64,000 nucleotides of DNA, from positions 2,119,181 through 2,183,180 of the forward strand of contig OZ242335.1 of NCBI GenBank assembly GCA_965208425.1, given 5' to 3'. The notes beneath the pieces were generated by a model. That model saw only the letters and a list, made by a program, of their open reading frames with translations. It was not told the DNA's origin and ran no database searches. The translations under genes and the position numbers were made by a program. This DNA is from Candidatus Poribacteria bacterium. GTDB lineage: Bacteria; Poribacteria; WGA-4E; PCPOR2b. Numbering within the stretch: the first letter of the stretch is position 1; each line of letters opens with the position of its first letter. Shown piece by piece: positions 1 through 64,000 of this stretch.

Positions 1-340
1 AACCGAGTGCGTCATCAATCAACTCGGTGGGCAGGTCTAAAATATCGCCTCCCCTCGCCGCGCCTGCATTGTTGACCAAGATATCCACGCCGCCGAAGTG
101 TTCCACAGTCTCCTTCACAACTTTTTGGCAGCTTTCCAGAGTTGTCAGGTCAACTGCGACGGCGTATCCCTCACCACCGGCTCCGTTAATTTCGTCAACA
201 ACTTCGTCCAAAAGCTCTCGGTTGCGAGCGGTAACACAAACACGCGCTCCTTCACGAGCGAGTGCCAACGCACAGCACCGACCGATACCGCGACTCCCAC
301 CTGTTACGATTGCTCGTTTTTCCTTCAATCCTAAATCCAT
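1..340 (-). CDS. short-chain dehydrogenase/reductase (SDR) family oxidoreductase, N-terminal part; 3' end lies beyond the window start
   Basis: Minus-strand translation from ATG at 340-338 gives MDLGLKEKRAIVTGGSRGIGRCCALALAREGARVCVTARNRELLDEV...VNNAGAARGG. This carries the TGxxxGIG Rossmann motif and the NNAG motif of classical SDRs. A GGAGAGGGGG RBS sits just upstream. The ORF track missed it because it runs off the window edge. Confidence 0.8.
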   Translation of the reverse strand, partial: MDLGLKEKRAIVTGGSRGIGRCCALALAREGARVCVTARNRELLDEVVDEINGAGGEGYAVAVDLTTLESCQKVVKETVEHFGGVDILVNNAGAARGGDILDLPTELIDDALG

Positions 341-378
341 AGGTTTCCCCCTCTCCAAGATGTGGTAATGGTCACGGT

Positions 379-1377
379 TTACTCTTCTGGTCCAATTTTG
401 ACAATCATCTTGCCCATATTCTCGCCTTTGAAAAGACCGATAAATGCCTGTGGTGCGTTTTCCAAGCCTTCTACGATTGTTTCCTCCCAATGCATCTTGC
501 CTTCGCTGATCCACTGCCGCATATCGGCGTAAAACTCATCGGTGCGATCCGCATAGTCGGTAACGATGAAGCCCTGTAATTTCAGACGTTTACCGATGGC
601 AGTGCTAAGATTTTTAGGACCGGGCGTTGGGTCAACATCGTTGTAATGCGCAATCATACCACACAGAGGAATGCGTCCATGCATATTCATCAACGAGAGC
701 GCAGCTTCGAGATGTGCGCCGCCGACGTTTTCAAAGTAGATATCAATTCCGTCTGGACAGTGCTGCTTTAACTCGTCTATTAAGTTATCAACCCGCTTAT
801 AGTTAAATGCTACATCGACACCCGCCTTTTCCAAAAGCCAATTCACCTTATGATCCGAGCCGGCACTCGCAACGACACGACACCCTTTGATCTTGGCGAT
901 CTGGCAGACAATTGCACCGACTGCGCCGGAGGCAGCGGAGACGAATACCGTTTCTCCCGCTTTGGGGGCGCCAACATCTAGTAGTCCAAAATAGGCGGTG
1001 CGTCCGGGCATACCGACAGCACCGATAAAGGATTGGATTGGGGCGAGGGTCGGATCAATCTGGCTTAGGTTCTCTGCCGAAGCGAGGTAATACTCCCGCC
1101 AGCCGAGTCCGCCTAACACATAATCGCCAACCTGAAACGATTCACTCCCCGACTGAACAACCTGCCCGACACACCCACCCTCTAACGGCACACCGATCGC
1201 GACATTCCTGACAACCCCGCGCATATAGGGATCAACCGACATATAGATATTTCGTACAAGAACTTCGCCTGCTTTAGGTTCAGCGACCGTTACTTCGACA
1301 ATTTCAAAATCGCTCTCCTTGGGAATGCCGACAGGGCGTTGCTTGAGACGGATTTCGCGACTTACAATTTCACTCAT
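379..1377 (-). CDS. NADP-dependent oxidoreductase, medium-chain dehydrogenase/reductase family (YncB/CurA/PTGR1-like alkenal/one reductase)
   Basis: A 332-aa ORF. Its N-terminus, MSEIVSREIRLKQRPVGIPKESDFEIVEVTVAEPKAGEVLVRNIYMSVDPYMRG, is diagnostic of the YncB/leukotriene-B4 12-hydroxydehydrogenase subfamily. A GxGxxG NADP fold (AASGAVGAIVCQIAK) is present. Confidence 0.88.
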   Translation of the reverse strand: MSEIVSREIRLKQRPVGIPKESDFEIVEVTVAEPKAGEVLVRNIYMSVDPYMRGVVRNVAIGVPLEGGCVGQVVQSGSESFQVGDYVLGGLGWREYYLASAENLSQIDPTLAPIQSFIGAVGMPGRTAYFGLLDVGAPKAGETVFVSAASGAVGAIVCQIAKIKGCRVVASAGSDHKVNWLLEKAGVDVAFNYKRVDNLIDELKQHCPDGIDIYFENVGGAHLEAALSLMNMHGRIPLCGMIAHYNDVDPTPGPKNLSTAIGKRLKLQGFIVTDYADRTDEFYADMRQWISEGKMHWEETIVEGLENAPQAFIGLFKGENMGKMIVKIGPEE

Positions 1378-1574
1378 TTTTCTCTCCTCTGTAGTGATCT
1401 CCGGTGCAAGTTGGTGAGGCTGTTATTGCTAGGGCGTGTTGACATTTTGATATTCCCAATCCGGTAAGCATTCAAAGCGGCCTCCGCCGTGAATGGGTTG
1501 TAGGGAACAACGATCGTTGTTCTCTACGATGTCCCCACTAGGGCATAGAAGCAAGCCTAGCTCGTAGGGAACGG

Positions 1575-1925
1575 AGATCTCCGTTCCTTATGTTCTAAAC
1601 CAACGAGGCCATACGTTCAAAGAACGTCAACATTGGTTCAATTTGTTAAATGTCAACAGAACCTAGTACTCTGTCAGGCAAATTATGGTTGTGTATATTG
1701 ATTGAAAGCAAACAATAACATATCAGGACTTGCCCAGCCGAACGGTCAAAGCCGTTTCTCCCCCTTTAGCTGGCACTGAGGGGTGTGTGGGAGGGGCATC
1801 TCCCGCGAAGCGAGGATCCCGATAAATCGGGACCTGCCCCGATACGCCCGATGAATCGGGCAACTACAATCTGGAATGCGTAAGTCCTATAATTGCAAAA
1901 TGAGCACTAGTTGATTCATAAGTCC
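1575..1925 (+). repeat. composite MITE-like repeat element, copy A (about 280-350 bp); inverted copy at 9020-9300, partial direct copy at 8738-8850
   Basis: The reverse complement of 9061-9300 matches 1640-1880 almost base for base. Examples are caactagtaccctgtcaggcaaattatg..., gcaaacaataacatatcaggacttgcccag and the cccgataaatcggg core. The ends are TIR-like AGGACTTACGC / GCGTAAGTCCT. Confidence 0.85.
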
Positions 1926-2099
1926 CCCTGATAAGGGGGATTTAGAGGGTTAAAAGTAAAAAAATCTTGTGTCCTATGCTGAATTTGCATAATAAGCCCT
2001 GTTATTTTCACGTTTCACGCATCGCGTTCGATCTTTGACCGGAGAGCGTATCAACAGTTGCAAACTAGCGTCATTGATTAATATGATTCGGTTGGGGTA

Positions 2100-2972
2100 T
2101 CACGCCCAGACAAAGATTTCGTCATCGTCTTCCGAATAGCCGATAAAAGTCGCCAAAACCGTTCGAGGAGTATTGCCCTCTACAGGAGCCACTAGGTGGA
2201 TGCAACCGCTGTTGAACAGGTAGAAATCGCCCGGTTGAACCTCGATTTGCTGCTGTTCAATCTTGTTGTGTGCAGCGTATTCGTAATAGGTGCCAGCCGA
2301 GAGGTGGGAATGCACCTCCGGACTCCAAACGCACCGATGTATAATAGCTTGGGGACTCTTTCCATCGTGGGCGGAATTCTGTATACAGATGAGTCCCGCA
2401 AATTGGTGGGTGAAACGAGAGACCTCATAGTTAAAGAGCTTGTCATCTAGGCCGACATGGTTGACGTGGGGAACATATTCGTGACCCTCATAGTGAATCC
2501 GAAAGATAGCAGGTCCGTAGAGACGGCCATCGGGTTCGCGGGCGACCTTGACCTCCTTGTTCACCGCCAGTGCCGAGAGGCAATCGTAGAGGGTATCTAC
2601 CGGATTGTCAAATCCGTCGAAAAGATGGCTGAAAAGTTCGTGTGTGCTCGCCGAGTGTTCAAGGAAAGCGTCCTTATTTTCGATTTCATCATCTGATACC
2701 CTCAGACCGCCGCGGGCGCGGTTAACCAGACTCGAACCGACATCGATTCGGCTTGGCAAGTTCCCCTCCGGGTTAGGCTCCTCTGGATCACGTGTCATAC
2801 CCCGATCAATGAATCGCTGCATGAGTCCACTACAGTGGTCTGGATTGTACGCACCGCGTAGGGCAATACCCGGTATGCGAGCGTCCGCAAGGGCTTGGAG
2901 CGGGTCTGCCTCATGATCAAACACGGTCTCTAGGTCGGGTTCTAACACCGACCAACTTTCACTAAATGCCAT
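2100..2972 (-). CDS. hypothetical protein, possibly a cupin-fold Fe(II)/2-oxoglutarate-type oxygenase
   Basis: The ORF track runs to 3002, but an AGGAGGAGGG RBS precedes the ATG at 2972 (MAFSESWSVLEPDLE...). His-rich segments (HYEGHEYVPHVNHVGLDD; GCIHLVAP near the C-terminus) resemble the 2-His-1-carboxylate arrangement. No strong family match could be made by eye. Confidence 0.4.
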   Translation of the reverse strand: MAFSESWSVLEPDLETVFDHEADPLQALADARIPGIALRGAYNPDHCSGLMQRFIDRGMTRDPEEPNPEGNLPSRIDVGSSLVNRARGGLRVSDDEIENKDAFLEHSASTHELFSHLFDGFDNPVDTLYDCLSALAVNKEVKVAREPDGRLYGPAIFRIHYEGHEYVPHVNHVGLDDKLFNYEVSRFTHQFAGLICIQNSAHDGKSPQAIIHRCVWSPEVHSHLSAGTYYEYAAHNKIEQQQIEVQPGDFYLFNSGCIHLVAPVEGNTPRTVLATFIGYSEDDDEIFVWA

Positions 2973-3198
2973 TTTATCCCTCCTCCTAATTTCTGTTAAC
3001 ATTTGACAAATGAGATGACTTTGGGCTTCTGTAGGGGTAACCCTTGTGGTTACCCTGTGGTCTGAAGACTGTTTGTGTGTTGCGCAGGCACAAGTTTCTT
3101 AATCCCGATTTATCGAGGTCGCTTTGGATCCCGATCTCATTGGGGACTGCTATATTGAACGGATTCCTGTAGGGGCAATCCTTGTGGTTTCCCTGCTT

Positions 3199-4599
3199 CT
3201 AATTGATGACGGAAACCTCCCTCGCCAATGCGCCCATCGGATCCCATGCGGGTAGAACAATCGGTTCCGTCTCAAGGGCATCTTGCAGTTCATCAGGTAG
3301 ATACTCTTTTCGCGCAGCAATCTCAAACATATACTGGTCAAACCAGTTGTCATTCATCAGGTAGAACCCCTTACGCCCACTATCGGCACCCCAACTGTTT
3401 TCGACCCGCCAACGCCGTGGAATCTCTCTGCCGTTCTCCTGTATCACATCCACACCCGTGAATAGCATTGCGTGAGTCATCAGGGTCTGGTGATATTGGA
3501 GTCGTCCTGCTTTGTCAAGGGTGAATGGTGTGTCGTAGACCCCTTCGTAGTCAAATAGTTTCGCATCCCAGAGACCGAGATCGGTTTGCATCATCTTCCC
3601 AACATCGCACCCCATCCAGACCGGTTCCCCGTCCATAATAGTCTTCATCGCTATCTGTTTCATGAGGTCGATATCGATATTCAGGTATTTGACAATAGCA
3701 CCGCCCTCGACATTTCCGAGGCACTCAACTGTGAAGGTTTTGCCGATCGGGCTTGTTGGGCGTGGGTCGTGGACGAGGCAGACGTAATCATCGACCGGGA
3801 CGGTGATATATTTCTCTGCGAACTGTTGCGGCGTCATCTCCCCGTCACGGTGGAATTCTTTGTCCGCGTCGTTCCACTGCCAATCGAAATGGGTAGGCGG
3901 TGTGCCGAGATGAATAGATAGGATGCGGTGGATGACCGTGATAATCTCATCTTTGGCATCTACCAGTTCATCAAAACTCGCATCTTTTGATGCCATATCA
4001 CGAAGCGTCTTTGCACCCTCGCGCAGCTTATTCAATAGAATGCGATTCATCCGCATTGAACTTGAGGAACTCTGTGTCTCCGGCATAAACGCTTGGGGCA
4101 CGAGGCCATGTTTCTTAATCAGATTGACGAACATATTCCACTGTCCGCCATCTTCCAACGGGCTTTCAAGTAGCCATGCAACGCACCGATCATCTATGTC
4201 ACGGGCTACCATCTCAATCATCCGCTGCAGGAAATAGTTGGAACGTTCGAGCTTATCCCAGAAGAAGGTGTAGTTCTGGCTGAACTCAAATTCTTTCAGA
4301 TTCATCTTCTTCATCGCGCCGACGCGGAACAGGTTCAGTCCAGCGAACATCCAGCATCTGCCGCTGCTTTTCTGGTTCGTAACGCTCCAGTCATCTAACA
4401 CATGGCTGAAGGTGAAATCGCTGTTAGTAACAATCTGACGATCAAGGGCGATGTCATCGACGGCAATCTTACAGACGGCATTCTGCGCCATCCGATAAAC
4501 CGGGCTACCCTCAAAATCGTTGCGCAATTTTGTAATCCGGTGCGGGGACAGTGTCCCGTCTTGCAAACCTTCAAGTGACCTTAACGTATCGGCTGCCAT
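3199..4599 (-). CDS. pepC: aminopeptidase C / bleomycin hydrolase (C1B family cysteine peptidase)
   Basis: A 466-aa ORF. The active-site Cys motif QKSSGRCWMFAGLN is present. The overall length and the C-terminal ...ALAREVSVIN tail are typical of PepC/BLH. The RBS is GATAGGAG. Confidence 0.88.
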   Translation of the reverse strand: MAADTLRSLEGLQDGTLSPHRITKLRNDFEGSPVYRMAQNAVCKIAVDDIALDRQIVTNSDFTFSHVLDDWSVTNQKSSGRCWMFAGLNLFRVGAMKKMNLKEFEFSQNYTFFWDKLERSNYFLQRMIEMVARDIDDRCVAWLLESPLEDGGQWNMFVNLIKKHGLVPQAFMPETQSSSSSMRMNRILLNKLREGAKTLRDMASKDASFDELVDAKDEIITVIHRILSIHLGTPPTHFDWQWNDADKEFHRDGEMTPQQFAEKYITVPVDDYVCLVHDPRPTSPIGKTFTVECLGNVEGGAIVKYLNIDIDLMKQIAMKTIMDGEPVWMGCDVGKMMQTDLGLWDAKLFDYEGVYDTPFTLDKAGRLQYHQTLMTHAMLFTGVDVIQENGREIPRRWRVENSWGADSGRKGFYLMNDNWFDQYMFEIAARKEYLPDELQDALETEPIVLPAWDPMGALAREVSVIN

Positions 4600-5091
4600 A
4601 TCACAACTCCTATCTGTTAAAATTCAGTTGGTTTTTTGTATCCGCACCAGAGGTGCGAGATAATTGAGAGAGTCTAACCTAAGTTGCTAGTTATCTGCAG
4701 CGCGATAAAAGTCAACATCCTATACCCGTAGGTCGGGCATCTTGCCCGACATACAAAGCCCCAGCGGGGCGATAGGTGTATAGCAATGCCGAAATCCCAT
4801 ACTCCACAGCCCCAGCGGGGCGACAGGTATGGTGTTAATTTGATTGTTTCTAATATGTGTCGATTATGAAAAGTCGATCTACAGGTTGTCTAGCAACTTG
4901 CGTTAGTCTAGGAAATCAACGCAGGAGTCGGGAATTGGAATTCCCTCCTACACCAGACGGACGGTAGGAGCGATTTCCCAATCGCGACTTTCGCTCCGGA
5001 GAAGCGATATGTCTATAGAATGCCGATACCGCAGATGCCTGCACTCCAGCGGAGCGCAATGTGTATAGCAAAGCTAGTATCGAATCCAATC
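4600..5091. repeat. intergenic cluster of REP-type hairpin repeats of the CCCCAGCGGGGCGA(C/T)A(G/T)GTGTATAGCA and CTCCAGCGGAGCGCAATGTGTATAGCA families, plus a GTAGGTCGGGCATCTTGCCCGAC hairpin
   Basis: Units at about 4752, 4805, 4995 and 5045. The GTAGG-prefixed palindrome is at 4727-4752. The same families recur throughout the window. Confidence 0.8.
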
Positions 5092-6060
5092 CTACGGAAT
5101 CAACAAAACCTTACCCGTTGTCTGTCTACCTTCTAACGCACGGTGCGCATCCGCGGCATCTTGGAGTGGGAACGTCCGATCAATGCGCAGCTTCAATGTG
5201 CCAGAAGAAATCCATTCAAAGAGATCCCCCGCCCGTCCCATCAGCTCTTCCCGATCGGCAGCGTGATGCCCCAAACCCGGGCGCGTTACAAACAACGAGC
5301 CGCTCGACAGACGGCTTAGATCGAACGGCGGTACAGGCCCACTCGACTGCCCGAACAGAGCCAGATAACCGCGGGGCCGAAGGCAGTTGAGGCTCTTATC
5401 AAAGGTGGTCTTAGCAACGGAATCGTAGACCACATCAACCCCTCGACCATCGGTTAGACGTTTAACTTCGGCTTCAAAGTCGGTCTGTGTATAGAGGATG
5501 ACCTCATCGGCACCAGCCTCCGTGGCAAGCTGCGCTTTCTCCGGTGTGGAGACTGTACCAAATACACGTGCCCCCAACGTCTTAGCCATCTGAATGAGCA
5601 ACAAGCCGACTCCACCGGCGGCTGCATGAACCAATGCCGTGTCGCCGGTACTGAGTGGGTAGGTGCTGCGGGTCAGATAGTGTGCGGTCATACCTTGCAG
5701 CATCGCCGCCGCTGCCGACTGTGTATCAATTGAATTGGGCAGAGGGACAAGCACCGCAGACGGCACGATCGCTGCCTCAGTGTAGGATCCTTGGTGCATC
5801 GCATAGCCCACACGATCCCCTACATTGACCTCGGTAACACCCGGTCCAATTGCTTCGACCACACCTGCACCTTCCATCCCCGGCGTAAAGGGCATGTTGG
5901 TACTCGGATAGAGTCCCGTGCGGTGGTAAATGTCGATATAGTTTAGTCCCGCTGCTTCGATGCGCACCCGCGCTTCACCCGCACCGGGTTCACTCGTCGA
6001 AACTTCTTCATAGCGGAGTGCCTCTGGTCCGCCATGTTCATGAATACAAATAGCGTTCAT
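5092..6060 (-). CDS. qor: NADPH:quinone oxidoreductase (zeta-crystallin-like MDR family)
   Basis: A 322-aa ORF. It begins [20 protein letters not shown] and carries the [15 protein letters not shown] cofactor motif. It ends KVLLIP, as Qor proteins typically do. Confidence 0.85.
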
Positions 6061-6381
6061 CTGTCTATCTCCTGTTTTTTATGGGCTGATACCACGGTTA
6101 TAAAAAATATCAAATTCAACACCATGCCTGTCTTAAATCCACTTATTCTTCGGGAGAACGGTTGGTAGGGAACGCAGATCTGCGTTCCCTACAGAAATCA
6201 CTTCTCCACTCATTCGCTCCAGTTACTTTGAATCCCGGTGTTATCAAAAACAATCTCTATAATCCGGAAATATTGCAAGTTTTCTTAGCCCCAGCGGGGC
6301 GACAGGTGTGGCGTGAAGTTGGTGCTGCCCACCTAGGTTCTCATACATATCTTAGATTCGCCCAACCTATCGAACATAGGA

Positions 6382-7128
6382 TCAGAGCGCGTCAGGTGCC
6401 AACTCTCGCATTCGCTCTATCCACCGTTCGCGCTTCGGATGTCCTTCGGCATTGTCAACCCACGGACCGTAGTCAACCCTGTTGCCGATAATCTGTTTTT
6501 TGGTCACTTCTGCCTCCTCTGGCGTTTTCGGATTGTTGTAGTAAACCAAGACACACATCCGGCGATCAACCGCACCGCCCCAACTTGCATGCCAGCATCT
6601 TACATCGAAGGCAACCACGTCCCCCGGCTCCGATTCAAAAATGTAGGCGGGAACATCAGGGATTTCGAGTTCCAATTCATCCATCTTCTGCCGTAGTTCG
6701 CCGTGAAAGGATGACTCGTGCGATCCCGGTATCAACCGCAGCGCGCCGGTTTCCGCAGTCACCGGTTGCAGATAGTAGGCAAACTTGACGCCATACTGAT
6801 GGAGACTTCCTGTATCGGGATGCCAGCGCGTATCCCCGACGTAACGGTTAATGTCGGAAGCAATACCGAAGACATCTTCGCCGTAAAGTTGTTCCGCTAC
6901 ATCGCAGAATCGCGGGTCTTCCAGTAGTGAGGCGAGGAAAGGTGTATCGGGTCCCATCGTTATCAGCCAATGTCGGCGTGTGCCATCGAATGGGTCATCT
7001 CTAAACGCCTCCGTCATTGCCGCTTCAAACTCCGTGTTGATGGTCTTCAATTCGTCCTGACTGAACAACTGCCGAAAAGTCAGAAATCCGAAGGTCTGAA
7101 AGTGATTGATCTGTTCTTGCGTGAGCAT
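6382..7128 (-). CDS. phytanoyl-CoA dioxygenase (PhyH) family Fe(II)/2OG oxygenase
   Basis: The ORF track begins at 7152. An AGGAAGGA RBS favours the ATG at 7128 (MLTQEQINHFQTFGFLTF...). The PhyH-like N-terminus and a C-terminal His-containing segment (WHASWGG) are present. Confidence 0.75.
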   Translation of the reverse strand: MLTQEQINHFQTFGFLTFRQLFSQDELKTINTEFEAAMTEAFRDDPFDGTRRHWLITMGPDTPFLASLLEDPRFCDVAEQLYGEDVFGIASDINRYVGDTRWHPDTGSLHQYGVKFAYYLQPVTAETGALRLIPGSHESSFHGELRQKMDELELEIPDVPAYIFESEPGDVVAFDVRCWHASWGGAVDRRMCVLVYYNNPKTPEEAEVTKKQIIGNRVDYGPWVDNAEGHPKRERWIERMRELAPDAL

Positions 7129-7172
7129 TATGTTATTCCTTCCTCTCCACATCGCCTAAGCGCACCTCAAAA

Positions 7173-7203
7173 TTATGGTGAATGCTAAAAATAAATAGAC
7201 ATT
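7173..7203 (+). repeat. L-box (aATTATGGTGAATGCTAAAAATAAATAGAC), the left terminus of the dispersed MITE-like intergenic unit
   Basis: Near-identical boxes occur at 15455-15490, 34678-34705, 58875-58909 and 63131-63166. Each is followed by GTAGG hairpins. Confidence 0.75.
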
Positions 7204-7312
7204 AATAGTAGTAGGCACACGCCGTGTGCCGTAACTCTTTCTTCCCAGTGCTTACCAAACATTCCATCTAACCCGGTAGGTGCGGTTTCTAACCGCACCG
7301 GCTTTGACTATC

Positions 7313-7337
7313 CCATTAATTCTAAGATCTACCATAG
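7313..7337 (+). promoter_or_regulatory. R-box (CCATTAATTCTAAGATCTACCATAG), the right terminus of the same unit; a candidate promoter-like element
   Basis: Copies at 12634-12666, 15634-15668, 26623-26653, 34781-34808, 46927-46957, 59076-59108 and 63213-63243. Most of them lie 30-330 bp upstream of plus-strand start codons. Confidence 0.6.
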
Positions 7338-7553
7338 TTTCAGTCTGTAGGTCGAGATTCATATCTCGACAGCCTTGTGCTTTATTCTTGACATCAATTT
7401 TGCTTTAGTATATCCTTTCGGCACTTACAATTCAATCGAAAAAGTCCTTGTGAATTGTAAGTCAACGAAGGGTACTGTATCTGAACACTAGTCACCAATT
7501 CTACCGTTTTGAAGATCTGTAAATACACGACGCAGGAGGTATAAGCAAATAAT

Positions 7554-8423
7554 ATGTCGAACACAATCAATCCACCGCAGATCCGACACATGGCAACGCT
7601 CTGGACCCTAACAGACTATGGCGATGCTGATGGAGAATGGTCTATGGATCGGAAACTACGGGAGATAAAAAATGCCGGATTCGACGGCTTTCTTGGTCGA
7701 GTGCCGGTCGTCACCGCCGAGCATGTCCAAGGGTATGGACTGCTGTTTGCAGCGACTGTAGATATAGGGGAGGCAGCGGAGGTCGAGCCAAAACTTAAGG
7801 AAATCAAAGAGGTGGGCGCGGTCTGTGTCAACGTGCAGATGCTCGACCACGACACTTCAACTGAAGAAGCGCTAACGCGGGCACGTCAAGTGATGGACAC
7901 CGCAGGCAAGCTGGAAATGGATGTCGCCATTGAGGTCCACCGCGACACCTGCACCGAAACGCCGGAGAAGGCTTATGCCCTCGCAGAAGGCTTTGAGCAG
8001 GCGGAGGGACGACCGCTAAAGATGACGTGGGATTTCTCACACCCCGCTATTATCAAGCACCTATCGCCACCGTACTGGGATCGATTGGCAGAACGGGTTG
8101 ACCTGATCCAACTCGCCCAGCAGTTCCATTTCCGTCCGTTCAACGGTCACCATTGTCAAATCCCCGCACTCGGTCACGATGGTGAGTTCACGCCGGAGTT
8201 CTTGGACTGGCTTGAATTCGCGGATCGGCTCATCGAAGTCTGGCTGCAAGCGGCGCCACCGGGGCGCGAGATGTTTGTCTGCCCAGAGCAGGGCGCGATG
8301 GGCTATACCCTATCAGTCTTTCCAGATCGATGGAAGGATGTGCAAGCCATTCGAGGCGAGGTAGAGCGGGTTTGGCAAAAGCATATCAAGAACTGGACAC
8401 CACCACAATCGAATGAAACGTGA
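7554..8423 (+). CDS. sugar phosphate isomerase/epimerase (xylose-isomerase-like TIM-barrel family)
   Basis: A 289-aa ORF with a GGAGGT RBS. The composition and the length are typical of AP-endonuclease-2/xylose-isomerase-like TIM barrels. A TTGACA-type promoter-like sequence lies at 7389. Confidence 0.6.
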   Translation: MSNTINPPQIRHMATLWTLTDYGDADGEWSMDRKLREIKNAGFDGFLGRVPVVTAEHVQGYGLLFAATVDIGEAAEVEPKLKEIKEVGAVCVNVQMLDHDTSTEEALTRARQVMDTAGKLEMDVAIEVHRDTCTETPEKAYALAEGFEQAEGRPLKMTWDFSHPAIIKHLSPPYWDRLAERVDLIQLAQQFHFRPFNGHHCQIPALGHDGEFTPEFLDWLEFADRLIEVWLQAAPPGREMFVCPEQGAMGYTLSVFPDRWKDVQAIRGEVERVWQKHIKNWTPPQSNET

Positions 8424-9455
8424 TTCGTAAAACGTGAAAACAATGAGTTCATGGGTTCATTTAGCCCCAGAGGGGCGACATGTCTATAGTACACAGGTAA
8501 ACAAATACCCTAAAGCCCCAGAGGGACGACATGTATATCCCAAGGGTGGAACATAAGAAGACTGAATTAACCAACCGACTAATGAACCGATGAACTCCCC
8601 GATAAATCGGGATCCGAAGTGGCTTGACCGATCCATACCCAGCAGGATGATATATATAAAAAAATACAATGGTTGGTAGGGAACAACGATCGTTGTTCCC
8701 TACGAGTTGGAACGTAGAAGTGCGTATATTTCGTAGGGAACGGTGATCTCCGTTCCATTTGTTAAATGTCAACAGAACCTAGTACTCTGTCAGGCAAATT
8801 ATGCTTGTGTATATGGATTGGAAGCAAACAATAACATATTAGGACTTACGCACTTCAGTAGTGAACAACGATCGTTGTTCACTATGGGCTTTTCTATGGA
8901 GTCTCTGTTGTAGTTGCCCGATTTATCGGGCGTTGTTGGGCGTTGGTGCGGCGATAAATCGCCGAACTACAGGATTTTGAGCGTTCAACTGCGTAAGTCC
9001 TGATATATAATAGCTGCAAAACTTATATGACTGAGTACTAGTGCTCAGTCAGATAAGTTTTACAATTATAGGACTTACGCATTCCAGATTGTAGTTGCCC
9101 GATTCATCGGGCGTATCGGGGCAGGTCCCGATTTATCGGGATCCTCGCTTCGCGGGAGATGCCCCTCCCACACACCGCTCAGTGCCCGCTAAAGGGGGCG
9201 AAAGGGCTTTGACCGTTCGGCTGGGCAAGTCCTGATATGTTATTGTTTGCTTTCAATCAATATACACAAGCATAATTTGCCTGACAGGGTACTAGTTGAT
9301 AAACCAAACGCTAGAAAGCAATCTATTAGGCGGGAATTAGAATTCCCTCTTACACTACGCAAAGTATACGGGGTGAGGCGTACCCTTCCGAATCATGACT
9401 TGCTTCGCTCCAATTGTACAAACTTTAGTAAAAAACTCAAAGGAGATTTTCTTTA
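8424..9455. repeat. 1-kb non-coding repeat nest (MITE/REP graveyard)
   Basis: It contains CCCCAGAGGGGCGACATGTCTATAG x2 with a conserved 23-bp spacer. It also holds GTAGGGAACAACGATCGTTGTTCCCTAC palindromes, a partial direct copy (8738-8850) and a full inverted copy (9020-9300) of the 1575-1925 element, and an 80-bp perfect-ish palindrome at 8990-9075. No ORF has protein-like composition. Confidence 0.85.
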
Positions 9456-12128
9456 ATGCAAATTCAGATTAAACCCAGTTTTCTGTTTTTCGTGTTTACG
9501 TTGTTCGTGTGCCTCAATTCCTTTTTCCTAGGGAATAGTGCTGCCCAAGTTCAAGATGAACCCATTGGTATATCTGCCAACTATACTTTTGAAACGATTG
9601 ATGTTCCCGGCGTCGAGTTTTTGGCGATAACAGCCAGTAGCGACTTTGAGGATTACGCCGGCTACACACTGAGCCCTGATGGTGAAAAGGAAGTCGGCTT
9701 TACACTCATTGATGGCGTTTTTGAGACCTATGATTTCCCCGGCTCGCAGAAAACCCATTTCTACGCGCTTGGTAATAATGGGCTAGCTGCGGGTCACTAC
9801 CAGGATAGCGACGGTCTGTATCATGGCGTTATTGTGGAAGATGGCGAAATGCGGCAATACCATTTTCCGGGTGCGGTCCAAACGGAGATATACGGGTATA
9901 GCGATTCGACGGGGGCAATGACGGGTAATTTTATTGATACTTCTGGCATTCGTCGTGGATTCTCAGGAGATGAAATAATTGAGTATCCCGGGGCAACGGC
10001 AACTTATGCCACTTTTGTGAACGACGTAGGCAATGTCGTGGGTAGCTACATAGATGCTGAAGGTACATATCATGTATACGTGCGTGGTCCCGGGGGTAGT
10101 TTTGCAACTCTGGATATTCCAGCAGGATCGGATCCCGAATACTTTTTTCTGCAAGGTATTAATAACGCCCTGATTGCTGTCGGTCGAGCCAAAGCGGTGG
10201 GTGATGTCCCGCGCACCTATGCCGGCAATGCCATCGGTCTACAAGAATTGCAGTTTCCGGGCAGCGTCAGCACGGAAGGCTGGAATGTTAATCAGGATGG
10301 CTCTATCGTGGGACACTATGACTCTGCGGATGGACGTAGACACGGGTTTATCGCTAGACCGAAAGCGGGTACTCCACAAGCACGACCCGGTGTTGTGCAG
10401 CCTGCCCTCAACTATACCTTTGAGAGTATTGATGTTCCCGGTGTAGATTTTCTGGCGGTAACTGCGAGTAGCGACTTTGAGGATTACGCCGGCAACATGC
10501 GGAGTGCTGATAGTGAAAAAGATATCGGCTTTACACTCATTGACGGCGTTTTTGAGACGTATGATTTCCCTGACTCGCAGGGCACCTATTTCTATGCACT
10601 CGGCAATGATGGGACAGCTGCGGGTCACTACCAAGATAGCGATGGTCTTTACCACGGTGTTATCTTAGAAAATGGCGAACTGCGTCAATATGATTTTCTA
10701 GGTGCTGTCGAAACGTTCATATACGGGTATAGTGATGCGACGGGACGACTAACGGGTAGTTTTATAGATGCTGATGGTGTTCGCCGTGGTTTCTCAGGAG
10801 ATCTAATAATTGAATACCCTGGGGCATCGGCAACCTACGCCGATTTTGTGAACTGGTCAGGCAATATCGTGGGCAGCTACGTGGATGCTGAAGGTATGTA
10901 TCATGCATACACGCGTAGTCCGGTGGGCAGATTTCTATCTATGGACCTTCCAAACGCAACAAATCTGGAATACTTTTTTCTGCACGGTCTCAACAATGCA
11001 AGGGCTGTCGTTGGTCGCGCCAAAGCGGTGGGTGATGTCCCGCGCACCTATGTCGGCAACCCCCTCAATCTACAAGAATTGCGGGTACCGGGCAGCGTCA
11101 GCACGGAAGGGTGGAATATCAATCAGGACGGCTCCGTCGTCGGACACTATGACTCAGCAGGTGGGCGCAGACATGGCTTTATTGCCAGACTCACTTCCGA
11201 GGCGGTGAGCGATTATTTTGGCAACGTCTTCAACGTCACACTGGCTAAAGGTCTGAACATGATCTCTGTGCCGTTGTCACCACCAGCGCCGATGACTGCA
11301 AAATCGCTTGCGGGGCTGACAGGGGCAACCACCGTCATCACACTCGATACGGCAAACCAGCAGTTCGTCGGGTGGACACCAACCGCACCGGACGACGGTT
11401 TTCCAATTGAGGGTGGGAAAGGTTATATCGTCAATGTTCCGGAAACTCGCCAATTTGCCTTCGTCGGGTCAGAATGGACAAATCAGACGGAAACTGCAGC
11501 AGCACCTGCTATCTCCGTGGAGCCGGTCCAAGAAGCGTGGGCGTTCGTTGTAAGTGGTCACTTGGACGGCAAAGCAGCGTTTGATGGTTATCAAGTTATC
11601 GTCCGTAATCTGAGGACAAATCACACAATAACCACCTCGGTACGTGGTGATTACTTCGCCGCTGCGACCGCTGACTTGGCACGGCGGAGTGTTGTCGAAG
11701 TTGGAGATGTGCTTGAAGTCCGTGTTATCGGGCCGGGTGGAAATGTTGAATCACACACCCTCAATTACGAAGTAACCCCTGAAGACCTAGCGAACGCGGT
11801 TATGTCTATCAGGCTTGATAGTATCGGTCAACCGAAGCTGACGCAGTTGTTGCAGAACTTCCCCAATCCGTTTAACCCTGAAACTTGGATTCCATACCAG
11901 CTTGAAACAGCCGCAGATGTCACCCTCCACATTTACCACACAGCAGGTGATATCGTGCGGACGCTGGATCTCGGTTTCAAGGGACAAGGGTTCTATATGA
12001 CGCGCTCTAGGGCAGCGTACTGGGATGGGCGCAATAACTTGGGCGAGCAGGTTGCTTCTGGGGTTTACTTCTACAGCTTACATACCCCTGACTTTTCAGC
12101 GACTCGGAAGATGTTAATTTTGAAGTAG
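9456..12128 (+). CDS. secreted HAF-like-repeat protein with C-terminal NPFNPET (FlgD-Ig / T9SS-type) sorting-like domain, paralog 1 of 3
   Basis: An 890-aa ORF with an AAAGGAG RBS. The signal peptide is MQIQIKPSFLFFVFTLFVCLNSFFLGNSAAQ. Two ~290-aa tandem super-repeats are each made of ~45-aa units of the pattern FPG..T..YGIN..G.VVG.Y.D..G..HGFIA, which is HAF/DUF3466-like. A conserved ~300-aa C-terminal module ends ...LLQNFPNPFNPETWIPYQLETAADVTLHIY...VASGVYFYSL...RKMLILK. Confidence 0.85.
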   Translation: MQIQIKPSFLFFVFTLFVCLNSFFLGNSAAQVQDEPIGISANYTFETIDVPGVEFLAITASSDFEDYAGYTLSPDGEKEVGFTLIDGVFETYDFPGSQKTHFYALGNNGLAAGHYQDSDGLYHGVIVEDGEMRQYHFPGAVQTEIYGYSDSTGAMTGNFIDTSGIRRGFSGDEIIEYPGATATYATFVNDVGNVVGSYIDAEGTYHVYVRGPGGSFATLDIPAGSDPEYFFLQGINNALIAVGRAKAVGDVPRTYAGNAIGLQELQFPGSVSTEGWNVNQDGSIVGHYDSADGRRHGFIARPKAGTPQARPGVVQPALNYTFESIDVPGVDFLAVTASSDFEDYAGNMRSADSEKDIGFTLIDGVFETYDFPDSQGTYFYALGNDGTAAGHYQDSDGLYHGVILENGELRQYDFLGAVETFIYGYSDATGRLTGSFIDADGVRRGFSGDLIIEYPGASATYADFVNWSGNIVGSYVDAEGMYHAYTRSPVGRFLSMDLPNATNLEYFFLHGLNNARAVVGRAKAVGDVPRTYVGNPLNLQELRVPGSVSTEGWNINQDGSVVGHYDSAGGRRHGFIARLTSEAVSDYFGNVFNVTLAKGLNMISVPLSPPAPMTAKSLAGLTGATTVITLDTANQQFVGWTPTAPDDGFPIEGGKGYIVNVPETRQFAFVGSEWTNQTETAAAPAISVEPVQEAWAFVVSGHLDGKAAFDGYQVIVRNLRTNHTITTSVRGDYFAAATADLARRSVVEVGDVLEVRVIGPGGNVESHTLNYEVTPEDLANAVMSIRLDSIGQPKLTQLLQNFPNPFNPETWIPYQLETAADVTLHIYHTAGDIVRTLDLGFKGQGFYMTRSRAAYWDGRNNLGEQVASGVYFYSLHTPDFSATRKMLILK

Positions 12129-12706
12129 CCCCGTAGGTTGGGTAGAGCGTTAGCGAAACCCAACATAATCAACTTTCGCTCTCTGGTAGGTGCGGTTTCC
12201 AACCGCACCGCATTCAATCCAATCCGGTAGGTGCGGTTTCCAACCGCACTGCATCAGCACAGAAAGTTCATGTAGGTCGAGATTCACATCTCGACAAAAT
12301 CTCTTGGAAAATTGACCTATAGGAGGGCTAAATGTAGGGGCAGGTTTCTTAATCCCGCCTGTCCCGATTTATCGGGGATCTATCGGGGTCTTGTGCCTGC
12401 CCAAAAAGATGAGCGCGGAGTAGCCCCGTAGGTTGGGCAGAGCGTTAGCGAAACCCAACATAATCAACTTTTGCCCTCTGGTAGGTGCGGTTTCATGAAG
12501 TTTAATTTATTAATTCGGTAATCCCGATTTTCCTCGAAACATAGGGTAGGCGCGGTTTTCAACCGCGCTGGCGTCGATAGCAAATTACCGAAGTATTTTT
12601 TTATCTTCATCCAACCGCACCGGTTTCAAATGTCTCATTAATTCTAAAATCTACCGTAAATTATAGAAATGGGCAACATCAGTCCACCGAAAAGGAGCTT
12701 TTCTTT
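12129..12706. repeat. BIME-like cluster of GTAGG-prefixed REP hairpins between paralogs 1 and 2
   Basis: It contains CCCCGTAGGTTGGGTAGAGCGTTAGCGAAACCCAAC x2 (12127, 12418), GTAGGTGCGGTTTCCAACCGCACC x3, GTAGGTCGAGATTCACATCTCGAC, GTAGGGGCAGGTTTCTTAATCCCGCCTGTCCCGATTTATCGGGG, and then the R-box at 12634. Confidence 0.85.
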
Positions 12707-15411
12707 ATGCACAGTCAGGCCAAACCCAATTTTCTGTTTTACATCTTTACGTTGTTCGTATGCCTCAATTCCTTTTTCTTAAGTAACACCGATGCACAAA
12801 CCGATAATGACTCAACTCCCCCACCGCCTGAATTCAGCTACACTTATGAGAGTATTGATGTCCCCGGCGTAAATTTTTTAGCGTTGACAGCGAGTTCTGA
12901 CTTTGAGGATTACGCGGGTTACACGCGTAGTGCTGATGGTGAAAAGGAAGTCGCCTTTACACTCATTGATGGGGTTTTTACGACCTATGATTTCCCCGGC
13001 TCGCAGAAAACTCGTTTCTATGCGCTTGGTAATGATGGGACAGCTGCGGGCCACTACCAAGATAGCGATGGTCTTTACCATGGTGTCGTCTTGAAAAATG
13101 GCGAATTGCGCCAGTACGATTTTGAGGGTGCAGTCCAAACGGAGATATATGGTTTCAGTGATGCAACGGGCGTTCTGACGGGTAATTTTATAGATGCTTC
13201 TGGCGTTCGCCGTGGATTCTCAGGGGACACAATCGTTGAAGCGCCTGATGCAACAGCAACATACGCCGATTTTGTGAACGCGAGTGGCGCTATCACAGGA
13301 AGTTACGTAGGTGCTGACGGTCTATATTATCCATACGTGCGCACCCTGAATGGCACATTTGTAATTCACGACTATCTGGATTCATCAACTCTGGAATACT
13401 TTTTTGTGCACGGTCTCACTGATACAAGGATTATCGTTGCACGAGCTAAAGCGATAGGTGATATTCCACGTTCCTATGTCGGCACATCCCAGCAAGGATT
13501 ATCTGAATTACAGTTTCCGGGCAGTGTTAGCACAGAGGGTTGGAATATTAATCAAGATGGGTCTGCCGTCGGGTATTACGACTCTGCGGATGGACGTAGA
13601 CACGGATTTATCGCCAGACCCACTGCGGAAACTGCTGAAAAATTCAGAGATATAGCTTATCCCCCCCCACCTGAATTCAATTATACTTATCAGAGCATTG
13701 ATGTTCCGGGAATAGATTTTCTGGCGTTGACGGCGAGCAGCGACTTTGGGGGGTATGCAGGCTACGCGCGAAGTCCTGATGGTGAAAAGGAAGTTGCGTT
13801 TACACTCATTGACGGTGTGTTTACAACGTATGATTTTCCCGGCTCACAGGGTACCTATTTCTATGCACTCGGCAATAATGGGTTAGCTGCAGGGCACTAC
13901 CAAGATAGCGATGGCCTTTACCATGGTGTCGTCTTGGAAAATGGTGAACTGCGCCAATACGATTTTGAGGGTGCGGTCCAAACGGAGATATATGGTTTCA
14001 GCGATGCAACGGGTGTTCTGACGGGTAATTTTATAGATGCTTCTGGTGTTCGTCGTGGATTTTCAGGGGACACAATCGTTGAAGCGCCTGATGCAACAGC
14101 AACATACGCCGATTTTGTGAACTCACAAGGTCTTGTCGTAGGCAGCTACATGGATGCTGATGGTTTATTTCATGCCTACGCGCGCACCTTGAGTGGTCGG
14201 TTTATACTTCTTGACTATCTTGACCCGCTAACTCTGGAATACTTTTTTTTACACGGTATTAACGACGGGGGGGAAGGGGTGTATTTGTGATTGCCCGATC
14301 CAAATTTGTGGATGATATTCCACGCTCCTATGTCGGCTCATATCTGTACGGGCTACACGAATTGTGGTTTCCGGGTAGCGTGAGCACAGAGGGTTGGAAT
14401 ATCAATCAGGACGGCTCCGTCGTCGGACACTATGACTCAGCAGATGGGCGCAGACACGGGTTTATTGCCAGACTCGGCACTAAATCAGAGAGCGATTATT
14501 TTAGTAACGCCTTCAATATCACGCTCGATAAAGGTTTGAACATGATTTCTGTGCCGTTGTCACCACCAACACCGATGACTGCGAAGTCACTTGCCGCGCT
14601 GACAGGGGCGACCACCGTCATCACACTCGATACGGCAAACCAGCAGTTCGTCGGGTGGACGCCAAGTGCACCGGACGACGGGTTTCCTATTGAAGGTGGG
14701 AAAGGTTATATCGTCAATGTTCCGGAAACTCGCGAATTTGCCTTCGTCGGGTCAGAATGGACAAATCAGACGGAAACTGCAGCAGCACCTGCTATCTCCG
14801 TGGAGCCGGTCCAAGAAGCGTGGGCGTTCGTTGTAAGTGGTCACTTGGACGGCAAAGCAGCGTTTGACGATTACCAAGTAATCGTCCGTAACCTCAGAAC
14901 AGACAGGGTGATAACTGCTTCGGTGCAAGGTGATTACTTCGCCGCGGCAACCGCCGACTTGGCGCGCCGGAGCGTTGTCGAAGTTGGAGATGTCATTGAA
15001 GTCCGTGTTATTGGGCCGGGTGGAAATGTTGAATCACACACGCTCAACTTTGAAGTAACCCCTGAGGACCTAGCGAACGCGGTTATGTCTATCAGGCTTG
15101 ACAGTATCGGTCAACCGAAACTGACGCAGCTGTTGCAGAACTTCCCCAATCCGTTCAACCCGGAGACATGGATTCCATACCAGCTTGAAACAGCCGCAGA
15201 TGTCACCCTCCAGATTTATGATACGTCTGGCGATCTGGTGCGGACATTAGATCTCGGTTTCAAGGGACAAGGGTTCTATATGACACGCTCTAGGGCAGCG
15301 TACTGGGATGGGCGTAACAATTTGGGCGAGCAGGTTGCCTCTGGGATTTACTTCTACAGTTTGCATACCCCTGACTTTTCAGCGACTCGGAAGATGTTAA
15401 TTTTGAAGTAG
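12707..15411 (+). pseudogene. secreted HAF-like-repeat protein paralog 2, reading frame broken at a G7 homopolymer (about 14265-14290). The ORF track splits it into 12707-14290 and 14287-15411.
   Basis: The N-terminal part (527 aa, MHSQAKPNFLFYIFTLFVCLNSFFL...) stops at HGINDGGEGVYL*. The downstream frame continues IARSKFVDDIPRSYVGS..., homologous to the IVARAKAIGDIPRSY segment of the intact repeats. The C-terminal module is more than 90% identical to those of paralogs 1 and 3. Confidence 0.75.
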
Positions 15412-15709
15412 CCCCGTAGGTTGGGTAGAGCGTTAGCGAAACCCAACATAATCAACTATGGTGGATTCTAAAAACAGATAGACACTTTCGTCCTTTGGTA
15501 GGTGCGGTTTCCAACCGCACCGCATCGGCACAGTTAGAAACAGTGCCTACCAAACCGGAGAACGGTAGGTGCGGTTTCCTAACCGCACCCGTGCCGACTC
15601 GTCGAGCATCCTTGATAAATCGGGATTTGAAGTGTCTCATTAATTCTAAGATTCACTATAAATTATAGGAATGGACAACATTAGTCCACCGAAAGGGAGT
15701 TTTTTCTTT

Positions 15710-18382
15710 ATGCACAATCAGACCAAACCCAATTTTCTGTTTTTCGTGTTTATGTTGTTCGTATGCCTCAATTCCTTTTTCCTAGGGAATAGTGCTGCCC
15801 AAGTTCAAGATGAACCCGTTGGTATATCTGCCAACTATACTTTTGAAACGATCGACGTTCCGGGCGTAGATTTTTTAGCGTTGACGGCAAGTTCCGATTT
15901 TGAGGATTATGCCGGTTACACGAAAAGTGCTGATGGTGAAAAAAATGTCGGTTTTACACTGATTGATGGCATTTTTATAACCTACGATTTCCCTGGTGCC
16001 CAAAACACGTATTTCTACGCGCTTGGTAATGATGGGCGCGCTGCGGGCTACTACGAAGATAGCGAGGGTTTGCACCACGGTGTTATCTTGGAAGATGGTG
16101 AGATACGGCAATACGATTTCCCCGATGCTGTGCAAACAGAGATATACGGTATTAGTGACGCGACGGGAGTATTGACGGGTAATTGGATAGATGCTGCTGG
16201 TGTTCAGCGTGGATTTACAGGAGACACAATCCTTGAGTTCCCCGGGGCAACAGCAACATTCTCCGATTTCGTCAACTCCGCAGGCAATATGTTCGGCAGC
16301 TACATAGATGCTGACGGGCTATTTCAAGAATATGCATATTCCTCGGATGGCAGGTATATAGCTTTCGATCTCGCAAATGCAGAAAATCTCGAATTCTTTT
16401 ATGTGCATGGTTATAACGATACAAAGACAAGGGTTGCCCGAGGTAAAGTGTTCGGTGATGTCACACGCACTTATCTAGGTACATTTGTTGACGGTCTGCG
16501 GGAATTGAAGGTTCCGGGCAGCGTCAGCACAGAAGGTTATAATATCAATCAGGACGGTTCTGTTGTCGGGTTCTATGAGACACCCGATGGACGTAGACAC
16601 GGGTTTATTGCCAAACCCATTGAAGTCGTTGATAAACCCGTTTTCCAAATCAGTGGCTTCAACTATACTTATGAGAATATTGATGTACCGGGCGTAGATT
16701 TTCTGTCGTTGACAGCAAGTTCTGACTATGAAGATTACGCGGGCTACACGAAAAGTGCCGATGGCGAAAAAATGGTCGCCTTTACCCTTATTGATGGTGT
16801 TTTTAAGACCTACGATTTTCCCGGTTCACAGAATACCTATTTCTTTGCACTCGGTAATAATGGCGATGCTGCCGGCTACTACGAGGATAGCGAGGGGCAC
16901 CACCGCGGTATCGTCCTACAAAATGGCGAGTTACGCCAATACGATTTTCCGGGCTCCGTTGAAACAGAAATATACGGCATTTCTGATGCAACGGGGAACC
17001 TGACGGGTAATTGGACAGATGCTTCCGGCGTGCGTCGCGGATTCACAGCGGACATAATCGTTGAGTATCCGGGGGCATCGGAAACATTCGCCGATTTTAT
17101 CAATGCGTCAGGGGGTATGGTCGGCAGCTACGTAGATGCCGAGGGTACATATACACCATACCTACGCGCTGGAGATGGCAGGTTTGTATCTTTCGACCTT
17201 CCGACCGAAGAAACTTATGAATTCTTTTATGTGCACGGTCAAACCGATACGAAGATTTCCGTTGCTCGAGGCAAAGTCGTAGGTGATGTTCCCCGCACTT
17301 ATGTCGGTTCATTCCTTGGGGGGCTCCATGAATTGAAAGTTCCAGGCAGCGTTTCAACGGAAGGGTACAATATCAATCAGGACGTTTCTGTCGTTGGACA
17401 CTATGACTCCCCGGATGGACGCAGACACGGCTTTATCGCAAGACTCGTTGATAAAGCAGAGAGCGAGCATTTCGGCAATACTTATACCGTCACGCTGGAT
17501 AAAGGTCTGAACATGATCTCTGTGCCGTTGTCACCACCAGCGCCGATGACTGCAAAATCGCTTGCGGGGCTGACAGGAGCGACAACCGTCATCACACTCG
17601 ATACGGCAAACCAGCAATTTGTCGGGTGGACACCAACCTCACCGGACGACGGTTTTCCAATTGAAGGTGGAAAAGGCTATATCGTCAATGTTCCGGAAAC
17701 TCGCGAATTTGCCTTTGTCGGGTCAGAATGGACAAATCAGACGGAAACTGCAGCAGCACCCGGTATATCCGCGGATCCAGTCCAAGAAGCGTGGGCGTTC
17801 GTTGTGAGTGGTCACTTGGAGGGTAAACAAGCGTTTGACGGTTATCAAGTAATCGTCCGTAATCTGAGAACAAACGAGGTGATAACCACCGCAGTACGAG
17901 GCGATTACTTCGCCGCTGCAACCGCCGACTTGGCGCGGCGGAGCGTCGTCGAAGTTGGAGATGTCATTGAGGTCGATGTCATCGGTCCCGACAGAAATGT
18001 TGAATCACACACCCTCAATTATGAAGTGACCCCTGAAGACCTAGCGAATGCGGTTATGTCTATCAGGCTTGACAGTATCGGTCAACCGAAGCTGACTCAG
18101 TTGTTGCAGAACTTCCCCAATCCGTTCAACCCGGAGACATGGATTCCATATCAGCTTGAAACAGCCGCAGATGTCACCCTCCAGATTTATGATACGTCTG
18201 GCGATCTTGTGCGGACGTTGGATCTCGGTTTCAAGGGACAAGGGTTCTATATGACGCGCTCTCGGGCCGCGTACTGGGACGGACGCAACAACTTGGGTGA
18301 GCAGGTTGCCTCTGGAATTTACTTCTACAGTTTGCATACCCCCGACTTTTCGGCGACACGCAAGATGCTGATTTTGAAGTAG
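15710..18382 (+). CDS. secreted HAF-like-repeat protein with C-terminal NPFNPET sorting-like domain, paralog 3 of 3
   Basis: The ORF track starts at 15671. Homology to the paralog N-termini and the GAAAGGGAG RBS favour the ATG at 15710 (MHNQTKPNFLFFVFMLFVCLNSFFLGNSAAQ). The architecture matches paralog 1. The C-terminal 300 aa are almost identical to those of paralogs 1 and 2. Confidence 0.85.
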   Translation: MHNQTKPNFLFFVFMLFVCLNSFFLGNSAAQVQDEPVGISANYTFETIDVPGVDFLALTASSDFEDYAGYTKSADGEKNVGFTLIDGIFITYDFPGAQNTYFYALGNDGRAAGYYEDSEGLHHGVILEDGEIRQYDFPDAVQTEIYGISDATGVLTGNWIDAAGVQRGFTGDTILEFPGATATFSDFVNSAGNMFGSYIDADGLFQEYAYSSDGRYIAFDLANAENLEFFYVHGYNDTKTRVARGKVFGDVTRTYLGTFVDGLRELKVPGSVSTEGYNINQDGSVVGFYETPDGRRHGFIAKPIEVVDKPVFQISGFNYTYENIDVPGVDFLSLTASSDYEDYAGYTKSADGEKMVAFTLIDGVFKTYDFPGSQNTYFFALGNNGDAAGYYEDSEGHHRGIVLQNGELRQYDFPGSVETEIYGISDATGNLTGNWTDASGVRRGFTADIIVEYPGASETFADFINASGGMVGSYVDAEGTYTPYLRAGDGRFVSFDLPTEETYEFFYVHGQTDTKISVARGKVVGDVPRTYVGSFLGGLHELKVPGSVSTEGYNINQDVSVVGHYDSPDGRRHGFIARLVDKAESEHFGNTYTVTLDKGLNMISVPLSPPAPMTAKSLAGLTGATTVITLDTANQQFVGWTPTSPDDGFPIEGGKGYIVNVPETREFAFVGSEWTNQTETAAAPGISADPVQEAWAFVVSGHLEGKQAFDGYQVIVRNLRTNEVITTAVRGDYFAAATADLARRSVVEVGDVIEVDVIGPDRNVESHTLNYEVTPEDLANAVMSIRLDSIGQPKLTQLLQNFPNPFNPETWIPYQLETAADVTLQIYDTSGDLVRTLDLGFKGQGFYMTRSRAAYWDGRNNLGEQVASGIYFYSLHTPDFSATRKMLILK

Positions 18383-18456
18383 CTCCGTAGGTTGGGTAGA
18401 GCGTTAGCGAAACCCAACATGATGAGTTTAATGCGGAGTCAGGAAGGACTAAAAAA

Positions 18457-19293
18457 ATGCCTGTCTTAACGGCAGAAGATCGAAAGTTCTGGGAAGAAAA
18501 CGGCTATGTGGTCGTTCACAACGCCGTTCCAACCGAAAATCTCAAAGCTGCCGAGCGGGCGGTATGGGATTTTTTGGAGATGCAGCCCGACGAGCCTGCG
18601 AGCTGGTATCCCGACCCGCCTCGCTCCACCATCATGACGGAGATGTATCAGCATCAGGCACTATGGGACAACCGTCAGTATCCTCGTATTCATCAAGCGT
18701 TTGCGGAGATTTGGGATACTGAACAGTTGTGGGTGAGCATTGACCGCGCCAGCATGAACCCGCCAGAGCTACCGGATTGGAAATACCCCGGCAAACTTCA
18801 CTGGGATACTCAATTGGAACCGCCGATTGAGTTCTGGGTTCAGGGGGTGCTATACCTGACAGACACCGCAGCCGACCAAGGCGCGTTCACCTGTGTACCG
18901 GGCTTCCATCACCAACTGGAGGGTTGGCTCAAAGACTTGCCCCCGGAGACGAATCCGCGTGAGCAAGATCTGAACAGCCTCGGTGCTAAATCGATTCCTG
19001 GGAAAGCAGGTGATCTCATCATCTGGCACAGTGCCTTGCCCCACGGCAGCAGTTCCAACACAGCCATGGTCCCACGCGTGGTCCAGTACATCACCATGTT
19101 CCCATCGCAAAGATACGGTGAGGATGCCCGAAACCATCGCATCAAAGCGTGGCAAGATCGCCTAGCGGGACTGGTCATTGAGGTCACCGGTATAACCACG
19201 TGGGAACTCCGAAACGAGAAAGAGCATCAAATAGGTCAGACAGCAGAACTGTCTCCACTGGGGCGAAAATTGTTAGGACTGGATCAATGGTAG
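18457..19293 (+). CDS. phytanoyl-CoA dioxygenase (PhyH) family protein
   Basis: A 278-aa ORF with an AGGAAGGA RBS. The N-terminus reads LTAEDRKFWEENGYVVVHNAV, and a C-terminal WHSALPHGSSSN His motif is present. Confidence 0.8.
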   Translation: MPVLTAEDRKFWEENGYVVVHNAVPTENLKAAERAVWDFLEMQPDEPASWYPDPPRSTIMTEMYQHQALWDNRQYPRIHQAFAEIWDTEQLWVSIDRASMNPPELPDWKYPGKLHWDTQLEPPIEFWVQGVLYLTDTAADQGAFTCVPGFHHQLEGWLKDLPPETNPREQDLNSLGAKSIPGKAGDLIIWHSALPHGSSSNTAMVPRVVQYITMFPSQRYGEDARNHRIKAWQDRLAGLVIEVTGITTWELRNEKEHQIGQTAELSPLGRKLLGLDQW

Positions 19294-19577
19294 TAGGCAC
19301 GCTCTGTGTGCCGTAACCTGCCCCCATTTCCGTAGGTCGGGCATCCCCCGCGGGATCCTCCCGGACTTGTCCGGTGCTTCGTAGGGAACGCAGATCTGCG
19401 TTCCATTTTTTTTACGTATTACGAATTACGTATTATACTTCATTAACCCCAGTTGCTTTGAATCCCGATCCTATCGGGGCAGGGCGGTATGTTTATAGAA
19501 TACCAGCGATCTAAATCTTCTCAAGCCCCAGCGGGGCGACATGTGTGTAGAACGTCATCCAAAAAAGGAAACGACAA

Positions 19578-20567
19578 ATGGAAAAGCGAACAGTCGGCAA
19601 ATCCGGCATTGAGATCTCTGTAATGGGAATCGGCGGCTGGTCCTATGGCGGCGGAGACTACTGGGGTCCCCAAGCGCAAGAGGACGTTGATGCTGTGGCA
19701 CACGCTGCGCTCGACAACGGCATCAACTTCTTTGACACCGCAGAAGGCTACAACGAGGGACGGAGCGAAGAAGCGGTCGGTAGAGCCTTAAAAGGGCGGC
19801 GAGATGAAGCGGTGATCGCCACCAAGATCAGTCCGAACAATACCGAACCCACAGTGCTACGCGAACATTGCGGAGCCAGTCTCGATCGACTGCAAACGGA
19901 TTACATCGATATCTATATCGTTCATTGGCCCATCACAGAACACTCCGTTGAGGATGCGTTTACAACCCTGAACGCATTGAAGGAGGAGGGCAAAATCCGC
20001 TCGATCGGTGTCAGCAACTTTGGTGTAGAGCAACTGTCCGAAGCCCTTGCCACCGGCGTTCAGATCGATGTGAACCAGCTCTGCTACAATCTCCTGTCAC
20101 GGGGGATTGAGTTGGAGATTTTACCGTTATGCCAAAAACACGGGATGGGTATTCTGGGATATATGCCGCTGCTGCAAGGGCTCCTGACCGGTATGTATAA
20201 AACAGCGGAGGAGCTACCACCTGTCCATGCGCGGTTCCGGCATTTCCGTGGTGATCGAGAAAAGGCAGGTCATGGTGAGCAAGGAGCGGAGGAGGAGATG
20301 TTCGCTGCCGTCGAAGGTATCAGAAAAGTTGCCGAGGCAGAGGGGGTTCCCATGAGTCGGCTTGCAATCGCTTGGACCATTGCAAAGCCCGGCATCACCT
20401 GTGAGTTGGTCGGCACCCGCAATCTATCGGAGCTCCAAGAAAATCTACACGTTGCATCGCTCTCTCTTTCTTCTGAGACTATCGCAAAATTGGATGAGAT
20501 AACAACGCCGCTGCTTCAGAAGCTCGGTGCAAATGTGGATTACTTCCTAGCGCGGCGGACTCATTAA
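19578..20567 (+). CDS. aldo/keto reductase family oxidoreductase
   Basis: A 329-aa ORF. The N-terminus MEKRTVGKSGIEISVMGIGGWSYGG, plus DTAEGYNEGRSEE and IDIYIVHWP, are canonical AKR motifs. Confidence 0.88.
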   Translation: MEKRTVGKSGIEISVMGIGGWSYGGGDYWGPQAQEDVDAVAHAALDNGINFFDTAEGYNEGRSEEAVGRALKGRRDEAVIATKISPNNTEPTVLREHCGASLDRLQTDYIDIYIVHWPITEHSVEDAFTTLNALKEEGKIRSIGVSNFGVEQLSEALATGVQIDVNQLCYNLLSRGIELEILPLCQKHGMGILGYMPLLQGLLTGMYKTAEELPPVHARFRHFRGDREKAGHGEQGAEEEMFAAVEGIRKVAEAEGVPMSRLAIAWTIAKPGITCELVGTRNLSELQENLHVASLSLSSETIAKLDEITTPLLQKLGANVDYFLARRTH

Positions 20568-20679
20568 TCCCGCTGCCCATGCCATCAATTTTACTAGCTT
20601 TTTGATTGATATTGCTATATGTTTTCCAACCTCTTCCCAACTAACGCACCTTGAACTATGAACTACCCTCAATTAACTT

Positions 20680-20955
20680 ATGCTGTTTGAATGGGACGAG
20701 CACAAAAATCAAGCGAATATAGCAAAACATGGTATCGATTTTAATGATGCCAAGAACGTATTCCTCGATCCCCATCGTATTGAGCGAGTTGATAATCGCC
20801 AAGACTATGGTGAAATTCGTTTTCAAACAATTGGCATGGTTGGAGGAAGGTTACTATTTGTTGCTTATACCTATCGGGCTGAAAACACAAGAATCATTTC
20901 AGCAAGGAGAGCAGAACGTCATGAGACAAGAAAATATCACGAAAGTTACGCTTGA
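20680..20955 (+). CDS. brnT: BrnT-family (DUF497) type II toxin, a ribonuclease toxin
   Basis: A 91-aa ORF. MLFEWDEHKNQANIAKHGIDFNDAKNVFLDPHRIE...RIISARRAERHE matches the BrnT/DUF497 signature. Confidence 0.75.
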   Translation: MLFEWDEHKNQANIAKHGIDFNDAKNVFLDPHRIERVDNRQDYGEIRFQTIGMVGGRLLFVAYTYRAENTRIISARRAERHETRKYHESYA

Positions 20956-21298
20956 CCCAAATAATCCATCAAAGGGAAAAACTGACTGGGAAGAGGTGGA
21001 CGCAATGACGGAGGAGGAGATCCGCGCTGCAGCATTGTCAGATCCAGACGCGCAACCTGTAACATCAGAAGGACTAGAAGAATTTAAGCCTGTTCCCGAT
21101 GCGAAGGCAATCCGTGAGGGGATGAACCTCACTCAGAAAGAGTTTGCCTCTCGCTTTCAACTTTCGCTAAGGACACTCCAAGATTGGGAGACAGGCCGAC
21201 TTGAGCCGGATCCAGCAGCTAAAGCATTGCTCCGAATTATCCTCCATAGTCCCGAACTAGTCGAGAAGGTCCTGAACGGAGAAAATCCTGCACACTAA
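20921..21298 (+). CDS. cognate antitoxin, BrnA-like with an XRE-type helix-turn-helix
   Basis: An internal ATG at 20921 is preceded by an AGGAGA RBS. The ORF overlaps the brnT 3' end by 35 nt. The protein is MRQENITKVTLDPNNPSKGKTDWEEVDAMTEEEIRAAALSDPDAQP...MNLTQKEFASRFQLSLRTLQDWETGRLEPDPAAKALLRII, which reads as an HTH_XRE. The 189-aa frame in the ORF track (20729-21298) is probably an over-extension. Confidence 0.65.
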   Translation: MRQENITKVTLDPNNPSKGKTDWEEVDAMTEEEIRAAALSDPDAQPVTSEGLEEFKPVPDAKAIREGMNLTQKEFASRFQLSLRTLQDWETGRLEPDPAAKALLRIILHSPELVEKVLNGENPAH

Positions 21299-21581
21299 CG
21301 GGACCGGATACTTATACTTTTTAGTAATAACCAATGGTGCTAGTTTGCAGCTGTTGATAACGTGATACGTGAAAAGCATTGGTTCATCGCTTCATTTAGC
21401 CCCAGCGGGGCGACATGTGTATAGCACACAGATAAACAAATACTCTAAAGCCCCAGCGGGGCGACATGTGTATCCGAAGGGTGGCACGCAAGAAGAATGG
21501 ATGAACTCTTGAACAATGTGGAAGCGATTTTCTCACTAGCTAGCATCAAAGGTTAATAAACGTTTTCAAAGGATTACAAAA

Positions 21582-23132
21582 ATGACACCAGACCACGATG
21601 TCATAATTATCGGCGGCGGACATAACGGCTTAGTTACCGCGGGGTATCTAGCGGAGGCGGGGTTAGATGTCCTGCTATTGGAGCGTCGTGATTTCCTCGG
21701 CGGCGCATGTGTGACCGAAGAACTGTTCCCCGGCTACCGATTTTCCGCCTGCTCCTATATCTGCCATCTGTTACAGAACAAAGTCATCGAAGAACTAGAG
21801 CTGCGCAAGCACGGCTTTGAAGTCTATCACCTCGATCCCTCACGCTTCCAGCCGTATCCCGACGGTTCACGGTTACTCGTCTGGGATGATGTGGAGCGCA
21901 CCCAAGAAGAGATCTCTCGCTTCTCCCGCCGCGATGCAGAAAACTTTCCAAAATGGTTAGACTTTTGGAAACGCGCAGCAAGCATTATCTACCCATACTT
22001 TCTGACAACACCGCCAACGATCAGCGAAATCGCCGAACGGTTACGCGGCACCGATGACGAGATGTTTTTTGACCGGCTGCTCACCGTAAGCGTGAAAGAC
22101 GTACTGACCGAGTGCTTTGAATCAGAGACGATGCAGGGCGCGTATGCCCAAGCCCAAGACGCCGGCGACCTCAACGCGCCGGGGAGCGCGTGGGCTTACA
22201 CCTTCATCAAATGTGGTGCCTTTACAAAACCCGAAAATAACGGCATCGTCAAGGGTGGGATGGGAGGCATCACACAGGCGATGGCTGCGTCCGCACGGGC
22301 GCGCGGAGCAACGCTACAGACCGATGCCACAATCGACCACATCATCGTTGAGAACGGAACAGCCTGTGGTGTCGCCCTTGCAGACGGTACAGAGATCCGT
22401 AGCCGCATCGTTGTCTCAAACGCCGACCCCAAACGCACCTTCCTCAAACTCGTTCCGTGTGAACATCTCAATCCCAACTTTGTGGAAAGCACAACGCGGT
22501 TGAAAACGAACGCCGCTTATCTCAAATTCCACGCCGCGCTCAACGACCTCCCCGACTTCTCTGCGTACTTCAACGGAGACTTCGATCCACGCTACCTGTC
22601 GGAGATCAAGATCTGCCCGTCCATCGAATACTATGAGCAGAGTTGGGAGGACACCAAACGTGGTGATCCATCAAGGGCGCCTGTGATGGAGGTACAAATC
22701 CCGTCCGTCTACGATCCAACGATGGCACCGGCGGGACACCATGTCATGTCGATCTGGGTGCTTTACGCCCCCGTCCATCTGCGGGAGGGAACGTGGGATG
22801 AACGTCGGCAGGAGGTCGGTGAAGCGCTTATCGATACGGTCTCTACCTACGCACCGAATCTGCGGGATATTATTGTGGACTGGTCGCTATTTACACCCAT
22901 TGACTTGGAACGGCGGGTCGGTCTCACCGACGGAAATATCCGTCACCTCGATATCGTTGCGAGCCAATTCCTCGCCCAACGTCCGCTCGGCGGTTGGGCG
23001 CACTACCGCACACCTATCACCAATCTCTACCTCTGCGGCGCAGGCACACACCCCGGCGGCGAGGTAACTGGCGCACCAGGACATAACGCCGCCGCTGTTA
23101 TTCTCTCGGATTGGTCAAACGCGGGGAATTGA
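21582..23132 (+). CDS. FAD/NAD(P)-binding oxidoreductase, phytoene desaturase (CrtI)/amine-oxidase superfamily (COG1233-like)
   Basis: A 516-aa ORF. It carries a DVIIIGGGHNGLVTAGYLAEAGLDVLLLERRDFLGG dinucleotide-binding motif. Its length and C-terminal region are typical of CrtI-related proteins. Confidence 0.8.
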   Translation: MTPDHDVIIIGGGHNGLVTAGYLAEAGLDVLLLERRDFLGGACVTEELFPGYRFSACSYICHLLQNKVIEELELRKHGFEVYHLDPSRFQPYPDGSRLLVWDDVERTQEEISRFSRRDAENFPKWLDFWKRAASIIYPYFLTTPPTISEIAERLRGTDDEMFFDRLLTVSVKDVLTECFESETMQGAYAQAQDAGDLNAPGSAWAYTFIKCGAFTKPENNGIVKGGMGGITQAMAASARARGATLQTDATIDHIIVENGTACGVALADGTEIRSRIVVSNADPKRTFLKLVPCEHLNPNFVESTTRLKTNAAYLKFHAALNDLPDFSAYFNGDFDPRYLSEIKICPSIEYYEQSWEDTKRGDPSRAPVMEVQIPSVYDPTMAPAGHHVMSIWVLYAPVHLREGTWDERRQEVGEALIDTVSTYAPNLRDIIVDWSLFTPIDLERRVGLTDGNIRHLDIVASQFLAQRPLGGWAHYRTPITNLYLCGAGTHPGGEVTGAPGHNAAAVILSDWSNAGN

Positions 23133-23140
23133 GCTGGCCC

Positions 23141-24652
23141 TCACTCCAGCCAGAACGCATACAACTTTGCACCCCGCAATATGAAGCGAAGGCATACCGC
23201 CTTTTCGTTGACTAAACGGGGCGAATCTTTCCATCTTAATTTCCCGCGCAGATGATCTCCGTTGAGAGGGAGGCATTCACGCTCGGACAGTCCCGGAAGT
23301 GGCTGCATCGTCTCCGCATCCAGAATTTCAGCACGAAGTTCACCGCGTGGGACATCTGCGTTGACATACAGATCCGTTCCGTTTAGCATAAATCGTTCTG
23401 TGACAATCTCTCCTTCTCCTTCAGCATCGAGAGAAACGAACCCATCAAGCCTCAGTATTGACAAGTGCAGCGCACCCGCATCGTTAAAATATTCGGCATA
23501 GTCTTCGCTGTAGATGCTATGGTGACCACGAAAGCGGTGGGCATTGTGATAAATCCGTATCTCGCGGTTTTCGTGCACGATGGGACGACTACACACAGCA
23601 ACCTGAGCCGTGCCGTAATTTACCCCGTCCCACGGCTCAACCCCGATAAACACTTCCCGGTCTGCCACACGCTCCCAATTATACAGATTGCGAGACACCG
23701 CCAGTTCCACCTGATTGATACCACAATGGTTCATCTGTGGAAGGTCGGGACCAGCGGGATTAAACAGTAACGGGAAACCGATGTACATGCCTTCGTAAGG
23801 CATCAGCGGCATCATGTAGAGTTGAGCGATATAATCTGTATCTTCGAGGACAGGTGGTGTGAGATACGCAGGGTTTTCGACAACCTCCTGAATGCGACGC
23901 TTACGATTCTCTCTATCAATTTCGTCGGTATGCAGAGCCAGTTTCGGTTCGGTCCAGTTCGCAAAGTCGGCACTCGTTGAAACCCAAAGGGAACGTCCCC
24001 ATACTGTGCGCTGTTTCACAGTGGCGACATACTGATTACTAATTTCGTCATAGATGAAGTTTGAGGTGTCTTCGCTGGGAACGGGGGCCACATCGAGTAA
24101 GGTCCAACGGAAACCGTCCGGCGAAACGCCGGGCAAGCGTCCCATATTGCGCCCATCGCTGAAAAGTCCCTTATAGCGACGCTGCGGGTCACCGTCGCGT
24201 TCATCACGAATGACATGATAAAGGTGCTGCTCGATGATATCTGGTGGATTGTAGACCCCCCGACGGGTCAGGAACTCTAGCTTGGAGTCGTAGGCGATGT
24301 TATTGTTCTTCGATCCCTGCCGTTGGTAAAGTCCGAGCGAAGGTGTTTCCCAATGAACCCCGTCAGTTGATGTTGCGTAATGCTTACGACTGCTTTCCGC
24401 GGTGTCGCTTTGTCCGGGCGGAATGGCGTAGTGTGCGTCATACCACCATTCCCAGATCCCTTTTTCGGAGTTCCATTGCGGCGCGTTTCCGCTCTGGACA
24501 TACACCTGCTCACGAAAACGATCGGCTTTCAGAATTGGACCGTGTTTATCTGGCTGATGCAACGTCCGTTTCACGTTGGCCATGCTTGCTATGGCGTGAT
24601 CGTCGAGGAATAGTTGTTTGTGCTGCGCCGGATTGATTTGTGAGGGTGTCAT
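23141..24652 (-). CDS. hypothetical protein, probable glycoside-hydrolase-like beta-propeller/beta-sandwich enzyme
   Basis: A 503-aa ORF. The N-terminal LFLDDHAIASMANVKRTLHQP...PIL pattern is common in GH32/43/130-type propeller enzymes. I could not assign a family with confidence. Confidence 0.4.
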   Translation of the reverse strand: MTPSQINPAQHKQLFLDDHAIASMANVKRTLHQPDKHGPILKADRFREQVYVQSGNAPQWNSEKGIWEWWYDAHYAIPPGQSDTAESSRKHYATSTDGVHWETPSLGLYQRQGSKNNNIAYDSKLEFLTRRGVYNPPDIIEQHLYHVIRDERDGDPQRRYKGLFSDGRNMGRLPGVSPDGFRWTLLDVAPVPSEDTSNFIYDEISNQYVATVKQRTVWGRSLWVSTSADFANWTEPKLALHTDEIDRENRKRRIQEVVENPAYLTPPVLEDTDYIAQLYMMPLMPYEGMYIGFPLLFNPAGPDLPQMNHCGINQVELAVSRNLYNWERVADREVFIGVEPWDGVNYGTAQVAVCSRPIVHENREIRIYHNAHRFRGHHSIYSEDYAEYFNDAGALHLSILRLDGFVSLDAEGEGEIVTERFMLNGTDLYVNADVPRGELRAEILDAETMQPLPGLSERECLPLNGDHLRGKLRWKDSPRLVNEKAVCLRFILRGAKLYAFWLE

Positions 24653-24666
24653 GACATTAACTTTCC

Positions 24667-26469
24667 TTACCAGTAAGCGATCGCCTCAGCAATCTCACCG
24701 AGATGTGCCCCATTCCATGTAACATCCGCCACAATGGGAAGAGCGTGGGTGGTAAACTGTTTTGGGAACGTTGCCTTTACCTGATAGATGGTGTTCGTGT
24801 TTCCAGACACTCGGAGGTCTATCGTTGTCCGAGAAAGCTGCACACCATCAGCCGAACGGAAGCGAAGGGTGCATTCCCGCGCCTCCGCCTCATGATTGGT
24901 GATATTAATGTCGAACGTCACCGTGGCTCCGGGTTGGATACGAACCTTGTAAGGATAAAACTCCACCCAATGCGGGTCCATTCCCATATTAGGGTGCGGC
25001 TGATCGAGGATCTGCGTAAAGAGATCCGTCCACCGGTCCATCCAACCAACCCACCGCTCCGACTTCGCCCGATCGAACGCAATACACCCACCATGACCGG
25101 TAAAAAGATAATCTGGGTCGGCATTGAGAATCTGTTGGGGCATATCGCGGTAGCTCGAAACAGGCGTCCGGTTCTTGGGGATGAACGAGTGGATAAAGTC
25201 CCTGTTTTCCCGGAAGCAAAGCCCAGAGATATTGTCACCCACACTAAGGAATTTCTGTCCATCCACCGTGAACCAGATGAGGTGATGGTAAAAGGTCTGC
25301 CCCGGATGCTGCTCAACGAAAAAGTCAATCCCGCGCCACTGGAAAGCCTCTCCCCGTTCAACGACGTGGTGTACCGTCATCCCGTCCGGCACCGCACAAG
25401 GCATATCGTAATTTTCTGGCTGCTCTAGGATATCCTTGAGTTCAGGAGACGATACCACCTGCGTCCCGTAACGTGCTTGCAACATCGGGTAGCCGGCAAG
25501 ATGGTCGTCGTGGTAGTGGGTTGGCAGAAACCATTCGACGGTATGAATCCCCAACTCCGTTTCGAGATAGGGCGACAGATTGTCGATATAGCGGTGCGGA
25601 TTGGCGCTGATGGGTGCGTTGGAGGTGTAGCCGCAGTCGATAAAAAGCGCGTGTCCCTCATCGTCCCGGACAATGTAGGTGTTAGCCATGGAGTTCGTAA
25701 TTTCGTATACATGCTCCGTGATTTGACGAAATTCAGGGCGATAATATTCGTAGGATTGGGCGTGAAAAAGTTCATACAACTCCTCCAACGCCGCTTGCAA
25801 TTCAGAGAACGATTCCTCGGTCGGTTCAAACGGCTCGCCGTGCCCCGGCAAAATCAGATCTACGTCAAGCTCCGCGGCGGTCTTCAGGCTCTCCAGATGA
25901 TTGATATGCCCTTGGAAATCCATATAGTTCCACTGGCTCCAGAAATAGTCCCGAATTTTCCCGCTACCCGACATCAAGTCCCCACAGGCGAGTATCCGCT
26001 TCCCGTCTAGCTCGAAAAGATAACCCACCGCACCGAAGGTATGCCCCGGCAGCGGAATCACATCGAAACGAATCCCCTCCCATGACACGCTCTCGTAGTC
26101 GTAAGCGTACTCATCCGACTCAATATTCTCCAAAGCACCAAAGCAGGGATAGTAGGAGGTATAATTATCATAGATATCGTAGGACGCCTTGAGGAGGTCA
26201 GTCTCCTCAAAGAAACGCTGCTCCGCAAACGGTAAAACGACCTCTGCGCCGTCCCTTACCCAGTAGTCTGCAGCGGAACAGGTGTCCCGATGAAAGTGGG
26301 TAAGTAACATCTGATCGACCTCCTGAACACCGTTCGACTCAAGTGTCGTCGGAGATGTCCCGCAGTCAATCAGCAGTGTTTTACCATTTATAGTTATTCC
26401 ATACACGCTGCATGTGTCTTGGACGAAAAAGAGATGATCTGTCAGTTTTCTCATAATAAGCTGCCTCAC
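24667..26469 (-). CDS. MBL-fold metallo-hydrolase with two tandem metallo-beta-lactamase domains
   Basis: A 600-aa ORF. The first domain has LLIDCGTS...THFHRDTC...GHTFG...CGDL...PGHGEPF. The second has LFIDCGYTS...THYHDDHLAG...GHGGC. Confidence 0.8.
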   Translation of the reverse strand: MRQLIMRKLTDHLFFVQDTCSVYGITINGKTLLIDCGTSPTTLESNGVQEVDQMLLTHFHRDTCSAADYWVRDGAEVVLPFAEQRFFEETDLLKASYDIYDNYTSYYPCFGALENIESDEYAYDYESVSWEGIRFDVIPLPGHTFGAVGYLFELDGKRILACGDLMSGSGKIRDYFWSQWNYMDFQGHINHLESLKTAAELDVDLILPGHGEPFEPTEESFSELQAALEELYELFHAQSYEYYRPEFRQITEHVYEITNSMANTYIVRDDEGHALFIDCGYTSNAPISANPHRYIDNLSPYLETELGIHTVEWFLPTHYHDDHLAGYPMLQARYGTQVVSSPELKDILEQPENYDMPCAVPDGMTVHHVVERGEAFQWRGIDFFVEQHPGQTFYHHLIWFTVDGQKFLSVGDNISGLCFRENRDFIHSFIPKNRTPVSSYRDMPQQILNADPDYLFTGHGGCIAFDRAKSERWVGWMDRWTDLFTQILDQPHPNMGMDPHWVEFYPYKVRIQPGATVTFDINITNHEAEARECTLRFRSADGVQLSRTTIDLRVSGNTNTIYQVKATFPKQFTTHALPIVADVTWNGAHLGEIAEAIAYW

Positions 26470-26705
26470 TTACTTTTGATTTTGGATTATGTTAAGAAAT
26501 GGTGCAACAAAACCGGTTCGCTCATATAAAGAGGTCGTACAACACTTTCACGCCCCGTGTTTGGTAGGCGCTCCCCGATAAATCGGGATCGCAAGCAGAG
26601 TTTCCAACTGCGCCGATTTGCAGTGTCCAATTAATTCTAAAATCTACCATAATATTTTGTATTTCCATAGATTCGCGTTAATTCGCGGATGCTTTGCACC
26701 TCTCC

Positions 26706-27740
26706 TTACCTCTTCTCCATAAACGCCAGAACATCCATACATTCCCCGTTTCGACGCACCGACTCCCAACCTGCAAGCACCGGGGCTAAAGAGAAAAGCC
26801 CGTCGTGATAGTCGTTCAGCAAGAGGCTGGGGTTATTGGTGCGCACAGCTTCAATGAAAACGCGGTCCTGCTCAAACCACGGATCAAACTCATCCGCTTG
26901 ATAAACCGTTTCACCATCGACTTCGATCGAGTCGTAGCCGTAGACCGCCAGATGCCCGCCCTCGTAGAAGATTGTAAACCACGGTTCCGCCCGAAAATTG
27001 GGCGCAGCAGAAATAAAAGTCAACGTCATTGTCGCCCCGTTGGAGAAGCAGTAGTTGAACGAAGAGGTCAGCGGGTTGTGATAAGATGGGCGCTGGCAGT
27101 AGAACGCTTGCGCTCGCCCGACGTCTAAGCCTGTCATGAAACGTGAGTAGTCGGTCGCGTGGACACCCCAATCCAACGCCTGTCCGCCCGATTTGTCCAT
27201 ATCCGACCACCAAGAGTCCTTTTGCGATCCAGATGGGGGTTCAGGGAGTCCGCTAACACTCTGGAATCGGACGTGGACAATTTTCTGCCCTGTCAGACGT
27301 TTACGGGCTTCCTGAAAAATTGGACGATACCGTTCCCGAAAACAGACCGTGCTGATCACACCTGCATCCCGAATCGCATCGTTAATGCTGTGTGCAACCT
27401 CCATCGTCAGTGTCTGCGGTTTTTCACTGAAAATGTGAATCCCTTTTGTTGCGGCAGCTGCTTCGACATCTGTGCGTGCATACGCGGGGACGACCGAGTA
27501 AAGCGCGTCCATATCTTCGCTGTTCACCATCTCGTGTCCGTCAGCGTAGGTGTTAGAAATATTGAACGCTTCAGCCGTTGATTTAAGCGACTGTGGACTA
27601 CTATCACAGATCGCGACAATTTCAACGCCATCAAGTTTCAGCAGGTTCGGTATGTGAGTTCGATTTGCCCAAGACCCGCATCCATAAATGCCGATGCGAA
27701 TTTTGCTGTCCGTTGAAGCCATAAAAAGGGTATCCTCCAT
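26706..27740 (-). CDS. Gfo/Idh/MocA family NAD(P)-dependent oxidoreductase
   Basis: A 344-aa ORF with a KIRIGIYGCGSWANRTHIPNL Rossmann N-terminus. The start may instead be the second ATG at 27722 (MASTDSK), which lies downstream of GGAGGA. Confidence 0.82.
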   Translation of the reverse strand: MEDTLFMASTDSKIRIGIYGCGSWANRTHIPNLLKLDGVEIVAICDSSPQSLKSTAEAFNISNTYADGHEMVNSEDMDALYSVVPAYARTDVEAAAATKGIHIFSEKPQTLTMEVAHSINDAIRDAGVISTVCFRERYRPIFQEARKRLTGQKIVHVRFQSVSGLPEPPSGSQKDSWWSDMDKSGGQALDWGVHATDYSRFMTGLDVGRAQAFYCQRPSYHNPLTSSFNYCFSNGATMTLTFISAAPNFRAEPWFTIFYEGGHLAVYGYDSIEVDGETVYQADEFDPWFEQDRVFIEAVRTNNPSLLLNDYHDGLFSLAPVLAGWESVRRNGECMDVLAFMEKR

Positions 27741-27979
27741 TATGCCAATTCGATTGGGTTAACAATCCAAGTATACTCCATCTTCGTATTATGTTCAAGA
27801 GGGTTTATATATGCTGGAAATTCTCCCGTCTGCTCTTGGGGATTTTACTTGACTTTTCCTCACAAATTCCTTACACTTTGAACACTTGTAGTGCCGGAAT
27901 TTTAGTGCCTTCCAAAGGCGATCAAAAGGACAATTCATTCAACTAAAAATGTGCGAAAAACAATTAGCGAAGGAGAATA

Positions 27980-30148
27980 ATGAATCACAGAGTACATAAT
28001 CAGATCGTCAACTTTATTTGGGGGATTGCGGACGATGTGTTGAGAGACATCTACACACGTGGGAAATACCGAGACATTATTCTCCCGTTCACCGTTCTAA
28101 GAAGATTGGATGCCCTCTTAGAGCCCACAAAAGAAAAAGTGCGCGAAGTCAACCAATTCCTGATTGAGAACCAGATTGATGATAAATCTGCTCTAAAGGG
28201 GCAATCTGGCTATAAGTTTTATAATACCTCGAGGTTCACTTTCAAAATCTTGTTGAACGATCCAAACCACATCGGTTCAAACTTGAAAAATTATCTGGAC
28301 GGTTTCAGTGAAGATGTGCAGCAAATTATCAGCAAATTCAAACTCAAGAACCAACTCGAAACATTGGAAGATGCTGGTATCACCTTTGCCTTGATTTCAA
28401 AATTCGTTTCCAGAGACATCAATCTGAGTCCCGAAGAAGCAGTAAATAGCAAAGGTGAAATACTGCCTCCGTTAACCAACTTGGGAATGGGTTATGTCTT
28501 TGAGGAATTGATCCGAAGGTTCAGTGAGGAGAACAACGAGGAAGCCGGTGAACACTTTACCCCAAGAGAAATCATCAAACTGATGACTCATCTGCTATTC
28601 CTACCGGTGAAGGATAAACTCACAGAGGGCACAACATATCTGATTTATGACCCCGCCTGTGGGTCGGGCGGAATGCTTACAGAAGCGGAACTGTTTGCCA
28701 AGGAATTGACGCAGGAGCGAAATGAATTTTTCCTTTATGGACAAGAGGTCACCCCGGAAACCTACGCGACTTGCACGGCAGACATGCTAATCAAGGACAA
28801 AGATCCTGAAAACATCGCCCACGGTTCTACTCTCTCAGAAGACAGTTTCCCGCACCTGCGATTTGACTTCATGCTCTCCAATCCGCCCTATGGCAAAAGT
28901 TGGAAACTTGACTATGATGCGATTGTTGGTGACAAAAAGCAAATCAAAGACGATCGATTTCGCGTCGGTGTCCCCAGAGTCAGCGACGGACAACTCCTTT
29001 TTCTCTCCAATATGATCTCTAAAATGAAGCACGACACGGCACTCGGAAGTAGGATCGCTATTGTTCATAACGGATCTGCTATCTTTACGGGGGAGGCTGG
29101 AAGTGGCGAGAGTGAAATCCGTAAACAGATGATTGAAAATGATTGGTTGGAGTGTATTATTGAACTTCCCCAGAACATCTTTTACAACACCGGGATTTCA
29201 ACCTACATCTGGATTCTTTCCAATCGGAAGCCGAACCGCCGCCAAGGGAAAATACAACTTATTGATGCCTCCCAACTTTACCAGAAGCTCAACAAGAATT
29301 TAGGGCAGAAGAATTGTGAGTTAACGGACGAGCACATCGACAAAATTACGCAGCTCTATCTTAACTTTGCAGAAAGCGAGATCTCAAAGATTTTTGGGAA
29401 CGCAGAATTTGGCTATCAAAAAATCACCGTTGATCGACCATTACGGCTGTCCGCTAGATTCACCCCTGAGGCAGTCGAAACGCTCCGTTTTGCGAATGTC
29501 CTCCGGGCTGAAATGGAATGGGTTTATAAACGATTTGGCGATGCAGTTTATGAGGATTTAACACCCCATAAGCAACAGATTGAGGCGTATATCGCTTACA
29601 ACGAAATCAAGATCAGCCCCGCAAATAATAAGAAAAAGCTACTTGACCCGAAGTTTTGGAACACACAAAGAAAAGTCATGGAAGCAGCCGAAAAGTTGAT
29701 GGTGGAGTTGGGCGACTACGAATCTAATGACTTTAATAAATTCCGACATGCGGTTGATGATACCCTCAAAATGTTTGGGATTTCACTCAGTGCAATCGAA
29801 AAGAAAACAATTTTCAATGCCGTTAGTTGGAAGGACGAAAGTGCACAACCTGTCATCAAAAAATGGGACCGGGATGGCACGTTCCATTATGAGCCTGATC
29901 CAGACCTAAGAGATACAGAAAATGTTCCGTTGGTGCAAGAGATTGACGACTACTTCCAAACGGAAGTTCTGCCCTATGTACCTGATGCGTGGATCGATGA
30001 AGATAAAACTGTTAAAGGCTATGAGATTCCCTTTACCAAATACTTCTACCGGTATCAACCGTTGCCAAGTCTTGAGGAGATTACTGCTGACGTTCTTGTT
30101 CTTACACAGGAAACCGAGGGCATTTTACAGGATATCATCGAATCGTAG
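27980..30148 (+). CDS. hsdM: Type I restriction-modification system, DNA methyltransferase subunit M (long form, 722 aa)
   Basis: The RBS is AAGGAGAA. Motif I is IYDPACGSGGML and motif IV is MLSNPPYGKSW (NPPY, N6-adenine). An HsdM_N-like N-terminus is present, plus a ~200-aa C-terminal extension. Confidence 0.9.
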   Translation: MNHRVHNQIVNFIWGIADDVLRDIYTRGKYRDIILPFTVLRRLDALLEPTKEKVREVNQFLIENQIDDKSALKGQSGYKFYNTSRFTFKILLNDPNHIGSNLKNYLDGFSEDVQQIISKFKLKNQLETLEDAGITFALISKFVSRDINLSPEEAVNSKGEILPPLTNLGMGYVFEELIRRFSEENNEEAGEHFTPREIIKLMTHLLFLPVKDKLTEGTTYLIYDPACGSGGMLTEAELFAKELTQERNEFFLYGQEVTPETYATCTADMLIKDKDPENIAHGSTLSEDSFPHLRFDFMLSNPPYGKSWKLDYDAIVGDKKQIKDDRFRVGVPRVSDGQLLFLSNMISKMKHDTALGSRIAIVHNGSAIFTGEAGSGESEIRKQMIENDWLECIIELPQNIFYNTGISTYIWILSNRKPNRRQGKIQLIDASQLYQKLNKNLGQKNCELTDEHIDKITQLYLNFAESEISKIFGNAEFGYQKITVDRPLRLSARFTPEAVETLRFANVLRAEMEWVYKRFGDAVYEDLTPHKQQIEAYIAYNEIKISPANNKKKLLDPKFWNTQRKVMEAAEKLMVELGDYESNDFNKFRHAVDDTLKMFGISLSAIEKKTIFNAVSWKDESAQPVIKKWDRDGTFHYEPDPDLRDTENVPLVQEIDDYFQTEVLPYVPDAWIDEDKTVKGYEIPFTKYFYRYQPLPSLEEITADVLVLTQETEGILQDIIES

Positions 30149-30277
30149 GTCGAATTTCAAAATTCGACGATAATATTCATCAATATGTAGTTCTCTACGA
30201 ATTGTGCGAAATCTTACTCCTTGACAACCTAGGGAGTTTCAAATCAAGACAACATCTGGTAAGTATTTGCGTCATTC

Positions 30278-31621
30278 GTGATGAAGTACAACTGTCAACG
30301 AACGAAAAGCGAACTAATAAAAATGTACAAACGGTATAACAGTTATAAGGAATCCGGATTCGCGTGGCTGGGGGAGATTCCGAGTCATTGGGAAGCGTCC
30401 ACGATCAATGCTCTAACAAAGGTTGTAAGTCGAAAAAATAAACCGAGCGAGCCATTGCTTTCTGTTTACAGGGATTATGGAGTTATTCTGAAAAGTTCAA
30501 GAGATGATAATTATAATAAGCCCGGACAAGATTTAAGTGCCTACAAGTTTGTTAAGCCTACGAATCTAGTCCTAAACAAGATGAAAACGTGGCAAGGGTC
30601 GCTTGGTGTCTCGGAGCTTCAGGGAATTGTGAGCCCTGCATATATCACGTGTGAGTTAGACATCTCAAATGTATTTCCAAAGTATTTGCATTATCTACTG
30701 CGATGCCACAATTACATTTATGAGTATAACAGATTATCGTATGGCGTAAGAACTAACCAGTGGGACATGAGGTACGATGATTTTAAGAAAATACCTGTGT
30801 TTTTGCCATCGAAGCAAGAACAACATGCCATTGCCGCCTTTCTTGACCGCAAGATTACCGAAATCGACCGCTTCATTGCTAGTGAAGAGAAGCTCATTGC
30901 CCAGTTAAATGGGCAGAGAGCTGTCATTATCAACCATGCTGTTACAAAGGGACTTGACTCGGACGTGCAAATGAAAACGTCGAAGGTTAAGTGGATTGTG
31001 GAGATGCCAAAACACTGGACAATTACAAAATTGAAATATACTTCCAACATTCCTGTGACTTATGGTCTTAATATTGAGGCAGATAGATATACTACAGAAG
31101 GAATCAGATTGATTAGAATTACTGATATTGATGAAAAAGGTGGTCTCCGAAAAAGAGGGGTTTATCTGCCTGAAAACTGTGTTCCTCGAGAGCAGATGCT
31201 TAATGGTTATGATTTGCTTTTGTCTCGTAGTGGCGCAACGGTGGGAAAATCCTATTTGCACCTTGAAGCAGGGCAATACACTAGTGCAGGCTATCTGGTT
31301 AGATTTAACTTCGGTGATTATTACACGTCTAAGTTTATTTATTACGTAACACAATCACACTTTTATCGGAATTGGCTTGAGCAACAGATAATTATAGCGA
31401 CAATTCAGAATGTTAATGGCGAAAAGTATTCAAATTTTCAACTCCCTATTCCTTCGCATCAAGAACGGAAACATATTGTCAACTTCCTCAACTACAAAAC
31501 TAAACAGATCGACGAGTTTGTATCCAAAGAACGCCAAAAAATCGAGCTTATCAAACAATACCGCCAAGTCCTCATCTCTCAAGCGGTCACCGGAAAAATT
31601 GATGTGAGAGGGACAGTATGA
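30278..31621 (+). CDS. hsdS: Type I restriction-modification system specificity subunit S (two target-recognition domains)
   Basis: A 447-aa, AT-rich ORF of about 38% GC. A duplicated TRD architecture is separated by conserved coiled regions (...EKLIAQLNGQRAVII... and ...ELIKQYRQVLISQAVTGKIDV). The start is uncertain: 30278 or 30323. Confidence 0.85.
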   Translation: MMKYNCQRTKSELIKMYKRYNSYKESGFAWLGEIPSHWEASTINALTKVVSRKNKPSEPLLSVYRDYGVILKSSRDDNYNKPGQDLSAYKFVKPTNLVLNKMKTWQGSLGVSELQGIVSPAYITCELDISNVFPKYLHYLLRCHNYIYEYNRLSYGVRTNQWDMRYDDFKKIPVFLPSKQEQHAIAAFLDRKITEIDRFIASEEKLIAQLNGQRAVIINHAVTKGLDSDVQMKTSKVKWIVEMPKHWTITKLKYTSNIPVTYGLNIEADRYTTEGIRLIRITDIDEKGGLRKRGVYLPENCVPREQMLNGYDLLLSRSGATVGKSYLHLEAGQYTSAGYLVRFNFGDYYTSKFIYYVTQSHFYRNWLEQQIIIATIQNVNGEKYSNFQLPIPSHQERKHIVNFLNYKTKQIDEFVSKERQKIELIKQYRQVLISQAVTGKIDVRGTV

Positions 31622-31676
31622 TTAACCCTCCCTAGGTTGATTTTGACAACTCGGCCTACAAGTGTAAGGACAAAAA

Positions 31677-34658
31677 TTGATGAATACAACAGACATGCGC
31701 GAGCGAGGTTTTCAGAAATCCATTGCGGGATACCTCACCCAAACCAACGGCTACCGAGAGACGAAATCAGGAGACTACAATACAGAATTCTGTGTCAACA
31801 GAGCCCAATTGCTGGAGTTTATCAAAAAAACCCAAGAAGACGCTTACGAACTCATTCAGAAAAGGGGTGAGCGGGAGTTTTTGGTACGTTTAGATGAAAA
31901 AATTGAAAAGAGGGGAGTTGTCGAGGTCCTCCGCAAAGGAATCAAACACTTCGACAAAACCGTTCGTGTTTTCTACACGCAACCTGTATCGGAGCTCAAC
32001 CCTCTGGATAGCGAACGGTACAACGCCAATATCTTCTCTGTAACGCAGGAATTGATTTATAGCGAAAATAATAACAACGAGCTAGACCTTGTTATTTTTA
32101 TTAATGGTTTACCAATCATCACAATGGAGTTGAAGAACGGCTATACTAAGCAGTCCGTTTTTAACGGCATCCGTCAATATCAGAATGACCGTGACTCCAA
32201 GGAGAAGCTATTCAACCTCGCCAGATGCCTCGTCCACTTCGCTGCCGATACCGACTTGGTCTATATGACAACGCATCTGAAGAACAAACACACCCAATTT
32301 TTGCCATTCAATAAAGGGCAGAACAATGGGAAACCTACCCCCCCTTACGGCGCAGGCAACCCCGTCAACCCAAACGGTGAAAAAACACACTATCTTTGGG
32401 AGGAGGTGCTTACCAAAGATAGCTTGAGCAATATTATTGAGAGGTTCGCCCAAGTGGTTGTCGAAAAAGATGAGGATACCCAAGAAACAGCAAGAAGACT
32501 AATCTTTCCAAGATACCATCAACTCAAAGTCGTTCGGAATTTGCTATCACACGCCAAAGAGAATGGTGTCGAGCAAAAATACCTCATCCAGCATTCGGCG
32601 GGCTCCGGTAAATCCCATTCTATCACGTGGCTTGCCCACCAACTTGTCGGTTTGCATGACCAAACCAATACCCAGAACATCTTTGACAGTGTAATCGTTG
32701 TTACGGATCGAACTGTCTTGGATGAGCAGATCCGAGAACACATCAAGGATTTTGCACAGGTAAAAGATGTCGTCGCTGCTATCACCGGAGTTGGAGACAC
32801 TAAGACTCAGCAACTTGAGTCTGCCATCGTGGACCAGAAAAAGATCATCACTACAACGATACAGACGTTTCCATTCCTCGTTGACAAAATCGAAAAGATG
32901 GAAGGTGCTAACTTTGCGATTATCATTGATGAAGCCCACAGCAGTCAAAGTGGGGAATTTACTGCCAAAATGAACACGGTTTTAGCGAACAAAGAGCCGA
33001 ACGATGAAGATGAGGAAGTCGAAGAGACGTGGGAAGACACAATCAACGCGCTAATCAACGCTCGCAAGATGCTCACAAATGGCAGCTATTTCGCCTTTAC
33101 TGCAACGCCTAAAAGCAGGACACTTGAAACCTTCGGTCAAAAAGGAACAGATGGCAAATTCTATCCCTTCCATCTCTACTCAATGAAGCAGGCGATTGAA
33201 GAAGAGTTTATTCTTGACGTTTTGCAAAATTACACGACATACAACTCTTACTATAAGCTCATCAAAACTGTTGAGTACAACCCTGATTACGACATCAAGA
33301 GTGCCCAGAGAGAACTCCGCCATTACGTTGAAAATCACGAATACGCAATCACCCAAAAAGCCCGAGTCATGATTGACCACTTTATGCAAGAAGTAAAGCA
33401 CCGCATTCACGGTCAAGCAAAAGCAATGGTCGTCACGAGCTCCATCCCGAATGCGATTAAATACAAAGAGGCGTTTGACACCTACCTAAAGGAACTTAAC
33501 TCATCATATAAAGCGATTATCGCCTTTTCCGGCACGAAGCAGCACAAGAGTATTGAAGTACGCGAATCCGACCTCAACGGATTCCCGGATAACGATAACG
33601 ATATCCGCAAACATTTCAAAAAAGAGGAATACAAGTTCCTTATCGTCGTCGAGAAATTCCAAACCGGTTTTGACCAACCTCTTTTACACACGATGTATGT
33701 TGATAAAAAGTTGGCAGGTGTCCATGCTGTTCAAACCTTATCTCGATTGAATCGAGCGTATAAGCCCCATAAGAGAGATACGTTTGTCTTGGATTTTGTG
33801 AATACGGTTGACGACATCAGAGAAGCGTTTGAACCCTATTACACAACCACTATCTTGACCGAAGAAACCGACCCCAACCGGCTCAACGATCTGCAAGAAG
33901 TTTTGGAGGGTTATCAGGTTTACTCAGAAGTAAAGGTGAAAGAATTCTGCATGTTGTATCACAGTGGTGCGGAGAGGTCTGAAGTCGCTCCAATTCTGGA
34001 TGCTGCTGCCCAAATCTTCAAAGACGATTTATCTGAGGAAGAAAAGATTGATTTCAAAACCCAAGCCAGATCATTTGAGCGAACTTATAGTTTTCTAGGG
34101 TGTCTCCTTGACTTCAATAATCCCTATTGGGAGGAGTTGTGGTGGTTTCTGAAATTTCTCATTCCCAAGCTCACAATTGACAATACCGAGGACTTTGCTG
34201 CCGACATTCTGGATGAGGTTGATATGGAGAGCTACAGAGTTTCGATACAGGGGATGACAAACATTGCGTTGGAAGAAGAGGATAGTGAGGTTGCTCCGCT
34301 TTCAATTATCGAAAGTGGTCAACAGCGTGATCCTGATCTCGACAGCTTGGAAAATATCATTGAAGCGTTCAATCAGCGTTTCGGAGACATTGAATGGGAG
34401 GATAACGATAAGGTTCGCAGAATCTTGAGTGAAGAAATCCCAAATGAGCTGAAAGGCAACAGTGATACGATCCAGACAATCCAGAGCTCAGATCCGCAGA
34501 ATGCGAAAATCGCCTCTGACAGGAAACTTGCTGAATTTATGCGAGCGTTGTTGTTCACGCACACGGAGATCTATAAGAAATTCACCGATGATCCTGACTT
34601 CAAGAGTCAATACGAAGATTTTGTATTCGATATCCTGCGGCAACAGAGAGATCGTTAG
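31677..34658 (+). CDS. hsdR: Type I restriction enzyme endonuclease/helicase subunit R
   Basis: A 993-aa ORF. The N-terminal PD-(D/E)xK nuclease is ELDLVIFINGLPIITMELKN. SF2 helicase Walker A is HSAGSGKSHSITW and the DEAH box is IIIDEAHSSQ. The C-terminus is typical of HsdR. Confidence 0.9.
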   Translation: MMNTTDMRERGFQKSIAGYLTQTNGYRETKSGDYNTEFCVNRAQLLEFIKKTQEDAYELIQKRGEREFLVRLDEKIEKRGVVEVLRKGIKHFDKTVRVFYTQPVSELNPLDSERYNANIFSVTQELIYSENNNNELDLVIFINGLPIITMELKNGYTKQSVFNGIRQYQNDRDSKEKLFNLARCLVHFAADTDLVYMTTHLKNKHTQFLPFNKGQNNGKPTPPYGAGNPVNPNGEKTHYLWEEVLTKDSLSNIIERFAQVVVEKDEDTQETARRLIFPRYHQLKVVRNLLSHAKENGVEQKYLIQHSAGSGKSHSITWLAHQLVGLHDQTNTQNIFDSVIVVTDRTVLDEQIREHIKDFAQVKDVVAAITGVGDTKTQQLESAIVDQKKIITTTIQTFPFLVDKIEKMEGANFAIIIDEAHSSQSGEFTAKMNTVLANKEPNDEDEEVEETWEDTINALINARKMLTNGSYFAFTATPKSRTLETFGQKGTDGKFYPFHLYSMKQAIEEEFILDVLQNYTTYNSYYKLIKTVEYNPDYDIKSAQRELRHYVENHEYAITQKARVMIDHFMQEVKHRIHGQAKAMVVTSSIPNAIKYKEAFDTYLKELNSSYKAIIAFSGTKQHKSIEVRESDLNGFPDNDNDIRKHFKKEEYKFLIVVEKFQTGFDQPLLHTMYVDKKLAGVHAVQTLSRLNRAYKPHKRDTFVLDFVNTVDDIREAFEPYYTTTILTEETDPNRLNDLQEVLEGYQVYSEVKVKEFCMLYHSGAERSEVAPILDAAAQIFKDDLSEEEKIDFKTQARSFERTYSFLGCLLDFNNPYWEELWWFLKFLIPKLTIDNTEDFAADILDEVDMESYRVSIQGMTNIALEEEDSEVAPLSIIESGQQRDPDLDSLENIIEAFNQRFGDIEWEDNDKVRRILSEEIPNELKGNSDTIQTIQSSDPQNAKIASDRKLAEFMRALLFTHTEIYKKFTDDPDFKSQYEDFVFDILRQQRDR

Positions 34659-35078
34659 GAGACTGGTGGGGCCTATTTTATAGTGAATTCTAAAAATAAA
34701 TAGACGTCAAAAGTAGTAGGCACACGGCGTGTGCCCTAACTGTGTGCACAAGGTTGCTGACCTCGCTTGTTCATAGTGTCTAGTGAATTCTGAAATCTAC
34801 TATAAATTGCTGTGGAATAGGTACAGAACATTGGTTGAGTTTCTTCAAGATTTTCCAAGAACAAAAAGACGAAAAATCTATCAACGCTGAACTGAATAGA
34901 CTAAGGACTTTAGTAACTGGTATAGATAGGGAAACCGACCACCAAATAACTGACGCATTGGAAAAATCGTGTCGGGTATTGATGATCTGTTGTATCAAAG
35001 ACAAACATAGGATTTGGCGTTGTGAACTTAATCGCACTCCACACAGAACCCAACGTAGAATAACCTCAAAGAGAAAAA

Positions 35079-35515
35079 CTATGAGCACAGACAAGGAAAA
35101 ACTCCAAAAGTATGAAGAAGATACTGAACAAGAAATAAAGGACGAAATCAACGAACTAGACAACAGAAAAGCACTAACCGCTCAAATAACATGTACATCC
35201 CTGCTAATCATATCTTCGATGATGATAGGATACACAGCCAAACTTCCAACAACCACATGCCTAACAAAGCTAACATTCACAGCATTTACATCAACCATCA
35301 TACTAACCATAATCTCACTTATCATTAGCAAGATAAAGCTAGACAAAGACATCAAAAAATACATTACAAAGATAAAAGAAAGAGACTTTAAGCCCGAAGA
35401 AAAACCATACAATGAAGACGCATTATCAAGAACAGGAGAATACCTATCGGTATTATCAATAGTAACATTCCTAACCGGCATAATCACAGCAACAATAACA
35501 ATAATCTTAACATAA
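35079..35515 (+). CDS. hypothetical small membrane protein (low-complexity, A-skewed); coding strand uncertain
   Basis: MSTDKEKLQKYEEDTEQEIKDEINELDNRKALTAQITCTSLLIISSMMIGYTAKL... has 3-4 predicted TM helices. The 226-aa ORF-track extension begins with TTG at 34835. Overlapping minus-strand ORFs of similar length exist because of extreme strand compositional skew. Confidence 0.3.
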
Positions 35516-35530
35516 TCCCCAAAGAAAGGA

Positions 35531-35719
35531 TTGAGCATGAACACGAAAGAAAAGGATACACCACGAGACAAAGAAGACCCCATACGAGAGCATGGCATAC
35601 CATCCAGAACCCCCACCATACCAATAACAGAGCCACCAATACCAACAGATACTCCTGAAGAAGCACCAGAAACCCCACAGCCCGATAACCCACCACCTGA
35701 AGAACCAGAAAAGGAGTAG
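35531..35719 (+). CDS. hypothetical small acidic Pro/Glu/Thr-rich protein
   Basis: A 62-aa ORF with an AAAGGA RBS: MSMNTKEKDTPRDKEDPIREHGIPSRTPTIPITEPPIPTDTPEEAPETPQPDNPPPEEPEKE. It is low complexity and may not be coding. Confidence 0.25.
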   Translation: MSMNTKEKDTPRDKEDPIREHGIPSRTPTIPITEPPIPTDTPEEAPETPQPDNPPPEEPEKE

Positions 35720-35767
35720 CAAACACAATCTCAAGTCATAAACTTAGCAACGCCTAGGATTTAAACC

Positions 35768-36157
35768 TTGACCTATGGAGATTTCAAAATGCAACTCGAA
35801 GATTATTTTGACTTTTTGTCGGAGGATGATATTCGGATTAAAGACACGCGCATCGGCATTGAGAGCGTTCTATACGAGTATATCCATCGCGACCAGGAGC
35901 CAAAAGCCATAGTGCAGTGCTACCACACGCTTTCTCTGGAACAAGTTTACGCAACGATTCTCTATTATCTGCACAACAAAGAAAGGGTCGGTGCGTATTT
36001 GGCAGATTACCTCGAATACTGTCGAAAGTCGAAAGAGGACTACGAGAAAAATCTACCACCTGTAGTGGCGCGACTCCGACAACTCAAAGCAGAACGTGAA
36101 TCAGGGGAAGCGAGAATTGTTCATTCGCCCACCGAACCGGGCGACATAATGCCCTAA
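35768..36157 (+). CDS. DUF433-like protein (putative antitoxin-like DNA-binding fold)
   Basis: A 129-aa ORF. IRIKDTRIGIESVLYEY...QCYHTLSLEQVYATILYYLHNKERV resembles the DUF433 core (RI.GTRI.V..VL... P.Lt.eqv.aAL.YY). Confidence 0.4.
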   Translation: MTYGDFKMQLEDYFDFLSEDDIRIKDTRIGIESVLYEYIHRDQEPKAIVQCYHTLSLEQVYATILYYLHNKERVGAYLADYLEYCRKSKEDYEKNLPPVVARLRQLKAERESGEARIVHSPTEPGDIMP

Positions 36158-36166
36158 AAAACCGAA

Positions 36167-37411
36167 TCACACCCCTTCTAGCGTAAACCGCATCCCATTA
36201 AATCGCCGCCCCAACGCAGCCGCCCGACCCTTAACACCTTCGACATCATCACCCTTCAACGCATCGACGATACAATCCGCAACCTCCGGCACATCCGTCG
36301 CCGTCATACCGCGTCGAGTCACCTCTTGAACCCCAATCCGTAAGCCGTGCTCCCCCAACTCCGGAGGCACACTCGCCCCACCGGCGATGATATTACACGC
36401 CTCCAGCTGATCTGCCATCGCTTTGCTCTCGCCAAACTCGGCAACAATCGGTATCAATGTATGTGATTCCGTGAAGCCAAGTTCCTGCCCAAGGAGACGA
36501 ATCCCCCGTTGGTGCAACGCCTGCCCCAACGCCTTTGCGTTGCTGATAATTGCGTCCGCATGTTCTTCACCGCAAGCTATCCACTCCAGAAATGTCCCCG
36601 CCAACGCTGGCAAACGACCGAGGTGATGGTTACTCTCAAGCAAAGGTGCAACCGCAGGACCAATCTGTTCCGCAAGTGCTCTGTCATTGGTCAAAATTAT
36701 TCCACCCTGTGGTCCAGCGAGGGTTTTATGCGTACTGGAGATAATCACGTCCGCGCCCTCCTCGAACGGTGACTGAAACCGTCCGCCGGCGATAAGCCCC
36801 ATAACGTGGGCAGCGTCATAGATCAGGTATGAATCGGGCCTGTATCGGTTCATCGCTTCCTTCAGTTCGCGGACAGGCTGCGGAAAGAGAAACACACCCG
36901 AGCCAATCGTCACCAATTTGGGACGATGCTTCTCGATCAGCGCAACCGTCTGATCAATGTCGATATTAGACCGAAGGCCGTCCCACGGGATCTCAATAGA
37001 TTCGAGCGACACCTTCAACGAGGAGGAGGCTAGCTTCTGTGCATATTGGTGCCCGTTATGAACCTCCAACGCAATATCGCCGGGGCGTGCTAACCCAAAA
37101 GTGGTTGCGATACCCGCAATGTTGCCGGAGAGCGGGCGGAGATCGACATACGCCGCGCCAAAGAGTTGCTTTGCCAGCTCCTGAGCCAATTCTTCAATCT
37201 CGACGATGAACCGATTCCCTTGATAACTCCGCGCCCGTAAATCAATACCGCTGTAGTTTCCGTAACGCTGATCCAAATCTTCGACCAGCAGCCCCTCCAC
37301 CAACGGACTCGGAACATTTTCGGAGGCGATAAGATTCAGGCAATCCCCGCGAAATGTGTTGTGCTGCTCCAATAAAGAATTAATCTCTTTGACTTTTTGG
37401 TTAAAATCCAT
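36167..37411 (-). CDS. serine hydroxymethyltransferase (SHMT)-fold PLP-dependent enzyme, divergent GlyA-like
   Basis: A 414-aa ORF. NLIASENVPSPLV matches the SHMT N-terminal signature. SSTHKTLAGPQGG is the PLP-lysine motif (TTTHKTLRGPRGG in canonical GlyA). It is shorter and more divergent than housekeeping GlyA. Confidence 0.7.
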   Translation of the reverse strand: MDFNQKVKEINSLLEQHNTFRGDCLNLIASENVPSPLVEGLLVEDLDQRYGNYSGIDLRARSYQGNRFIVEIEELAQELAKQLFGAAYVDLRPLSGNIAGIATTFGLARPGDIALEVHNGHQYAQKLASSSLKVSLESIEIPWDGLRSNIDIDQTVALIEKHRPKLVTIGSGVFLFPQPVRELKEAMNRYRPDSYLIYDAAHVMGLIAGGRFQSPFEEGADVIISSTHKTLAGPQGGIILTNDRALAEQIGPAVAPLLESNHHLGRLPALAGTFLEWIACGEEHADAIISNAKALGQALHQRGIRLLGQELGFTESHTLIPIVAEFGESKAMADQLEACNIIAGGASVPPELGEHGLRIGVQEVTRRGMTATDVPEVADCIVDALKGDDVEGVKGRAAALGRRFNGMRFTLEGV

Positions 37412-37562
37412 AGAAACCTCGTTCTATACAAGTGCGAAGAGAAACCGAGTTTTTTCTTGAAAACTCGGTTTCTTTGCACTATTTCTTAACATGAGCCATT
37501 GTTTTTACGTTTCACGCATCACGTTTCACGTTATCAACAGCTGCAAACTAGCACCATCGGTT

Positions 37563-38936
37563 CTATAGCTGCCCCGATGTCACATCCCAGTCCTCTAGTA
37601 AGGCTTGGTAGGTTGGGTGTTCATAACGCGAAAGTAGGAACAATGGCGCATATTCGGGAAGTGCTCCACCGGTGACGTGAGTTGCCAATAATTCACCCGC
37701 CGCCTGAGATGCCATAATGCCGTAGCCCGACAGCCCTCCAATCACATACGCCCCCTCAACCGGCAAGGGACCAATCAACGGTCGATTCTCCTGCGTCTTA
37801 CAGTAATACCCACCATCGGCGTAGGCTCGGCTACCGTGACCAAAATACGCCGACAGACCGGGAATCATCCGGGCAAGCCCACGTATCAGAATTTCGGGAT
37901 AATCTGAATCGAACATTGGGGGCCAAACGGGGGGACAGGGTTCAATATCATACGTCCAGATGGCGAGAAGCACAAGGGTGTCGCCGTCCATGCGTGACCG
38001 GAAATGAACGCCAGCCGGAAATTCATCGAGCAGCCAACGATTCTTGTCATCCGCAGCGAATTTTTCACGTTCTTCGTCGGTCCAAGGCAAATTAATCGGA
38101 TCGCTCCAAAACAACAACGGTGTGTCCGTCGGCACAATCCCCAACTCATCTCGAAGGGCAATCTTACCGTGCAGCTCATTGAAAACAGGAATGTCCACCC
38201 CCAGCATCACGCCAACCTCTTTGAGATACGGTCCCGCAGCGATGACAAAGGTGCCGGTATTGATACGATCGCCGGATTGAAGCTGAACCTGCGTAACCCG
38301 ATTGTCAGTGACGGTCACACCCCTTACACAATCACGGACGAGACGAATACCAGCGCGTTGTGCCTCCGCTAACAACCATCTCCCCAGTTTCTGTGCATCT
38401 AGCCACCCTGCACGGCGGACGTGCAACCCTGCGATCGCATCTTCCGTCACGAACGGAAACTTTGCCCGGACGAGATCCGGCGAGAGAAGCAGATCTACCC
38501 CGGTGGGAAGCCCTTCAAAACCTTCGGGCGGTGAGGGTATGTAAGGGATAGGACCCGGATGTTCCCGAACCGGTCCAGCGCCGAGGGCAGAGGTTTCAGC
38601 AGCCGCATACTTCATAATGGGGATTTGACCCTCATTTGCTGTTAAGAAAACATAACCGCGGCGGTTCATTTGGAAACAGTTATCTGTTTCTTGCGCCAAT
38701 TCCTCTAACAGATCAATGGAACGGTTCACGAAACGCACCATTGTATCGCCGGGACCGGGCCACCAGTTTCGATACGCTTCCGTCCCTTTATTGCTCGTTA
38801 GCGTCAGCGGTTCGCGCTCATCGACGAGGACGATATCCTTGGCTCCGCCCCGGACTGCTAGATGATACGCCGCCGCGATCCCAGCCATTCCCGCACCACA
38901 GATAACAATCTCTGAGCTTATCCTTGTCACTCCCAA
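37563..38936 (-). CDS. FAD-dependent oxidoreductase (DAO / glycine-sarcosine oxidase-like)
   Basis: A 457-aa ORF. VICGAGMAGIAAAYHLA is a dinucleotide-binding motif. A DAO-family-like C-terminus is present. It sits directly upstream of the SHMT-like gene and is co-oriented with it. Confidence 0.75.
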   Translation of the reverse strand: MGVTRISSEIVICGAGMAGIAAAYHLAVRGGAKDIVLVDEREPLTLTSNKGTEAYRNWWPGPGDTMVRFVNRSIDLLEELAQETDNCFQMNRRGYVFLTANEGQIPIMKYAAAETSALGAGPVREHPGPIPYIPSPPEGFEGLPTGVDLLLSPDLVRAKFPFVTEDAIAGLHVRRAGWLDAQKLGRWLLAEAQRAGIRLVRDCVRGVTVTDNRVTQVQLQSGDRINTGTFVIAAGPYLKEVGVMLGVDIPVFNELHGKIALRDELGIVPTDTPLLFWSDPINLPWTDEEREKFAADDKNRWLLDEFPAGVHFRSRMDGDTLVLLAIWTYDIEPCPPVWPPMFDSDYPEILIRGLARMIPGLSAYFGHGSRAYADGGYYCKTQENRPLIGPLPVEGAYVIGGLSGYGIMASQAAGELLATHVTGGALPEYAPLFLLSRYEHPTYQALLEDWDVTSGQL

Positions 38937-39318
38937 ATCCCTTCTTCAGAACCAGTGTTCGATTCTTGCTTCTACGTTCATAATTCACCTAAATCTACCA
39001 TAGGGCATCGGCTGAAAAATGTCAAGCGAAAATTAGGAGTTAGACTTCGGAAATCTCTTGTCCAGAACCGTTAAATCGGTTATCCTTTCGTCTAATAACC
39101 CAAGCTGCTACCCATTGAAGATCTATCTGTTTTCTCGTAGGGGCGGGGTTCCCCCGTCCGTAAAATCAGTCTTTCGCTCCAGCGGAGCGAGATGTCTATA
39201 GCACGGCGATAAGATCAATCCCTGCGCTCCAGTTTTGAATCCCGATTTATCGGGGAGGAGCGCAATGTGTATAGCAGTGAACCAATGAACCTGATCATTT
39301 CCACGAAAGAGAAAAAAT

Positions 39319-40155
39319 ATGAAATACATCGACGCACATGTGCACGTTTGGACGGACGATTTCGATCGCTATCCACTCAGTCCACCATTTCAGGAAAGCG
39401 ACATGAACCCCAAAACCTTCTACCCCGAAGAGCTCCTCGCCCACGCCGAACCATCGGGTGTTGATCGGATTGTGCTAATCCAGATGAGTTACTACCAGTT
39501 TGATAACACCTACATGCTCGATGTGATGGCGGGGTATCCGGACGTGTTTTCAGGAACTGCCATCGTTGATTGGGAGACGGAAAGGCCTGATGAAACGATG
39601 CTACAGCTTGCCGAGAAGGGTGTCCGCGCATTTCGCATCTATCCGACAGATACGCCAATCGAGAGTTGGTTAGACGGTCCGGGATTTGAGCGGATGTTTC
39701 TCACTGGCGCAGCGCACAACCTCGCCATCTGTCCGCTAATTAATCCAGATGCTTTGCCCGCTCTCAGTAGACAGTGTGAACGATTTCCAGAAACCCCGGT
39801 CATCATCGACCATTTCGCTCGGATTGGCGCGGACCAGCCGGTCTGTGATGAGCATATCGACCAACTGTGTGCGATGGCGAAACACCCAAAGGCGATGGTA
39901 AAGGTTTCTGCCTTTTACGGACTCGGTGAAAAAGTAGCGCCCTATGACGATCTAAAACCGATGATTCGGCGTGTTTATGACGCGTTTGGATCCGATCGAT
40001 TAATGTGGGCAAGCGACTGTCCCTTCCAAGTTGTTGATCACACCTATGAGGACAGTCTCTCCCTGATACGGGATAGATTGGATTTCCTATCTGACTCAGA
40101 TAAAGAGCAAATTCTCCGAAAAACCGCAGAGGATTTCTTCTTCCCGGGCACTTAG
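39319..40155 (+). CDS. amidohydrolase-2 family metal-dependent hydrolase (ACMSD/TIM-barrel type)
   Basis: A 278-aa ORF. MKYIDAHVHVW is the metal-binding start. It also has a ...IIDHFAR... segment and a D (WASDCPF) near the C-terminus. Confidence 0.8.
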   Translation: MKYIDAHVHVWTDDFDRYPLSPPFQESDMNPKTFYPEELLAHAEPSGVDRIVLIQMSYYQFDNTYMLDVMAGYPDVFSGTAIVDWETERPDETMLQLAEKGVRAFRIYPTDTPIESWLDGPGFERMFLTGAAHNLAICPLINPDALPALSRQCERFPETPVIIDHFARIGADQPVCDEHIDQLCAMAKHPKAMVKVSAFYGLGEKVAPYDDLKPMIRRVYDAFGSDRLMWASDCPFQVVDHTYEDSLSLIRDRLDFLSDSDKEQILRKTAEDFFFPGT

Positions 40156-40692
40156 ATTATGCTGGTGAATCTCCATTTACCAATTTAGACTGGGCAATCG
40201 CGTGTGAAAGATATTGAAACCAAAGATGGTAGGGGCAGCCCTTGTGGCTGCCCTTGCGTCAAAAGCCTACTTTGCACCAATCCAGCAACACTGTGGCTGC
40301 TACATTTACTTATCCCTATCCTCTGTGGAGCCTGATGCCTGAGAGGCATAGGGATTTCACACCTAACTTCTTATCCTGTTAATCCGTTAATCCTGAAAAT
40401 CCTGATTCAGACAACAAGCCGCGCCATCCGCCGAATCCGCGATTCAGACAATACCGATGAATTGCCATCTGCCGATCCACAGGAAAACCCTTGCCCAATA
40501 CCGCAAAATCGGTTATCCTGTTTCCTGCTCGACACGTTTTATACTTTCTTTTTAATGAACCCCGAGATTGGGTGTCCAAACTCGACAGCGCCAATGAACC
40601 AATGAACTAATGAACCAATGAACCTGACCAACGTTCTTCACGTTTCACGCTTTGTACATTCTTTTTCCATAAGCCATAGGAGACAACAACCG

Positions 40693-41622
40693 ATGACAGA
40701 CTATCGCTTCAAAATTGGAATGGACCTTCAGATGACAGGCTTATCTTACGTCGAGGCGCTTGCCCTCGCTGAGGAACTCGACGCAAAGTATGGGTGGTTT
40801 GGCTTCCTCGACTGGGCGATCGACGGCGAGATAACCGATGCAGCCGTTGACGAGATGGGCGAACAAGCAGCCCGGCACGGGGTCGAGCTATTCATGATTG
40901 GGGCTGGTGGTTCCTTCAGCAAGCTGCATCTCGAAGATCTGGAATTGGAAACACTACAAGACCATCCAGAGTTTCAGGAGGATTTCAATCGCCTAATTCA
41001 GACAATGGAGATCGCTAACCGGCTCGGTGTGAGTTCGGTGCTATCTTACACCTTCGCATGGCCCGGCGAATACTCCGCTCAGAAGCCGACTTGGCCCATG
41101 CGCTGGCTGACGCGCGGCGGCGTTATCGCTGACGTTGATATGGAGAAGTTGGTCAAAGTCTTCTCACTTGTGGCAGCGCAAGCAGAGCAGCACGATATCG
41201 ACGTTGTGCTTGGCAATCTACCTTGGCACTATACCAACACGACTAGGCACTGTCGCGAACTAATTGAGCGGGTTGGATCTACGCGGCTGAAAATTATGTG
41301 GCACCCGTCCGACAACCATACCGCCGGCGAATCGGATTCAGCGACTGCGGGCTTTATTAACGTGCGGCCCTACCTCCATTCGCTCCACGTAAAAGATCTC
41401 GAAGTCCTTGATGGACTGAAAAACAATTTTGAATATTGTCCGTTTGGCGAAGGCGATGTTGATTACCCGACGGTGCTGCGAAATCTGCGTGACCATCGCT
41501 GCGATGTGGTCTTTGCCGTCGCCACCCATTTTAAGCCACCGAGCGGTTCTGGCGCAGATGCGATGCGGATTAACTTTGCCAAGATTAGACCGCTTATTGA
41601 ACAGGTAGAAGCGGGCGGATAA
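40693..41622 (+). CDS. sugar phosphate isomerase/epimerase (xylose-isomerase-like TIM barrel)
   Basis: The ORF track starts at 40618. An AGGAGA RBS favours the ATG at 40693 (MTDYRFKIGMDLQM...). The length and composition are TIM-barrel-like. Confidence 0.65.
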   Translation: MTDYRFKIGMDLQMTGLSYVEALALAEELDAKYGWFGFLDWAIDGEITDAAVDEMGEQAARHGVELFMIGAGGSFSKLHLEDLELETLQDHPEFQEDFNRLIQTMEIANRLGVSSVLSYTFAWPGEYSAQKPTWPMRWLTRGGVIADVDMEKLVKVFSLVAAQAEQHDIDVVLGNLPWHYTNTTRHCRELIERVGSTRLKIMWHPSDNHTAGESDSATAGFINVRPYLHSLHVKDLEVLDGLKNNFEYCPFGEGDVDYPTVLRNLRDHRCDVVFAVATHFKPPSGSGADAMRINFAKIRPLIEQVEAGG

Positions 41623-41633
41623 GGAGGGGACTG

Positions 41634-42683
41634 ATGGCAGAACAACTGAACGTTGCGATCATCGGTTGCGGCGGGATTAGTGGTGCCCATATACCGAACA
41701 TCCTGAAAACGGCAGAGATCCGTCTCGTCGCCACAATGGATGTGGTTGAGGAGGGGGTGAGCAGGAACGGACGGCGGGTCGGGGCACGTGTACGTGCTGA
41801 AGAAGGCAACGCTGACTACTACACAACCGACCTCGACCGCATACTCTCCGATCCCAACATTGATGCCGTGTTAATCTGCTCAACCCACGATACCCATGCG
41901 GACATCGCTATCAAAGCCTGTGCCGCGGGCAAACATATCTTCGCCGAGAAACCGTTGGCGATGACACTGGATGAAGCACGACGGGTTCAGCAAGCTGTAC
42001 ATGAATCGGGGGTACAACTGATGAGCGGTTGGTGGTTCAAGCACTCGCCAGTAACCAAACGGCTGCGCGAGGTCATCCCTCAGCCGTACTATACCCTTTT
42101 CACCTGCCGTGTCTTGTACGACAAACCGAACGATCCCGAAGGTCCCTACGGCCGCGACGGTATCCTCGACAACTCCGGCTACAACCTCCACTGGATTTGG
42201 CACGTCATGCGTTCGCAACCGGTGGAGATCCTTGCAATGGGCTACGACGGGCAACCGACAAACACCAGCACGATCATCATTCGCTTCGCCAACGGCGGGA
42301 TTGGGACCTCTGTCTTCAGCACTGTCGGCAGTGGCGGCGCTCTCCCCAAGCACTACGCCGAGGTCTTGGCTGGGCCCATAAGTGCAGCAACGGTCCGCTT
42401 CGGAAATCTCACATTCCAAGGAACTGACGAGCTAGGCATTGAGCATAACGAATACCACAACGGCTTCGACGAGGAGATGGGTATGTTCGCACGGTTGTGT
42501 CTCGAGGGCGGTCCAAACCCGATGGATGCGTGGGAAGCCTGTGTACCGACGCTCATTTTTGAGAAGGCAATTGAGTCTATGCGGACACATCAACCGGTGC
42601 CTGTAAACATTGAGGACGAATTCTATCTACCCGATGGCAAGCTACCCGCCAGCATTGAGAACTTCGGTGATGTGGCAGATTAA
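41634..42683 (+). CDS. Gfo/Idh/MocA family oxidoreductase
   Basis: A 349-aa ORF. LNVAIIGCGGISGAHIPNI is a Rossmann motif. An EKP motif (FAEKPLAMT) is present. Confidence 0.85.
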   Translation: MAEQLNVAIIGCGGISGAHIPNILKTAEIRLVATMDVVEEGVSRNGRRVGARVRAEEGNADYYTTDLDRILSDPNIDAVLICSTHDTHADIAIKACAAGKHIFAEKPLAMTLDEARRVQQAVHESGVQLMSGWWFKHSPVTKRLREVIPQPYYTLFTCRVLYDKPNDPEGPYGRDGILDNSGYNLHWIWHVMRSQPVEILAMGYDGQPTNTSTIIIRFANGGIGTSVFSTVGSGGALPKHYAEVLAGPISAATVRFGNLTFQGTDELGIEHNEYHNGFDEEMGMFARLCLEGGPNPMDAWEACVPTLIFEKAIESMRTHQPVPVNIEDEFYLPDGKLPASIENFGDVAD

Positions 42684-42896
42684 ATTGGCGTCCGTTTCTA
42701 GGGCGTGTTGACATTTATGTAAGGTGCGTTTGTCATTTGATGATAGCTGTCCAATCGTAGGGGCGAGGTTTCCTCGCCCAACGGGTTGGGAAACCCACCC
42801 CCTACAAGAATCGACCTAATGTAGGGGCAACCCTTCTGGTTGCCCTGACTTGTGTTTGCTTAACGTTTCATTTCCAGAATTAATGGGACCGCCGCC

Positions 42897-43451
42897 ATGA
42901 AAGAAGGTCAGATCATTAGGACAATCCAAAACAACGGTGAGACGGTTATCTTCCGCTATCCGCGGTGGCAGGATGTCCCTGCGTATGTCGAGATGTGCAA
43001 TATCCTGCATCAGGAACGGGTGATGGCATACCACGCGGAGACTAGTTTTGCTAAGGGCTGTGAAAGACTGAGTGGGATCCTTGTCGATCTGGAAACCGGA
43101 AAACGCTCACATCTCCTAATAGAAATGGAGGGGCAGATCGTCGGAGAGGGGAGCCTACAACTCGATACCGCTCATCGAATGGGGACGCTGGGAATAAAAA
43201 TCATCGGCAGGTGTCGCAGACGTGGGCTGGGCAGGGAAATGATGCTGCTCTTGGAGGAGGAAGGTCGAAAGTTCGGTTTGCGACGAATCTACCTGCACGT
43301 CTGGCACTTGAACGAAGCTGCCATCAACCTATATCAGAAGATCGGATACCGAGAGGTGGGGCGTGTACCCGAATGGTACAGCATGAAAGATGATGACGGC
43401 AACCTTGTTTACTCAGATCTCATCGAAATGATAAAGGACATCGGGGATTAA
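42897..43451 (+). CDS. GNAT family N-acetyltransferase
   Basis: A 184-aa ORF. The acetyl-CoA binding motif is RRRGLGREMMLLLEEEGRKFGLRRIYLHVWHLNEAAINLYQKIGY. Confidence 0.8.
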   Translation: MKEGQIIRTIQNNGETVIFRYPRWQDVPAYVEMCNILHQERVMAYHAETSFAKGCERLSGILVDLETGKRSHLLIEMEGQIVGEGSLQLDTAHRMGTLGIKIIGRCRRRGLGREMMLLLEEEGRKFGLRRIYLHVWHLNEAAINLYQKIGYREVGRVPEWYSMKDDDGNLVYSDLIEMIKDIGD

Positions 43452-43582
43452 GCTTAATGCTAATGGAAGTTACACACTCTAACCCCAATCTTATCGGGAT
43501 TCTATGAATGAAACGTGAAACGTGATGCGTGAGAGGCTTGTTTTATCACGTGTTTATTTGCCTTGAGCGTTCAGCCTCGGTC

Positions 43583-44521
43583 CTACTTTGTTACCTTTAT
43601 TTTCCCTAAAAGCGTTGGAGTCAATTCCTGTGGCGAGACAGATAGGGTGGCATTCCGTTCTTGTGGGGCAAAATCATCGCCTGCCCCGTAGGTCAGCTGT
43701 GTCAACCTCCTATCAGCGAGCCGGAACTGAAAAATCTTCCATTGATTGTTGTCCTTCCATTTACCAGCAAAGAGAACCGACTTGCCATCGACAGAAAAAG
43801 CGGCGGAATGATAAACCATCTCTAGCCTAGCTGGGACAGGCACCCGCCGCGATCTAATAATTGCTCTCTTAAATTGGTTAAGCGTGGCAATAACGAGCGT
43901 GTCCTTATCTGCCGGCATGTCCGCTTCTGCATACAGAAGCTGCTGCCCATCGGGCGACCACCCTTCCAAAATCATCGCTCTTGCTATCTCGGGGTGCTCT
44001 GCAAGCCGCGCCGGTGCTCTGCCCTGTGCGTTTATCACATAAATAGAGTAGCTACCAAAAGCAAATTGGGTTCCATCGGGCGACCACTTCGGTTTGTCAA
44101 TAAACCGTCCATGTCGTGTGATCTGTTTTACATTACTGCCATCGGCCTCCATCACGAACAGGGAAGACGGGTTCTTGCGCCTGCTGGTAAATGCAATTCG
44201 TGAACCGTCCGGCGACCATGTAGGAGATGAATCAGACGCAGGGTGATTGGTCAGATTGCGTTGATTCCTCCCATCGGCATCCATCAGATATATCTCCTTG
44301 TTCCCGTCTCGATCGCTTTCAAAGGCAATCTGTCGTCCATCGGGAGACCAAACAGGCGAGGAATCGGCAGCCGCGTTAAATGTCAACCGCGCGGGATTGT
44401 TCCCGTTGGCGTTCATAGTATAGATTTCTTCATTTCCCTCCCGATTGGAATAAAAGACAATTTTGCCCCAAAGGGGAGGAGTGACAAGCCAAAGGCAAGC
44501 CACGAAAATATAGATACGCAT
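43583..44521 (-). CDS. TolB-like periplasmic beta-propeller (PD40/WD40-like repeat) protein, paralog 1 of 3
   Basis: A 312-aa ORF with a signal peptide. It has repeated PD40 units (SPVWSPDGRQIAFESDRDGNKEIYLMDADG...). Confidence 0.85.
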   Translation of the reverse strand: MRIYIFVACLWLVTPPLWGKIVFYSNREGNEEIYTMNANGNNPARLTFNAAADSSPVWSPDGRQIAFESDRDGNKEIYLMDADGRNQRNLTNHPASDSSPTWSPDGSRIAFTSRRKNPSSLFVMEADGSNVKQITRHGRFIDKPKWSPDGTQFAFGSYSIYVINAQGRAPARLAEHPEIARAMILEGWSPDGQQLLYAEADMPADKDTLVIATLNQFKRAIIRSRRVPVPARLEMVYHSAAFSVDGKSVLFAGKWKDNNQWKIFQFRLADRRLTQLTYGAGDDFAPQERNATLSVSPQELTPTLLGKIKVTK

Positions 44522-44538
44522 CGTTACACCTCTGATTT

Positions 44539-45483
44539 TTACTTGGTTGTCTTAATCTCACCCCAAAGCGTTGAGGTTAGTTGCTGTGGCGAGACCGACA
44601 GAGGCGAAAGCCATTCGTGTGGGGCAAAGTCATCGCCTCTGCTGTCAGTCAACTGTGTCAACTTCCTATCCGCCAGCCGGAACCGATAAATATCCCAAGT
44701 ATCGGCATCATTGGGTTTACCAGAAAAAAGTATCGACTTCCCATCAGCAGAAAAAGCAGCAGAATGGAAAACTATCTGTAACCGACTTGACACCGGCACC
44801 CGCCTCCATTGGATAATCATTCTCCGTCTGATAGGCTCTAGCGTGGCAACAACGAGCGTGTGTTTGTCTGATGCCAAGGCCGCCTCTGAAAACAAAATCT
44901 GCGTTCCATCCGGTGACCACCCTTCCAAGAACATCGCGCTCTCCACATTGGGACGTTTTGAAACCTTCCACGGCGCTCTGCCCTCAGCGTTGACCACATA
45001 AATAGGACTGTCACCAAAAGCGATTTGCTTGCCAGTCGGCGACCACTTTGATTTGGTGACAAGCCGCCAGCCCTTAACCCCCTTCACATTTCCCCCATCA
45101 GCAGCCATCATAAAAAGGGAGGAAAAACCGTCCGGATTACGTTCGCTGATAAAAACAATCTGTGAACCATCGGGCGACCAGTCAGGATAGGAGTCAACCG
45201 CAAGATGATTGCTCAGATTGCGCGGATTCGTTCCGTCAGCGCTCATCACATACACCTCCATGTTCAAATCGAAATCGCTCTGAAACAGAATCTGCTCCCC
45301 ATCAGGAGACCAAACGGGATAAGAATCGCTTGCCCCGTTGAACGTGAGTCGAATCTGGTGGGTCCCGTCCGATTTCATCGTGTAGATTTCTTCGTTTCCA
45401 TCACGATTGGAATAAAATACAATTTTGCCATGAAGGGGGCTCGTGGTAAGCCAAAGAATCGTCACAAGCAGGAAGTTTCGCAT
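44539..45483 (-). CDS. TolB-like periplasmic beta-propeller protein, paralog 2 of 3
   Basis: A 314-aa ORF with a signal peptide and PD40 repeats. It shares the C-terminal tail [20 protein letters not shown] with paralog 3. Confidence 0.85.
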   Translation of the reverse strand: MRNFLLVTILWLTTSPLHGKIVFYSNRDGNEEIYTMKSDGTHQIRLTFNGASDSYPVWSPDGEQILFQSDFDLNMEVYVMSADGTNPRNLSNHLAVDSYPDWSPDGSQIVFISERNPDGFSSLFMMAADGGNVKGVKGWRLVTKSKWSPTGKQIAFGDSPIYVVNAEGRAPWKVSKRPNVESAMFLEGWSPDGTQILFSEAALASDKHTLVVATLEPIRRRMIIQWRRVPVSSRLQIVFHSAAFSADGKSILFSGKPNDADTWDIYRFRLADRKLTQLTDSRGDDFAPHEWLSPLSVSPQQLTSTLWGEIKTTK

Positions 45484-45492
45484 AGAACACCT

Positions 45493-46464
45493 CTATTTCG
45501 CTGTCTTAATCTCACCCCAAAGCGTTGAGGTCAGTTGCTGTGGCGAGACCGACAGGCGCAGATTCCACTCTTGTGGAGCACCATCTCTGCCCGGACTGTC
45601 GGTCAACTGTATCAGCTGTTTATCAATCAATCTAAAGCGATAGATATTCCTGTTACCCTCCTGTTTGCTACTAAAAAGGATAGACTTGCCATCAGCAGAG
45701 AAACAAAGGTTATGAAAAGGCATCGGTGGCATCTTCACCGGCACCCGTTTGAAAACCTGTTGCGGTTTTGACGGGTGTAGGGAGGCAATAACCGGGGTGG
45801 GCTCAACCGCTATATCATTTACCACCTCTTTATACAAAATCTGTTTCCCATCGGACGACCAGCCGCCCAAAAGTCGCCATGTGTCCGGTATCGTTTCAGT
45901 GACCTGCCATAGGCCCGTGCCATCGGGACGAATGGCAAAGATGTTTCCCGTCTCTGCACCATCGGGACCAATAGGATGCAATTCTGACCCCTCAAAGAGT
46001 ATCCATTGTCCATCGGGCGACCACTTGGGGTCTCCAGCCCCCCAAAACTCTGTCACCTGTTGGACATTGCCGCCATCGGCGTCCATCACGAAGATGTTAT
46101 AGATATGGTCTTGATCGTCATCCTTATACCTCTGAAACGCAATATGATTTCCGTCAGGAGACCAACTGGGCGATTCATCGTCGAAGGAATGGGTCAGCCG
46201 CCGTTGATTGGTTCCATCGGCGTCCACCACATAAATACCACCGCTGTCGTCATGATAGCTATGGAACACAATCTGTCGTCCGTTGGGAGACCAAGCAGGA
46301 TGGGCACCATCTACATCGTTGAATGTCAGCCGTGTCAGGTTGCTCCCGTCCGAGTTCATCGTGTAGATTTCAGCGTTTCCACCACGAGTGGAATGAAACA
46401 CAATTTTAGCTTCAAGGGTGTTGGTAGCAAGCCAAAGGCAAGCCACAGCGATAATAATGCGCAT
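45493..46464 (-). CDS. TolB-like periplasmic beta-propeller protein, paralog 3 of 3
   Basis: A TGGAGA RBS favours the ATG at 46464 ([25 protein letters not shown]). The ORF track extends to 46479. PD40 repeats are present. Confidence 0.85.
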
Positions 46465-46981
46465 AATAAACATCTCCATTTACCCATCGCTGAACAAAAC
46501 GCCTAGGCAACATACAAGAACCATGCCAATCTCCGATGCCCTGTCTATTCGGTTTAACAGCGATATTAACCGTGCAAGTGTTCAATAAATGAACAAGAGT
46601 GTTCATGAAATGCCCCCCTTCTAAACCTATCCTCGACCAGTTGGGGATTCAAAGTAACTTGTGGGTCCCCTATTGGATTTATCCGTCTTTTCACGTTTCA
46701 CGCATCACGCATCATGTTTCACGTTTTAACTTTTTTATGGTATTTTACATAAAAAACATATAAAAACATTTGCAAAACTGCGTTGCGTGTGGTATTATTA
46801 ACGCCCGGAATCAACTAGTGAACCTAACTATGGTAAATTAAAAAAATAAGTAGACATTTACCAATAACTCCGACCTACGCGAAGTTTCCCAAGTCCCCCT
46901 GACAAGGCGGATTTAGGGGGTTGGGAGTGTCTAAGTAATTCTAAAATCTACCATAATTAACCTTGTGCACCCGCCCACAAA

Positions 46982-47980
46982 ATGACGAACACACGACTCA
47001 TTGACACTTTCAATCGAGAACATACGAACCTGCGGATTTCCGTGACTGACCAGTGCAACTTCCGCTGCATCTACTGTATGCCGGAAGATATGCAGTTCAT
47101 GGAAGATGACGCGATCATGACGTTTGACGAAATTGTTCACCTCGCTCGTATCTTCGTCGATTTGGGAATCAATAAGATCCGGCTTACGGGTGGAGAACCG
47201 TTAGTTCGTCGGGGGGTGCCAGAGCTAATCAAGCAGCTTGGAGAAATCCAAGGGTTGAAAGACATCAGCTTAACGACAAACGGCATCGGCTTAATCACGC
47301 AGGCAAAAGACCTCTACGATGCCGGGCTTCGCCGAATCAATGTCAGCCTCGATACATTGGATGAAGCGAAATTTGAGCAGATGACACGCCGCAAGGTGCT
47401 TTCAAGAGTGTTGGAAGGGCTGCAGGAAGCACAACGTTGTGGATTTGATCCAATCAAAGTAAATGCGGTGGCAATGAAGGGTTTTACCGACGATGAGGTT
47501 GTTGACCTTGCAAAATTTGCTCGCGATAATTCTTACCAACTCCGGTTCATCGAGTTCATGCCGTTAGATGCAGACGACATCTGGGGACGGAATATGTTCA
47601 TTCCGGGTAAGGAGATTATCGATAAAATTGATGCGGTCTATCCACTGAATTCGGTCAGCATGAACGGCGATGCGAAACATGATCCAGCAAAGCTTTATCA
47701 GTTTGAAGACGGTGAGGGGGATGTCGGGTTTATCTCCTCCGTAACCGAACCGTTTTGTGAACAGTGCAATCGGGTTCGTCTCACCGCCGACGGTCAACTG
47801 CGGACATGTCTGTTTTCTATTACAGAGACCGATCTATTAACCCCGCTGCGCGCCGGTGCCCCCGACGAAACTATCGAGGATCTGATTGTTGAAGCAGTGA
47901 AACAGAAAGAAGCGGGACACGAGATTAACGCAGTAAACTTTGTCAAACCGAAACGAAACATGTCCATGATTGGCGGTTAG
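46982..47980 (+). CDS. moaA: GTP 3',8-cyclase (molybdenum cofactor biosynthesis protein A), radical SAM
   Basis: A 332-aa ORF. It has the CNFRCIYCMP radical-SAM cluster and the C-terminal CEQCNRVRLTADGQLRTCLFS second cluster. Confidence 0.92.
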   Translation: MTNTRLIDTFNREHTNLRISVTDQCNFRCIYCMPEDMQFMEDDAIMTFDEIVHLARIFVDLGINKIRLTGGEPLVRRGVPELIKQLGEIQGLKDISLTTNGIGLITQAKDLYDAGLRRINVSLDTLDEAKFEQMTRRKVLSRVLEGLQEAQRCGFDPIKVNAVAMKGFTDDEVVDLAKFARDNSYQLRFIEFMPLDADDIWGRNMFIPGKEIIDKIDAVYPLNSVSMNGDAKHDPAKLYQFEDGEGDVGFISSVTEPFCEQCNRVRLTADGQLRTCLFSITETDLLTPLRAGAPDETIEDLIVEAVKQKEAGHEINAVNFVKPKRNMSMIGG

Positions 47981-48197
47981 AGACATTGGGCATTAAGCAC
48001 ATTATCCTGTAGGTCGAGATTCACATCTCGACACCCAACCATCACGGCAGCATGTGGTAACCCTCGCTCCAGAGGAGCGATATGTCTATAGAATGCCGAG
48101 ACCTCTAAGATCCGCACTCCAGAGGAGCGCAATGTGGATAACAGTCAACAGGATCTAGCAACTACGTTAATATACAGAAGGAGTCAAACAAGAATTA

Positions 48198-49028
48198 ATG
48201 AGTACCGAACTAATCATCAAAGATTTACATGTTAGCGTGGAAGATCAGCCTATTATCAAAGGCTTGAACTTGAGTGTTAAGCAGGGTGAAATCCACGCAC
48301 TTATGGGACCAAATGGATCCGGCAAGAGCACCCTCGCCAACGCACTGATGGGGAATCCGTTCTATACGATTGATTCTGGGGAAGTTACCATCGGCGGAGA
48401 GAATATCCTTGAATTAGACCCGAATGAACGCGCAAAGTTAGGGCTTTTCCTAGCGTTTCAATATCCAACGGCGATCCCCGGTGTCAGCATGGCGAACTTC
48501 CTCCGTATGGCGGTGAGTGCCGTGCGGTCTGAGGATTCAAATGGGTCAGATACAACCGAACTTATCCCGATGCGAGAGTTTCGACGTGAGTTGCGTGCAA
48601 AGATGAAACAGCTCGGTGTCGATGAATCGTTCGCACGACGCTACCTCAACGACGGGTTCTCCGGGGGCGAGAAGAAAAGAGCCGAAGTCTTACAACTAGC
48701 GATGCTTGAACCCAAGATCGCCATCCTCGACGAAACCGATTCGGGGTTGGATATCGACGCAGTCCGTATCGTTGGCGAAAGCGTCAATCAATTGATCGGT
48801 CCAAACCTCGGTGTATTGATTATTACGCACTACCCACGCCTGCTCAACTACATCCGTCCGCAGTTCATACATATTCTGCTAGACGGCAGGGTGGTCGAAT
48901 CCGGAGGATGGGAACTCGCTGAACTGCTGGAGGAGAAAGGGTACGATCCCATCCGTGAGGCACACGGTCTCACAGAGGCTGTTGTCGAAGCCGAGCCTGA
49001 AGATACATTGCCCTCTCTAAGAGCATAA
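48198..49028 (+). CDS. sufC: Fe-S cluster assembly ATPase SufC
   Basis: A 276-aa ORF with an AGGAG RBS. Walker A is GPNGSGKSTL. The ABC signature is FSGGEKKR. LHVSVEDQPIIKGLNL is typical of SufC. Confidence 0.92.
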   Translation: MSTELIIKDLHVSVEDQPIIKGLNLSVKQGEIHALMGPNGSGKSTLANALMGNPFYTIDSGEVTIGGENILELDPNERAKLGLFLAFQYPTAIPGVSMANFLRMAVSAVRSEDSNGSDTTELIPMREFRRELRAKMKQLGVDESFARRYLNDGFSGGEKKRAEVLQLAMLEPKIAILDETDSGLDIDAVRIVGESVNQLIGPNLGVLIITHYPRLLNYIRPQFIHILLDGRVVESGGWELAELLEEKGYDPIREAHGLTEAVVEAEPEDTLPSLRA

Positions 49029-49316
49029 AGACGAGTCTCATGTAAAGAAATTGTGTAACAGCAATCGTAGATGCTTGCGTCCTGATTTATCGGAGAGCGA
49101 TGGTCACTCCGCCCGAACATTTCGGGTTTTGGTCAGGTTGTAGGGGTAACCCCCCGATAAATCGGGATTAAGAAACTTGTGGTTGCCCGTCTTTAGTTTT
49201 TCTTTTTTATTTGTGTAGATTCGCGTTAATTCGTGGATCCTTTAATACTTTGCACTTCTTTTTACATGAACCAAAAATAAAACAGATCCACCGAAAGCGG
49301 AAAGGAACTACGAAAA

Positions 49317-50729
49317 ATGGCAGAACAAGAAAAGCCGAACGAGACGGTAGACATTGGCGAATATAAATATGGGTTTCATGATGATGTTAAGCCTGTTTTC
49401 AAATCGCGAAAGGGTTTGGATACTGAGGTCATCAACGAAATGTGTGATGTCAAAGGCGAACCTGACTGGATGCGTGAATACCGGCTGAAAGCCTATGACA
49501 TCTTTAAGCAGAAGCCAGAACTGAAGTGGGGCGGTGACCTCTCTGATCTCGACTACGACGACATCTACTACTACGTCAAAGCCTCTGACCGCGTCGAGCG
49601 CAGTTGGGACGATGTACCAGATGACATCAAGAACACCTTTGATCGACTCGGCATCCCGGAAGCGGAACGGAAATTCCTCGCCGGTGTCGGTGCCCAATAC
49701 GATTCAGAGGTTGTCTATCATAACATCGAAGAAGAGTTAGAGAAAATCGGCGTTATCTTCGTCGATACCGATACCGCTATCCGTGAATATCCGGATCTGG
49801 TCAAAGAGTATTTCGGTACAGTGATTCCGTCTGCGGATAACAAACTTGCCGCGCTCAACTCAGCGGTCTGGTCGGGTGGATCTTTCATCTACGTCCCGCC
49901 CGGGGTGAAAGTCGATTATCCGCTGCAGGCGTACTTCCGTATCAATAGCGAGAACATGGGTCAGTTTGAGCGGACGTTGATTATCGCCGACGAAGGCGCA
50001 GAGGTGCACTACGTCGAAGGCTGCACGGCGCCAACCTTTTCCAGTGAATCGTTACACAGTGCTGTCGTCGAGATTATCTGTAAAAAGGGATCGCGTGTGC
50101 GCTACACCACTATCCAAAACTGGGCGAATAATGTATATAATCTCGTGACCAAGCGAGCAACGGCTTACGAAGATGCCCACATGGAATGGATCGACGGTAA
50201 CCTCGGCTCAAAACTCACGATGAAGTACCCAAGCATTTACATGATGGAGCCCGGTGCACACGGAGAAATCCTCTCAATCGCATTTGCAACCAAGGGACAA
50301 CATCAGGACGCCGGTGGCAAGGTCATTCACTGTGCGCCGAACACCAGTTCGCGTATCACCTCCAAGTCGATTAGCAAAGACGGAGGACGTTCCAGCTACC
50401 GTGGCGAGTTGAAAGTGCTTAATGGCGCGAAAGGGTGTAAGTCCAACGTCGAATGTGATGCCCTGATTCTTGATGAGGAATCACGTTCCGATACCTATCC
50501 GGTTATCCAGATTGACGCAGACGATGTGAACGTCGGTCACGAAGCGCGTGTCAGCAAGATCGGCGAGGAGCAGCTCTTTTATCTGATGAGCCGCGGGCTT
50601 TCCGAAGAGGAAGCCTCCACGATGATTGTCAACGGATTCATCGAGCCACTTGTAAAAGAACTCCCAATGGAGTACGCGGTCGAAATGAACCGCCTGATCC
50701 AACTCCAGATGGAAGGTTCGGTAGGATAA
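49317..50729 (+). CDS. sufB: Fe-S cluster assembly protein SufB
   Basis: A 470-aa ORF. The conserved SufB core is [21 protein letters not shown]...[10 protein letters not shown]. Confidence 0.9.
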
Positions 50730-50864
50730 CGCAAGTTGCTAGTTGATAAACTAAGTGCTGGAAACGGACGCAAGAGTCGGGAATTGGAATTCCCTCCTAC
50801 AAAAAAACAGACTGTAGGAGCGATATCCGAATCGCGACAAGAGACTCAATGTTGAGAAAATAAC

Positions 50865-51113
50865 ATGGCAACAGTTACCCTTGACGAAATTCAACGTGAT
50901 TTTTTGGGCTATCTCCACCGCGTTCAAGCCGGTGAAACGCTTGTCATCATGCAAGTTGATAAACCTGTGGCGACAATGAAACCGATTGAGATGAATCATA
51001 CACAGGAACTTCGCCCTTTTGGCTTGTGTGCGGGCGAATTTCGAGTTCCTGATGACTTTGATGATCTGTTGCCAGAAGAAATTATCAAGCAATTTGAGGG
51101 CAGCAAGTTGTAG
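50865..51113 (+). CDS. Phd/YefM-like type II antitoxin family protein (orphan; no toxin gene follows)
   Basis: An 82-aa ORF. MATVTLDEIQRDFLGYLHRVQAGETLVIMQVDKPVATMKP has the antitoxin N-terminal fold pattern. The C-terminal EFRVPDDFDDLLPEEIIKQFEG tail is typical of this group. It is inserted between sufB and sufD and flanked by repeat clusters (50760-50860, 51120-51300). Confidence 0.5.
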   Translation: MATVTLDEIQRDFLGYLHRVQAGETLVIMQVDKPVATMKPIEMNHTQELRPFGLCAGEFRVPDDFDDLLPEEIIKQFEGSKL

Positions 51114-51337
51114 AGAATAACAATCGTTGTTCCCTACGATGCTGATTCTTATCGGGGCTGCTCCGTTAAGCCCCAGCGGGGCGACATGTGTGTTTTTGCT
51201 CCAGAGGAGCAGCATGTCTATAGAAGGACAATACGTCCAACGCTCGCGCTCCAGAGGAGCGCAATATGTATAGCAAGGGTGAATCACCACAACCCGAAGT
51301 CCCGGCGGAGCTTGAGTTACAATATCGTTAGATAGAG

Positions 51338-52747
51338 ATGGAGACTGAATTGCCTTCAGAGTTAAAACACAATCCCCCTTACGAGGTTCAAGCGGGGGAT
51401 TTTTCACGAGAATTTGTAGAACATATATCCAAAACGCAGGACGAACCCCGTTGGATGCGTGAACGGAGACTGGCAGCATATGATGTTTACGACCAATTGC
51501 CAATTCCCAAGACACCCAATGAGGATACGTGGAGGCGGACGACGGATATGCACGTCCAAGACTATTGGCGTCGTACTGACCTTCGTCGGTTCAAGCTGGA
51601 TCAGTATCATCCCATTTCGCTTTCGCCTTCCGAATCCGCCGAACATGCCCCACTGCCTGATGGGCTAGCAAATCGGCTGGCATCGTTGAATGGAGAGCCG
51701 GGGCAGATAGTTCAGCAGGACGGGATCGTTCGCAATGTTGCGTTGGCAGAAGACCTTGAACGTAAGGACATTTACTTCGCAGATATGAATACCGCGTTGA
51801 AGGAACGCCCTGAGCTGGTCGAATCCTATTTTATGACCAAAGCCGTGCCGGTCGATTGGAATAAGTTCGATGCGCTCCACGGTGCGTTTTGGCAGGGTGG
51901 TTATCTGTTACATGTGCCACAAGGCACCGTCCTTGAAGTTCCATTGCGTGTGTTTGTCGCACTCTCTGAGGCGGGACGAACAGATCTATCACACACGCTA
52001 ATCATTGCCGATGAGGGTAGTCAAGTCACTGTTCTGGAAGAGCAGCTCTCTACAGATGCGGATACGCCCGGATTGCACTGTGGGGCTGTCGAAATTCTTG
52101 TCGCAGACAATGCCCATGTGAACTACGTCGGGGTACAAAGGTGGAATCTCCGGACTTGGAATTTTTCGACACAACGGGCGATTATCGGGAGAGACGCACA
52201 GTTGCGTTGGGCATCGAGTGCTTTAGGGAGTCGTGTGAGCAAACTCAATCAGTTATCGGTGTTGGAGCAGCCGGGCAGTCACGTCGAGATGCTCGGATTG
52301 ACCTTTACACACGCCCGGCAGCACCTCGATATTCACACATATCAGGACCATCAAGCGCCTCACACAACAAGCGATCTGCTCTATCGAACTGTCCTCAAGG
52401 ATCGCTCGCGGAGTGTGTGGGCGGGCATGATCCACGTCCACCCCGGTGGTCAACATACCGATGCCTATCAGAAGAACGATAATCTGATGTTAAGCGACCA
52501 TGCCCGCGCAGACCCCCTGCCCGGACTCGAAATCTTAGCCAGTGAAGGCATCCGTTGTACACACGGTGCTACAGCAGGTCCTATCGATAAAGATCAGGTG
52601 TTTTACCTCATGAGTCGTGGCTTGTCTCACGACGCAGCAGAACGGTTGATTGTTGACGGCTTTTTTGAACCCGTGATGCAGCGGATTTCGTTAGAATCGG
52701 TTCGGACGCAGCTTCAGCAATCGATCGATCACAAATTAGCGATGTAA
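51338..52747 (+). CDS. sufD: Fe-S cluster assembly protein SufD
   Basis: A 469-aa ORF, paralogous to SufB ([16 protein letters not shown]...). Its position after sufB supports the call. Confidence 0.85.
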   Translation: METELPSELKHNPPYEVQAGDFSREFVEHISKTQDEPRWMRERRLAAYDVYDQLPIPKTPNEDTWRRTTDMHVQDYWRRTDLRRFKLDQYHPISLSPSESAEHAPLPDGLANRLASLNGEPGQIVQQDGIVRNVALAEDLERKDIYFADMNTALKERPELVESYFMTKAVPVDWNKFDALHGAFWQGGYLLHVPQGTVLEVPLRVFVALSEAGRTDLSHTLIIADEGSQVTVLEEQLSTDADTPGLHCGAVEILVADNAHVNYVGVQRWNLRTWNFSTQRAIIGRDAQLRWASSALGSRVSKLNQLSVLEQPGSHVEMLGLTFTHARQHLDIHTYQDHQAPHTTSDLLYRTVLKDRSRSVWAGMIHVHPGGQHTDAYQKNDNLMLSDHARADPLPGLEILASEGIRCTHGATAGPIDKDQVFYLMSRGLSHDAAERLIVDGFFEPVMQRISLESVRTQLQQSIDHKLAM

Positions 52748-52796
52748 CCGTGCAAAAACCACAGCGCGTTTACTATGGGAAATCGTGTGATTACCC

Positions 52797-52912
52797 AGGG
52801 CGTGTTGACATTTTGATGTTGCTAATTCGGTGAACGCTGTAATCATTGGGTAATCTGGCAAATGTAGCGCAAACTGTTAGTTTGCGACCTAGATCACAAT
52901 CTAACAAATTGT
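52797..52912 (+). repeat. 115-bp dispersed element, copy 1; an inverted copy lies at 57885-58000
   Basis: CAGGGCGTGTTGACATTTTGATGTTGCTAATTCGGTGAACGCTGTAATCATTGGGTAATCTGGCAAATGTAGCGCAAACTGTTAGTTTGCGACCTAGATCACAATCTAA matches the reverse complement of 57885-58000 at more than 85%. Confidence 0.85.
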
Positions 52913-53221
52913 GGTACAAAAGGCCACTTTTACAAAAAAACTTTGTTGGGTTTCACTCTATCCGTCTATAAGCAGGTGTTGTTGGACGACCAAGCCTCTA
53001 TTGGGCTTGAGAGGGATTCCCGTTTAACCGTTCAACCCAACCTACGGACTGTTAAATGTTAACAGAACCTAGCATTTAAGAGGTCATTTAACAGGAACCG
53101 ATTAAATACACTAGTTCATCAGTTCAGAGGTTCATCCATGAACCTATAAACCCCTGACTGTTTACGCATCACGTTTCACGTTTCATTCTTCACACTTTTC
53201 AAAATTGAAAGGAACCTAACA

Positions 53222-53596
53222 ATGAGTCAGCCAAAAATTACCGCTTATATGAAACCTGTTTGCGGTTGGAGCAATGGTGTCCGCGCGATCTTCCAAAAAT
53301 ATGGTTTGGAATACGACGATCGCGACATTATCAACAACGCAGATAACTATCGTGAAATGGTCGAGAAGAGTGGTCAGCCACTTCAACCGACAATTGAGAT
53401 CAATGACGAGATTATCGCTGATGTCAGCGGCGACGAAGTCGAAGCATACCTCATCGCAAAAGGTTATGTCCAACAGAGTGATGCCGAGGCTGGCGTGCCG
53501 ACAGACGCGGCATGTGAAGACCACGGCGAAACAGTCGATGTCTCGTTCTCAGGTGGGAAATTGACCAACTGGGCAAGCAACCTGTTTTCAAAATAA
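53222..53596 (+). CDS. glutaredoxin-like thioredoxin-fold protein with C-terminal extension
   Basis: A 124-aa ORF with an AAAGGAA RBS. KITAYMKPVCGWSNGVRAIFQKYGLEYDDRDI resembles the glutaredoxin/NrdH fold, with a CGWS active-site variant. Confidence 0.5.
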   Translation: MSQPKITAYMKPVCGWSNGVRAIFQKYGLEYDDRDIINNADNYREMVEKSGQPLQPTIEINDEIIADVSGDEVEAYLIAKGYVQQSDAEAGVPTDAACEDHGETVDVSFSGGKLTNWASNLFSK

Positions 53597-53599
53597 ATC

Positions 53600-53660
53600 C
53601 GTAATGCGTAAAACGTGAAACGTAAAAACATTCATTGTTACGTTTTACGTTTTACGCCTT
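53600..53660. promoter_or_regulatory. dyad-symmetric heptad-repeat element (GCGTAAAACGTGAAACGTAAAAAC / GTTACGTTTTACGTTTTACGC) between the grx-like gene and sufS
   Basis: This is an imperfect ~21-bp-arm inverted repeat built from (A/T)ACGT(G/T)AA heptads. Related heptad clusters lie at 2006-2030, 37503-37535, 43508-43532, 46688-46727, 53161-53192 and 55663-55700. Confidence 0.55.
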
Positions 53661-53691
53661 CATCCTTGGAATCCCGATGCACGCCCAACCC

Positions 53692-54939
53692 ATGAACAAT
53701 TTACTCAATGAACTTGATATCGAAGCTATCCGAAGCGATTTTTCCATTCTACAAACGGAAAACGATCTACCCTTGATCTATCTGGATAGCGCCGCGACCT
53801 CCCAAACACCGGATTGCGTCATTGAGGCGATGGATGCATATTACCGGACCTATAACTCAAATATACATCGGGGCATCTACCGTATTTCCGAGGAAGCGAC
53901 CGCCAAGTATGAGGAGGCGCGAAAGCGGATCGGACGGTTCATCAATGCCCGCCGTTCCAGCCAAATTATCTTTACACGAAACACCACCGAATCGATCAAC
54001 TTAGTTGCATATAGTTGGGGGAGTGCCAATCTCCGAGAGGGCGATGAAATCCTTGTCACGGTAATGGAACACCACAGCAACCTCCTACCGTGGCAGTTGC
54101 TATCCCAACGCACCGGAGCGAAGCTGCGATTTATTGAAATCACCGACGAAGGGGTATTGCAGCTTGATGATTTGGAAACGCTGTTGACAGAACGCACCAA
54201 GATAGTTGCAATGACCCACGTTTCCAACGTCCTCGGTACTATCAATCCCGTTCAGGAACTTATAGCCGCTGCCCACGGTGTCGGCGCGAAAGTGCTGATT
54301 GATGGTGCACAGAGCGTGCCGCATTTTGACGTGGATGTACAGGAGCTAGATTGCGATTTTCTCGCTTTTTCAGGGCACAAAATGTGCGGTCCCACCGGCA
54401 TAGGCGTTCTGTACGGCAAGTCAGACCTCTTGGAGGAGATGCCGCCATTTTTGGGCGGTGGTTCGATGATCCGCTCCGTCCAGCGTGAAAGTTCGACCTA
54501 CGCCGATGTGCCAGCCAAATTTGAAGCAGGGACGCCAGCCATTTCAGAAGCAATCGGACTTGGAGCTGCCGTAGACTATCTTGACAACGTTGGATTAGAA
54601 GCGATCTTTGTGCATGAGCAAGAGTTACTTGAATATGCACACCAAAAACTGGTCGAAATTGAGGGCATTACCATCTATGGTCCCAAGCCCCGGCAAAAAA
54701 CAGGAGCAATCACATTTAACTTGGAGGGGATCCACCCTCACGATTTAGCAGGCGTCTTAGATACGGTTGGAGTAGCAGTCCGCGCCGGCCACCATTGTGC
54801 ACAACCGCTCATGCATAAATTTGGGGTTATCGCTACAGTCCGCGCAAGTTTCTACCTTTACAACAAACTTGACGAGATCGACACCCTGCATGAAGGATTG
54901 CTGAAAGCCCAACGTATGCTGACACGGAGACGAAGATGA
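53692..54939 (+). CDS. sufS: cysteine desulfurase SufS
   Basis: The ORF track starts at 53635; a more likely start is 53692 (MNNLLNELDIEAIRSDFSIL...). Conserved motifs are PLIYLDSAATSQTP, HHSN, the SGHKMCGPTGIGVLYG PLP-lysine motif and the RAGHHCAQP catalytic Cys loop. Confidence 0.9.
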   Translation: MNNLLNELDIEAIRSDFSILQTENDLPLIYLDSAATSQTPDCVIEAMDAYYRTYNSNIHRGIYRISEEATAKYEEARKRIGRFINARRSSQIIFTRNTTESINLVAYSWGSANLREGDEILVTVMEHHSNLLPWQLLSQRTGAKLRFIEITDEGVLQLDDLETLLTERTKIVAMTHVSNVLGTINPVQELIAAAHGVGAKVLIDGAQSVPHFDVDVQELDCDFLAFSGHKMCGPTGIGVLYGKSDLLEEMPPFLGGGSMIRSVQRESSTYADVPAKFEAGTPAISEAIGLGAAVDYLDNVGLEAIFVHEQELLEYAHQKLVEIEGITIYGPKPRQKTGAITFNLEGIHPHDLAGVLDTVGVAVRAGHHCAQPLMHKFGVIATVRASFYLYNKLDEIDTLHEGLLKAQRMLTRRRR

Positions 54940-55334
54940 ACATTTACGAAGAAGACATTCTCGATCATTACGAAAACCCAAGCAATTACGGAACCCTTGA
55001 GAATCCAGACATCTCTTATGAAGAGGACAATCCCCTATGCGGCGATCAGATTCGTATGGATCTCAAGGTAGAGGACGGTGTTATAACCGACCTGCGGTTC
55101 TGTGGACACGGTTGCACTATCAGCCAAGCAGCCGCTTCAATGTTGACAGAAGAGGTTAAGGGCAAACATCTAAATGAAGTCAAACAGTTAAGCAGAGATG
55201 ATATTTTAGATATGCTCGGTATCCCCTTAGGTCCCGTCCGTCTCAAGTGTGGACTGTTAGCACTCAAAGTGCTAAAAGCCGGTGCGTATGGCATCAAGGG
55301 TTGGCCCGGAGAAGAAGACGAGGAGACGGAATGA
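54936..55334 (+). CDS. sufU: SUF-system NifU/IscU-family scaffold protein SufU
   Basis: A 132-aa ORF. Its ATGA overlaps the sufS stop. It has the NPLCGDQIRMDLKVEDGVITDLRFCGHGCTIS three-Cys scaffold. Confidence 0.85.
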   Translation: MNIYEEDILDHYENPSNYGTLENPDISYEEDNPLCGDQIRMDLKVEDGVITDLRFCGHGCTISQAAASMLTEEVKGKHLNEVKQLSRDDILDMLGIPLGPVRLKCGLLALKVLKAGAYGIKGWPGEEDEETE

Positions 55335-55645
55335 GCGAGTTTTTTGAGGTCGCAAAAGTCAGCGAACTGCCACCGGGGGGGAAAAAACTGGTTGAGGTGG
55401 ACGACATACCCGTCGCGCTATTCAACGTGAACGGCGAGTTTTTCGCCATCGAAGATGTCTGCACCCACGATGGAGGTCCCCTCGCTGAAGGCGAACTCGA
55501 CGGCGACGAGATCGAATGCCCGCGACACGGAGCACGTTTCAACGTCTGCACCGGTGCAGCACTGTGTATGCCAGCGACCGAACCTGTCGAGTGTTACGAA
55601 GTCAAAGTTGAGGGCGATGCGGTTTTCGTCCGCACAGATTATTAA
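55331..55645 (+). CDS. Rieske [2Fe-2S] ferredoxin-like protein
   Basis: The start at 55331 (MSEFFEV) overlaps the sufU stop with ATGA. CTHDGGPL...CPRHGARF gives the CxH...CxxH Rieske ligands. The ORF-track start at 55247 is probably an over-extension. Confidence 0.8.
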   Translation: MSEFFEVAKVSELPPGGKKLVEVDDIPVALFNVNGEFFAIEDVCTHDGGPLAEGELDGDEIECPRHGARFNVCTGAALCMPATEPVECYEVKVEGDAVFVRTDY

Positions 55646-55722
55646 ACCTTTGGTGCTAGTTGGTTTCACGTTTTACGTTTTACGCATCACGTTTTACTCT
55701 CAGTTGTGAATGGAGGATTCTG

Positions 55723-56022
55723 ATGGTAACAGAAGATTCTGTATTTGAAGCGGTCAAAGAGATTATCGATCCAGAGGTTGGTATCAATATTGTTGATATG
55801 GGACTGATTTACGGCGTTGATATTGAGGACGAAACTGTTAACATCACAATGACCCTCACCAGCCCAGGCTGTCCTGCCGGTGGACAACTTATCAATGGAA
55901 CGCAGCATGTCACCCAACAACTTGAGGGTGTTGACGAGGTGAACATCAATGTCGTTTGGACGCCGCGTTGGACCCCAGAGATGATGACCGAAGAAGCTAA
56001 GGACGAGTTAGGTATCTTTTAA
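55723..56022 (+). CDS. SufT/DUF59 (MIP18-family) Fe-S assembly accessory protein
   Basis: A GGAGGA RBS precedes the ATG at 55723 (MVTEDSVFEAVKEIIDPEVGINIVDMGLIYGV...LTSPGCP...). This is the typical DUF59 signature. Confidence 0.8.
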   Translation: MVTEDSVFEAVKEIIDPEVGINIVDMGLIYGVDIEDETVNITMTLTSPGCPAGGQLINGTQHVTQQLEGVDEVNINVVWTPRWTPEMMTEEAKDELGIF

Positions 56023-56073
56023 CCTAGAGGCATCTAATTCTCCTGTGGGAGGGATTTCCCAATCCCGACGCTC

Positions 56074-56442
56074 ATGAGACAGCAACAACCAAAAACGATC
56101 AAAAGGTTGGGGAACGACGGTCTACAAATCCTCTGGAAAGATGGGCACGAGAGCGAATACACCTATCCATATCTCAGGCGTATGTGTCCATGTGCAGAGT
56201 GTTCAACAATAAGGCACAGGGGACAGGACGTTCACTCCCTATTCGGTCCAGAAGGACTCGGCGATCCCAACCAGATTTCAGTGCCAGCCGATACCCAACC
56301 CCTTAACCTTGAACTTGTTGGTCGTTATGCCATCCAGTTTACTTGGAGCGATGGCCATTCGACCGGCATCTATTCTTTTGAAACACTCAGAGAAATCTGC
56401 CCTTGTCCGCGGTGTGTCTCGAATGATGAAAGGAAGATTTGA
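56074..56442 (+). CDS. DUF971 domain protein
   Basis: A 122-aa ORF with two copies of the W.DGH...Y....LR..CPC..C motif (LQILWKDGHESEYTYPYLRRMCPCAEC; FTWSDGHSTGIYSFETLREICPCPRC). Confidence 0.7.
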   Translation: MRQQQPKTIKRLGNDGLQILWKDGHESEYTYPYLRRMCPCAECSTIRHRGQDVHSLFGPEGLGDPNQISVPADTQPLNLELVGRYAIQFTWSDGHSTGIYSFETLREICPCPRCVSNDERKI

Positions 56443-56696
56443 CGATGAAGCGTCTGAACTGGGAGCAAGCCGATTCGCACAAAGCCAAACAGATATGGGA
56501 GGAATACCAGGAGCAGCATAATCTTTCAGATCGAATTGGGCAAACAGCGGGAATCGATCCGAAAAGTAAACGCATTTGGTTTGGCTCTTCAATTCGAGAT
56601 ATTGTTGTGAAAAGGACTAACGAAGGCTTGAGTTCTCCGCTTTTCTTTCAACGAGTCGGCTCTGAAACCTATTTTCGCAAGGGTGGTCGCCGGTGA
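56439..56696 (+). CDS. hypothetical small protein, likely translationally coupled to the downstream retropepsin-like protease
   Basis: An 85-aa ORF. It overlaps both the upstream and the downstream gene by 4 nt. Its GC content is lower than in the suf genes. Confidence 0.4.
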   Translation: MTMKRLNWEQADSHKAKQIWEEYQEQHNLSDRIGQTAGIDPKSKRIWFGSSIRDIVVKRTNEGLSSPLFFQRVGSETYFRKGGRR

Positions 56697-57055
56697 TTCA
56701 CGGAACGGTCTCCGTTGATGGTGTGCCAACAATCCCTCTGTCAATTGCTAGTCAAGATTGGAGGGCTACTATTGACACAGGCTTCAACGGCGATCTGGAA
56801 TTGCCTGAATCTCTACGAGATTCTTTGAATGCTCGTTATGTTGGTCAAGCGACTTCTGCTTTAGCCGGAGGCCAAACGATTGAAGAAGCTGTTTATTTAG
56901 TCGATTTTCCTTTTGATGGTGAAGTCATTCAGGCAGAGGCGACTTTCGTTGTCGAGCATCATATTCTGATAGGTACTTGTCTGTTGCGAGAGTATCGTTT
57001 ACAGATTAATTTTGTACTCCAAACTGTTGAATTGGAAAAGGTTGCTATTTCATAA
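56693..57055 (+). CDS. retropepsin-like (clan AA) aspartic protease
   Basis: A 120-aa ORF. IDTGFNGDLELP contains the D-T/S-G catalytic triad in its usual context. The size and the hydrophobic C-terminal dimerization region fit bacterial clan AA proteases. Confidence 0.6.
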   Translation: MIHGTVSVDGVPTIPLSIASQDWRATIDTGFNGDLELPESLRDSLNARYVGQATSALAGGQTIEEAVYLVDFPFDGEVIQAEATFVVEHHILIGTCLLREYRLQINFVLQTVELEKVAIS

Positions 57056-57110
57056 CTAAGGAAATCTGTCCCTGTCCGCAGTGTACTTAATCGAAACTGA
57101 GGTATAAAAA

Positions 57111-57482
57111 TTGAAAACAGCAGACACCTCTCCCTCCGAAGTGCCTCCACCATTTCAGCCAGAGAAACACGAAATCTCGGTCCAAGAACTCAAGGGTAAA
57201 CTCGATCAAGGCGAACCGATCCAACTTATTGATGTTCGAGAACCGGTGGAACATCAGATCGTTTGTCTTGAAGAGGCACAACTTATCCCGATGAATGATC
57301 TCCCCCAACATATTGAGCAACTCGATCCGAGCCAAGAAATCATACTCCATTGTCATCACGGAATACGAAGTATGCAAGTCGCCTACTACCTATACCAGAA
57401 CGGTTTCCAAAATGTGAAAAGTTTGACCGGCGGAATTGACCAGTGGGCAATTGAAATTGATCCCACACTAAATCGTTACTGA
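57111..57482 (+). CDS. rhodanese-like sulfurtransferase domain protein
   Basis: A 123-aa ORF with the IQLIDVREPVEH...ILHCHHGIRS active-site Cys loop (CHHGIRS). Confidence 0.85.
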   Translation: MKTADTSPSEVPPPFQPEKHEISVQELKGKLDQGEPIQLIDVREPVEHQIVCLEEAQLIPMNDLPQHIEQLDPSQEIILHCHHGIRSMQVAYYLYQNGFQNVKSLTGGIDQWAIEIDPTLNRY

Positions 57483-57500
57483 TTCTTAGAGAGGATTAAA

Positions 57501-64000: not shown

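Follow-up and report, generated by a model that had tools for sequence, protein, structure and literature searches.

The window, by which we mean the whole 64,000-nucleotide stretch analysed here, belongs to Candidatus Poribacteria bacterium, a sponge symbiont, and is ~81% coding and ~19% non-coding. Its gene content includes T9SS-type C-terminal domains, PhyH, GFO_IDH and PD40, and a search of the window for known RNA families and tRNAs returned none. A cyanobacterial origin, to which the style of the repeats might have pointed, was rejected because the gene content and a genome scan both indicated Poribacteria. The intergenic spaces are occupied by ~10 families of small DNA hairpins that start with GTAG. 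They amount to ~45 units in ~10 stem classes and have the size (palindromes of 20–40 nt) and multi-copy nature of REPs. The mapped units are as follows.

1500–1587, plus strand: class A REP pair (GTAGGGAACnnnGATCnnnGTTCC) in an intergenic region between minus-strand genes; the first is a near 'double-foot' form
3031–3055, plus strand: intact class F REP, GTAG followed by GGGTAACC/CTTGT/GGTTACCC (hairpin 3035–3055); −7.9 kcal/mol, z −3.6
3095–3150, plus strand: copy of a separate 'CCCGATTTATCGGGG' hairpin repeat, between the class F units at 3031 and 3169
3169–3193, plus strand: class F REP (GGGCAATC/GGTTTCCC), decayed, its stem carrying a single C.T mismatch and a single wobble; −2.9 kcal/mol, z −0.15
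4728–4750, plus strand: class D REP, GTAGGTCGGGCATCTTGCCCGAC, in a spacer between minus-strand genes
4930–4985, no strand assigned: class H inverted pair (4930/4964), GGGAATTGGAATTCCCTCCTAC, 12 nt, GTAGGAGCGATTTCCCAATCGC; tail-to-tail, REPIN/BIME-like
6165–6192, no strand assigned: class A 'double-foot' REP, a perfect 28-nt palindrome GTAGGGAACGCAGATCTGCGTTCCCTAC of the type described in PMC6006769
7208–7370, plus strand: REPs of classes G (GTAGTAGGCACACGCCGTGTGCC), B and C, arrayed head-to-tail between divergent genes
8676–8703, plus strand: class A double-foot REP, in the group 8676–8884
8733–8756, plus strand: class A single REP with a T-tail, same group
8858–8884, plus strand: GTAGTGAAC variant, same group
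12133–12615, plus strand: mixed head-to-tail cluster of E (12133), B (12186), B (12227), C (12272), F (12334–12403), E (12428) and B (12481–12615)
12334–12403, plus strand: class F unit of that cluster, with an insertion of ~45 nt in its loop
12481–12615, plus strand: class B unit of that cluster, with a ~110-nt TIR element splitting its loop; the element holds a class B variant (12546)
15416–15589, plus strand: E (15416), B (15498) and B (15565)
15527–15550, minus strand: inverted partner adjoining the B unit at 15498, a variant with a T.T mismatch
18387–18418, plus strand: class E REP, 5 nt past the stop codon of the third paralogous secreted-protein gene; same junction at 12133 and 15416
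19381–19404, plus strand: class A single REP followed by T8, terminator-like
30145–30168, plus strand: class C-like REP (GTAGGTCGAATTTCAAAATTCGAC), whose TAG is the stop codon of an hsdM-like gene
34713–34735, plus strand: class G REP
39137–39159, plus strand: imperfect GTAGGGGCGGGGTTCCCCCGTCC REP, missing from the orthologous site of the related locus L031
40229–40253, plus strand: class F REP (GGGCAGCC/GGCTGCCC)
From 42757, plus strand, in the group 42757–42845: GTAGGGGCGAGGTTTCCTCGCCC REP, with an inverted imperfect partner at 42783–42805 on the minus strand
42821–42845, plus strand: class F REP, after the GTAGGGGCGAGGTTTCCTCGCCC REP and its inverted partner
48009–48032, plus strand: class C REP, kept at the orthologous site in L031 and in a second related locus, L120
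50779–50835, no strand assigned: second class H inverted pair (50779/50814)
52864–52886, plus strand: GTAGCGCAAACTGTTAGTTTGCG REP, identical in sequence in three other loci
57815–57838, plus strand: class B REP inside a TIR element; the L120 orthologue has one uncompensated T>C change
58917–59302, plus strand: a class B REP at 58917 and a class A REP at 59279, both in a block of 518 bp missing from L120
62686–62897, plus strand: mixed head-to-tail cluster of E, C, a C variant, E and D (double-foot)
63133–63238, plus strand: MITE-like element of ~105 bp, bounded by imperfect terminal inverted repeats, whose centre holds a class B variant REP (63180–63203, T.T mismatch)

An initial annotation of this DNA had described intergenic palindromes preceded by GTAGG, and every sequence that it quoted was found within a few bases of where it had been placed (GTAG at 3031, 3169, 40229 and 42821; classes A–E as quoted). 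The description was borne out by the enrichment of the motif, its position at the hairpin foot and its location between genes. GTAGG occurs 115 times, compared with 69.6 ± 8.0 expected from dinucleotide shuffles, none of 100 of which reached that count, and at 40 of the 115 sites a perfect stem of 6 bp or more begins within the next 6 nt. Hairpins with perfect stems of 7 bp or longer number 92, compared with 32–52 in Markov shuffles (~40 expected). At the foot of the hairpins, no tetramer comes near GTAG in frequency (37 of 184 hairpin-strand instances); the runners-up are overlapping derivatives of it, and the window thus carries the GT[AG]G tetranucleotide 0–2 nt 5' of the foot that defines REPs. 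The units are also extragenic: of the 41 strict GTAG hairpins, 40 lie between genes or touch a stop codon. In a genome scan, the class B 23-mer matched more than 115 stretches, nearly all within ~25 Candidatus Poribacteria assemblies. An assembly artefact, which the annotation had named together with a lack of intergenic enrichment as grounds for abandoning its reading, was ruled out because the same repeats recur in these ~25 independent assemblies, complete chromosomes included.

The annotation had further attributed the hairpins to mobilisation by RAYT transposases and suggested a search for the corresponding genes. Within the 64 kb, this search was negative: no Y1 transposase was found among the 50 large ORFs of the window (no Y1_Tnp match), and tblastn with RAYT probes, one of them an approximate E. 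coli RayT sequence, yielded nothing significant. REP-flanked RAYT genes were found in related Poribacteria, with identities checked against PDB 4er8, Pfam and NCBIfam, so that the predicted partners exist outside the window and the RAYT-type reading, which a complete lack of homologues would have undone, is supported. Their products pass the NCBIfam model NF047646 ('REP-associated tyrosine transposase') with 119–180 bits, against a cut-off of 80. The protein encoded at L042:2654-3232 reaches 180 bits and matches PDB entry 4er8 (E. coli TnpAREP) with E=1.6e-34, and those of L012 and L040 reach 121 and 119 bits, with 54–55 bits on Pfam Y1_Tnp. At least 200 relatives were retrieved at E<1e-10, several of them named Poribacteria transposases, and the full-length proteins among the best 120 relatives carry the HUH motif in 108 of 109 cases and the Y motif in 99 of 109.

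The RAYT lineages are each flanked by their own REP class, an arrangement known as a REPtron, and several such classes are present in the window. Class B, GTAGGTGCGGTTTCCAACCGCACC, flanks the RAYT gene in L012, L040, L080 and L117, and a compensated variant of its stem, GTAGGTTCGGTTTGTAACCGAACC, flanks that of L118. A class D-like REP, GTAGGCGGGGCATCTTGCCCCGC, was found beside the RAYT genes of L106 and L116, a class H-like REP, GTAGGAGCGACCTCCYGGTCGC, beside that of L119, and GTAGGGTGCGCACYGCGCACC (REP of the GGGTGCGC type) beside that of L042. For classes A, C, E, F and G, no cognate gene turned up among the RAYT loci of related Poribacteria, and no REP insertions within the RAYT gene, which are typical of subclass 2.4, were seen in Poribacteria RAYTs. 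Judged by sequence, the hairpins are very likely GTAG-tagged REPs, that is, non-autonomous single-strand DNA elements whose hairpin and 5' GTAG foot would form the substrate of a RAYT/TnpAREP (HUH-Y1) enzyme.

The stems themselves co-vary. Class F, for which the window and related loci supplied eight distinct sequences, has 98% of its cells paired and three pairs with changes on both sides, with a covariation score of 0.326, compared with 0.124 ± 0.04 for shuffled alignments, none of 500 of which scored as high. In class B, 96% are paired and four pairs have changes on both sides. In the alignment of outer-stem combinations, these were set in a common loop context, so that some of its loop columns do not reproduce observed sequences. 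Among intact units, those with short loops folded as DNA with z-scores of −3.5 to −6.5, and the long-loop class E unit with z −2.0. The annotation had listed four examples of co-varying stems, and three of them, the class F copies at 3031, 40229 and 42821, indeed fold stably (−7.9 to −10.7 kcal/mol, z −3.5 to −4.8); the fourth, at 3169, is the decayed copy and does not conform.

In the mechanism that we propose, a RAYT dimer would bind the folded hairpin on transiently single-stranded DNA, read the GTAG guide, and cut and rejoin the strand. This cut-and-rejoin step would copy or move units to other intergenic sites, often beside or within existing hairpins. If the enzyme reads the shape together with a few stem bases, only stems that still pair would stay substrates, which would yield the compensated variants, and new stem classes would arise along with diverging RAYT paralogues.

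The hairpins might instead be primarily RNA elements, acting as intrinsic terminators or 3' mRNA stabilisers and kept by selection on the transcript, with GTAG incidental. Most units of the window do lie downstream of plus-strand genes in sense orientation, and across the related loci 96 units are sense and 59 antisense to co-directional flanking genes. The class A singles at 19385 and 8737 precede T-runs and score as terminator-like, and many REPs are transcribed, as argued by Di Nocera 2013 (PMC3733652). However, classes B–F lack a T-tail, and the units in spacers between minus-strand genes (1500, 1564, 3031, 3169 and 4728) are antisense to their neighbours. An RNA role also leaves unexplained the unpaired GTAG conserved over ten unrelated stems, the RAYT genes flanked by the same hairpins and the rapid gain and loss among close relatives, and we consider it improbable as the primary one. 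Scanned for intrinsic terminators, the region from 1 to 20 kb yielded only three terminator-like REPs, namely the two T-tailed class A singles (19385 and 8737) and the variant at 8858. Some REP copies have probably been co-opted, and the T-tailed class A units may act as terminators. Class B units within an element bearing a promoter-like motif sit upstream of genes, which we list under the same probable co-option.

Most units in the window are singlets or stand in head-to-tail arrays of mixed classes. Regularly spaced inverted pairs, the hallmark of BIMEs and REPINs, are limited to four (4930/4964, 50779/50814, 15498/15527 and 42757/42783). The clusters at 12129–12706 and 62663–63316, which had been called BIME-like, do mix classes, but their units run head-to-tail rather than alternating and so are not BIMEs in the strict sense; according to Nunvar 2010 (PMC2817692), BIMEs hold alternating REPs, and inverted doublets are the commonest cluster type in pseudomonads. 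Nor is the packing of several classes unusual in itself, as had been thought, since class coexistence, hybrid clusters and compensated sub-families have already been described (PMC3733652, PMC2817692). The unusual part is therefore the head-to-tail mixed arrays, together with the polarity described below; head-to-tail dimers were absent or rare in most genomes surveyed by Di Nocera 2013 (PMC3733652). The class E copies at 12133, 15416 and 18387, which occupy the same junction behind paralogous genes, may stem from duplication together with the gene ends and not from independent insertion.

Close relatives that are 84–96% identical differ in REP content, the whole 62.7–63.3 kb cluster included, which indicates that turnover is recent. 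Comparison with L031 revealed three REP presence/absence differences within one orthologous spacer of 400 bp, as well as a composite insertion of ~130 bp that is present in L031 and missing from the window. The 518-bp block and the ~600-bp block (62.67–63.30 kb) of the window are missing from L120, although the flanking genes there are 89–97% identical. Among complete Poribacteria chromosomes, OZ242315.1 is syntenic with the window. Singlets, too, still show recent gain and loss in this system. As it was in some cases a larger composite block or a TIR element that was gained or lost, rather than a single hairpin, some of the spread may have taken other routes, for instance through a MITE transposase or recombination.

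That observation bears on a second alternative, according to which the repeats are ends or remnants of IS200/IS605-type elements (PATE-like MITEs), or TIR MITEs with an unrelated transposase, and do not depend on RAYTs. Some class B units lie at the centre of elements of ~105–130 bp with imperfect terminal inverted repeats that are polymorphic as a whole, the syntenic region of L120 holds a gene for an IS1595-family DDE transposase, and in PDB searches the L012-type proteins matched IS200-type structures (2fyx, E=2.7e-8) better than 4er8 (E=7.6e-5). The same proteins, however, score 119–121 bits on the RAYT model and 42–45 bits on the IS200 model, below its cut-off of 55, and most clusters of RAYT-family proteins were seen on only one to a few contigs. 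The RAYT genes are flanked by short REPs that are also dispersed alone, which is the REPtron layout, and are adjoined by neither tnpB nor IS-like cargo. Two distinct subterminal hairpins bounding a multi-copy element with tnpA/tnpB, as expected of IS200/IS605, were not observed; most units are single and cargo-free, and most of those in the window have no TIR context. We accordingly regard this alternative as very improbable.

Because most units are singlets, their orientation can be read. All unpaired units of the 64 kb lie on the plus strand, whatever the strand of the genes, and those gained independently in L031 have the same orientation as those of the window. In the other loci, of 8 kb, units at different sites were co-oriented in 74 comparisons and opposed in 36 (~67%), and the polarity switches once along several contigs. 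Whole-locus GC skew did not correlate with REP polarity. A signal emerged only after gene orientation had been separated: at fourfold sites, the GTAG strand is the C-rich strand regardless of gene orientation (over 65 independent loci R = −0.042, a value that none of 2000 permutations equalled or exceeded in size; in the window, −0.090). As to which strand is leading, the GC-skew and gene-majority rules pointed to opposite strands, and of the marker genes looked for in the loci, whether ori-proximal or highly expressed, a single gyrB turned up, in L043, pointing the same way as the REPs.

A third alternative takes the hairpins for DNA sites under host selection, serving gyrase, a nucleoid protein or some replication/segregation factor, for instance, and kept in one orientation for a chromosome-level function with the RAYTs currently idle. 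The like orientation of every unpaired unit in the 64 kb and the tracking of fourfold-site asymmetry across the 65 loci both favour it. Yet ten stems would need ten readers, or a single reader of GTAG alone, the differing REP content of genomes with 90–96% identity argues against a position-specific function, and co-orientation in the other loci reaches only the ~67% given above. We find this explanation hardly credible. Under mobilisation by RAYTs, the like orientation of the unpaired units probably reflects a strand specificity of insertion or loss as the chromosome replicates, and the tracking of synonymous-site strand asymmetry hints at such a link. For IS608, insertion and excision are tied to the lagging-strand template, with an orientation bias relative to replication (PMC6006769, PMC3333891). 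Our literature search found no report of a replication-strand bias for REPs, which inverted pairs would mask. We tentatively suggest a possible combined scenario in which REP singlets settle or persist on a single replication strand, so that the direction of the GTAG hairpins would be a chromosome-wide record of replication-coupled RAYT activity on single strands, and in which RAYT paralogues have radiated, each co-evolving with its own stem class, at least one of these classes being shared with high-GC Caldilineae.

These findings extend the reach of the REP/RAYT system to the sponge-symbiont phylum Poribacteria, for which our literature search retrieved no earlier description of it. The many RAYT lineages matched to stem classes constitute a natural series for the co-evolution of single-strand transposases and hairpins. 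If the polarity is tied to replication, it would provide direct genomic evidence for RAYTs acting on one template strand, for which there is now only the analogy with IS608. A noticeable part of the intergenic DNA of Poribacteria consists of these repeats; as genomes with 90–96% identity already differ in REP content, the repeats are possible strain markers, and their density may complicate short-read assembly and binning of Poribacteria symbionts.

By tag, hairpins and REPtrons, which follow the established pattern, the Poribacteria repeats belong, as far as sequence can tell, to the known GTAG-REP/RAYT superfamily (PMC3733652, PMC6006769, PMC2817692, PMC3333891). They share with the E. coli REP/BIME system and its TnpAREP (RayT/YafM; 4er8) the 5' GTAG at the foot of an imperfect palindrome of 20–40 nt, the high copy number, the extragenic location and a transposase gene with REPs of its own on either side. 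In E. coli, a single RAYT goes with three related types of REP, which mostly form inverted pairs (BIMEs) (PMC3333891), whereas the window has ~10 stem classes, mostly as singlets or head-to-tail, with loops of 3–5 nt and perfect stems of 7–9 bp. The GTAG-REP superfamily of Di Nocera 2013 comprises 24 families in eight phyla, Stenotrophomonas SMAGs included, and resembles the present case in having several GTAG families per genome, complementary stem changes in sub-families and repeat-specific REPtrons (PMC3733652). Hybrid BIMEs likewise cluster REPs of different RAYTs (PMC3733652, PMC2817692), and the Xanthomonas REP GTAGGAGCGCACC... resembles class H of the window. Poribacteria are absent from the phyla named for GTAG repeats in that survey (PMC3733652), in which strand polarity is unreported and the head-to-tail arrangement that dominates here is absent or rare.

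The REPIN–RAYT systems of Pseudomonas also combine single-copy RAYT genes with dispersed hairpin populations that diversify within genomes, and the class H pairs at 4930–4985 and 50779–50835 resemble their REPINs. In the REPIN model put forward by Bertels and Rainey in 2011, the mobile unit is said to be the inverted doublet and singlets its remnants; here, in contrast, singlets are the majority. Class A and D units such as GTAGGGAACAACGATCGTTGTTCCCTAC, with GTAG at one end and CTAC at the other, match the 'double-foot' type that Quentin et al. 2018 (PMC6006769) describe for TnpAREP subclass 2.4. IS608 and ISDra2, of the IS200/IS605 family, are autonomous and have two different ends and cargo, unlike the single, cargo-free hairpins and apparently single-copy RAYT genes described here. 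Nonetheless, with an HUH-Y1 enzyme, subterminal hairpins, a 5' guide tetranucleotide and action on one strand only, they provide the best model for the REP polarity of the window.

GTAGG occurred 115 times in the whole window, compared with 69.6 ± 8.0 in dinucleotide-preserving shuffles, none of which reached 115, and in 40 of these 115 cases a perfectly paired stem, 6 bp or longer, followed within 6 nt. Hairpins with perfect stems of 7 bp or more numbered 92, versus 32–52 in Markov shuffles, an excess essentially made up by the GTAG-prefixed set, and GTAG was the most frequent tetramer at the hairpin 5' foot (37 of 184 hairpin-strand instances in the window). While approximately 81% of the window is coding, 40 of the 41 strict units were intergenic or touched a stop codon. 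The GTAG-prefixed hairpins noted in the initial annotation are thus real, and an assembly artefact was ruled out because the same repeats recur in many assemblies. Few of these repetitive extragenic palindromes (REPs) are carried by a low-GC island at ~27980–35600 (41–44% versus about 50%), which was probably acquired horizontally. This island encodes a type I restriction-modification system with hsdM, hsdS and hsdR-like genes.

The units were sorted into about ten stem classes, which have in common the GTAG(G) foot and a loop that is short and rich in T:

Class A: GTAGGGAACnnnGATCnnnGTTCC(CTAC)
Class B: GTAGGTGCGGTTTCCAACCGCACC
Class C: GTAGGTCGAGATTCACATCTCGAC
Class D: GTAGGTCGGGCATCTTGCCCGAC(CTAC)
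Class E: GTAGGTTGGGT-loop-ACCCAAC
Class F: GTAGGGGCAACCCTTGTGGTTGCCC
Class G: GTAGTAGGCACACGCCGTGTGCC
Class H: GTAGGAGCGATTTCCCAATCGC
Further type: GGGGCGAGG/CCTCGCCC, plus a few others beyond A–H

Class F and B copies were gathered by tag and loop only, so that pairing was not selected for. Among eight distinct class F sequences, 98% of positions were paired, with three both-side pair changes (C-G to U-A, A-U to G-C or C-G, and C-G to G-C) and a covariation score of 0.326 versus 0.124 ± 0.04 when shuffled (0 of 500 shuffles reached 0.326); covariation was far lower in shifted registers. Class B was 96% paired, with both-side changes in four pairs, and one abundant sub-family retained a conserved T.T mismatch. 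Folded as single-stranded DNA, intact short-loop units yielded −7.5 to −12 kcal/mol (z-scores −3.5 to −6.5) and a long-loop class E unit −6.9 kcal/mol (z −2.0). Compensated class F stems had been proposed at four sites, and this holds for three of them; the fourth, at 3169, has decayed and folds poorly (−2.9 kcal/mol, z −0.15). The two units concerned around 3 kb are:

3031–3055, + strand: GTAG-prefixed unit GTAGGGGTAACCCTTGTGGTTACCC, intact class F
3169–3193, + strand: GTAG-prefixed unit GTAGGGGCAATCCTTGTGGTTTCCC, decayed class F copy

They lie in direct orientation, 113 bp apart, and the spacer includes a copy of another repeat (...AATCCCGATTTATCGAGG...).

Within the window, no Y1 transposase gene was found; loci retrieved from other genomes via the REP pattern (numbered with the prefix L, mostly from Poribacteria relatives) do encode such enzymes. 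The REP-associated tyrosine transposase (RAYT) genes and their sampled identity tiers are:

L042, 2654–3232: RAYT gene, 192 aa
L012, 5212–5685; L040, 3963–4436; L080: second RAYT type, 157 aa
L117: P0033, 70% identity to L012, flanking REP of class B
L118: P0057, 66% identity to L012, flanking REP a compensated variant, GTAGGTTCGGTTTGTAACCGAACC
L116 (orthologous L106 copy frameshifted): P0087, 54% identity to L012, flanking REP GTAGGCGGGGCATCTTGCCCCGC (class D-like)
L119: P0113, 50% identity to L012, flanking REP GTAGGAGCGACCTCCYGGTCGC (class H-like)

The L042 protein matched E. coli TnpAREP (PDB 4er8) with E=1.6e-34 and scored 180 bits on NCBIfam NF047646 'REP-associated tyrosine transposase', whose cut-off is 80 bits. 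Its gene has GTAGGGTGCGCACYGCGCACC units on both sides, and its TAG stop codon forms part of a GTAG tag. The 157-aa type scored 119–121 bits on NF047646 and 54–55 bits on Pfam Y1_Tnp. A class B REP is found 40–70 bp upstream on the same strand as the gene and an inverted variant (GGCGCnGTT...AACnGCGCCTAC) directly downstream; in L040 and L080 a further direct B-type REP comes next. At E<1e-10 the family extends to at least 200 relatives, which form several identity tiers; several are annotated as Poribacteria transposases, and most of the protein clusters were seen on one to a few contigs only. Each sampled RAYT lineage pairs with one REP class. Some lineages are decaying, since the L106 copy (1752–2242) is frameshifted by a 17-bp tandem duplication while its L116 orthologue is intact. 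The hairpins could instead be IS200/IS605 or MITE elements, which suits the composites with terminal inverted repeats (TIRs) but is at odds with how the proteins score on the RAYT model, with the small number of contigs per protein cluster and with the REPtron layout, in which a RAYT gene is flanked by its own REPs. With tnpA-REP genes flanked by REPs found in related Poribacteria loci (L042, L012, L040, L080 and L116–L119), the initial reading of the elements as of the GTAG-REP/RAYT kind, already known from other phyla, is supported. A literature search found no earlier description of such a system in Poribacteria, where the diversity of REP families is high.

In a collection of species-representative genomes, the class B 23-mer matched more than 115 stretches, nearly all of them from some 25 Candidatus Poribacteria assemblies, complete 5–7 Mb chromosomes among them. 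The window's own genes (T9SS-type C-terminal domains, PhyH, GFO_IDH_MocA, PD40 and a Suf operon) fit a Poribacteria host. The exact 23-nt REP was also present in 60–66% GC contigs from other phyla, namely Caldilineae/Chloroflexi (L013, L014, L030, L033, L065, L067, L083, L107) and Chromatiales (L055), as an inverted pair at least in L014; this suggests that the class B family, and presumably its RAYT, is common to several phyla.

REP content was compared with two syntenic relatives, JAJEAL010000008.1 (about 84% identity; loci L031 and L101) and L120, a 6.79-Mb chromosome with 89–97% identity over window 47–64 kb. Where the DAO-like gene adjoins the amidohydrolase gene, the orthologous spacers of the window and L031 differ in three REP units: class F and class C-like units are present in L031 only and a GGGGCGGGG-type unit in the window only. 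The class C unit at 48009 is conserved in L031; there it is followed by a composite of ~130 bp, centred on a class B REP, for which the window has no counterpart. L120 is missing two stretches of the window, a 518-bp block at 58.88–59.40 kb and, in its entirety, the ~600-bp cluster at 62.67–63.30 kb; at the cluster site it has instead a ~100-bp terminator-like hairpin element. One orthologous class B copy carries a single, uncompensated change. REP content thus shifts within less than 10% sequence divergence. Such rapid turnover, together with ten different stems, is hard to reconcile with purely host-selected sites.

Further repeats accompany the REPs:

63133–63238, also 12590–12655 and L031 (reverse complement, beside a class C REP): MITE-like element, about 105–130 bp
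3101, 12360, 39238, 49152, 62967 (examples): hairpin repeat AATCCCGATTTATCGGGG
7310, 12632, 15634, 26625, 46929, 59079, 63214, all + strand: motif GTCTCATTAATTCTAAAATC, seven copies
39174, 48064, 51246, 62900, 4755: untagged hairpin family, (C/G)GCTCCAGMGGAGCG then ATATGTCTATAG
37440–37474, and L120 6521, 7109, 16729: dispersed 14-bp-stem hairpin AGAAACCGAGTTTT-loop-AAAACTCGGTTTCT

The MITE-like element has imperfect TIRs (TAGATTYTAAAAATAAATGRACAC / GTGTCTCATTAATTCTAAAATCTA) around a central class B REP, and its L031 copy is absent from the orthologous window site. The AATCCCGATTTATCGGGG hairpin, separate from the REPs, has 14 copies in the window (7 +, 7 −) versus 0.05 expected, some with their own GTAG tag (GTAGTTGCCCGATTYATCGGGC at 8910, 9091, 1846 and 59176). 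Several GTCTCATTAATTCTAAAATC copies lie within ~100 bp upstream of + strand genes, with a TATAAT-like box after them; the motif is a possible promoter brought along by a mobile element. The untagged family is often tandem, upstream of genes and kept at orthologous L031 sites, and a copy of the 14-bp-stem hairpin occupies the site of the 62.7–63.3 kb REP cluster in L120.

Throughout the window, unpaired units have GTAG on the + strand whatever the gene strand, including in spacers between two minus-strand genes (1500, 1564, 3031, 3169, 4728) and in the divergent spacer 7208–7370; minus-strand units are restricted to inverted-pair partners, palindromic double-foot forms (GTAG at one end, CTAC at the other) and CCCGAT family copies. 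About 19 intergenic sites contribute independently, with a possible exception in the three class E copies that follow paralogous genes. A function as terminators or RNA stabilisers would suit some class A units, which have T-tails, but fails for other classes and for antisense units. Viewed in the window frame, the independent gains of L031 and the units of L101 and L087 are oriented as in the window. Between sites in 8-kb loci of other genomes, orientation agreed in 74 cases and disagreed in 36. A single polarity switch was seen along several contigs, as in OZ242036.1 (+ at 1.8 and 2.8 Mb, − at 3.4 and 5.4 Mb) and CAXXCS010000005.1 (+ at 0.47–1.09 Mb, − at 1.20–2.30 Mb); two other chromosomes gave no clear polarity picture.

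At fourfold-degenerate sites, with gene orientation separated, the GTAG strand was the C-rich strand (R −0.042 over 65 loci, with as extreme a value in 0 of 2000 random polarity flips); window values were R_GC −0.090 and R_TA −0.072, the effect being visible gene by gene from ~15 kb onward. Together with a polarity common to the region across relatives, this points to a property of the chromosomal region with a strand-level cause, not to transcription alone. A link to replication is a plausible but tentative reading, at even chances or somewhat less. The leading strand is usually G-rich and also gene-rich. By the GC-skew rule alone, the GTAG strand would be lagging-strand sequence, whereas its gene majority and the single gyrB that was found, also on this strand, speak for the leading strand. 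The gene-majority strand itself was C-rich at fourfold sites (R about −0.04 in 90 Poribacteria loci, −0.09 in the window), contrary to the two rules taken jointly. The polarity merits a whole-chromosome test.

At 12128–12165, 15411–15448 and 18382–18419, the same class E REP lies 5 nt past each of three paralogous secreted-protein genes, which have FlgD_ig/CHU_C C-terminal domains and end in ...AAGTAG, and at 30145 the TAG stop codon of the adjoining gene is part of the GTAG tag. Some units are nested: the class F unit 12334–12403 has a ~45-nt CCCGAT-type element inserted in its loop, and the loop of the class B unit 12481–12615 is split by a ~110-nt TIR element bearing a class B variant. The clusters had been described as BIME-like; distinct classes do occur together, but the units run head-to-tail and not in a BIME arrangement.

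The Poribacteria RAYT/REP layout is the REPtron pattern of other phyla (PMC3733652, PMC6006769, PMC2817692). Arrangement in the window differs from that of textbook REPs, with few inverted pairs (4930/4964, 50779/50814, 15498/15527, 42757/42783) and large head-to-tail arrays of different classes. Head-to-tail REP dimers are absent or rare in most genomes (Di Nocera et al., PMC3733652); the arrangement here is unusually head-to-tail.

Follow-up and report, generated by a model that had tools for sequence, protein, structure and literature searches.

Poribacteria are dominant, uncultured sponge symbionts. A 64,000-nucleotide stretch (in its entirety, the window) of a Candidatus Poribacteria genome carries three neighbouring genes for repeat-containing secreted proteins with a common C-terminal region, raising the question of what these proteins are, how they leave the cell, and why their C-termini are so alike. 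The explanation we favour is that the locus comprises three old tandem paralogues, one now frameshifted, of a large family of modular, Sec-exported proteins specific to Poribacteria; we hold this to be probable, an assessment that applies jointly to the array, the family, binding by the N-terminal ‘passengers’, the role of the C-terminal cassette, and gene conversion.

Organization of the array

Three co-oriented paralogous genes had been proposed by a first-pass annotation, and their coordinates stand. The reading of g2 as a single ORF does not: a frameshift (a 1-nt deficit in a run of seven Gs) splits it into ORFs 12707-14290 and 14287-15411, and one extra G in this run restores a 901-aa ORF.

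9456..12128, + strand: g1, intact 890-aa member (signal peptide, two propellers, M1, M2, CTD), based on the ORF, family matches and an AF2 model
12707..15411, + strand: g2, frameshift-interrupted member, 901 aa once a G is inserted
14267..14273, + strand: G7 run with the 1-nt deficit, in variable blade 5 of g2 propeller B, based on comparison with an orthologue
15710..18382, + strand: g3, intact 890-aa member, based on the ORF and family matches

The longest g3 ORF begins at 15671, but an RBS (GGGAG, 15696-15700) and the homologues favour a start at 15710. Metabolic genes (for PhyH, ADH and aldo-keto reductase) neighbour the array, and no Rfam family reached its gathering score across the 64-kb window.

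Signal peptides and double propellers

9456..9545, + strand: g1 signal peptide, aa 1-30, with K6, hydrophobic core F9-L25 and cleavage motif SAA↓Q, read from the sequence
9576..10358, + strand: g1 propeller A, aa 41-301, six blades of ∼43 aa, based on DSSP of the model (∼24 beta-strands) and repeat anchors
10407..11189, + strand: g1 propeller B, aa 318-578, six blades, with a HAF_rpt match at aa 555-575

All three proteins begin with a Sec (SPase I) signal peptide, as read from the sequence, consisting of K6, a 17-aa hydrophobic core and a predicted cleavage motif (SAA↓Q in g1 and g3, TDA↓Q in g2); the lipobox is non-canonical (LFVC). These signal peptides had been described as near-identical, which is true of g1 and g3 (85% aa, 93% nt) and untrue of g2 (57-60% aa versus both). 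In the AF2 model of g1, confidence is low over residues 1-40, where a helix spans 11-21.

As first annotated, each protein then contains two super-repeats, which span 261-266 aa each and are separated by a linker of 16-22 aa (period ∼276-281 aa). Each super-repeat is built from six units of ∼43 aa bearing (F/Y)PG ... HGF-type motifs. The AF2 models have pLDDT values of 73.6 (g1) and 82; the domain-to-domain arrangement in the g1 model is unreliable (pTM 0.41). Affinity to HAF repeats is confirmed by TIGR02913, which scores above its cutoff (22.65 bits) in g1 (26.0) and below it in g2 (17.1 and 16.6) and g3 (21.2), with 35 family members matching at E<=1e-3; the match is best in blade 6, the blade with ...GRRHGFIA. 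A resemblance to DUF3466 was not borne out, PF11949 giving no Pfam match at E<=1 in any of the four ORFs, and a PDB phmmer search with full-length g1 likewise returned nothing at E<=1. The reported divergence of the repeat regions holds: propellers are 64-73% identical (aa) between paralogues, and each propeller varies mainly in its blades 4-5.

A large family in Poribacteria

The array proteins have >1,790 database homologues, and in GTDB species genomes 255 stretches were confirmed to encode relatives. The kept loci are titled Poribacteria in 77 of 78 cases, the exception (L047) being titled ‘uncultured bacterium’. Tandem arrays are the rule in this family, with at least two co-oriented copies in 59 of 79 loci. 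The number of propellers is itself variable: 50 versions have one, 124 have two, 3 have three, 10 have four and a single version has five. The family is thus large and uncharacterised, although of a familiar kind.

Two apparent additional architectures were discounted. Short spacing before the last C-terminal module in other species, which had suggested a short gene at the array end, represents the single-propeller version (∼600-650 aa). Stand-alone C-terminal module proteins (200-370 aa) mostly start at an internal Met (MLSVPL...) and have no signal peptide; in the fetched loci these are split or truncated genes. A search for a conserved neighbour that might act as a partner, in which 1,228 ORFs from the 79 loci were clustered, gave syntenic metabolic genes, cytoplasmic WD40 proteins and nothing else; no outer-membrane or T9SS-like component was among them.

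The C-terminal cassette and the route of export

11223..11825, + strand: g1 M1 (aa 590-672) and M2 (aa 693-790), beta-sandwich ‘stalk’ domains
11853..12125, + strand: g1 CTD, aa 800-890, FlgD-Ig-like, T9SS type A-like

A common C-terminal module is indeed present in all three proteins, as a 312-aa region ending NPFNPET...ASG(V/I)YFY...RKMLILK. Its assignment to the FlgD-Ig / T9SS-type CTDs also holds: PF13860 exceeds its gathering score (27 bits) in all three genes, while TIGR04183 (Por_Secre_tail; cutoff 23) is exceeded in the C-terminal ORF of g2 (27.4 bits) and in g3 (25.2), with only 18.7 in g1. M1 and M2 have no Pfam or NCBIfam match.

The proposal that this region is a C-terminal export or anchor module is supported by its distribution, as M1-M2-CTD is found at the extreme C-terminus behind many unrelated N-terminal domains. 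M1-M2 occurs in 641 clusters (50% identity), always ends ∼96-107 aa from the C-terminus and always precedes a CTD; so far, it is named in poribacterial records only. Passengers include multicopper oxidase, SnoaL, PAP2/VCPO-like, choice-of-anchor I plus phytase-like, Kelch and esterase domains. Given this range of unrelated passengers, M1-M2-CTD would appear to act as a generic export/anchor cassette of 300 aa, which Poribacteria join to many unrelated proteins. Most likely, it guides the protein through the outer membrane or onto it, and keeps it at a distance from the surface; array proteins would be exported across the outer membrane and displayed on the cell.

No T9SS machinery is encoded nearby: none of SprA/Sov, PorV, PorU or PorK/L/M/N was detected among ORFs of the 64-kb window, nor was any T9SS component among seven large neighbouring ORFs of related loci. 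Searching the literature on Poribacteria together with T9SS, FlgD or HAF returned a single relevant study (Kamke et al. 2014, PMC3909097), according to which no structural genes for Por secretion were found in single-cell genomes of Poribacteria. These absences fit an alternative that we consider possible but unlikely, in which the proteins are exported by Sec and then retained in the periplasm or envelope, the FlgD-Ig-like CTD not being a T9SS signal in Poribacteria and having some other role, for instance attaching the protein to the envelope, forming oligomers or being recognised by another pathway. The CTD is nearest to the FlgD Ig domain in both sequence and fold, closer than to solved T9SS CTDs (PorU appears at Foldseek rank 46, and with E=0.22 in a sequence search), and PF18962 (Por_Secre_tail) remains below its gathering score of 27 in all three genes (12.3, 21.1 and 18.6 bits), a precomputed match to it being present in some homologues. 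Retention is harder to reconcile with TIGR04183 matches at E<=1e-3 in 77 of 79 family members (best 2.2e-11), and with a CTD that, as sorting tags do, always forms the very end of the protein, however diverse the passengers before it. PNPFNPET, GxYFY and the basic hydrophobic tail correspond to the motifs of T9SS type A CTDs. Moreover, the single-cell genomes of 2014 are incomplete.

Function of the passengers

The double propellers would be the functional passenger, and most likely bind ligands or glycans. As the family is among the most expanded predicted secreted proteins of Poribacteria, it is a reasonable candidate for recognition of host matrix or particles. The propellers could instead have a catalytic role, perhaps as six-bladed Vgb/SMP-30-type lyases or lactonases acting on host-derived or dissolved organic compounds, with the array supplying isozymes. 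Consistent with this, g3 matches the streptogramin B lyase Vgb(A) (33 bits, E=3e-8), true enzymes (esterase, multicopper oxidase) are also carried on M1-M2-CTD, and the neighbouring genes noted above are metabolic. However, the Vgb match (NF000022) lies far under the 600-bit cutoff and is confined to g3 among 79 members, no catalytic family model matches, and HAF repeats are not known to have a catalytic role. Tandem duplication of whole propellers (one to five per protein) is, in addition, more typical of binders that depend on avidity. We therefore think a catalytic function improbable, and retain binding as the preferred role.

Divergent passengers and probable exchange of cassettes

Between paralogues, propellers show dS of 0.73-1.17 and omega of 0.21-0.27, and gene-wide positive selection on them is rejected. 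Each paralogue has propeller orthologues that are 91-98% identical in other genomes (91-95% for g3, at loci L057, L055 and L012). These values run counter to the suggestion that the array encodes variable surface proteins; instead, the paralogues are probably distinct, old, conserved lineages under purifying selection.

The C-terminal modules follow a different pattern. Described earlier as almost identical in nucleotides, they are 88-90% identical (83-97% in 150-nt windows) and 91-92% identical in amino acids. M1-M2 dS is 0.32-0.44, and at 0.63 the g1 orthologue pair exceeds the paralogue pairs (0.32-0.34). Best matches of the C-terminal module cross orthology groups. Pairs from the same array are 84% identical in this module versus 70% in the propellers, whereas pairs from different loci whose propellers are at least 90% identical share only 78% in the module. 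Runs of concordant sites among copies are significant (p<=0.003), and in comparisons between species the propellers are conserved at least as well as the cassette. Together, these comparisons suggest that similarity of the C-terminal modules inside an array owes more to gene conversion than to tighter constraint: the C-termini would be so alike within the array because gene conversion exchanges them between copies. The cassette, the signal-peptide region or 5' end and the 3' flank all appear to have been exchanged repeatedly between copies in the same genome.

We consider it very improbable that these are surface proteins undergoing phase or antigenic variation, a reading in which strand slippage at the G-run would turn g2 on and off and propeller divergence would help to evade immunity or phage, for although the frameshift lies within a G7 homopolymer in the most variable blade, G runs of at least seven are rare (only two in 64 kb), recombination among array copies is evident and ∼12 family genes are split in other assemblies, the tract is not conserved, because the intact g2 orthologue of locus L001 reads GGAGGAGG at this site in place of a G-run, and the low omega, the highly identical orthologues of every paralogue in other species-level genomes and a possible homopolymer sequencing error all weigh against it.

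Flanking elements

12137..12164, + strand: stem-loop, 8 nt after the g1 stop (-13.8 kcal/mol, no T-run)
15420..15447, + strand: stem-loop after the g2 stop
18391..18418, + strand: stem-loop after the g3 stop (-18.3 kcal/mol, z = -4)
12419..12494, + strand: solo fourth copy of the 3' flank and hairpin, 96% identical to 12124-12199
12631..12702, + strand: 72-nt leader upstream of g2, 86% identical to 15633-15704
15633..15704, + strand: 72-nt leader upstream of g3, common with g2

The same hairpin does follow each gene, with GTTGGGTAGAGCGTTAGCGAAACCCAAC beginning 8 nt after every stop (12137, 15420 and 18391; none expected by chance), and a stem-loop occupies the matching position in related loci. 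The solo copy comprises the last 5 nt of a gene, the stop, the hairpin and 30 nt downstream. As it has no T-run, the post-stop hairpin is not a canonical intrinsic terminator. Neither promoter-like sites (12, versus 12.6 +/- 3.5 in shuffled sequence) nor terminator-like sites (16, versus 10.4 +/- 3.1) are clearly above expectation, and the hairpin is not among the latter. Upstream, a shared box and RBS had been noted for all three genes; this is accurate for ∼20 nt of RBS and spacer, while the 72-nt leader is restricted to g2 and g3, and a MITE-like element precedes g1 in its place.

Implications

Conserved passengers set against export cassettes homogenised within a genome provide a clear example of domain-specific concerted evolution. 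The 300-aa M1-M2-CTD also offers an easy way to list the whole poribacterial secretome from sequence, and sharpens a question that has stood since 2014, namely how TIGR04183-like cargo is exported in a phylum in which no T9SS genes have been found. A more speculative and rather doubtful extension is that Poribacteria may export and display a large cassette-bearing secretome (hundreds of clusters) by a non-canonical route, either a highly divergent T9SS or a new translocon or anchor, with homogenisation of the cassette within genomes perhaps reflecting co-evolution with a lineage-specific receptor. HAF double-propellers would then be the cargo that has expanded most, and might serve in recognising the sponge host.

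Comparison with known systems

The top Foldseek matches are double-propeller proteins, the first being PorZ (5m11), a surface component of the P. gingivalis T9SS that likewise has two propellers and a CTD-type beta-sandwich. The TM-score is only 0.15-0.17, however, with 11% identity, and PorZ propellers are seven-bladed, whereas those of the array have six blades. Orthology was rejected, the PorZ model NF052228 matching the CTD alone (profile positions 696-745 of 757; 12-16 bits, cutoff 260). BT4673 (3ott, 3va6), a periplasmic hybrid two-component sensor of Bacteroides and the second-best match, also places tandem propellers before an Ig-like domain, and its sensor domains are glycan sensors; the array proteins differ in having no Reg_prop or Y_Y_Y Pfam domains and no transmembrane or kinase part (TM-score 0.14).

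The Ig-like domain of the FlgD hook cap (PF13860; 3osv, 7eh9) resembles the CTD, but the array proteins have neither the FlgD N-terminal domain nor a flagellar context, and the domain serves here as a C-terminal tag on secreted proteins. With HAF repeat proteins (TIGR02913) the array shares ∼40-aa blades ending H-[AG]-F, and extracellular repeats followed by a C-terminal sorting signal. In other phyla such proteins often carry PEP-CTERM signals; the tag here is a FlgD-Ig/T9SS-like cassette, and only one or two blades per protein are significant.

T9SS type A cargo of the Bacteroidota (TIGR04183/PF18962), such as P. gingivalis RgpB with its Ig-like domain followed by a CTD, differs in that the array is hosted by a phylum with no reported T9SS structural genes, its CTD resembles the FlgD Ig domain (PF13860) more than it does PF18962, and a conserved two-domain M1-M2 stalk precedes that CTD. 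The overall plan is nonetheless the same, with an N-terminal Sec signal peptide, a variable passenger, one or more beta-sandwich spacers and a beta-sandwich of 80-90 aa at the extreme C-terminus, and close homologues of the array proteins are named by NCBI as ‘T9SS type A sorting domain-containing protein’.

A tandem array with a broken middle gene

The locus is a genuine tandem array, in which three paralogous genes share one orientation, as the first-pass annotation had claimed:

9456-12128, +: g1, intact, 890 aa
12707-15411, +: g2, 2,705 nt (2 mod 3), read as two ORFs (12707-14290 and 14287-15411)
15710-18382, +: g3, intact, 890 aa

The longest g3 ORF begins at 15671; the ribosome-binding site (RBS) and homologues favor 15710. 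The middle gene had also been taken as intact, which it is not: its frame breaks within a G7 run (14267-14273), and one extra G restores an ORF of 901 aa. The orthologue in L001, a syntenic metagenome contig, carries GGAGGAGG at this site and is intact (903 aa). G runs of at least seven occur only twice in the whole 64 kb, and the remaining window genes examined appear intact, so the break could be either a genuine mutation of recent date or an error in sequencing the homopolymer. Purifying selection on g2 relative to its orthologue is still strong (omega 0-0.18). In other assemblies, approximately 12 family genes are similarly divided between one ORF for the propellers and one for the C-terminal cassette (e.g. 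L026 9959-12676, L030, L046, L009, L012); either pseudogenes or homopolymer errors could have arisen repeatedly.

Domain architecture

At the N-terminus of each protein is a Sec signal peptide of typical make-up (K6, a hydrophobic core of 17 aa, an SAA|Q or TDA|Q site). After it come two super-repeats of 261-266 aa, each comprising six blades of ~43 aa. An AlphaFold2 model based on a 79-sequence alignment (mean pLDDT 73.6) depicts two six-bladed beta-propellers (A and B), then three beta-sandwich domains; the last 308 aa, modelled separately, reached pLDDT 82. We refer to domains M1, M2 and the C-terminal domain (CTD) as the cassette, and to the shared ~300-aa C-terminal region as the C-module.

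Earlier domain assignments proved largely correct. The proposed FlgD-Ig/T9SS-type CTD is borne out by FlgD_ig (PF13860), for which all three proteins exceed the gathering score, and by the T9SS type A sorting domain model TIGR04183, whose cutoff is passed by g2 and g3 and missed by g1; all three score below the gathering score of PF18962. The repeats had been described as HAF/DUF3466-like, of which the HAF part stands (g1 exceeds the cutoff of HAF_rpt, TIGR02913; g2 and g3 match below it), while the family-model search returned no DUF3466 match for the array proteins. Family-wide, at E<=1e-3, TIGR04183 is found in 77/79 members and HAF_rpt in 35/79.

A large poribacterial family

Databases hold >1,790 homologues, and those with a name are Candidatus Poribacteria proteins labelled ‘T9SS type A sorting domain-containing protein’. 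A scan in which each GTDB species was represented by a single genome confirmed 255 stretches that encode relatives; 77 of the 78 loci kept lie in metagenome-assembled genomes titled Poribacteria, and the other (L047) in an ‘uncultured bacterium’. This is a large, uncharacterised and apparently Poribacteria-restricted family of secreted double-propeller proteins with a shared sorting or stalk cassette. A single chromosome often holds several separate family loci, and 59/79 fetched loci contain at least two co-oriented copies within 10 kb (six in one locus). Across these loci, versions with one, two, three, four and five propellers number 50, 124, 3, 10 and 1, respectively.

L001 likewise has three genes, with PhyH and aldo-keto reductase genes downstream as in the window, yet its third gene is 89% identical in nucleotides to g1 versus 78% to g3. 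Orthologues of g3 (propellers 91-95% identical) reside in other loci of other genomes; array content has therefore been reshuffled between lineages.

Features elsewhere in the window include:

2100-3002, -: WelO5-like carrier-protein-independent halogenase homologue (78 bits)
6382-7152, -, and 18457-19293, +: PhyH-family dioxygenase paralogues on either side of the array
27980-34658: type I restriction-modification system (HsdM 27980-30148, HsdS 30278-31621, HsdR 31677-34658)
43583-46479, -: second tandem paralogue triple, PD40/TolB-like beta-propeller proteins of 312-328 aa

A PhyH expansion has been noted in Poribacteria (Kamke 2014). The restriction-modification genes occupy an island of low GC (0.41-0.44) and strong AT skew, possibly gained by horizontal transfer. 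Upstream of its array, L001 carries asparagine-synthase genes and an IS605 OrfB/Cas12f-like TnpB gene (5126-6262, -), both absent from the equivalent window position. Cytoplasmic WD40-repeat proteins (~690-1000 aa, without signal peptides) are often encoded upstream of, and co-oriented with, arrays (59 members in 35 loci; e.g. L020, L036, L039, L042, L062), and a 1,062-aa UPF0182-like membrane protein recurs in seven related loci.

Constrained propellers and concerted evolution

The suggestion of hypervariable surface proteins is not upheld. Between paralogues, propeller dS is 0.73-1.17 and omega 0.21-0.27, and the orthologues of each paralogue elsewhere are 91-98% identical: the paralogues are old and constrained. 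Most of the variation lies in the linkers and in blades 4-5 of either propeller.

Several results point to concerted evolution, through gene conversion, of the cassette, 5' end and 3' flank. Propellers A and B within one protein resemble each other more closely (72-81% identical) than equivalent propellers across paralogues do (64-73%). Within the array, C-modules share 91-92% amino acid and 88-90% nucleotide identity, the latter short of the ‘almost identical’ first reported, and across species they are conserved no better than propellers (mean entropy 0.73-0.87 vs 0.79-0.83). For M1-M2, dS is 0.63 between g1 and its orthologue h1 versus 0.32-0.44 between paralogues. Among 103 two-propeller members, same-array pairs have C-modules 84% and propellers 70% identical, while different-locus pairs with propellers at least 90% identical have C-modules only 78% identical. 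A Sawyer-type permutation test found significant concordant tracts in every pair (p<=0.003); one, in g1-g3, covers the signal-peptide region (dS 0.08, versus 0.89 in the neighbouring propeller).

The common downstream hairpin described at first was recovered: the stem-loop GTTGGGTAGAGCGTTAGCGAAACCCAAC, of moderate stability (-13.8 to -18.3 kcal/mol) and without a T-run, lies 8 nt past all three stop codons, a position kept in close relatives. The shared upstream element was confirmed in part, with the RBS and TTTTCTTTA spacer common to all three genes and a 72-nt leader to g2 and g3 only. Two further elements lie beside the genes:

8779-9295: MITE-like element directly upstream of g1, with ~69-nt terminal inverted repeats (8779-8847 and 9227-9295, 94% identical)
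12419-12494: solo 76-nt copy of a family gene 3' end in the g1-g2 spacer (last 5 nt, stop, hairpin, downstream sequence)

Unequal recombination may have left the solo copy behind, or it may be what remains of a deleted copy. Sequence related to the MITE-like element recurs at 1663-1900 (97% over 238 nt) and 1636-1731. Dispersed REP-like palindromes occupy the rest of the array spacers; the window has six copies of GGTGCGGTTTCCAACCGCACC and 16 of CCCGATTTATCGGG at intergenic sites (e.g. 7279, 12189, 12230, 15501, 57818, 58920; 3104, 8917, 9098, 9127, 12363, 39241), and both also occur in 23-26/79 related poribacterial loci.

The cassette and the route of export

Searched exhaustively with HMMER, M1-M2 on its own matched 641 clusters at 50% identity, 354 of them at E<=1e-10. 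M1-M2 always ends ~96-107 aa before the C-terminus, so the CTD always comes next. Ten diverse matches carry unrelated N-terminal passengers, including a multicopper oxidase, one to six SnoaL domains, a PAP2/VCPO-like domain, choice-of-anchor I plus phytase-like domains, twelve Kelch repeats, and esterases; the one match bearing an organism name is poribacterial. Such a fixed C-terminal place behind varied passengers is how a cassette for export or anchoring should behave, and it answers the alternative that the C-module is a common domain unrelated to sorting.

Neither the 64-kb window nor the large ORFs adjoining related arrays encode any T9SS component. TIGR04183-like domains have been described on many poribacterial repeat proteins, and structural genes for Por secretion were not found in poribacterial single-cell genomes and the pathway was left open (Kamke et al. 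2014, PMC3909097). The array proteins may cross the outer membrane via a T9SS. The chief points of interest are the export pathway in Poribacteria and the domain-specific concerted evolution; the array proteins themselves are best classed with a known group, secreted repeat proteins bearing a C-terminal sorting-domain tag.

Follow-up and report, generated by a model that had tools for sequence, protein, structure and literature searches.

The question raised by the locus considered here is how a gene-free stretch of about 1 kb, at positions 8424-9455 of the window (the whole 64,000-nt stretch of DNA that was analysed, from contig OZ242335.1 of Candidatus Poribacteria bacterium), came to be built, and whether it bears on the genes beside it. 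The stretch spans from the stop codon of the ORF at 7554-8423 to the ATG at 9456 of an 890-aa ORF (paralog 1), and the window is syntenic with two further Poribacteria sequences, OZ220744.1 and OZ244950.1, at 85-90% identity. A preliminary description had regarded it as a nest of repeats with no credible ORF and had assigned the repeats to a MITE family, and on these general points it holds good: the sole ORFs in 8424-9455 (103, 69 and 61 aa) have no match in Pfam, the repeats are real and far above chance (a 238-nt inverted repeat, with E of 1e-112), and the elements have shared ends and TA flanks, are non-coding and occur in many copies. It is noted that the upstream ORF at 7554-8423, called a TIM-barrel gene in that description, gave no sequence match in the PDB and none in Pfam, that a look-up of its exact protein returned no record, and that the whole window gave no match in Rfam at gathering thresholds. 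As discussed below, 8424-9455 is very probably a passive pile-up of non-autonomous transposable elements, the core of which is formed by two MITEs, A and B, having the ends of a 1254-bp insertion sequence (IS) of the IS630 family. The features on which the argument rests are as follows.

8410-8545, forward strand: short-repeat module, with ACGTGAAA-type repeats and then two ~51-nt units with AGCCCCAGRGGGRCGACATGT.
8546-8667, no strand: low-copy spacer, with one small hairpin CCCGATAAATCGGG (8598-8611) and a repeat coverage of 0-6 matches.
8668-8779, forward strand: right-hand ~110 nt of an X-family MITE, without the left end, matching 1492-1587 and 1636-1663 of the X copy.
8780-9040 (body 8782-9038), forward strand: MITE A, complete, IS630-type, with TA at both ends, 261 bp with the TAs.
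8990-9081, no strand: palindrome, in which the right ends of A and B face each other across the shared TA (9039-9040).
9039-9294 (body 9041-9292), reverse strand: MITE B, complete, IS630-type, inverted relative to A, 256 bp with the TAs.
9295-9355, forward strand: flank module that occurs repeatedly and contains a REP-like hairpin, GGGAATTAGAATTCCC (9332-9347).
9356-9455, forward strand: unique 5' region of paralog 1, with a repeat coverage of 0-1 matches.
1430-1665: X-family MITE, complete copy with the X terminal repeats, sharing one TA with E1.
1664-1909, forward strand: MITE E1, complete, outside the nest, adjoining the X-family MITE at 1430-1665, with the TA at 1664-1665 common to both.
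55656-55659, no strand: unoccupied CTAG target, orthologous to a site filled by a 113-bp family member in OZ220744.1.

The motif CTAGTRCTC occurs exactly five times in the window, with 0.3 expected, at 1663, 1902-1910 (reverse), 8779, 9033-9041 (reverse) and 9038, and these five sites, together with the alignment of the copies with their flanks, give the three complete elements E1, A and B. The 238-nt inverted repeat mentioned above, between 1663-1900 and 9058-9295, is 97% complementary; over their full lengths E1 and B are identical at 238 of 246 aligned positions, with one gap of 9-10 nt; and 8752-8852 is a direct repeat of 1636-1736 at 93%. E1 and B are one subfamily, and A is an element with the same ends and another interior. 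The ends of A, TAGTACTCTGTCAGGCAAATTATGC on the left and ...GCAAAACTTATATGACTGAGTACTA on the right, both fit the terminal-repeat pattern, its interior contains REP-like hairpins at 8858-8884, 8910-8932 and 8949-8970, and a relative of the A type is present at locus L001 (4789-5027) with 73% identity. Just past 9295, beyond B, the repeat coverage falls from 72 to 6 matches. A search of 8780-9295 against a plasmid collection gave no match.

These boundaries differ from the ones proposed before, where the 11-mer AGGACTTACGC was taken to end the repeated element and hence to be its terminal inverted repeat. The copies remain homologous for 30-70 nt outward from the 11-mer, up to CTAG at 1663/1907, 8779/9038 and 9038/9292, which rules the 11-mer out as a terminal repeat: the true terminal repeat is TAGTRCTCWGTCA..., beside the duplicated TA inside CTAG, and the 11-mer, which the longer subfamilies carry as a subterminal inverted repeat, is found neither in the 117-bp subfamily nor in the parent IS. 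It is exact at 1878, 8841, 8991 and 9070; of the positions given previously, 1722 and 9225 carry AGGACTTGCCC, with two mismatches relative to the 11-mer. With the boundaries so corrected, the supposed 280-bp element at 1575-1925 resolves into E1 plus the end of the adjoining element at 1430-1665, and the supposed partial copy at 8738-8850 into the left end of the complete A plus 27 nt of a neighbouring element, the same 27 nt standing to the left of E1. The inverted copy placed at 9020-9300 is real, at 97%, but its true bounds are 9039-9294.

The surroundings of A and B contain further recurring units. The short-repeat module at 8410-8545 is found again at 21351-21495 (blast of 8426-8571 against 21361-21506 gives 84%), its ~51-nt units occur also at 4757, 4808, 6287, 19524, 62900 and elsewhere, and it is covered by 12-24 matches per base in Poribacteria loci. 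This module contributes the last three codons and the stop of the ORF at 7554-8423, the C-terminus of which is PPQSNET-stop versus PPQ-stop in the homologue at locus L063. The flank module at 9295-9355 also has copies (9292-9354 versus 50739-50801, 76%; 9328-9355 versus 4926-4953, 89%), and at 50739 it stands after an unoccupied CTAG. A Shine-Dalgarno-like AAAGGAG is present at 9440-9446, ahead of the ATG of paralog 1. Imperfect palindromes headed by GTAG, as in REP/BIME units, are present at 8676-8703, 8733-8756, 8858-8884, 8910-8932, 8949-8970 (reverse) and 9091-9113, and GTAG stands before 30 of the 147 hairpins of the window versus a background of 1.7%, an enrichment of ~12-fold. Palindromes centred on GATC are also present in the window; the cyanobacterial origin that they might suggest is rejected, since the genome scan described below matched Poribacteria almost exclusively. 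The nest is unexceptional for this Poribacteria genome: the repeat density at 12129-12706, 15412-15670 and 58867-59431 is equal to or above that of the nest, and one third of the non-ORF DNA of the window lies under at least three short repeat matches, which fits the abundance of mobile elements reported for sponge symbionts (PMC4850255).

The palindrome of the nest, previously estimated at ~80 bp, is real and extends over 8990-9081, with a folding energy as single-stranded DNA of -28.6 kcal/mol (z = -10.3). It is, however, not a feature in its own right but the junction at which A and B meet end to end with a single TA. Junctions with such a shared TA are present in seven more loci (L004, L006, L040, L043, L065, L005, with the IS beside a MITE, and L046, with the arrangement MITE-IS-MITE).

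The 64-kb window contains no transposase gene. A full-length element that has the same termini and encodes a transposase, the search for which had been suggested in the preliminary description, is present in related Poribacteria genomes in the form of the 1254-bp IS, with the same two ends, at loci L005, L011, L023, L024, L025, L042 and L046, locus L073 holding a cut copy. The IS has two overlapping ORFs, which a -1 shift at a run of eight A's (A8) joins into a 380-aa protein. The joined protein scores 226 bits against NCBIfam NF033545 (IS630 family transposase), for which the cut-off is 100, and also matches Pfam DDE_3 and HTH_32; single-ORF relatives of 369-377 aa cover 98% of the transposase at no more than 61% identity, and the relatives named 'IS630 family transposase', from cyanobacteria, KSB1 and Verrucomicrobia, are at 44-51% amino-acid identity. 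That the A8 site, CTTAAAAAAAACC, is kept in seven of seven IS copies despite a divergence of up to 14% argues for programmed frameshifting at A8 rather than decay.

The terminal inverted repeats are common to the MITEs and this autonomous IS630-family element. Nucleotides 1-31/39 of the MITEs correspond to nucleotides 1-39 of the IS at 82-90% identity, and at the other end their final 23-27 nt correspond to the final 27 nt of the IS at 87-96%, the interiors being unrelated. Moreover, the IS has two unlike ends, and the MITEs, A included, show the same difference in the same arrangement. A and B would thus have been moved in trans by an IS630-family transposase encoded elsewhere, the source IS being presumably in this genome.

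Copies beyond the window, which had also been proposed as a point to check, are many, in related Poribacteria genomes. The end consensus TAGTRCYCWGTCAKRYAARTTWT, used to scan one genome per species, matched at least 74 loci, and among the matches listed 71 are in 12 Candidatus Poribacteria assemblies, 40 of them in OZ220744.1. The 88 ends from the window and the 74 loci listed align up to ...C|TAGT, with the flanks diverging exactly there, and 86 of the 88 ends in this strict set are preceded by C. Pairing of the ends gave at least 80 complete elements in 12 Poribacteria assemblies, and the window holds three copies; among the matches listed, ~40 are of 114-118 bp, others of 94-508 bp, one of 851 bp and seven of 1253-1254 bp. 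A control set of 685 kb of metagenome contigs from distantly related organisms contained no such elements. The elements are therefore, as is typical of IS630-derived MITEs, small, non-coding and dispersed in many copies, the flanks of which are unrelated. Within the 117-bp subfamily the mean identity of 36 copies is 97.8%, and OY762266.1 holds four IS copies that are 99.7-100% identical; these identities, together with the difference between a filled and an empty site described below, point to recent transposition in the lineage.

A TA duplication upon insertion is observed for the family in a pair of filled and empty sites. At 55656-55659 the window reads GGTG-CTAG-TTGG where locus L035 (5738-5854) reads GGTG-C-TA-[113 bp]-TA-G-TTGG, and the flanks have 89% identity over 247 nt. 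In the case of A and B what is seen is the flanking TAs, and the clean pair belongs to the 117-bp subfamily, not to A or B: when the flanks of all 81 elements were joined and empty sites sought, only the pair of 55656 and L035 was clean, and none was found for A or B. A metagenome scan with the protein of ORF 7554-8423, for empty sites of A and B, gave a best amino-acid identity of 76%, and 0 of 80 contigs (685 kb) carried the elements. The site at L063 was compared with 19294-19577 of the window as a candidate empty site and was ruled out as too diverged. The few sites that depart from CTAG do so on one side only (C-TA...TA-A at L016, T-TA...TA-G at L047, and also L027), which fits a duplication of 2 bp, TA, and not one of 4 bp. 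It is known that IS630/ISY100 elements excise by double-strand cuts, insert at TA and duplicate it (Feng and Colloms 2007, PMC2170065), and a preference of IS630 for CTAG is attributed to Tenzen and Ohtsubo 1991, as cited in PMC2170065.

The nest and its surroundings contain a further family, X, with different ends. The terminus AAATGTCAACAGAACC of the X-family remnant at 8668-8779, with the nucleotides upstream of it, is the 27-nt stretch to the left of both E1 and A. Elements of the X family end in TAGG(GCG/TTC)TGTTGACATTT, with 26 complete copies of 49-1141 bp, and the same terminal repeats are present on elements of 813 bp and 1141 bp. The 813-bp element encodes a 253-aa IS5-family transposase (NF033580, 258.7 bits versus a cut-off of 110), so that the X-family MITEs share their terminal repeats with an element encoding an IS5-family transposase. 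The X copies are bounded by (C)TA...TA(G); a search for an empty X site found none, and duplications of 2, 3 and 4 bp all fit.

CTAG is scarce in the window (95 observed versus 249 expected from base composition) and enriched in non-ORF DNA, with 42 of the 95 in 25% of the sequence. The end-to-end stacking at these sites looks like a by-product rather than a preference, because proximity to an end of the same family does not raise the occupancy of a CTAG: in counts that are biased and only indicative, since the loci were chosen for containing an element, non-coding CTAG sides are occupied in 18 of 138 cases beside a same-family end versus 89 of 528 elsewhere, so that a preference for inserting beside ends of the own family is unsupported. 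CTAG sides beside an X-family end, counted with the same indicative value, are occupied in 28 of 57 cases (odds ratio 4.8, p = 1.6e-7), and a bare preference for CTAG does not explain this 4.8-fold excess. As a speculative extension, to which we give a rather low probability, several unrelated Poribacteria families (the IS630-type, the IS5-type and at least one further MITE-like family) may all insert at and recreate CTAG, seed sites for each other and make up, in end-to-end chains, much of the intergenic DNA, in which case the excess at X-family ends and the position 25-60 nt before start codons beside CTAGCAACTTGCGTTA would reflect promoter-proximal targeting with effects on expression.

Two explanations of the junctions other than insertion by an IS630 enzyme should be weighed here. 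Since chimeric long reads can yield long palindromes, the palindrome and the inverted copies might be thought an assembly artefact, e.g. a fold-back chimera. If this were true, it would be hard to see why the arms of the palindrome run into differing interiors, of A on one side and B on the other, with distinct outer flanks, and why the same shared-TA architecture recurs in at least seven loci of independent assemblies, and the artefact has a practically negligible probability. The other explanation is that the family is moved by an IS5-type transposase duplicating the 4-bp CTAG instead of by an IS630 enzyme duplicating TA. The arrangement C-TA-[G...C]-TA-G is indeed equally readable as CTAG-[...]-CTAG, and an IS5-family element that has different terminal repeats and is likewise bounded by CTAG is co-resident. 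By contrast, the only long elements having the ends of the family encode an IS630-family transposase, and the one-sided departures from CTAG are inconsistent with a 4-bp duplication; this explanation is thus very improbable.

With the boundaries of the elements, the common ends of MITEs and IS, the family of the transposase, the duplication of TA at CTAG within the MITE family and the many dispersed copies established, the following pathway can be proposed for the pile-up of IS630-type MITEs, its enzymatic steps being modelled on IS630 and ISY100. The transposase would be produced from the two overlapping frames by a -1 frameshift at the eight A's, and its N-terminal helix-turn-helix domains would bind the terminal repeats of ~25 nt. 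It would then excise the element and insert it at a TA, with CTAG preferred, the repair duplicating the TA. As an element starts with G and ends with C, each insertion would remake CTAG at both of its ends, and a later insertion may land in the TA flanking an earlier element. We infer that A and B, too, came in along this pathway, one after the other: with CTAG remade at each end, one of the two would have inserted in the TA flanking the other, bringing the right-hand repeats face to face in a palindrome of ~90 nt. The pair adjoins the end of the IS5-type MITE, at the junction of which a CTAG is likewise available. Based on this pathway, the sequence without B is predicted to be ...GAGTAC-TA-GTTGATAAACC, and that without A to be ...CAACAGAACC-TA-GTGCTC.

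It remains to consider whether the nest has had consequences for the neighbouring genes. In the preliminary description it was suggested that such a nest can act as a recombination hotspot and may be related to the expansion of the adjacent paralogs. The nest does lie exactly at the left edge of a 10-kb segment, 8424-18440 (the nest and three paralogs), that OZ244950.1 lacks, ~190 nt separating the homologues of 7554-8423 and 18457-19293 there, and the 97% inverted pair of E1 and B, 7.1 kb apart, would in principle permit an inversion. The paralogs P1-P3, however, have a DNA identity of 77-80% versus ~97% for E1 and B, so that their duplications are far older than these MITE copies; no end of the MITE family is present at the right edge of the segment (18383-18456) or in the spacers between the paralogs, the nest being upstream of paralog 1 only; and at locus L001 (CBDBMC010000001.1), where there is only one paralog, a separate A-type MITE lies upstream of it in other surroundings. 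A link between the nest and the expansion of the paralogs thus finds no support, and it is quite improbable that the nest as a hotspot drove either the expansion or the 10-kb insertion/deletion. The 10-kb segment was also considered as a composite transposon, which is ruled out because its right edge has no terminal repeat. The other possible consequence is that the elements have been co-opted for regulation and serve paralog 1 or the upstream gene as a promoter, terminator or insulator. The ATG at 9456 follows the end of B by 161 nt, the junction palindrome with a T-rich run is terminator-like on both strands (five such sites versus 1.1 expected), and family members and X-family ends often stand 25-60 nt before start codons, beside the recurring CTAGCAACTTGCGTTA motif. 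Against this, promoter-like sites number 3 versus 2.8 in shuffled sequence, the other two paralogs have no nest, and neither A nor B is seen conserved at this place in another genome, so that we consider such a co-option unlikely.

The passive pile-up of MITEs can be compared with systems already described. The 1254-bp IS is like members of the IS630 family (Shigella sonnei IS630, Synechocystis ISY100) and the Tc1/mariner superfamily in having a helix-turn-helix and DDE_3 (NF033545), and also in its imperfect terminal repeats of ~25 nt, its size of ~1.25 kb, its TA duplication and its strong preference for a TA inside CTAG, the last being described for IS630. It differs in that its amino-acid identity to any full-length relative found is at most 61%, and in having a -1 frameshift at the conserved A8 where ISY100 has a single protein (PMC2170065). 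The 1254-bp IS has so far been found in sponge-associated Poribacteria only.

Bacterial MITEs moved in trans by IS630-type enzymes include the RUP elements of Streptococcus pneumoniae, and in plants the Stowaway MITEs belong to the Tc1/mariner group. By their description, RUP and Stowaway are like the Poribacteria MITEs in being small (94-508 bp here), non-coding, flanked by TA, dispersed between genes, nested or adjacent, and in having only the terminal repeats in common with the parent IS; they differ in that here there are several subfamilies with unrelated interiors, composed mostly of GTAG-headed hairpins. REP/BIME clusters linked to RAYT (tyrosine) transposases resemble the nest in their GTAG-plus-hairpin units and their clustering between genes, whereas the terminal inverted repeats and TA duplication of A and B are not REP features. 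A crude motif scan of 651 kb for a RAYT-like ORF (HUH...Y motif) found none.

By the criteria examined here, i.e., shared ends, target duplication, size, lack of coding capacity and dispersal, the elements are IS630-derived MITEs and are mechanistically ordinary. The literature searched contains no paper joining Poribacteria and IS630 and none describing MITEs in Poribacteria. Newly defined here are an IS630-family IS of sponge-symbiont Poribacteria with its MITE derivatives, in at least four size classes, the 117-bp form of which has recently expanded, and a co-resident IS5-type MITE family.

What is gained is a base-accurate map with a mechanism in place of a vague 'repeat nest', and with it the correct annotation of an under-studied phylum. 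The elements can be used for masking in the annotation and assembly of Poribacteria genomes, and the presence or absence of individual copies can serve as strain markers. Finally, long palindromes in these genomes can be read as junctions between elements, and not as assembly errors or functional hairpins.

In the syntenic region of OZ244950.1 (locus L063), two segments of the window are absent, lying in 8424-18440 and 20567-21562. The first, about 10 kb long, comprises the nest and all three paralogs, while the second, about 1 kb long, comprises ORF 20729-21298 and the repeat module at 21351-21495. The same locus has instead a 306-bp member of the main, IS630-type family (L063 3759-4064), with the homologue of 18457-19293 on one side and that of 19578-20567 on the other. 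At a further locus of this contig (L046 1014-2829), a 283-bp MITE, the 1254-bp IS and a second 283-bp MITE form a chain, with one TA common to each adjoining pair of elements. After the chain comes the X-family end that is also found beside MITE A in the window.

At the left border of the nest, ORF 7554-8423 ends inside a repeat module, where its stop codon and the three codons before it are located (8410-8423). The C-terminus of the protein is PPQSNET, as compared with PPQ in the OZ244950.1 homologue. To the right of the nest, paralog 2 keeps its collinearity with paralogs 1 and 3 along its full length but is divided into two overlapping ORFs, 12707-14290 (527 aa) and 14287-15411 (374 aa). 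This split is an apparent frameshift, which would be explained by an error in sequencing or by paralog 2 being a pseudogene.

The X family is a second MITE family bounded by TA/CTAG, having the ends TAGG(GCG/TTC)TGTTGACATTT and at least 26 complete copies in the DNA analysed, including the following.

1430-1665: X-family copy, window
52796-53071: X-family copy, window
L011 6145-6957: X-family element of 813 bp, coding for an IS5-family transposase (NF033580, 258.7 bits)
L004 2849-3989: X-family element of 1141 bp, with the IS5-type reading frame split

A third, MITE-like family has the pattern TATGGTGAATTCTAAAAATA...CATTAATTCTAAAATCCACTATA and, compared with OZ220744.1, shows 91-95% identity to more than 10 loci. 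Its members in the window are as follows.

63130-63241: with TAATGAACTCTTGAAC repeated on both flanks (63108/63239)
15457-15661
58875-59106: interrupted by other repeats
12630-12660

It is also noted that a sequence ...ACGTTTCACGTTATCAACAGCTGCAAA-CTAG, within which ACGTGAAA-type repeats lie, recurs beside CTAG at window positions 2065, 21340 and 37548 and in loci L037 and L055; it may be the end of another TA-bounded element family.

An X-family end often directly precedes the motif CTAGCAACTTGCGTTA, the CTAG of which is a frequent insertion site.

59377-59392: motif, window
63090-63105: motif, window
4890-4905: motif, window, not facing any gene start
50728-50742, reverse: motif, window, not facing any gene start
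L063, L001, L017, L049: loci with the motif outside the window

In at least five cases a start codon is present 25-60 nt downstream of the motif, which may be promoter-proximal.

Dense arrays of GTAG-headed hairpins are present across the intergenic DNA of the window (e.g., 62686-63060 and 12129-12600), with GTAG located upstream in 30 of the 147 window hairpins versus a background of 1.7%. Their stems are diverse (for example, GTAGGTTGGGT...ACCCAAC, GTAGGTCGAGAT...ATCTCGAC and GTAGGTGCGGTTTCCAACCGCAC), and these hairpins look like REPs. A crude motif scan of 651 kb gave no RAYT-like gene.

In the whole window the tetranucleotide GGCC is strongly depleted, with 41 occurrences observed versus 229 expected from base composition, or 0.23 of the second-order expectation, and GTAC (0.36) and CTAG (0.38) are likewise low. 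The depletion of GGCC suggests that the lineage carries a GGCC-specific restriction system.

What the first reader, a model, noticed from the sequence alone, without database searches (positions are those of the whole stretch)
11200..18382. Concerted evolution: 3' thirds of the three paralogs are >90-95% identical in DNA while 5' repeat regions are divergent
Long runs of exact nucleotide identity are visible across 11220-12128, 14500-15411 and 17460-18382. One example is ccaccgtcatcacactcgatacggcaaaccagcagttcgtcgggtgga. Another is ggaaactgcagcagcacctgctatctccgtggagccggtccaagaagcgtgggcgttcgttgtaagtggtcacttggacggcaaagcagcgtttga. Scattered mismatches form mosaic patches, for example LHIYHTAGDIV in copy 1 versus LQIYDTSGDLV in copies 2 and 3. 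This is the signature of ongoing gene conversion. It may homogenise an export or anchor module while the HAF-repeat heads diversify.
Basis: seen in the sequence. Interest (0 to 1): 0.6.

Follow-up and report, generated by a model that had tools for sequence, protein, structure and literature searches.

The report
Shared tails on three surface-protein genes
Three neighbouring genes for secreted beta-propeller proteins in a sponge-symbiont (Poribacteria) genome keep their last ~900 bases alike by copying between copies, while their front parts are three old, distinct types; this is a clear new example of a well-known process.

Summary
The 3' ~900 nt of the three tandem genes are 89-90% identical, not more than 90-95%. 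Local windows range from 74 to 100%. The heads are 70-75% identical. Identity jumps sharply at about 11234 / 14519 / 17490. Both quoted exact strings occur in g1 and g2 only.

- In 75 related Poribacteria loci, the three heads fall into three separate ortholog clades (bootstrap 1.0 each).
- The three tails group with one another (bootstrap 0.975), and with the neighbouring tail of the closest genome.
- Silent-site divergence in the tails is half that in the heads.
- Tails of head-orthologs are more diverged than their heads.
- Short tracts with alternating nearest neighbours are significant by permutation.

The same head/tail jump recurs in arrays of other genomes. Bulk homogenisation is not recent (tail dS 0.36-0.43); only short tracts are. 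The heads are conserved types under purifying selection, not diversifying.

Each protein has a signal peptide, two beta-propellers, two beta-sandwich domains and a T9SS-type C-terminal domain. This is a new member of a known kind, comparable to H. pylori babA/babB and homA/homB. Interest is moderate.

The parts
9456..12128 (+). g1: family gene (890 aa) with signal peptide, two HAF-type beta-propeller units and the tail
   Evidence: Its head is orthologous to L017_1, L060_1, L020_1 and L022_1, which sit at the syntenic locus.
12707..15411 (+). g2: family gene with the same architecture, interrupted by a frameshift
   Evidence: Its head is orthologous to L036_2, L031_1 and L025_2.
15671..18382 (+). 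g3: family gene (903 aa). Its product from the second Met is 100% identical to database protein P0049, which lies on a 6.8-Mb contig.
   Evidence: Its head is orthologous to L001_2, L002_3, L005_3 and L006_3. Predicted structure is two beta-propellers plus the tail.
11226..12128 (+). Tail of g1: two beta-sandwich domains plus a T9SS-type C-terminal domain. This is the homogenised module.
14509..15411 (+). Tail of g2 (homogenised module)
17480..18382 (+). Tail of g3 (homogenised module). It is of the g1/L001_1 type, unlike the tail of its positional ortholog L001_2 (76% nt).
11452..11584 (+). Recent g1/g2 conversion tract: a 133-nt exact match with 14735-14867. g3 differs here at 12 polymorphic sites.
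11246..11323 (+). g1/g3 tract: a 78-nt exact match with about 17500-17577
15181..15236 (+). g2/g3 tract in the C-terminal domain: a 56-nt exact match with about 18152-18207
9528..9596 (+). 5' g1/g3 tract (matching 15782-15850), covering the end of the signal peptide and the linker. It spans 34 consecutive polymorphic sites where g1 = g3. Orthologs of g3 carry a different sequence here.
12131..12166 (+). 36-nt element 3 nt after the stop codon of g1, identical after all three genes. It marks the 3' end of the shared module.
15414..15449 (+). The same 36-nt element after g2
18385..18420 (+). The same 36-nt element after g3
12426..12461 (+). Solo copy of the 36-nt element (1 mismatch) inside the g1-g2 spacer
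14267..14273 (+). G-run with a 1-nt deletion relative to four orthologs. This is the g2 frameshift.
13031..13288 (+). Tract in g2 unit A that is 91.5% identical to unit B (13874-14131), against about 75% elsewhere. This indicates conversion between units within the gene.

Best explanation
The three genes are tandem members of a large Poribacteria family of secreted or surface proteins. Each encodes a signal peptide, 1-4 HAF-type beta-propeller units (two here), two beta-sandwich domains and a T9SS-type C-terminal sorting domain.

The heads are three old, distinct types that are inherited as orthologs across species.

The last ~900 nt plus about 45 nt after the stop codon behave as one module. 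Non-reciprocal homologous recombination (gene conversion) between copies in the same genome repeatedly overwrites this module, so tails track the genome and not the head.

I infer a homology feedback. Tails keep many exact runs of 25 nt or more (9-10 per pair, up to 133 nt), which recombination needs. Heads have 0-3 such runs, so conversion keeps working on the tails and stops near the head/tail junction. Constraint from shared secretion or anchoring partners probably helps fix converted tails.

Shown here: the pattern, the boundary, the silent-site signal, the tree conflict and the mosaic tracts. Inferred: the RecA-type mechanism, the direction of transfer and the selective reason.
For: - **Boundary.** Identity changes sharply at about 11234 / 14519 / 17490.
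- **Silent sites.** Divergence in tails is half that in heads. dS is 0.36-0.43 against 0.77-1.06, and four-fold sites differ at 18-27% against 41-52%.
- **Tree conflict.** Heads form three ortholog clades (bootstrap 1.0 each). Tails of the three window genes are monophyletic at 0.975, or 0.91 on third positions.
- **Orthologs.** Ortholog pairs have more diverged tails than heads. For g3 versus L001_2, head dS is 0.18 and tail dS 0.87. For g3 versus L005_3, the values are 0.24 and 1.48. The tail is therefore not simply slow-evolving.
- **Direction for g3.** Its upstream spacer, head and downstream flank are colinear with L001_2 at the syntenic locus. Its tail and the post-stop element are of the neighbouring g1/L001_1 type.
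- **Mosaic tracts.** Tracts with alternating nearest neighbour are significant in permutations of polymorphic sites.
- **Family-wide.** The nearest tail lies in the same locus for 76 of 167 genes, but the nearest last head unit does so for only 3 of 167. The same identity jump at the junction appears in arrays L015, L043, L063, L005 and L053.
- **Genome effect.** Tail identity is raised within a genome (0.756-0.763 against 0.688), while head identity is not.
- **Exact runs.** Counts of exact runs are.
Against: - The tails are still about 10% diverged (dS about 0.4), so homogenisation is incomplete and mostly not recent.
- When the closest genome's neighbouring tail (L001_1) is included, window-only monophyly falls to bootstrap 0.74, or 0.46 on third positions. 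Part of the similarity may therefore predate the split from that lineage.
- Copy number at the syntenic locus differs (1-2 genes elsewhere, 3 here). No g2-type head is seen at this locus elsewhere, so duplication or insertion also shaped the array.
- NJ/JC trees and NG86 are simple methods.
- No population or read data were available.
Confidence: 0.8

Rival explanations
1. Recent tandem triplication followed by head replacement. One gene was copied three times not long ago, so the tails are alike by recent descent. The heads of two copies were then replaced by recombination with other family members or with DNA from other Poribacteria, using the conserved signal-peptide region and tail as anchors.
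For: - The window has three genes where syntenic loci have 1-2.
- g2-type heads are found only at non-syntenic loci elsewhere.
- Head DNA does move between genomes. g3 16790-17384 differs at 3 positions from L001_2, while flanking genes are 84-94% identical.
- The g2-g3 spacer is 98.8% identical to the L001 spacer.
Against: - g1-type and g3-type heads sit at this same locus in five and three genomes respectively, each with different tails. Heads therefore look vertically inherited and tails replaced.
- Inside the tails the nearest neighbour alternates in short significant tracts, which simple descent does not give.
- The pattern recurs in many genomes. Under this rival, each genome would need its own independent triplication and import of the same head types.
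Confidence: 0.13
2. No recombination. The tails are alike only because the secretion/anchor module is under stronger purifying selection than the heads.
For: Tail dN (0.036-0.043) is about five times lower than head dN (0.20-0.25), and tail dN/dS is about 0.1. Constraint does account for a good part of the raised nucleotide identity.
Against: - Silent sites also differ two-fold between heads and tails.
- Between head-orthologs the tails are more diverged than the heads, with dS up to 1.48.
- Head and tail trees conflict with bootstrap 1.0 against 0.975.
Confidence: 0.03
3. Assembly artefact. Repeat collapse or chimeric joining of reads from several strains produced the similar, mosaic 3' ends.
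For: This is a metagenome-assembled genome and no read data could be examined. The g2 frameshift lies in a homopolymer, a typical site of sequencing error.
Against: - The three tails differ at about 10% of positions, so they are not collapsed.
- The contig is 6.8 Mb.
- The same head/tail pattern is present in at least ten independent assemblies from different projects.
Confidence: 0.02

Closest known systems
Concerted evolution of the 3' segment of Helicobacter pylori outer-membrane adhesin paralogs (babA/babB, homA/homB)
   Same: The 3' segments of paralogs from one genome cluster together, while the other segments cluster by gene. This is attributed to intragenomic gene conversion and a constrained membrane or anchor part (PMC2795765, which cites Pride & Blaser 2002 and Santoyo & Romero 2005). 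The variable part is the exposed, ligand-binding part.
   Different: - The genes here are tandem, not dispersed.
- The protein fold differs: beta-propellers with a T9SS-type domain, not an autotransporter-like beta-barrel.
- The host is an uncultivated sponge symbiont.
- Conversion here is older and patchier (about 10% divergence).
- No experimental demonstration exists.
Domain rearrangement and allelic exchange in Porphyromonas gingivalis T9SS surface proteins (Kgp, RgpA, HagA and others)
   Same: T9SS cargo proteins are built from exchangeable modules. Recombination, both gene conversion and transfer between co-resident strains, generates combinations (PMC5266723). An analogous inter-genome tract was seen here in g3 unit B.
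   Different: That work concerns strains of one cultivated pathogen and adhesin domains. Here the shared module is the C-terminal stalk plus sorting domain, and a working T9SS in Poribacteria was not tested.
PorZ of the P. gingivalis type IX secretion system (PDB 5m11)
   Same: PorZ is the best fold match of the g3 model (Foldseek E = 5.8e-10). By my own knowledge of the PorZ structure, not tested here, it has two beta-propellers followed by a C-terminal beta-sandwich sorting domain, as in the g3 model.
   Different: Sequence similarity is limited to the C-terminal domain (NCBIfam PorZ 15.9 bits against a cut-off of 260). The TM-scores are low. The family has 1-4 propellers and tens of copies per genome, which does not suit a single machinery component.

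Membership tests
Concerted evolution by intragenomic gene conversion | In the converted segment, paralogs of one genome are closer to each other than to their orthologs in other genomes | tested here: met
   Window tails are 91-93% aa identical to each other, against 78-90% to the tails of head-orthologs. Monophyly has bootstrap 0.975. It falls to 0.74 when the closest genome's neighbouring tail L001_1 is added.
Concerted evolution by intragenomic gene conversion | Outside the converted segment the same genes group by ortholog | tested here: met
   There are three head clades, each with bootstrap 1.0, on all positions and on third positions alone.
Concerted evolution by intragenomic gene conversion | The similarity extends to silent sites, so it is not protein constraint alone | tested here: met
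   Four-fold sites differ at 18-27% in tails against 41-52% in heads. dS is 0.36-0.43 against 0.77-1.06.
Concerted evolution by intragenomic gene conversion | Mosaic tracts are longer than expected from the distribution of polymorphic sites | tested here: met
   In a permutation test on the tail alone, p = 0.0002, 0.0013 and 0.0025 for the three pairs. GENECONV and RDP themselves were not available.
Concerted evolution by intragenomic gene conversion | Conversion events observed directly, between strains, over time or in experiments | not testable with these tools
   No strain-level genomes of this species and no reads were available.
T9SS cargo with type A C-terminal sorting domain (TIGR04183 / PF18962) | C-terminal domain scores above the curated cut-off of the family model | tested here: inconclusive
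   - TIGR04183 scores 27.4 bits (g2) and 25.2 (g3), above the cut-off of 23, but 18.7 (g1), below it.
- PF18962 is below its cut-off of 27 in all three.
- The related PF13860 FlgD_ig scores 30-38 bits, above its cut-off of 27, in all three.
- The fold search hits PorU, PorZ and FlgD domains.
T9SS cargo with type A C-terminal sorting domain (TIGR04183 / PF18962) | N-terminal Sec signal peptide | not tested
   No signal-peptide predictor was run. The sequence shows a hydrophobic stretch, FLFFVFTLFVCLNSFFL, followed by AAQ. The model has a helix at residues 20-37.
T9SS cargo with type A C-terminal sorting domain (TIGR04183 / PF18962) | The genome encodes the T9SS machinery (SprA/Sov, PorK-N, PorU, PorV) | not tested
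   Only a 64-kb window and 20-kb loci were available. The ten flanking ORFs scanned gave only enzyme, helix-turn-helix or no Pfam matches. Papers naming both Poribacteria and T9SS were listed but not read.
HAF repeat proteins (TIGR02913) | Repeat model scores above its cut-off (22.65 bits) | tested here: inconclusive
   g1 scores 26.0 bits, above the cut-off. g3 scores 21.2 and the g2 fragments 17.1 and 16.6, all below it. The predicted fold of each ~270-aa unit is an all-beta propeller.
PorZ (NF052228) | Full-length match to the equivalog model | tested here: not met
   The score is 15.9 bits against a cut-off of 260, and the match covers the C-terminal domain only. The resemblance is one of overall fold.

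The most novel reading that the evidence does not exclude
The family may work as a two-way modular system. Under this reading:
- A genome-specific 'tail cassette' (stalk, sorting domain and the 36-nt post-stop element) is kept uniform within each genome, because it must fit that genome's secretion and anchoring machinery.
- Propeller heads, the ligand-binding parts, are a shared pool of old types whose segments are exchanged between co-resident Poribacteria lineages in the sponge.
- The conserved ends would serve as the recombination handles.
- This would be a standing combinatorial surface-protein repertoire in an obligate animal symbiont.
Probability: 0.25. Interest if true: 0.6.

Novelty: new member of a known kind. 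Interest (0 to 1): 0.4.

Why it matters
This is a clean, quantified case of segment-restricted concerted evolution in an uncultivated sponge-symbiont phylum.

It also shows that the pattern is general for a very large Poribacteria protein family. That family has 196 genes in 75 loci here and thousands of database hits. Tails follow the genome and heads follow the type.

Three practical points follow:
- Trees of these proteins must be built per module.
- The head types are stable markers of function, while the tails mark the genome.
- The junction and the post-stop element define the unit of exchange.

If the heads bind host or prey ligands, the family is a candidate for symbiont-host recognition. 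The process itself is well known from pathogens, so the conceptual advance is modest.

Tried and rejected
- **Other paralogs in the same genome.** I searched with the g1 tail to find other members on the 6.8-Mb contig. The list held only short proteins and only g2's second ORF (P0121) from that contig. Genome-wide homogenisation in this genome could therefore not be tested directly. Multi-locus genomes among the fetched loci were used instead.
- **Source record.** The look-up of encoding contigs for P0049 found nothing. The listing of cluster members gave no accession or name.
- **Post-stop element.**
  - The Rfam scan of 8400-19400 gave no credible family.
  - Its hairpin folds no better than shuffles, z = -0.62, so a terminator or RNA-motif reading was dropped.
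  - The terminator and promoter scans were at background level.
- **Gene relic in the spacer.** blastx of the spacers against family proteins showed no coding relic next to the solo element at 12426. The 'remnant of a deleted gene' idea is unsupported.
- **The LHIYHTAGDIV patch.** I considered it a conversion from another sampled tail and rejected that, because no sampled tail carries it.
- **PorZ membership.** Rejected on the NCBIfam score.
Full report
**What is there**

The region holds three tandem genes on the + strand.
- g1 is 9456-12128 (890 aa).
- g2 is 12707-15411. It is read as two ORFs because one G is missing from a G-run at 14267-14273 relative to four orthologs.
- g3 is 15671-18382 (903 aa).

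The products share one plan.
- A hydrophobic N-terminal leader comes first.
- Two units of about 270 aa follow, with weak HAF-repeat matches (TIGR02913; g1 is above the cut-off, the others below).
- A tail of about 300 aa ends the protein.

AlphaFold models gave the following.
- Each unit is an all-beta propeller.
- The tail is two beta-sandwich domains plus a C-terminal beta-sandwich. That last domain matches FlgD_ig (above the cut-off in all three) and the T9SS type A sorting domain (above the cut-off in g2 and g3).
- The best whole-model PDB hit is PorZ (5m11). This is a resemblance of overall fold, not membership.

Database names and the 75 fetched loci place the window in Candidatus Poribacteria, which are sponge symbionts. 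The gene lies on a 6.8-Mb contig. Flanking genes are ordinary enzymes.

**Checking the observation**

- Sliding identity is 55-85% over most of the first two thirds and 83-100% in most windows of the last third, with a dip to 74% at about 11585.
- The best breakpoints are 11234/17488, 14519/17490 and, for g1-g2, 11112/14395.
- Mean identity of the tails is 89-90%, not more than 90-95%.
- The two quoted exact strings exist only in g1 and g2.
- The quoted peptide difference is real. The g2/g3 form is the family consensus and the g1 form is private to g1.

**Constraint or recombination?**

Protein constraint is stronger in the tail (dN 0.04 against 0.20-0.25). Silent sites tell the same story, however.
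- NG86 dS is 0.36-0.43 in tails against 0.77-1.06 in heads.
- At four-fold sites of conserved codons, 18-27% differ in tails against 41-52% in heads (p = 7e-6 to 4e-4).
- Along the tail the pair that agrees changes in blocks. Runs of 12, 9 and 9 polymorphic sites are longer than in 10,000 permutations of the tail's own polymorphic sites (p = 0.0002-0.0025).
- Exact runs reach 133, 78 and 56 nt in tails. Tails have 9-10 runs of 25 nt or more per pair, against 0-3 in heads.

**The decisive comparison**

A scan of one genome per species gave 75 Poribacteria loci and 196 family genes. Six loci share the window's flanking genes. They carry only one or two family genes.
- A g1-type gene is present in L017, L020, L022 and L060.
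- A g3-type gene is present in L001 and L003.

Heads have clear orthologs elsewhere.
- g1 heads are 85-87% aa identical to their orthologs.
- g2 heads are 88-91% identical.
- g3 heads are about 93% identical.
- Within the window, heads are only 64-70% identical to each other.

Tails do the opposite.
- Each window tail's best matches are the other two window tails (91-93% aa).
- The tails attached to the head-orthologs are more diverged than those heads. For g3 versus L001_2, head dS is 0.18 and tail dS 0.87. For g3 versus L005_3, the values are 0.24 and 1.48.

NJ trees with bootstrap gave the following.
- The three head clades each have support 1.0.
- Monophyly of the window tails has support 0.975, or 0.91 on third positions only.
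- Adding the neighbouring tail of the closest genome (L001_1) lowers window-only monophyly to 0.74. A clade of the three window tails plus L001_1 has support 0.76.

So part of the homogenisation is about as old as the split from that lineage. This fits tail dS of about 0.4 against flank dS of 0.22-0.51.

**Direction and extent**

- g3 is the positional ortholog of L001_2. The upstream spacer, head and downstream flank are colinear.
- From about 17490 to 18423, g3 carries the g1/L001_1-type tail.
- That stretch includes a 36-nt element starting 3 nt after the stop codon. The element is identical after all three window genes. Elsewhere it follows only the nearest tail type: L001_1, L017_1 and L019_3.
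- The tail of g3 was therefore overwritten, and the unit of exchange runs from just after the last propeller to about 45 nt past the stop.
- A second, short g1-type tract sits at the 5' end of g3 (15782-15850, matching 9528-9596). There, g3's orthologs read differently.
- Conversion also acts between the two units of g2 (13031-13288 versus 13874-14131, 91.5% identical). It is stronger still in its ortholog L036_2, at 93-99%.

**Generality**

- Across all loci, the nearest tail lies in the same locus for 76 of 167 genes. The nearest last head unit does so for 3 of 167.
- Head-ortholog pairs average 88.6% identity in the head but 79.0% in the tail.
- The identity jump at the junction recurs in arrays of other genomes. 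In L015, for example, tails are 92-99% identical and heads 56-91%.
- Tail identity is raised within a genome even between loci (0.763 against 0.688), while head identity is not.
- A one-unit member with a divergent tail, found at the end of many arrays, stays orthologous between genomes (92-93%). It serves as an internal control.

**Mechanism**

- *Shown:* the pattern, the boundary, the silent-site signal, the tree conflict and the tracts.
- *Inferred:* RecA-type gene conversion between tandem copies, sustained by the long exact runs in tails and blocked by head divergence. Constraint from shared secretion or anchoring partners would favour uniform tails.

**Rivals**

- *Triplication with later head import.* This keeps some weight (0.13).
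  - In its favour, copy number differs between genomes and head DNA does move between them. g3 16790-17384 differs at 3 positions from L001_2, and the g2-g3 spacer is 98.8% identical to the L001 spacer.
  - Against it stand the positional conservation of head types and the alternating tracts.
- *Selection alone.* Contradicted.
- *Assembly artefact.* The copies differ by 10%, and the pattern is present in many independent assemblies.

**Comparison with what is known**

- This is the same kind of process as the concerted evolution of segment 3 of H. pylori babA/babB and homA/homB (PMC2795765).
- It also resembles the modular exchange in P. gingivalis T9SS surface proteins (PMC5266723).
- Two searches, each pairing one term with Poribacteria ('type IX secretion', 'gene conversion'), returned five papers. 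By title, none concerns this protein family or concerted evolution in Poribacteria, and none was read. A search for 'HAF repeat' found one unrelated paper.
- It is a new member of a known kind.

**Verdict**

- Interest is 0.4.

Noticed in passing
window 16790-17384 versus L001 (OZ242315.1) gene L001_2: About 595 nt of g3's second propeller differ at only 3 positions from the gene of another species-level genome. Unit A differs by about 10%, the tail by about 24%, and flanking genes by 6-16%. This looks like a recent transfer of a head segment between lineages.
   Followed up: partly
window 15412-15670 versus L001 9742-10000: The 259-nt g2-g3 spacer is 98.8% identical to the spacer in L001, although the coding DNA on both sides is 86-90% identical. 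It is either part of the same inter-genome exchange or a strongly conserved regulatory region.
   Followed up: partly
window 12131-12166, 15414-15449, 18385-18420; solo copy at 12426-12461: A 36-nt element, CCGTAGGTTGGGTAGAGCGTTAGCGAAACCCAACAT, is identical after all three stop codons. A fourth copy with 1 mismatch sits alone in the g1-g2 spacer, and a stray copy occurs at L060:6444. It has no Rfam match and folds no better than shuffles.
   Followed up: partly
window 14267-14273: g2 is broken by a 1-nt deletion in a G-run relative to four orthologs. The deposited annotation also calls the 374-aa fragment (P0121). dN/dS against orthologs is not raised (0.10), so the change is either very recent or a homopolymer sequencing error.
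   Followed up: partly
window 13031-13288 and 13874-14131; L036_2: The two propeller units of g2 share a 258-nt tract of 91.5% identity, against about 75% elsewhere. In the ortholog L036_2 the first ~360 nt of the two units are 93-99% identical. Conversion between units of one gene therefore recurs in this head type.
   Followed up: partly
loci L003_2, L004_2, L020_2, L006_5, L043_4, L063_4 and others; absent from the window: A one-propeller family member of about 610 aa with a clearly different tail (55-71% identity to g3's tail) closes many arrays. Sampled pairs are 92-93% identical between genomes. It seems exempt from tail homogenisation.
   Followed up: partly
syntenic loci L001, L003, L017, L020, L022, L060: The same chromosomal site holds 1, 2 or 3 family genes of different head types and unit numbers in different species. 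The array gains and loses genes quickly.
   Followed up: partly
window about 28000-36000: This stretch has lower G+C (0.41-0.44 against about 0.50) and strong positive AT skew (0.11-0.23). It holds large + strand ORFs (27980-30148, 30278-31621, 31677-34658). It may be a foreign or compositionally distinct gene cluster.
   Followed up: no

Follow-up and report, generated by a model that had tools for sequence, protein, structure and literature searches.

The second of three tandemly arranged paralogous genes in the 64,000-nt stretch of Poribacteria DNA analysed here (hereafter the window) is interrupted by a frame break at a run of seven G (G7), where it is exactly one base shorter than its orthologues in other Candidatus Poribacteria species. 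What is established is that the gene is broken at this position, that its orthologues are intact, that no other lesions occur in it and that broken copies are frequent elsewhere in the family. With a confidence just short of even we favour the reading that a genuine and very recent loss of one base has inactivated one of three largely redundant tandem copies. The base would accordingly be missing in the cells, beyond the assembly alone, and the truncated product of paralog 2 is presumably non-functional. Weights were assigned to four readings and fall in the order real loss, under-called base, reversible switch and recoding, the rest of the weight being left unspecified.

All three genes lie on the plus strand and encode proteins of the same architecture: a signal peptide, two repeats of ~280 aa, a middle domain and a T9SS type A C-terminal sorting domain. 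Paralog 1 (9456-12128, 890 aa) and paralog 3 (15671-18382, 903 aa, with an alternative start at 15710) are intact. Paralog 2 as a whole gene (12707-15411, plus strand) is split at the G7 and encodes 901 aa once one G is added. The similarity between the three paralogs is mosaic. Identity is 55-85% in their N-terminal and propeller parts and reaches 85-97% in their C-terminal halves, a pattern which, judged from the sequences, suggests that the middle and sorting domains may be under concerted evolution or gene conversion. The longest exact match between paralogs has 133 nt and is shared by paralogs 1 and 2. The exact repeat length was also considered as a guide to the sequencing platform, for which a maximum of 133 nt is uninformative.

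Directly after the stop codons of paralogs 1 to 3 follows a conserved 36-nt hairpin element (CCGTAGGTTGGGTAGAGCGTTAGCGAAACCCAACAT) on the plus strand (12131-12166, 15414-15449 and 18385-18420), with an extra, second copy located after paralog 1 (12426-12461). The element forms a hairpin of 7 bp (-15 kcal/mol, z = -2.1) and its core recurs exactly behind family genes of L001, L028, L048 and L054, four further genomes of Poribacteria. A role as a terminator lacking a T-run, or as a REP-like 3' element, is conceivable. Since one copy is placed right after the true stop of paralog 2, the 3' end of this gene unit is intact.

The upstream frame of paralog 2 (12707-14290, plus strand, 527 aa), which was delimited as an ORF and by alignment to orthologues, comprises the signal peptide, propeller 1 and ~85% of propeller 2. 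It then runs through five out-of-frame codons and ends with ...LEYFFLHGINDGGEGVYL* at a TGA (14288-14290, plus strand), precisely where a previous sequence-only reading of this DNA had placed its end. The adjacent frame is open from 14263, reads ...GVFVIARSKFVDDIPRSYVGS... and proceeds through the T9SS C-terminal domain to the stop at 15411. As called, the downstream frame covers 14287-15411 (plus strand, 374 aa), because gene callers choose the GTG at 14287-14289 as start of the fragment, which overlaps the TGA. In this downstream part the remainder of propeller 2 is followed by the middle domain and by the T9SS type A sorting domain; the part carries no signal peptide of its own. The same reading had held that the adjacent frame continues the segment found in intact repeats, which is IIVARAKAIGDIPRSY in repeat 1 of paralog 2. 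This is borne out by our searches, in which the homology of the downstream frame was far above chance (~1100 family proteins matched at E<=1e-80).

Also the location of the shift that had been proposed, GACGGGGGGGAAGGGG at 14264-14279, agrees with our alignments. It contains the G7 run (14267-14273, plus strand), at which one additional G restores the 901 aa, followed by a G4 run (14276-14279, plus strand) that belongs to the same purine-rich loop codons and reads AGG GGT in the restored frame. Codons start at positions 2 mod 3 in the upstream frame versus 1 mod 3 in the downstream frame, such that either a gain of one nucleotide (G8) or a loss of two (G5) rejoins one ORF of 901 or 900 aa, respectively. 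The G7 is found at codon 521 of 901, 58% into the gene and in a propeller loop. Relative to the five remaining repeat copies in the window, the affected repeat of paralog 2 carries a net insertion of 11 nt at this place. The odd length arises because the loop is a conserved 12-nt (4-aa) feature of the orthologue group from which one base is missing.

The downstream ORF of paralog 2 scores 27.4 bits against TIGR04183 (cutoff 23), which identifies its end as a T9SS type A sorting domain (TIGR04183 / PF18962), and 37.6 bits against FlgD_ig (cutoff 27). Matches to HAF_rpt (TIGR02913, cutoff 22.65) were weak, with 26.0 bits for paralog 1, 21.2 bits for paralog 3 and 17.1 and 16.6 bits for the two halves of paralog 2. 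In a Pfam search the propeller and middle domains matched no family. For P0063, a close orthologue, the AlphaFold model (mean pLDDT 68.6, repeat regions mostly 75-90) comprises two domains that are all-beta (residues 45-305 and 326-590), and its top PDB matches are tandem beta-propeller proteins. In this model the site of the frame break corresponds to a low-confidence surface loop (521-525) between the strands 510-518 and 528-534 of propeller 2. The window holds a second tandem paralog array, consisting of three consecutive PD40/WD40-like beta-propeller genes of ~315 aa each (43583-46479, minus strand). PD40/Tricorn-like genes also flank family genes in L093 and L094.

Both in L093, the locus of P0063, and in about 28 orthologues of further Candidatus Poribacteria species, the gene is in frame and exactly one base longer at the site; the orthologues of paralog 2 have 900-905 aa and are uninterrupted. 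The closest orthologue, L001, has the codons GAT GGA GGG GGA AGG GGT (DGGGRG) and L093 has GAT GGA GCG GGA AGG GGC (DGAGRG), while the remaining ones read GAG GGC GAG GGA AGG AGT or GAT GCA GAG GGA AGC GGT (EGEGRS or DAEGSG). A run of at least six G at the position of the break is absent in all ~30 orthologues compared, the sole related case being L008 with a G6 in the adjacent second run. The presence of ~30 in-frame orthologues without a long G run shows that the G7 is specific to this lineage, recent, and not a conserved slippery tract.

Aligned with L001 along its entire length, paralog 2 differs by just two indels. One has a length not divisible by three and faces the A of GGAGGGGGA, the other has 3 nt and is in frame. 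The window sequence thus equals the GGAGGGGGA of its closest orthologue minus the single A, for which a slip in a pre-existing G tract is not required. From the orthologue alignment, the GGGGGGGA of the window can have arisen either by loss of this A or by a synonymous A>G change that gave G8, followed by the loss of one G. With one G added, paralog 2 reads DGGGRGVFVIARSK... as do P0065, P0079 and L001, and the restored protein, judged by eye, is nearly identical to the closest orthologues over the next ~80 residues. On these alignments the frame of paralog 2 is disrupted relative to intact orthologues. The best relatives of the window in genome, metagenome and protein collections reached ~90% identity at the nucleotide level and 91-92% at the protein level, and all related loci belong to MAGs of Candidatus Poribacteria (sponge symbionts). 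A metagenome scan for the flanks of the G7 with variable tract length gave 0 matches. A protein-guided metagenome scan had a top match of 77% identity and found no conspecific sequence.

For the break the sequence-only reading had offered phase variation, pseudogenisation and sequencing error. Pseudogene and error are both retained here along with its placement of the break, while its emphasis on poly-G phase variation is at odds with the absence of the tract in ~30 orthologues. Under phase variation the G tract would be a reversible slipped-strand switch that sets a surface-protein copy off (G7) or on (G8) within the symbiont population. Such a switch would agree with a poly-G run in the coding sequence of a gene that is present in several copies and encodes a secreted surface protein, as well as with an off state that is a clean single step away from the in-frame state. 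At least one other family copy, in the short-read MAG L058 (~14007-14033), is broken at or near a C7, in the proline inter-propeller linker, and points in the same direction. However, the tract is not kept among the orthologues, which are interrupted and in frame at this place (GGA GGG GGA, GGA GCG GGA, GGC GAG GGA, GCA GAG GGA), and the G7 lies far from the 5' end of the gene. Long G/C runs are moreover not enriched. A first-order Markov model predicts 5.2 runs of at least 7 nt for the 64-kb window, which has 4; a G7 is in itself unremarkable. Across Poribacteria loci totalling 1.79 Mb the counts for lengths 5 to 8 were 1423, 232, 31 and 2, plus one run of 11, i.e. they drop geometrically with length. 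Seven G are at the low end of mutable or switching lengths, poly-G contingency tracts having typically at least 8 nt.

With a tract that is unconserved, short and in the middle of the gene, and with no enrichment of G/C runs, the proposal of a classic slipped-strand poly-G switch finds no support. We consider it improbable that the tract acts in this way, and slightly more so that G7/G8 is a real reversible switch of one Poribacteria-specific, T9SS-exported double-propeller surface protein. If true, Poribacteria would gain their first described contingency locus, which might be tied to host or phage interaction. A full-text literature search returned no report of phase variation in Poribacteria, and in the literature on Poribacteria pseudogenes or T9SS nothing relevant was found.

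Recoding would provide full-length protein from the G7 allele as it stands. Ribosomes might slip by -1 on GGG GGG G, or RNA polymerase might slip and add a G to the mRNA. After a -1 shift the Gly tRNA would re-pair perfectly within the G7 and translation would lead into the orthologous peptide DGGGRGVF, with the 0-frame stop positioned five codons beyond the run; the peptide expected to span the site is ...HGINDGGGRGVFVIAR.... Against this, C GGG GGG G does not constitute a canonical X XXY YYZ heptamer with A/U at Y, and the 100 nt downstream of the G7 fold no better than shuffled sequence (z = -0.23). A Shine-Dalgarno-like stimulator was not found upstream of the run, and the arrangement is conserved in no orthologue. 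Known transcriptional slippage needs longer runs, which are mostly A/T. Programmed frameshifting was rejected given that slippery motif, structure and conservation are all lacking, and recoding in either form appears highly improbable to us.

A more serious competitor, to which we give a probability well below even, is a consensus error. In this case the true genome would have G8 in frame (GAC GGG GGG GGA AGG), the long-read assembly would have under-called it by one base, and the gene would be intact. The missing base falls within the longest G run of the window. With one G added, the protein agrees with its orthologues in the loop and past it, and paralog 2 has no further defect. The protein P0121 is 100% identical to the downstream ORF and is carried on a single contig of 6,807,964 nt, from which it follows that the window stems from a chromosome-scale assembly, like other chromosome-scale Poribacteria MAGs. 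Related ENA records have contig names in the style of metaMDBG. This assembler compresses homopolymers, and its authors describe the residual errors in HiFi metagenomes as 'mostly homopolymers' (PMC11392814). The source assembly is thus probably a long-read assembly, for which we infer platform and coverage.

On the other hand, a consensus error requires a true G8, a length which is rare (2 runs of 8 and 1 of 11 per 1.79 Mb), and, on top of it, an A>G change by which the window would differ from both closest orthologues. It would furthermore have to be an isolated case. Among the 41 within-gene homopolymers of at least 6 nt in the window, counted with the two halves of paralog 2 as one gene, the break coincides with the G7 only and 40 are in unbroken frames. 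The latter include a C8 (13661-13668) and a T8 (14243) inside paralog 2 itself. Other broken genes were not found across the 64 kb. The 40 clean homopolymers and the absence of split genes indicate that the window has no general homopolymer problem. Broken family copies are also not commoner in long-contig (4/141) than in short-read (~7/67) assemblies. The position of the break in the longest G run of the window by itself favours either an error or a genuine slip at a transient G8.

The C8 at 13661-13668, which is the longest G/C homopolymer of the window, encodes PPPP in the inter-propeller linker of paralog 2 and is in frame. A further G7 (55375-55381) and a C7 (32338-32344) are present elsewhere in the window. 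Adjacent ORF pairs on the same strand were considered as further split genes and rejected, since their members are complete genes of different Pfam families or propeller genes in their own right (NifU + Rieske, xylose-isomerase-like + GFO/IDH, the three separate PD40 propeller genes, and others). A gene cluster for Fe-S clusters and sulfur handling (53222-57482, plus strand) encodes a glutaredoxin, a class-V aminotransferase (cysteine desulfurase-like), NifU_N, Rieske, FeS_assembly_P, GBBH-like_N and a rhodanese.

The age of the break was approached through codon changes polarised with four outgroups. Above the break the window lineage has 21 synonymous versus 19 non-synonymous changes, while below the break it has 21 versus 5. 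The latter ratio shows that the downstream part of paralog 2 was kept by purifying selection until very recently. No second lesion was found in paralog 2, both halves being otherwise open, and together with the 21:5 ratio this means that any inactivation is very young. An assembly error would give just the same changes below the break. With neither a second lesion nor relaxed selection, a young pseudogene is therefore indistinguishable from an assembly error by sequence alone. To judge from the C-terminal halves of the paralogs and their high identity, gene conversion could moreover keep a dead copy clean-looking.

A comparison within the whole family speaks for the real loss. In protein searches and in the loci L001-L096 the family comprises 1773 proteins at E<=1e-50, all of them Poribacteria sequences, which fall into size classes of ~615 aa (one propeller repeat, as checked in P0122), ~900 aa (two repeats) and ~1450 aa. 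Family genes are often present in several copies per locus. A tblastn scan of the fetched loci revealed ~11 frame-broken copies among ~208. In L029 (~7409-7427) the break is due to an 8-nt tandem duplication (CATACGTG twice). L083 (~1290) and L084 (~2810), from two JGI assemblies, carry the identical insertion of one G (G3>G4) in the HGFIA motif. Further broken copies, besides that of L058, are located in L041 (~23121) and in L048 (~6858 and 13972). The duplication in L029 and the same additional G in both L083 and L084 are not typical read errors. With ~11 of ~208 copies broken, some of them in ways beyond read error, genuine decay of copies is common in this family. The chance of a consensus error is 0.3-3% per 2.7-kb gene at QV50-60 by our own estimate. 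Set against this, the ~3-10% of broken family copies give prior odds in favour of a real break.

C-terminal fragments of 372-377 aa from various genomes share their start residue with the fragment of the window. A recurrent break at the propeller-2 loop was considered in this context and rejected, as the three copies inspected (L094, L095 and L096) break 30-150 codons further upstream. The shared start (within 14264-14289 of the window, L094 ~4001, L095 ~3001, L096 ~992) appears to be an artefact of gene callers, which repeatedly choose a GTG (or equivalent) a few codons past the propeller-2 loop. Such starts create a misleading database cluster of 372-377-aa 'proteins'.

If the base was indeed lost in the cells, it would have hit four Gly/Arg-rich loop codons in propeller 2 that only this orthologue group possesses, where the ancestral sequence would have resembled GAT GGA GGG GGA AGG. 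The single A of this sequence would have been lost, or a synonymous A>G change would have produced a G8 that slipped to G7. Translation would then stop five codons past the break. The resulting 527-aa product would be cut off before the final blades of propeller 2 and would have neither a middle nor a sorting domain; for lack of the latter it should not be displayed on the surface. Display would likewise be excluded for the 374-aa remainder, which would have no signal peptide. Paralog 2 would accordingly be a young pseudogene, or a null allele that happened to be caught by the consensus. The G7 would be a by-product or, at the utmost, a transient hotspot, and no switch would have evolved here. 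Since the intact paralogs 1 and 3 flank paralog 2, its loss should be tolerated.

One-base frameshifts in redundant paralogs are already well known, and the break is an ordinary example of them. If real, it adds one more decaying copy to a large, fast-turnover family of secreted propeller proteins in sponge symbionts; if an error, it calls for caution in the annotation of long-read MAGs. Only a demonstrated reversible polymorphism of the tract length would make the G7 interesting, because phase variation is not known from uncultivated sponge symbionts. A useful by-product of the analysis is the context of the gene: a very large Poribacteria family of T9SS cargo in tandem arrays, with putative concerted evolution and ~3-10% of its copies broken.

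Several known systems can be compared with paralog 2. Poly-G and poly-C contingency loci are found in Neisseria (opa/pilC), Haemophilus (lic) and in the poly-G genes of Campylobacter and Helicobacter. Paralog 2 resembles them as a surface-protein gene with a coding G homopolymer that is one repeat unit out of frame. It differs from them in its tract, which is unconserved in orthologues, short (7) and placed in a mid-gene structural loop, with no enrichment of tracts in the genome. With homopolymer errors of long reads (HiFi/nanopore) it has in common a longest G run that is one base short, a chromosome-scale contig and a rescue by one base. Unlike what such errors would lead one to expect, no other homopolymer in the 64 kb is hit, and the G8 required is unusual for Poribacteria. 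As a T9SS type A cargo with HAF-like beta-propeller repeats, paralog 2 fits by its C-terminal 90 aa, which pass both TIGR04183 and FlgD_ig, and by the two modelled propellers. It departs from that group in its propeller and middle domains, which are without Pfam family, and in being confined to Poribacteria in these searches. While paralog 2 carries neither the second lesion nor the relaxed selection of a frameshift pseudogene, it shares with young pseudogenes of this type in tandem paralog arrays the single indel that is not a multiple of three, the early stop, the intact neighbours and the family members that are broken elsewhere.
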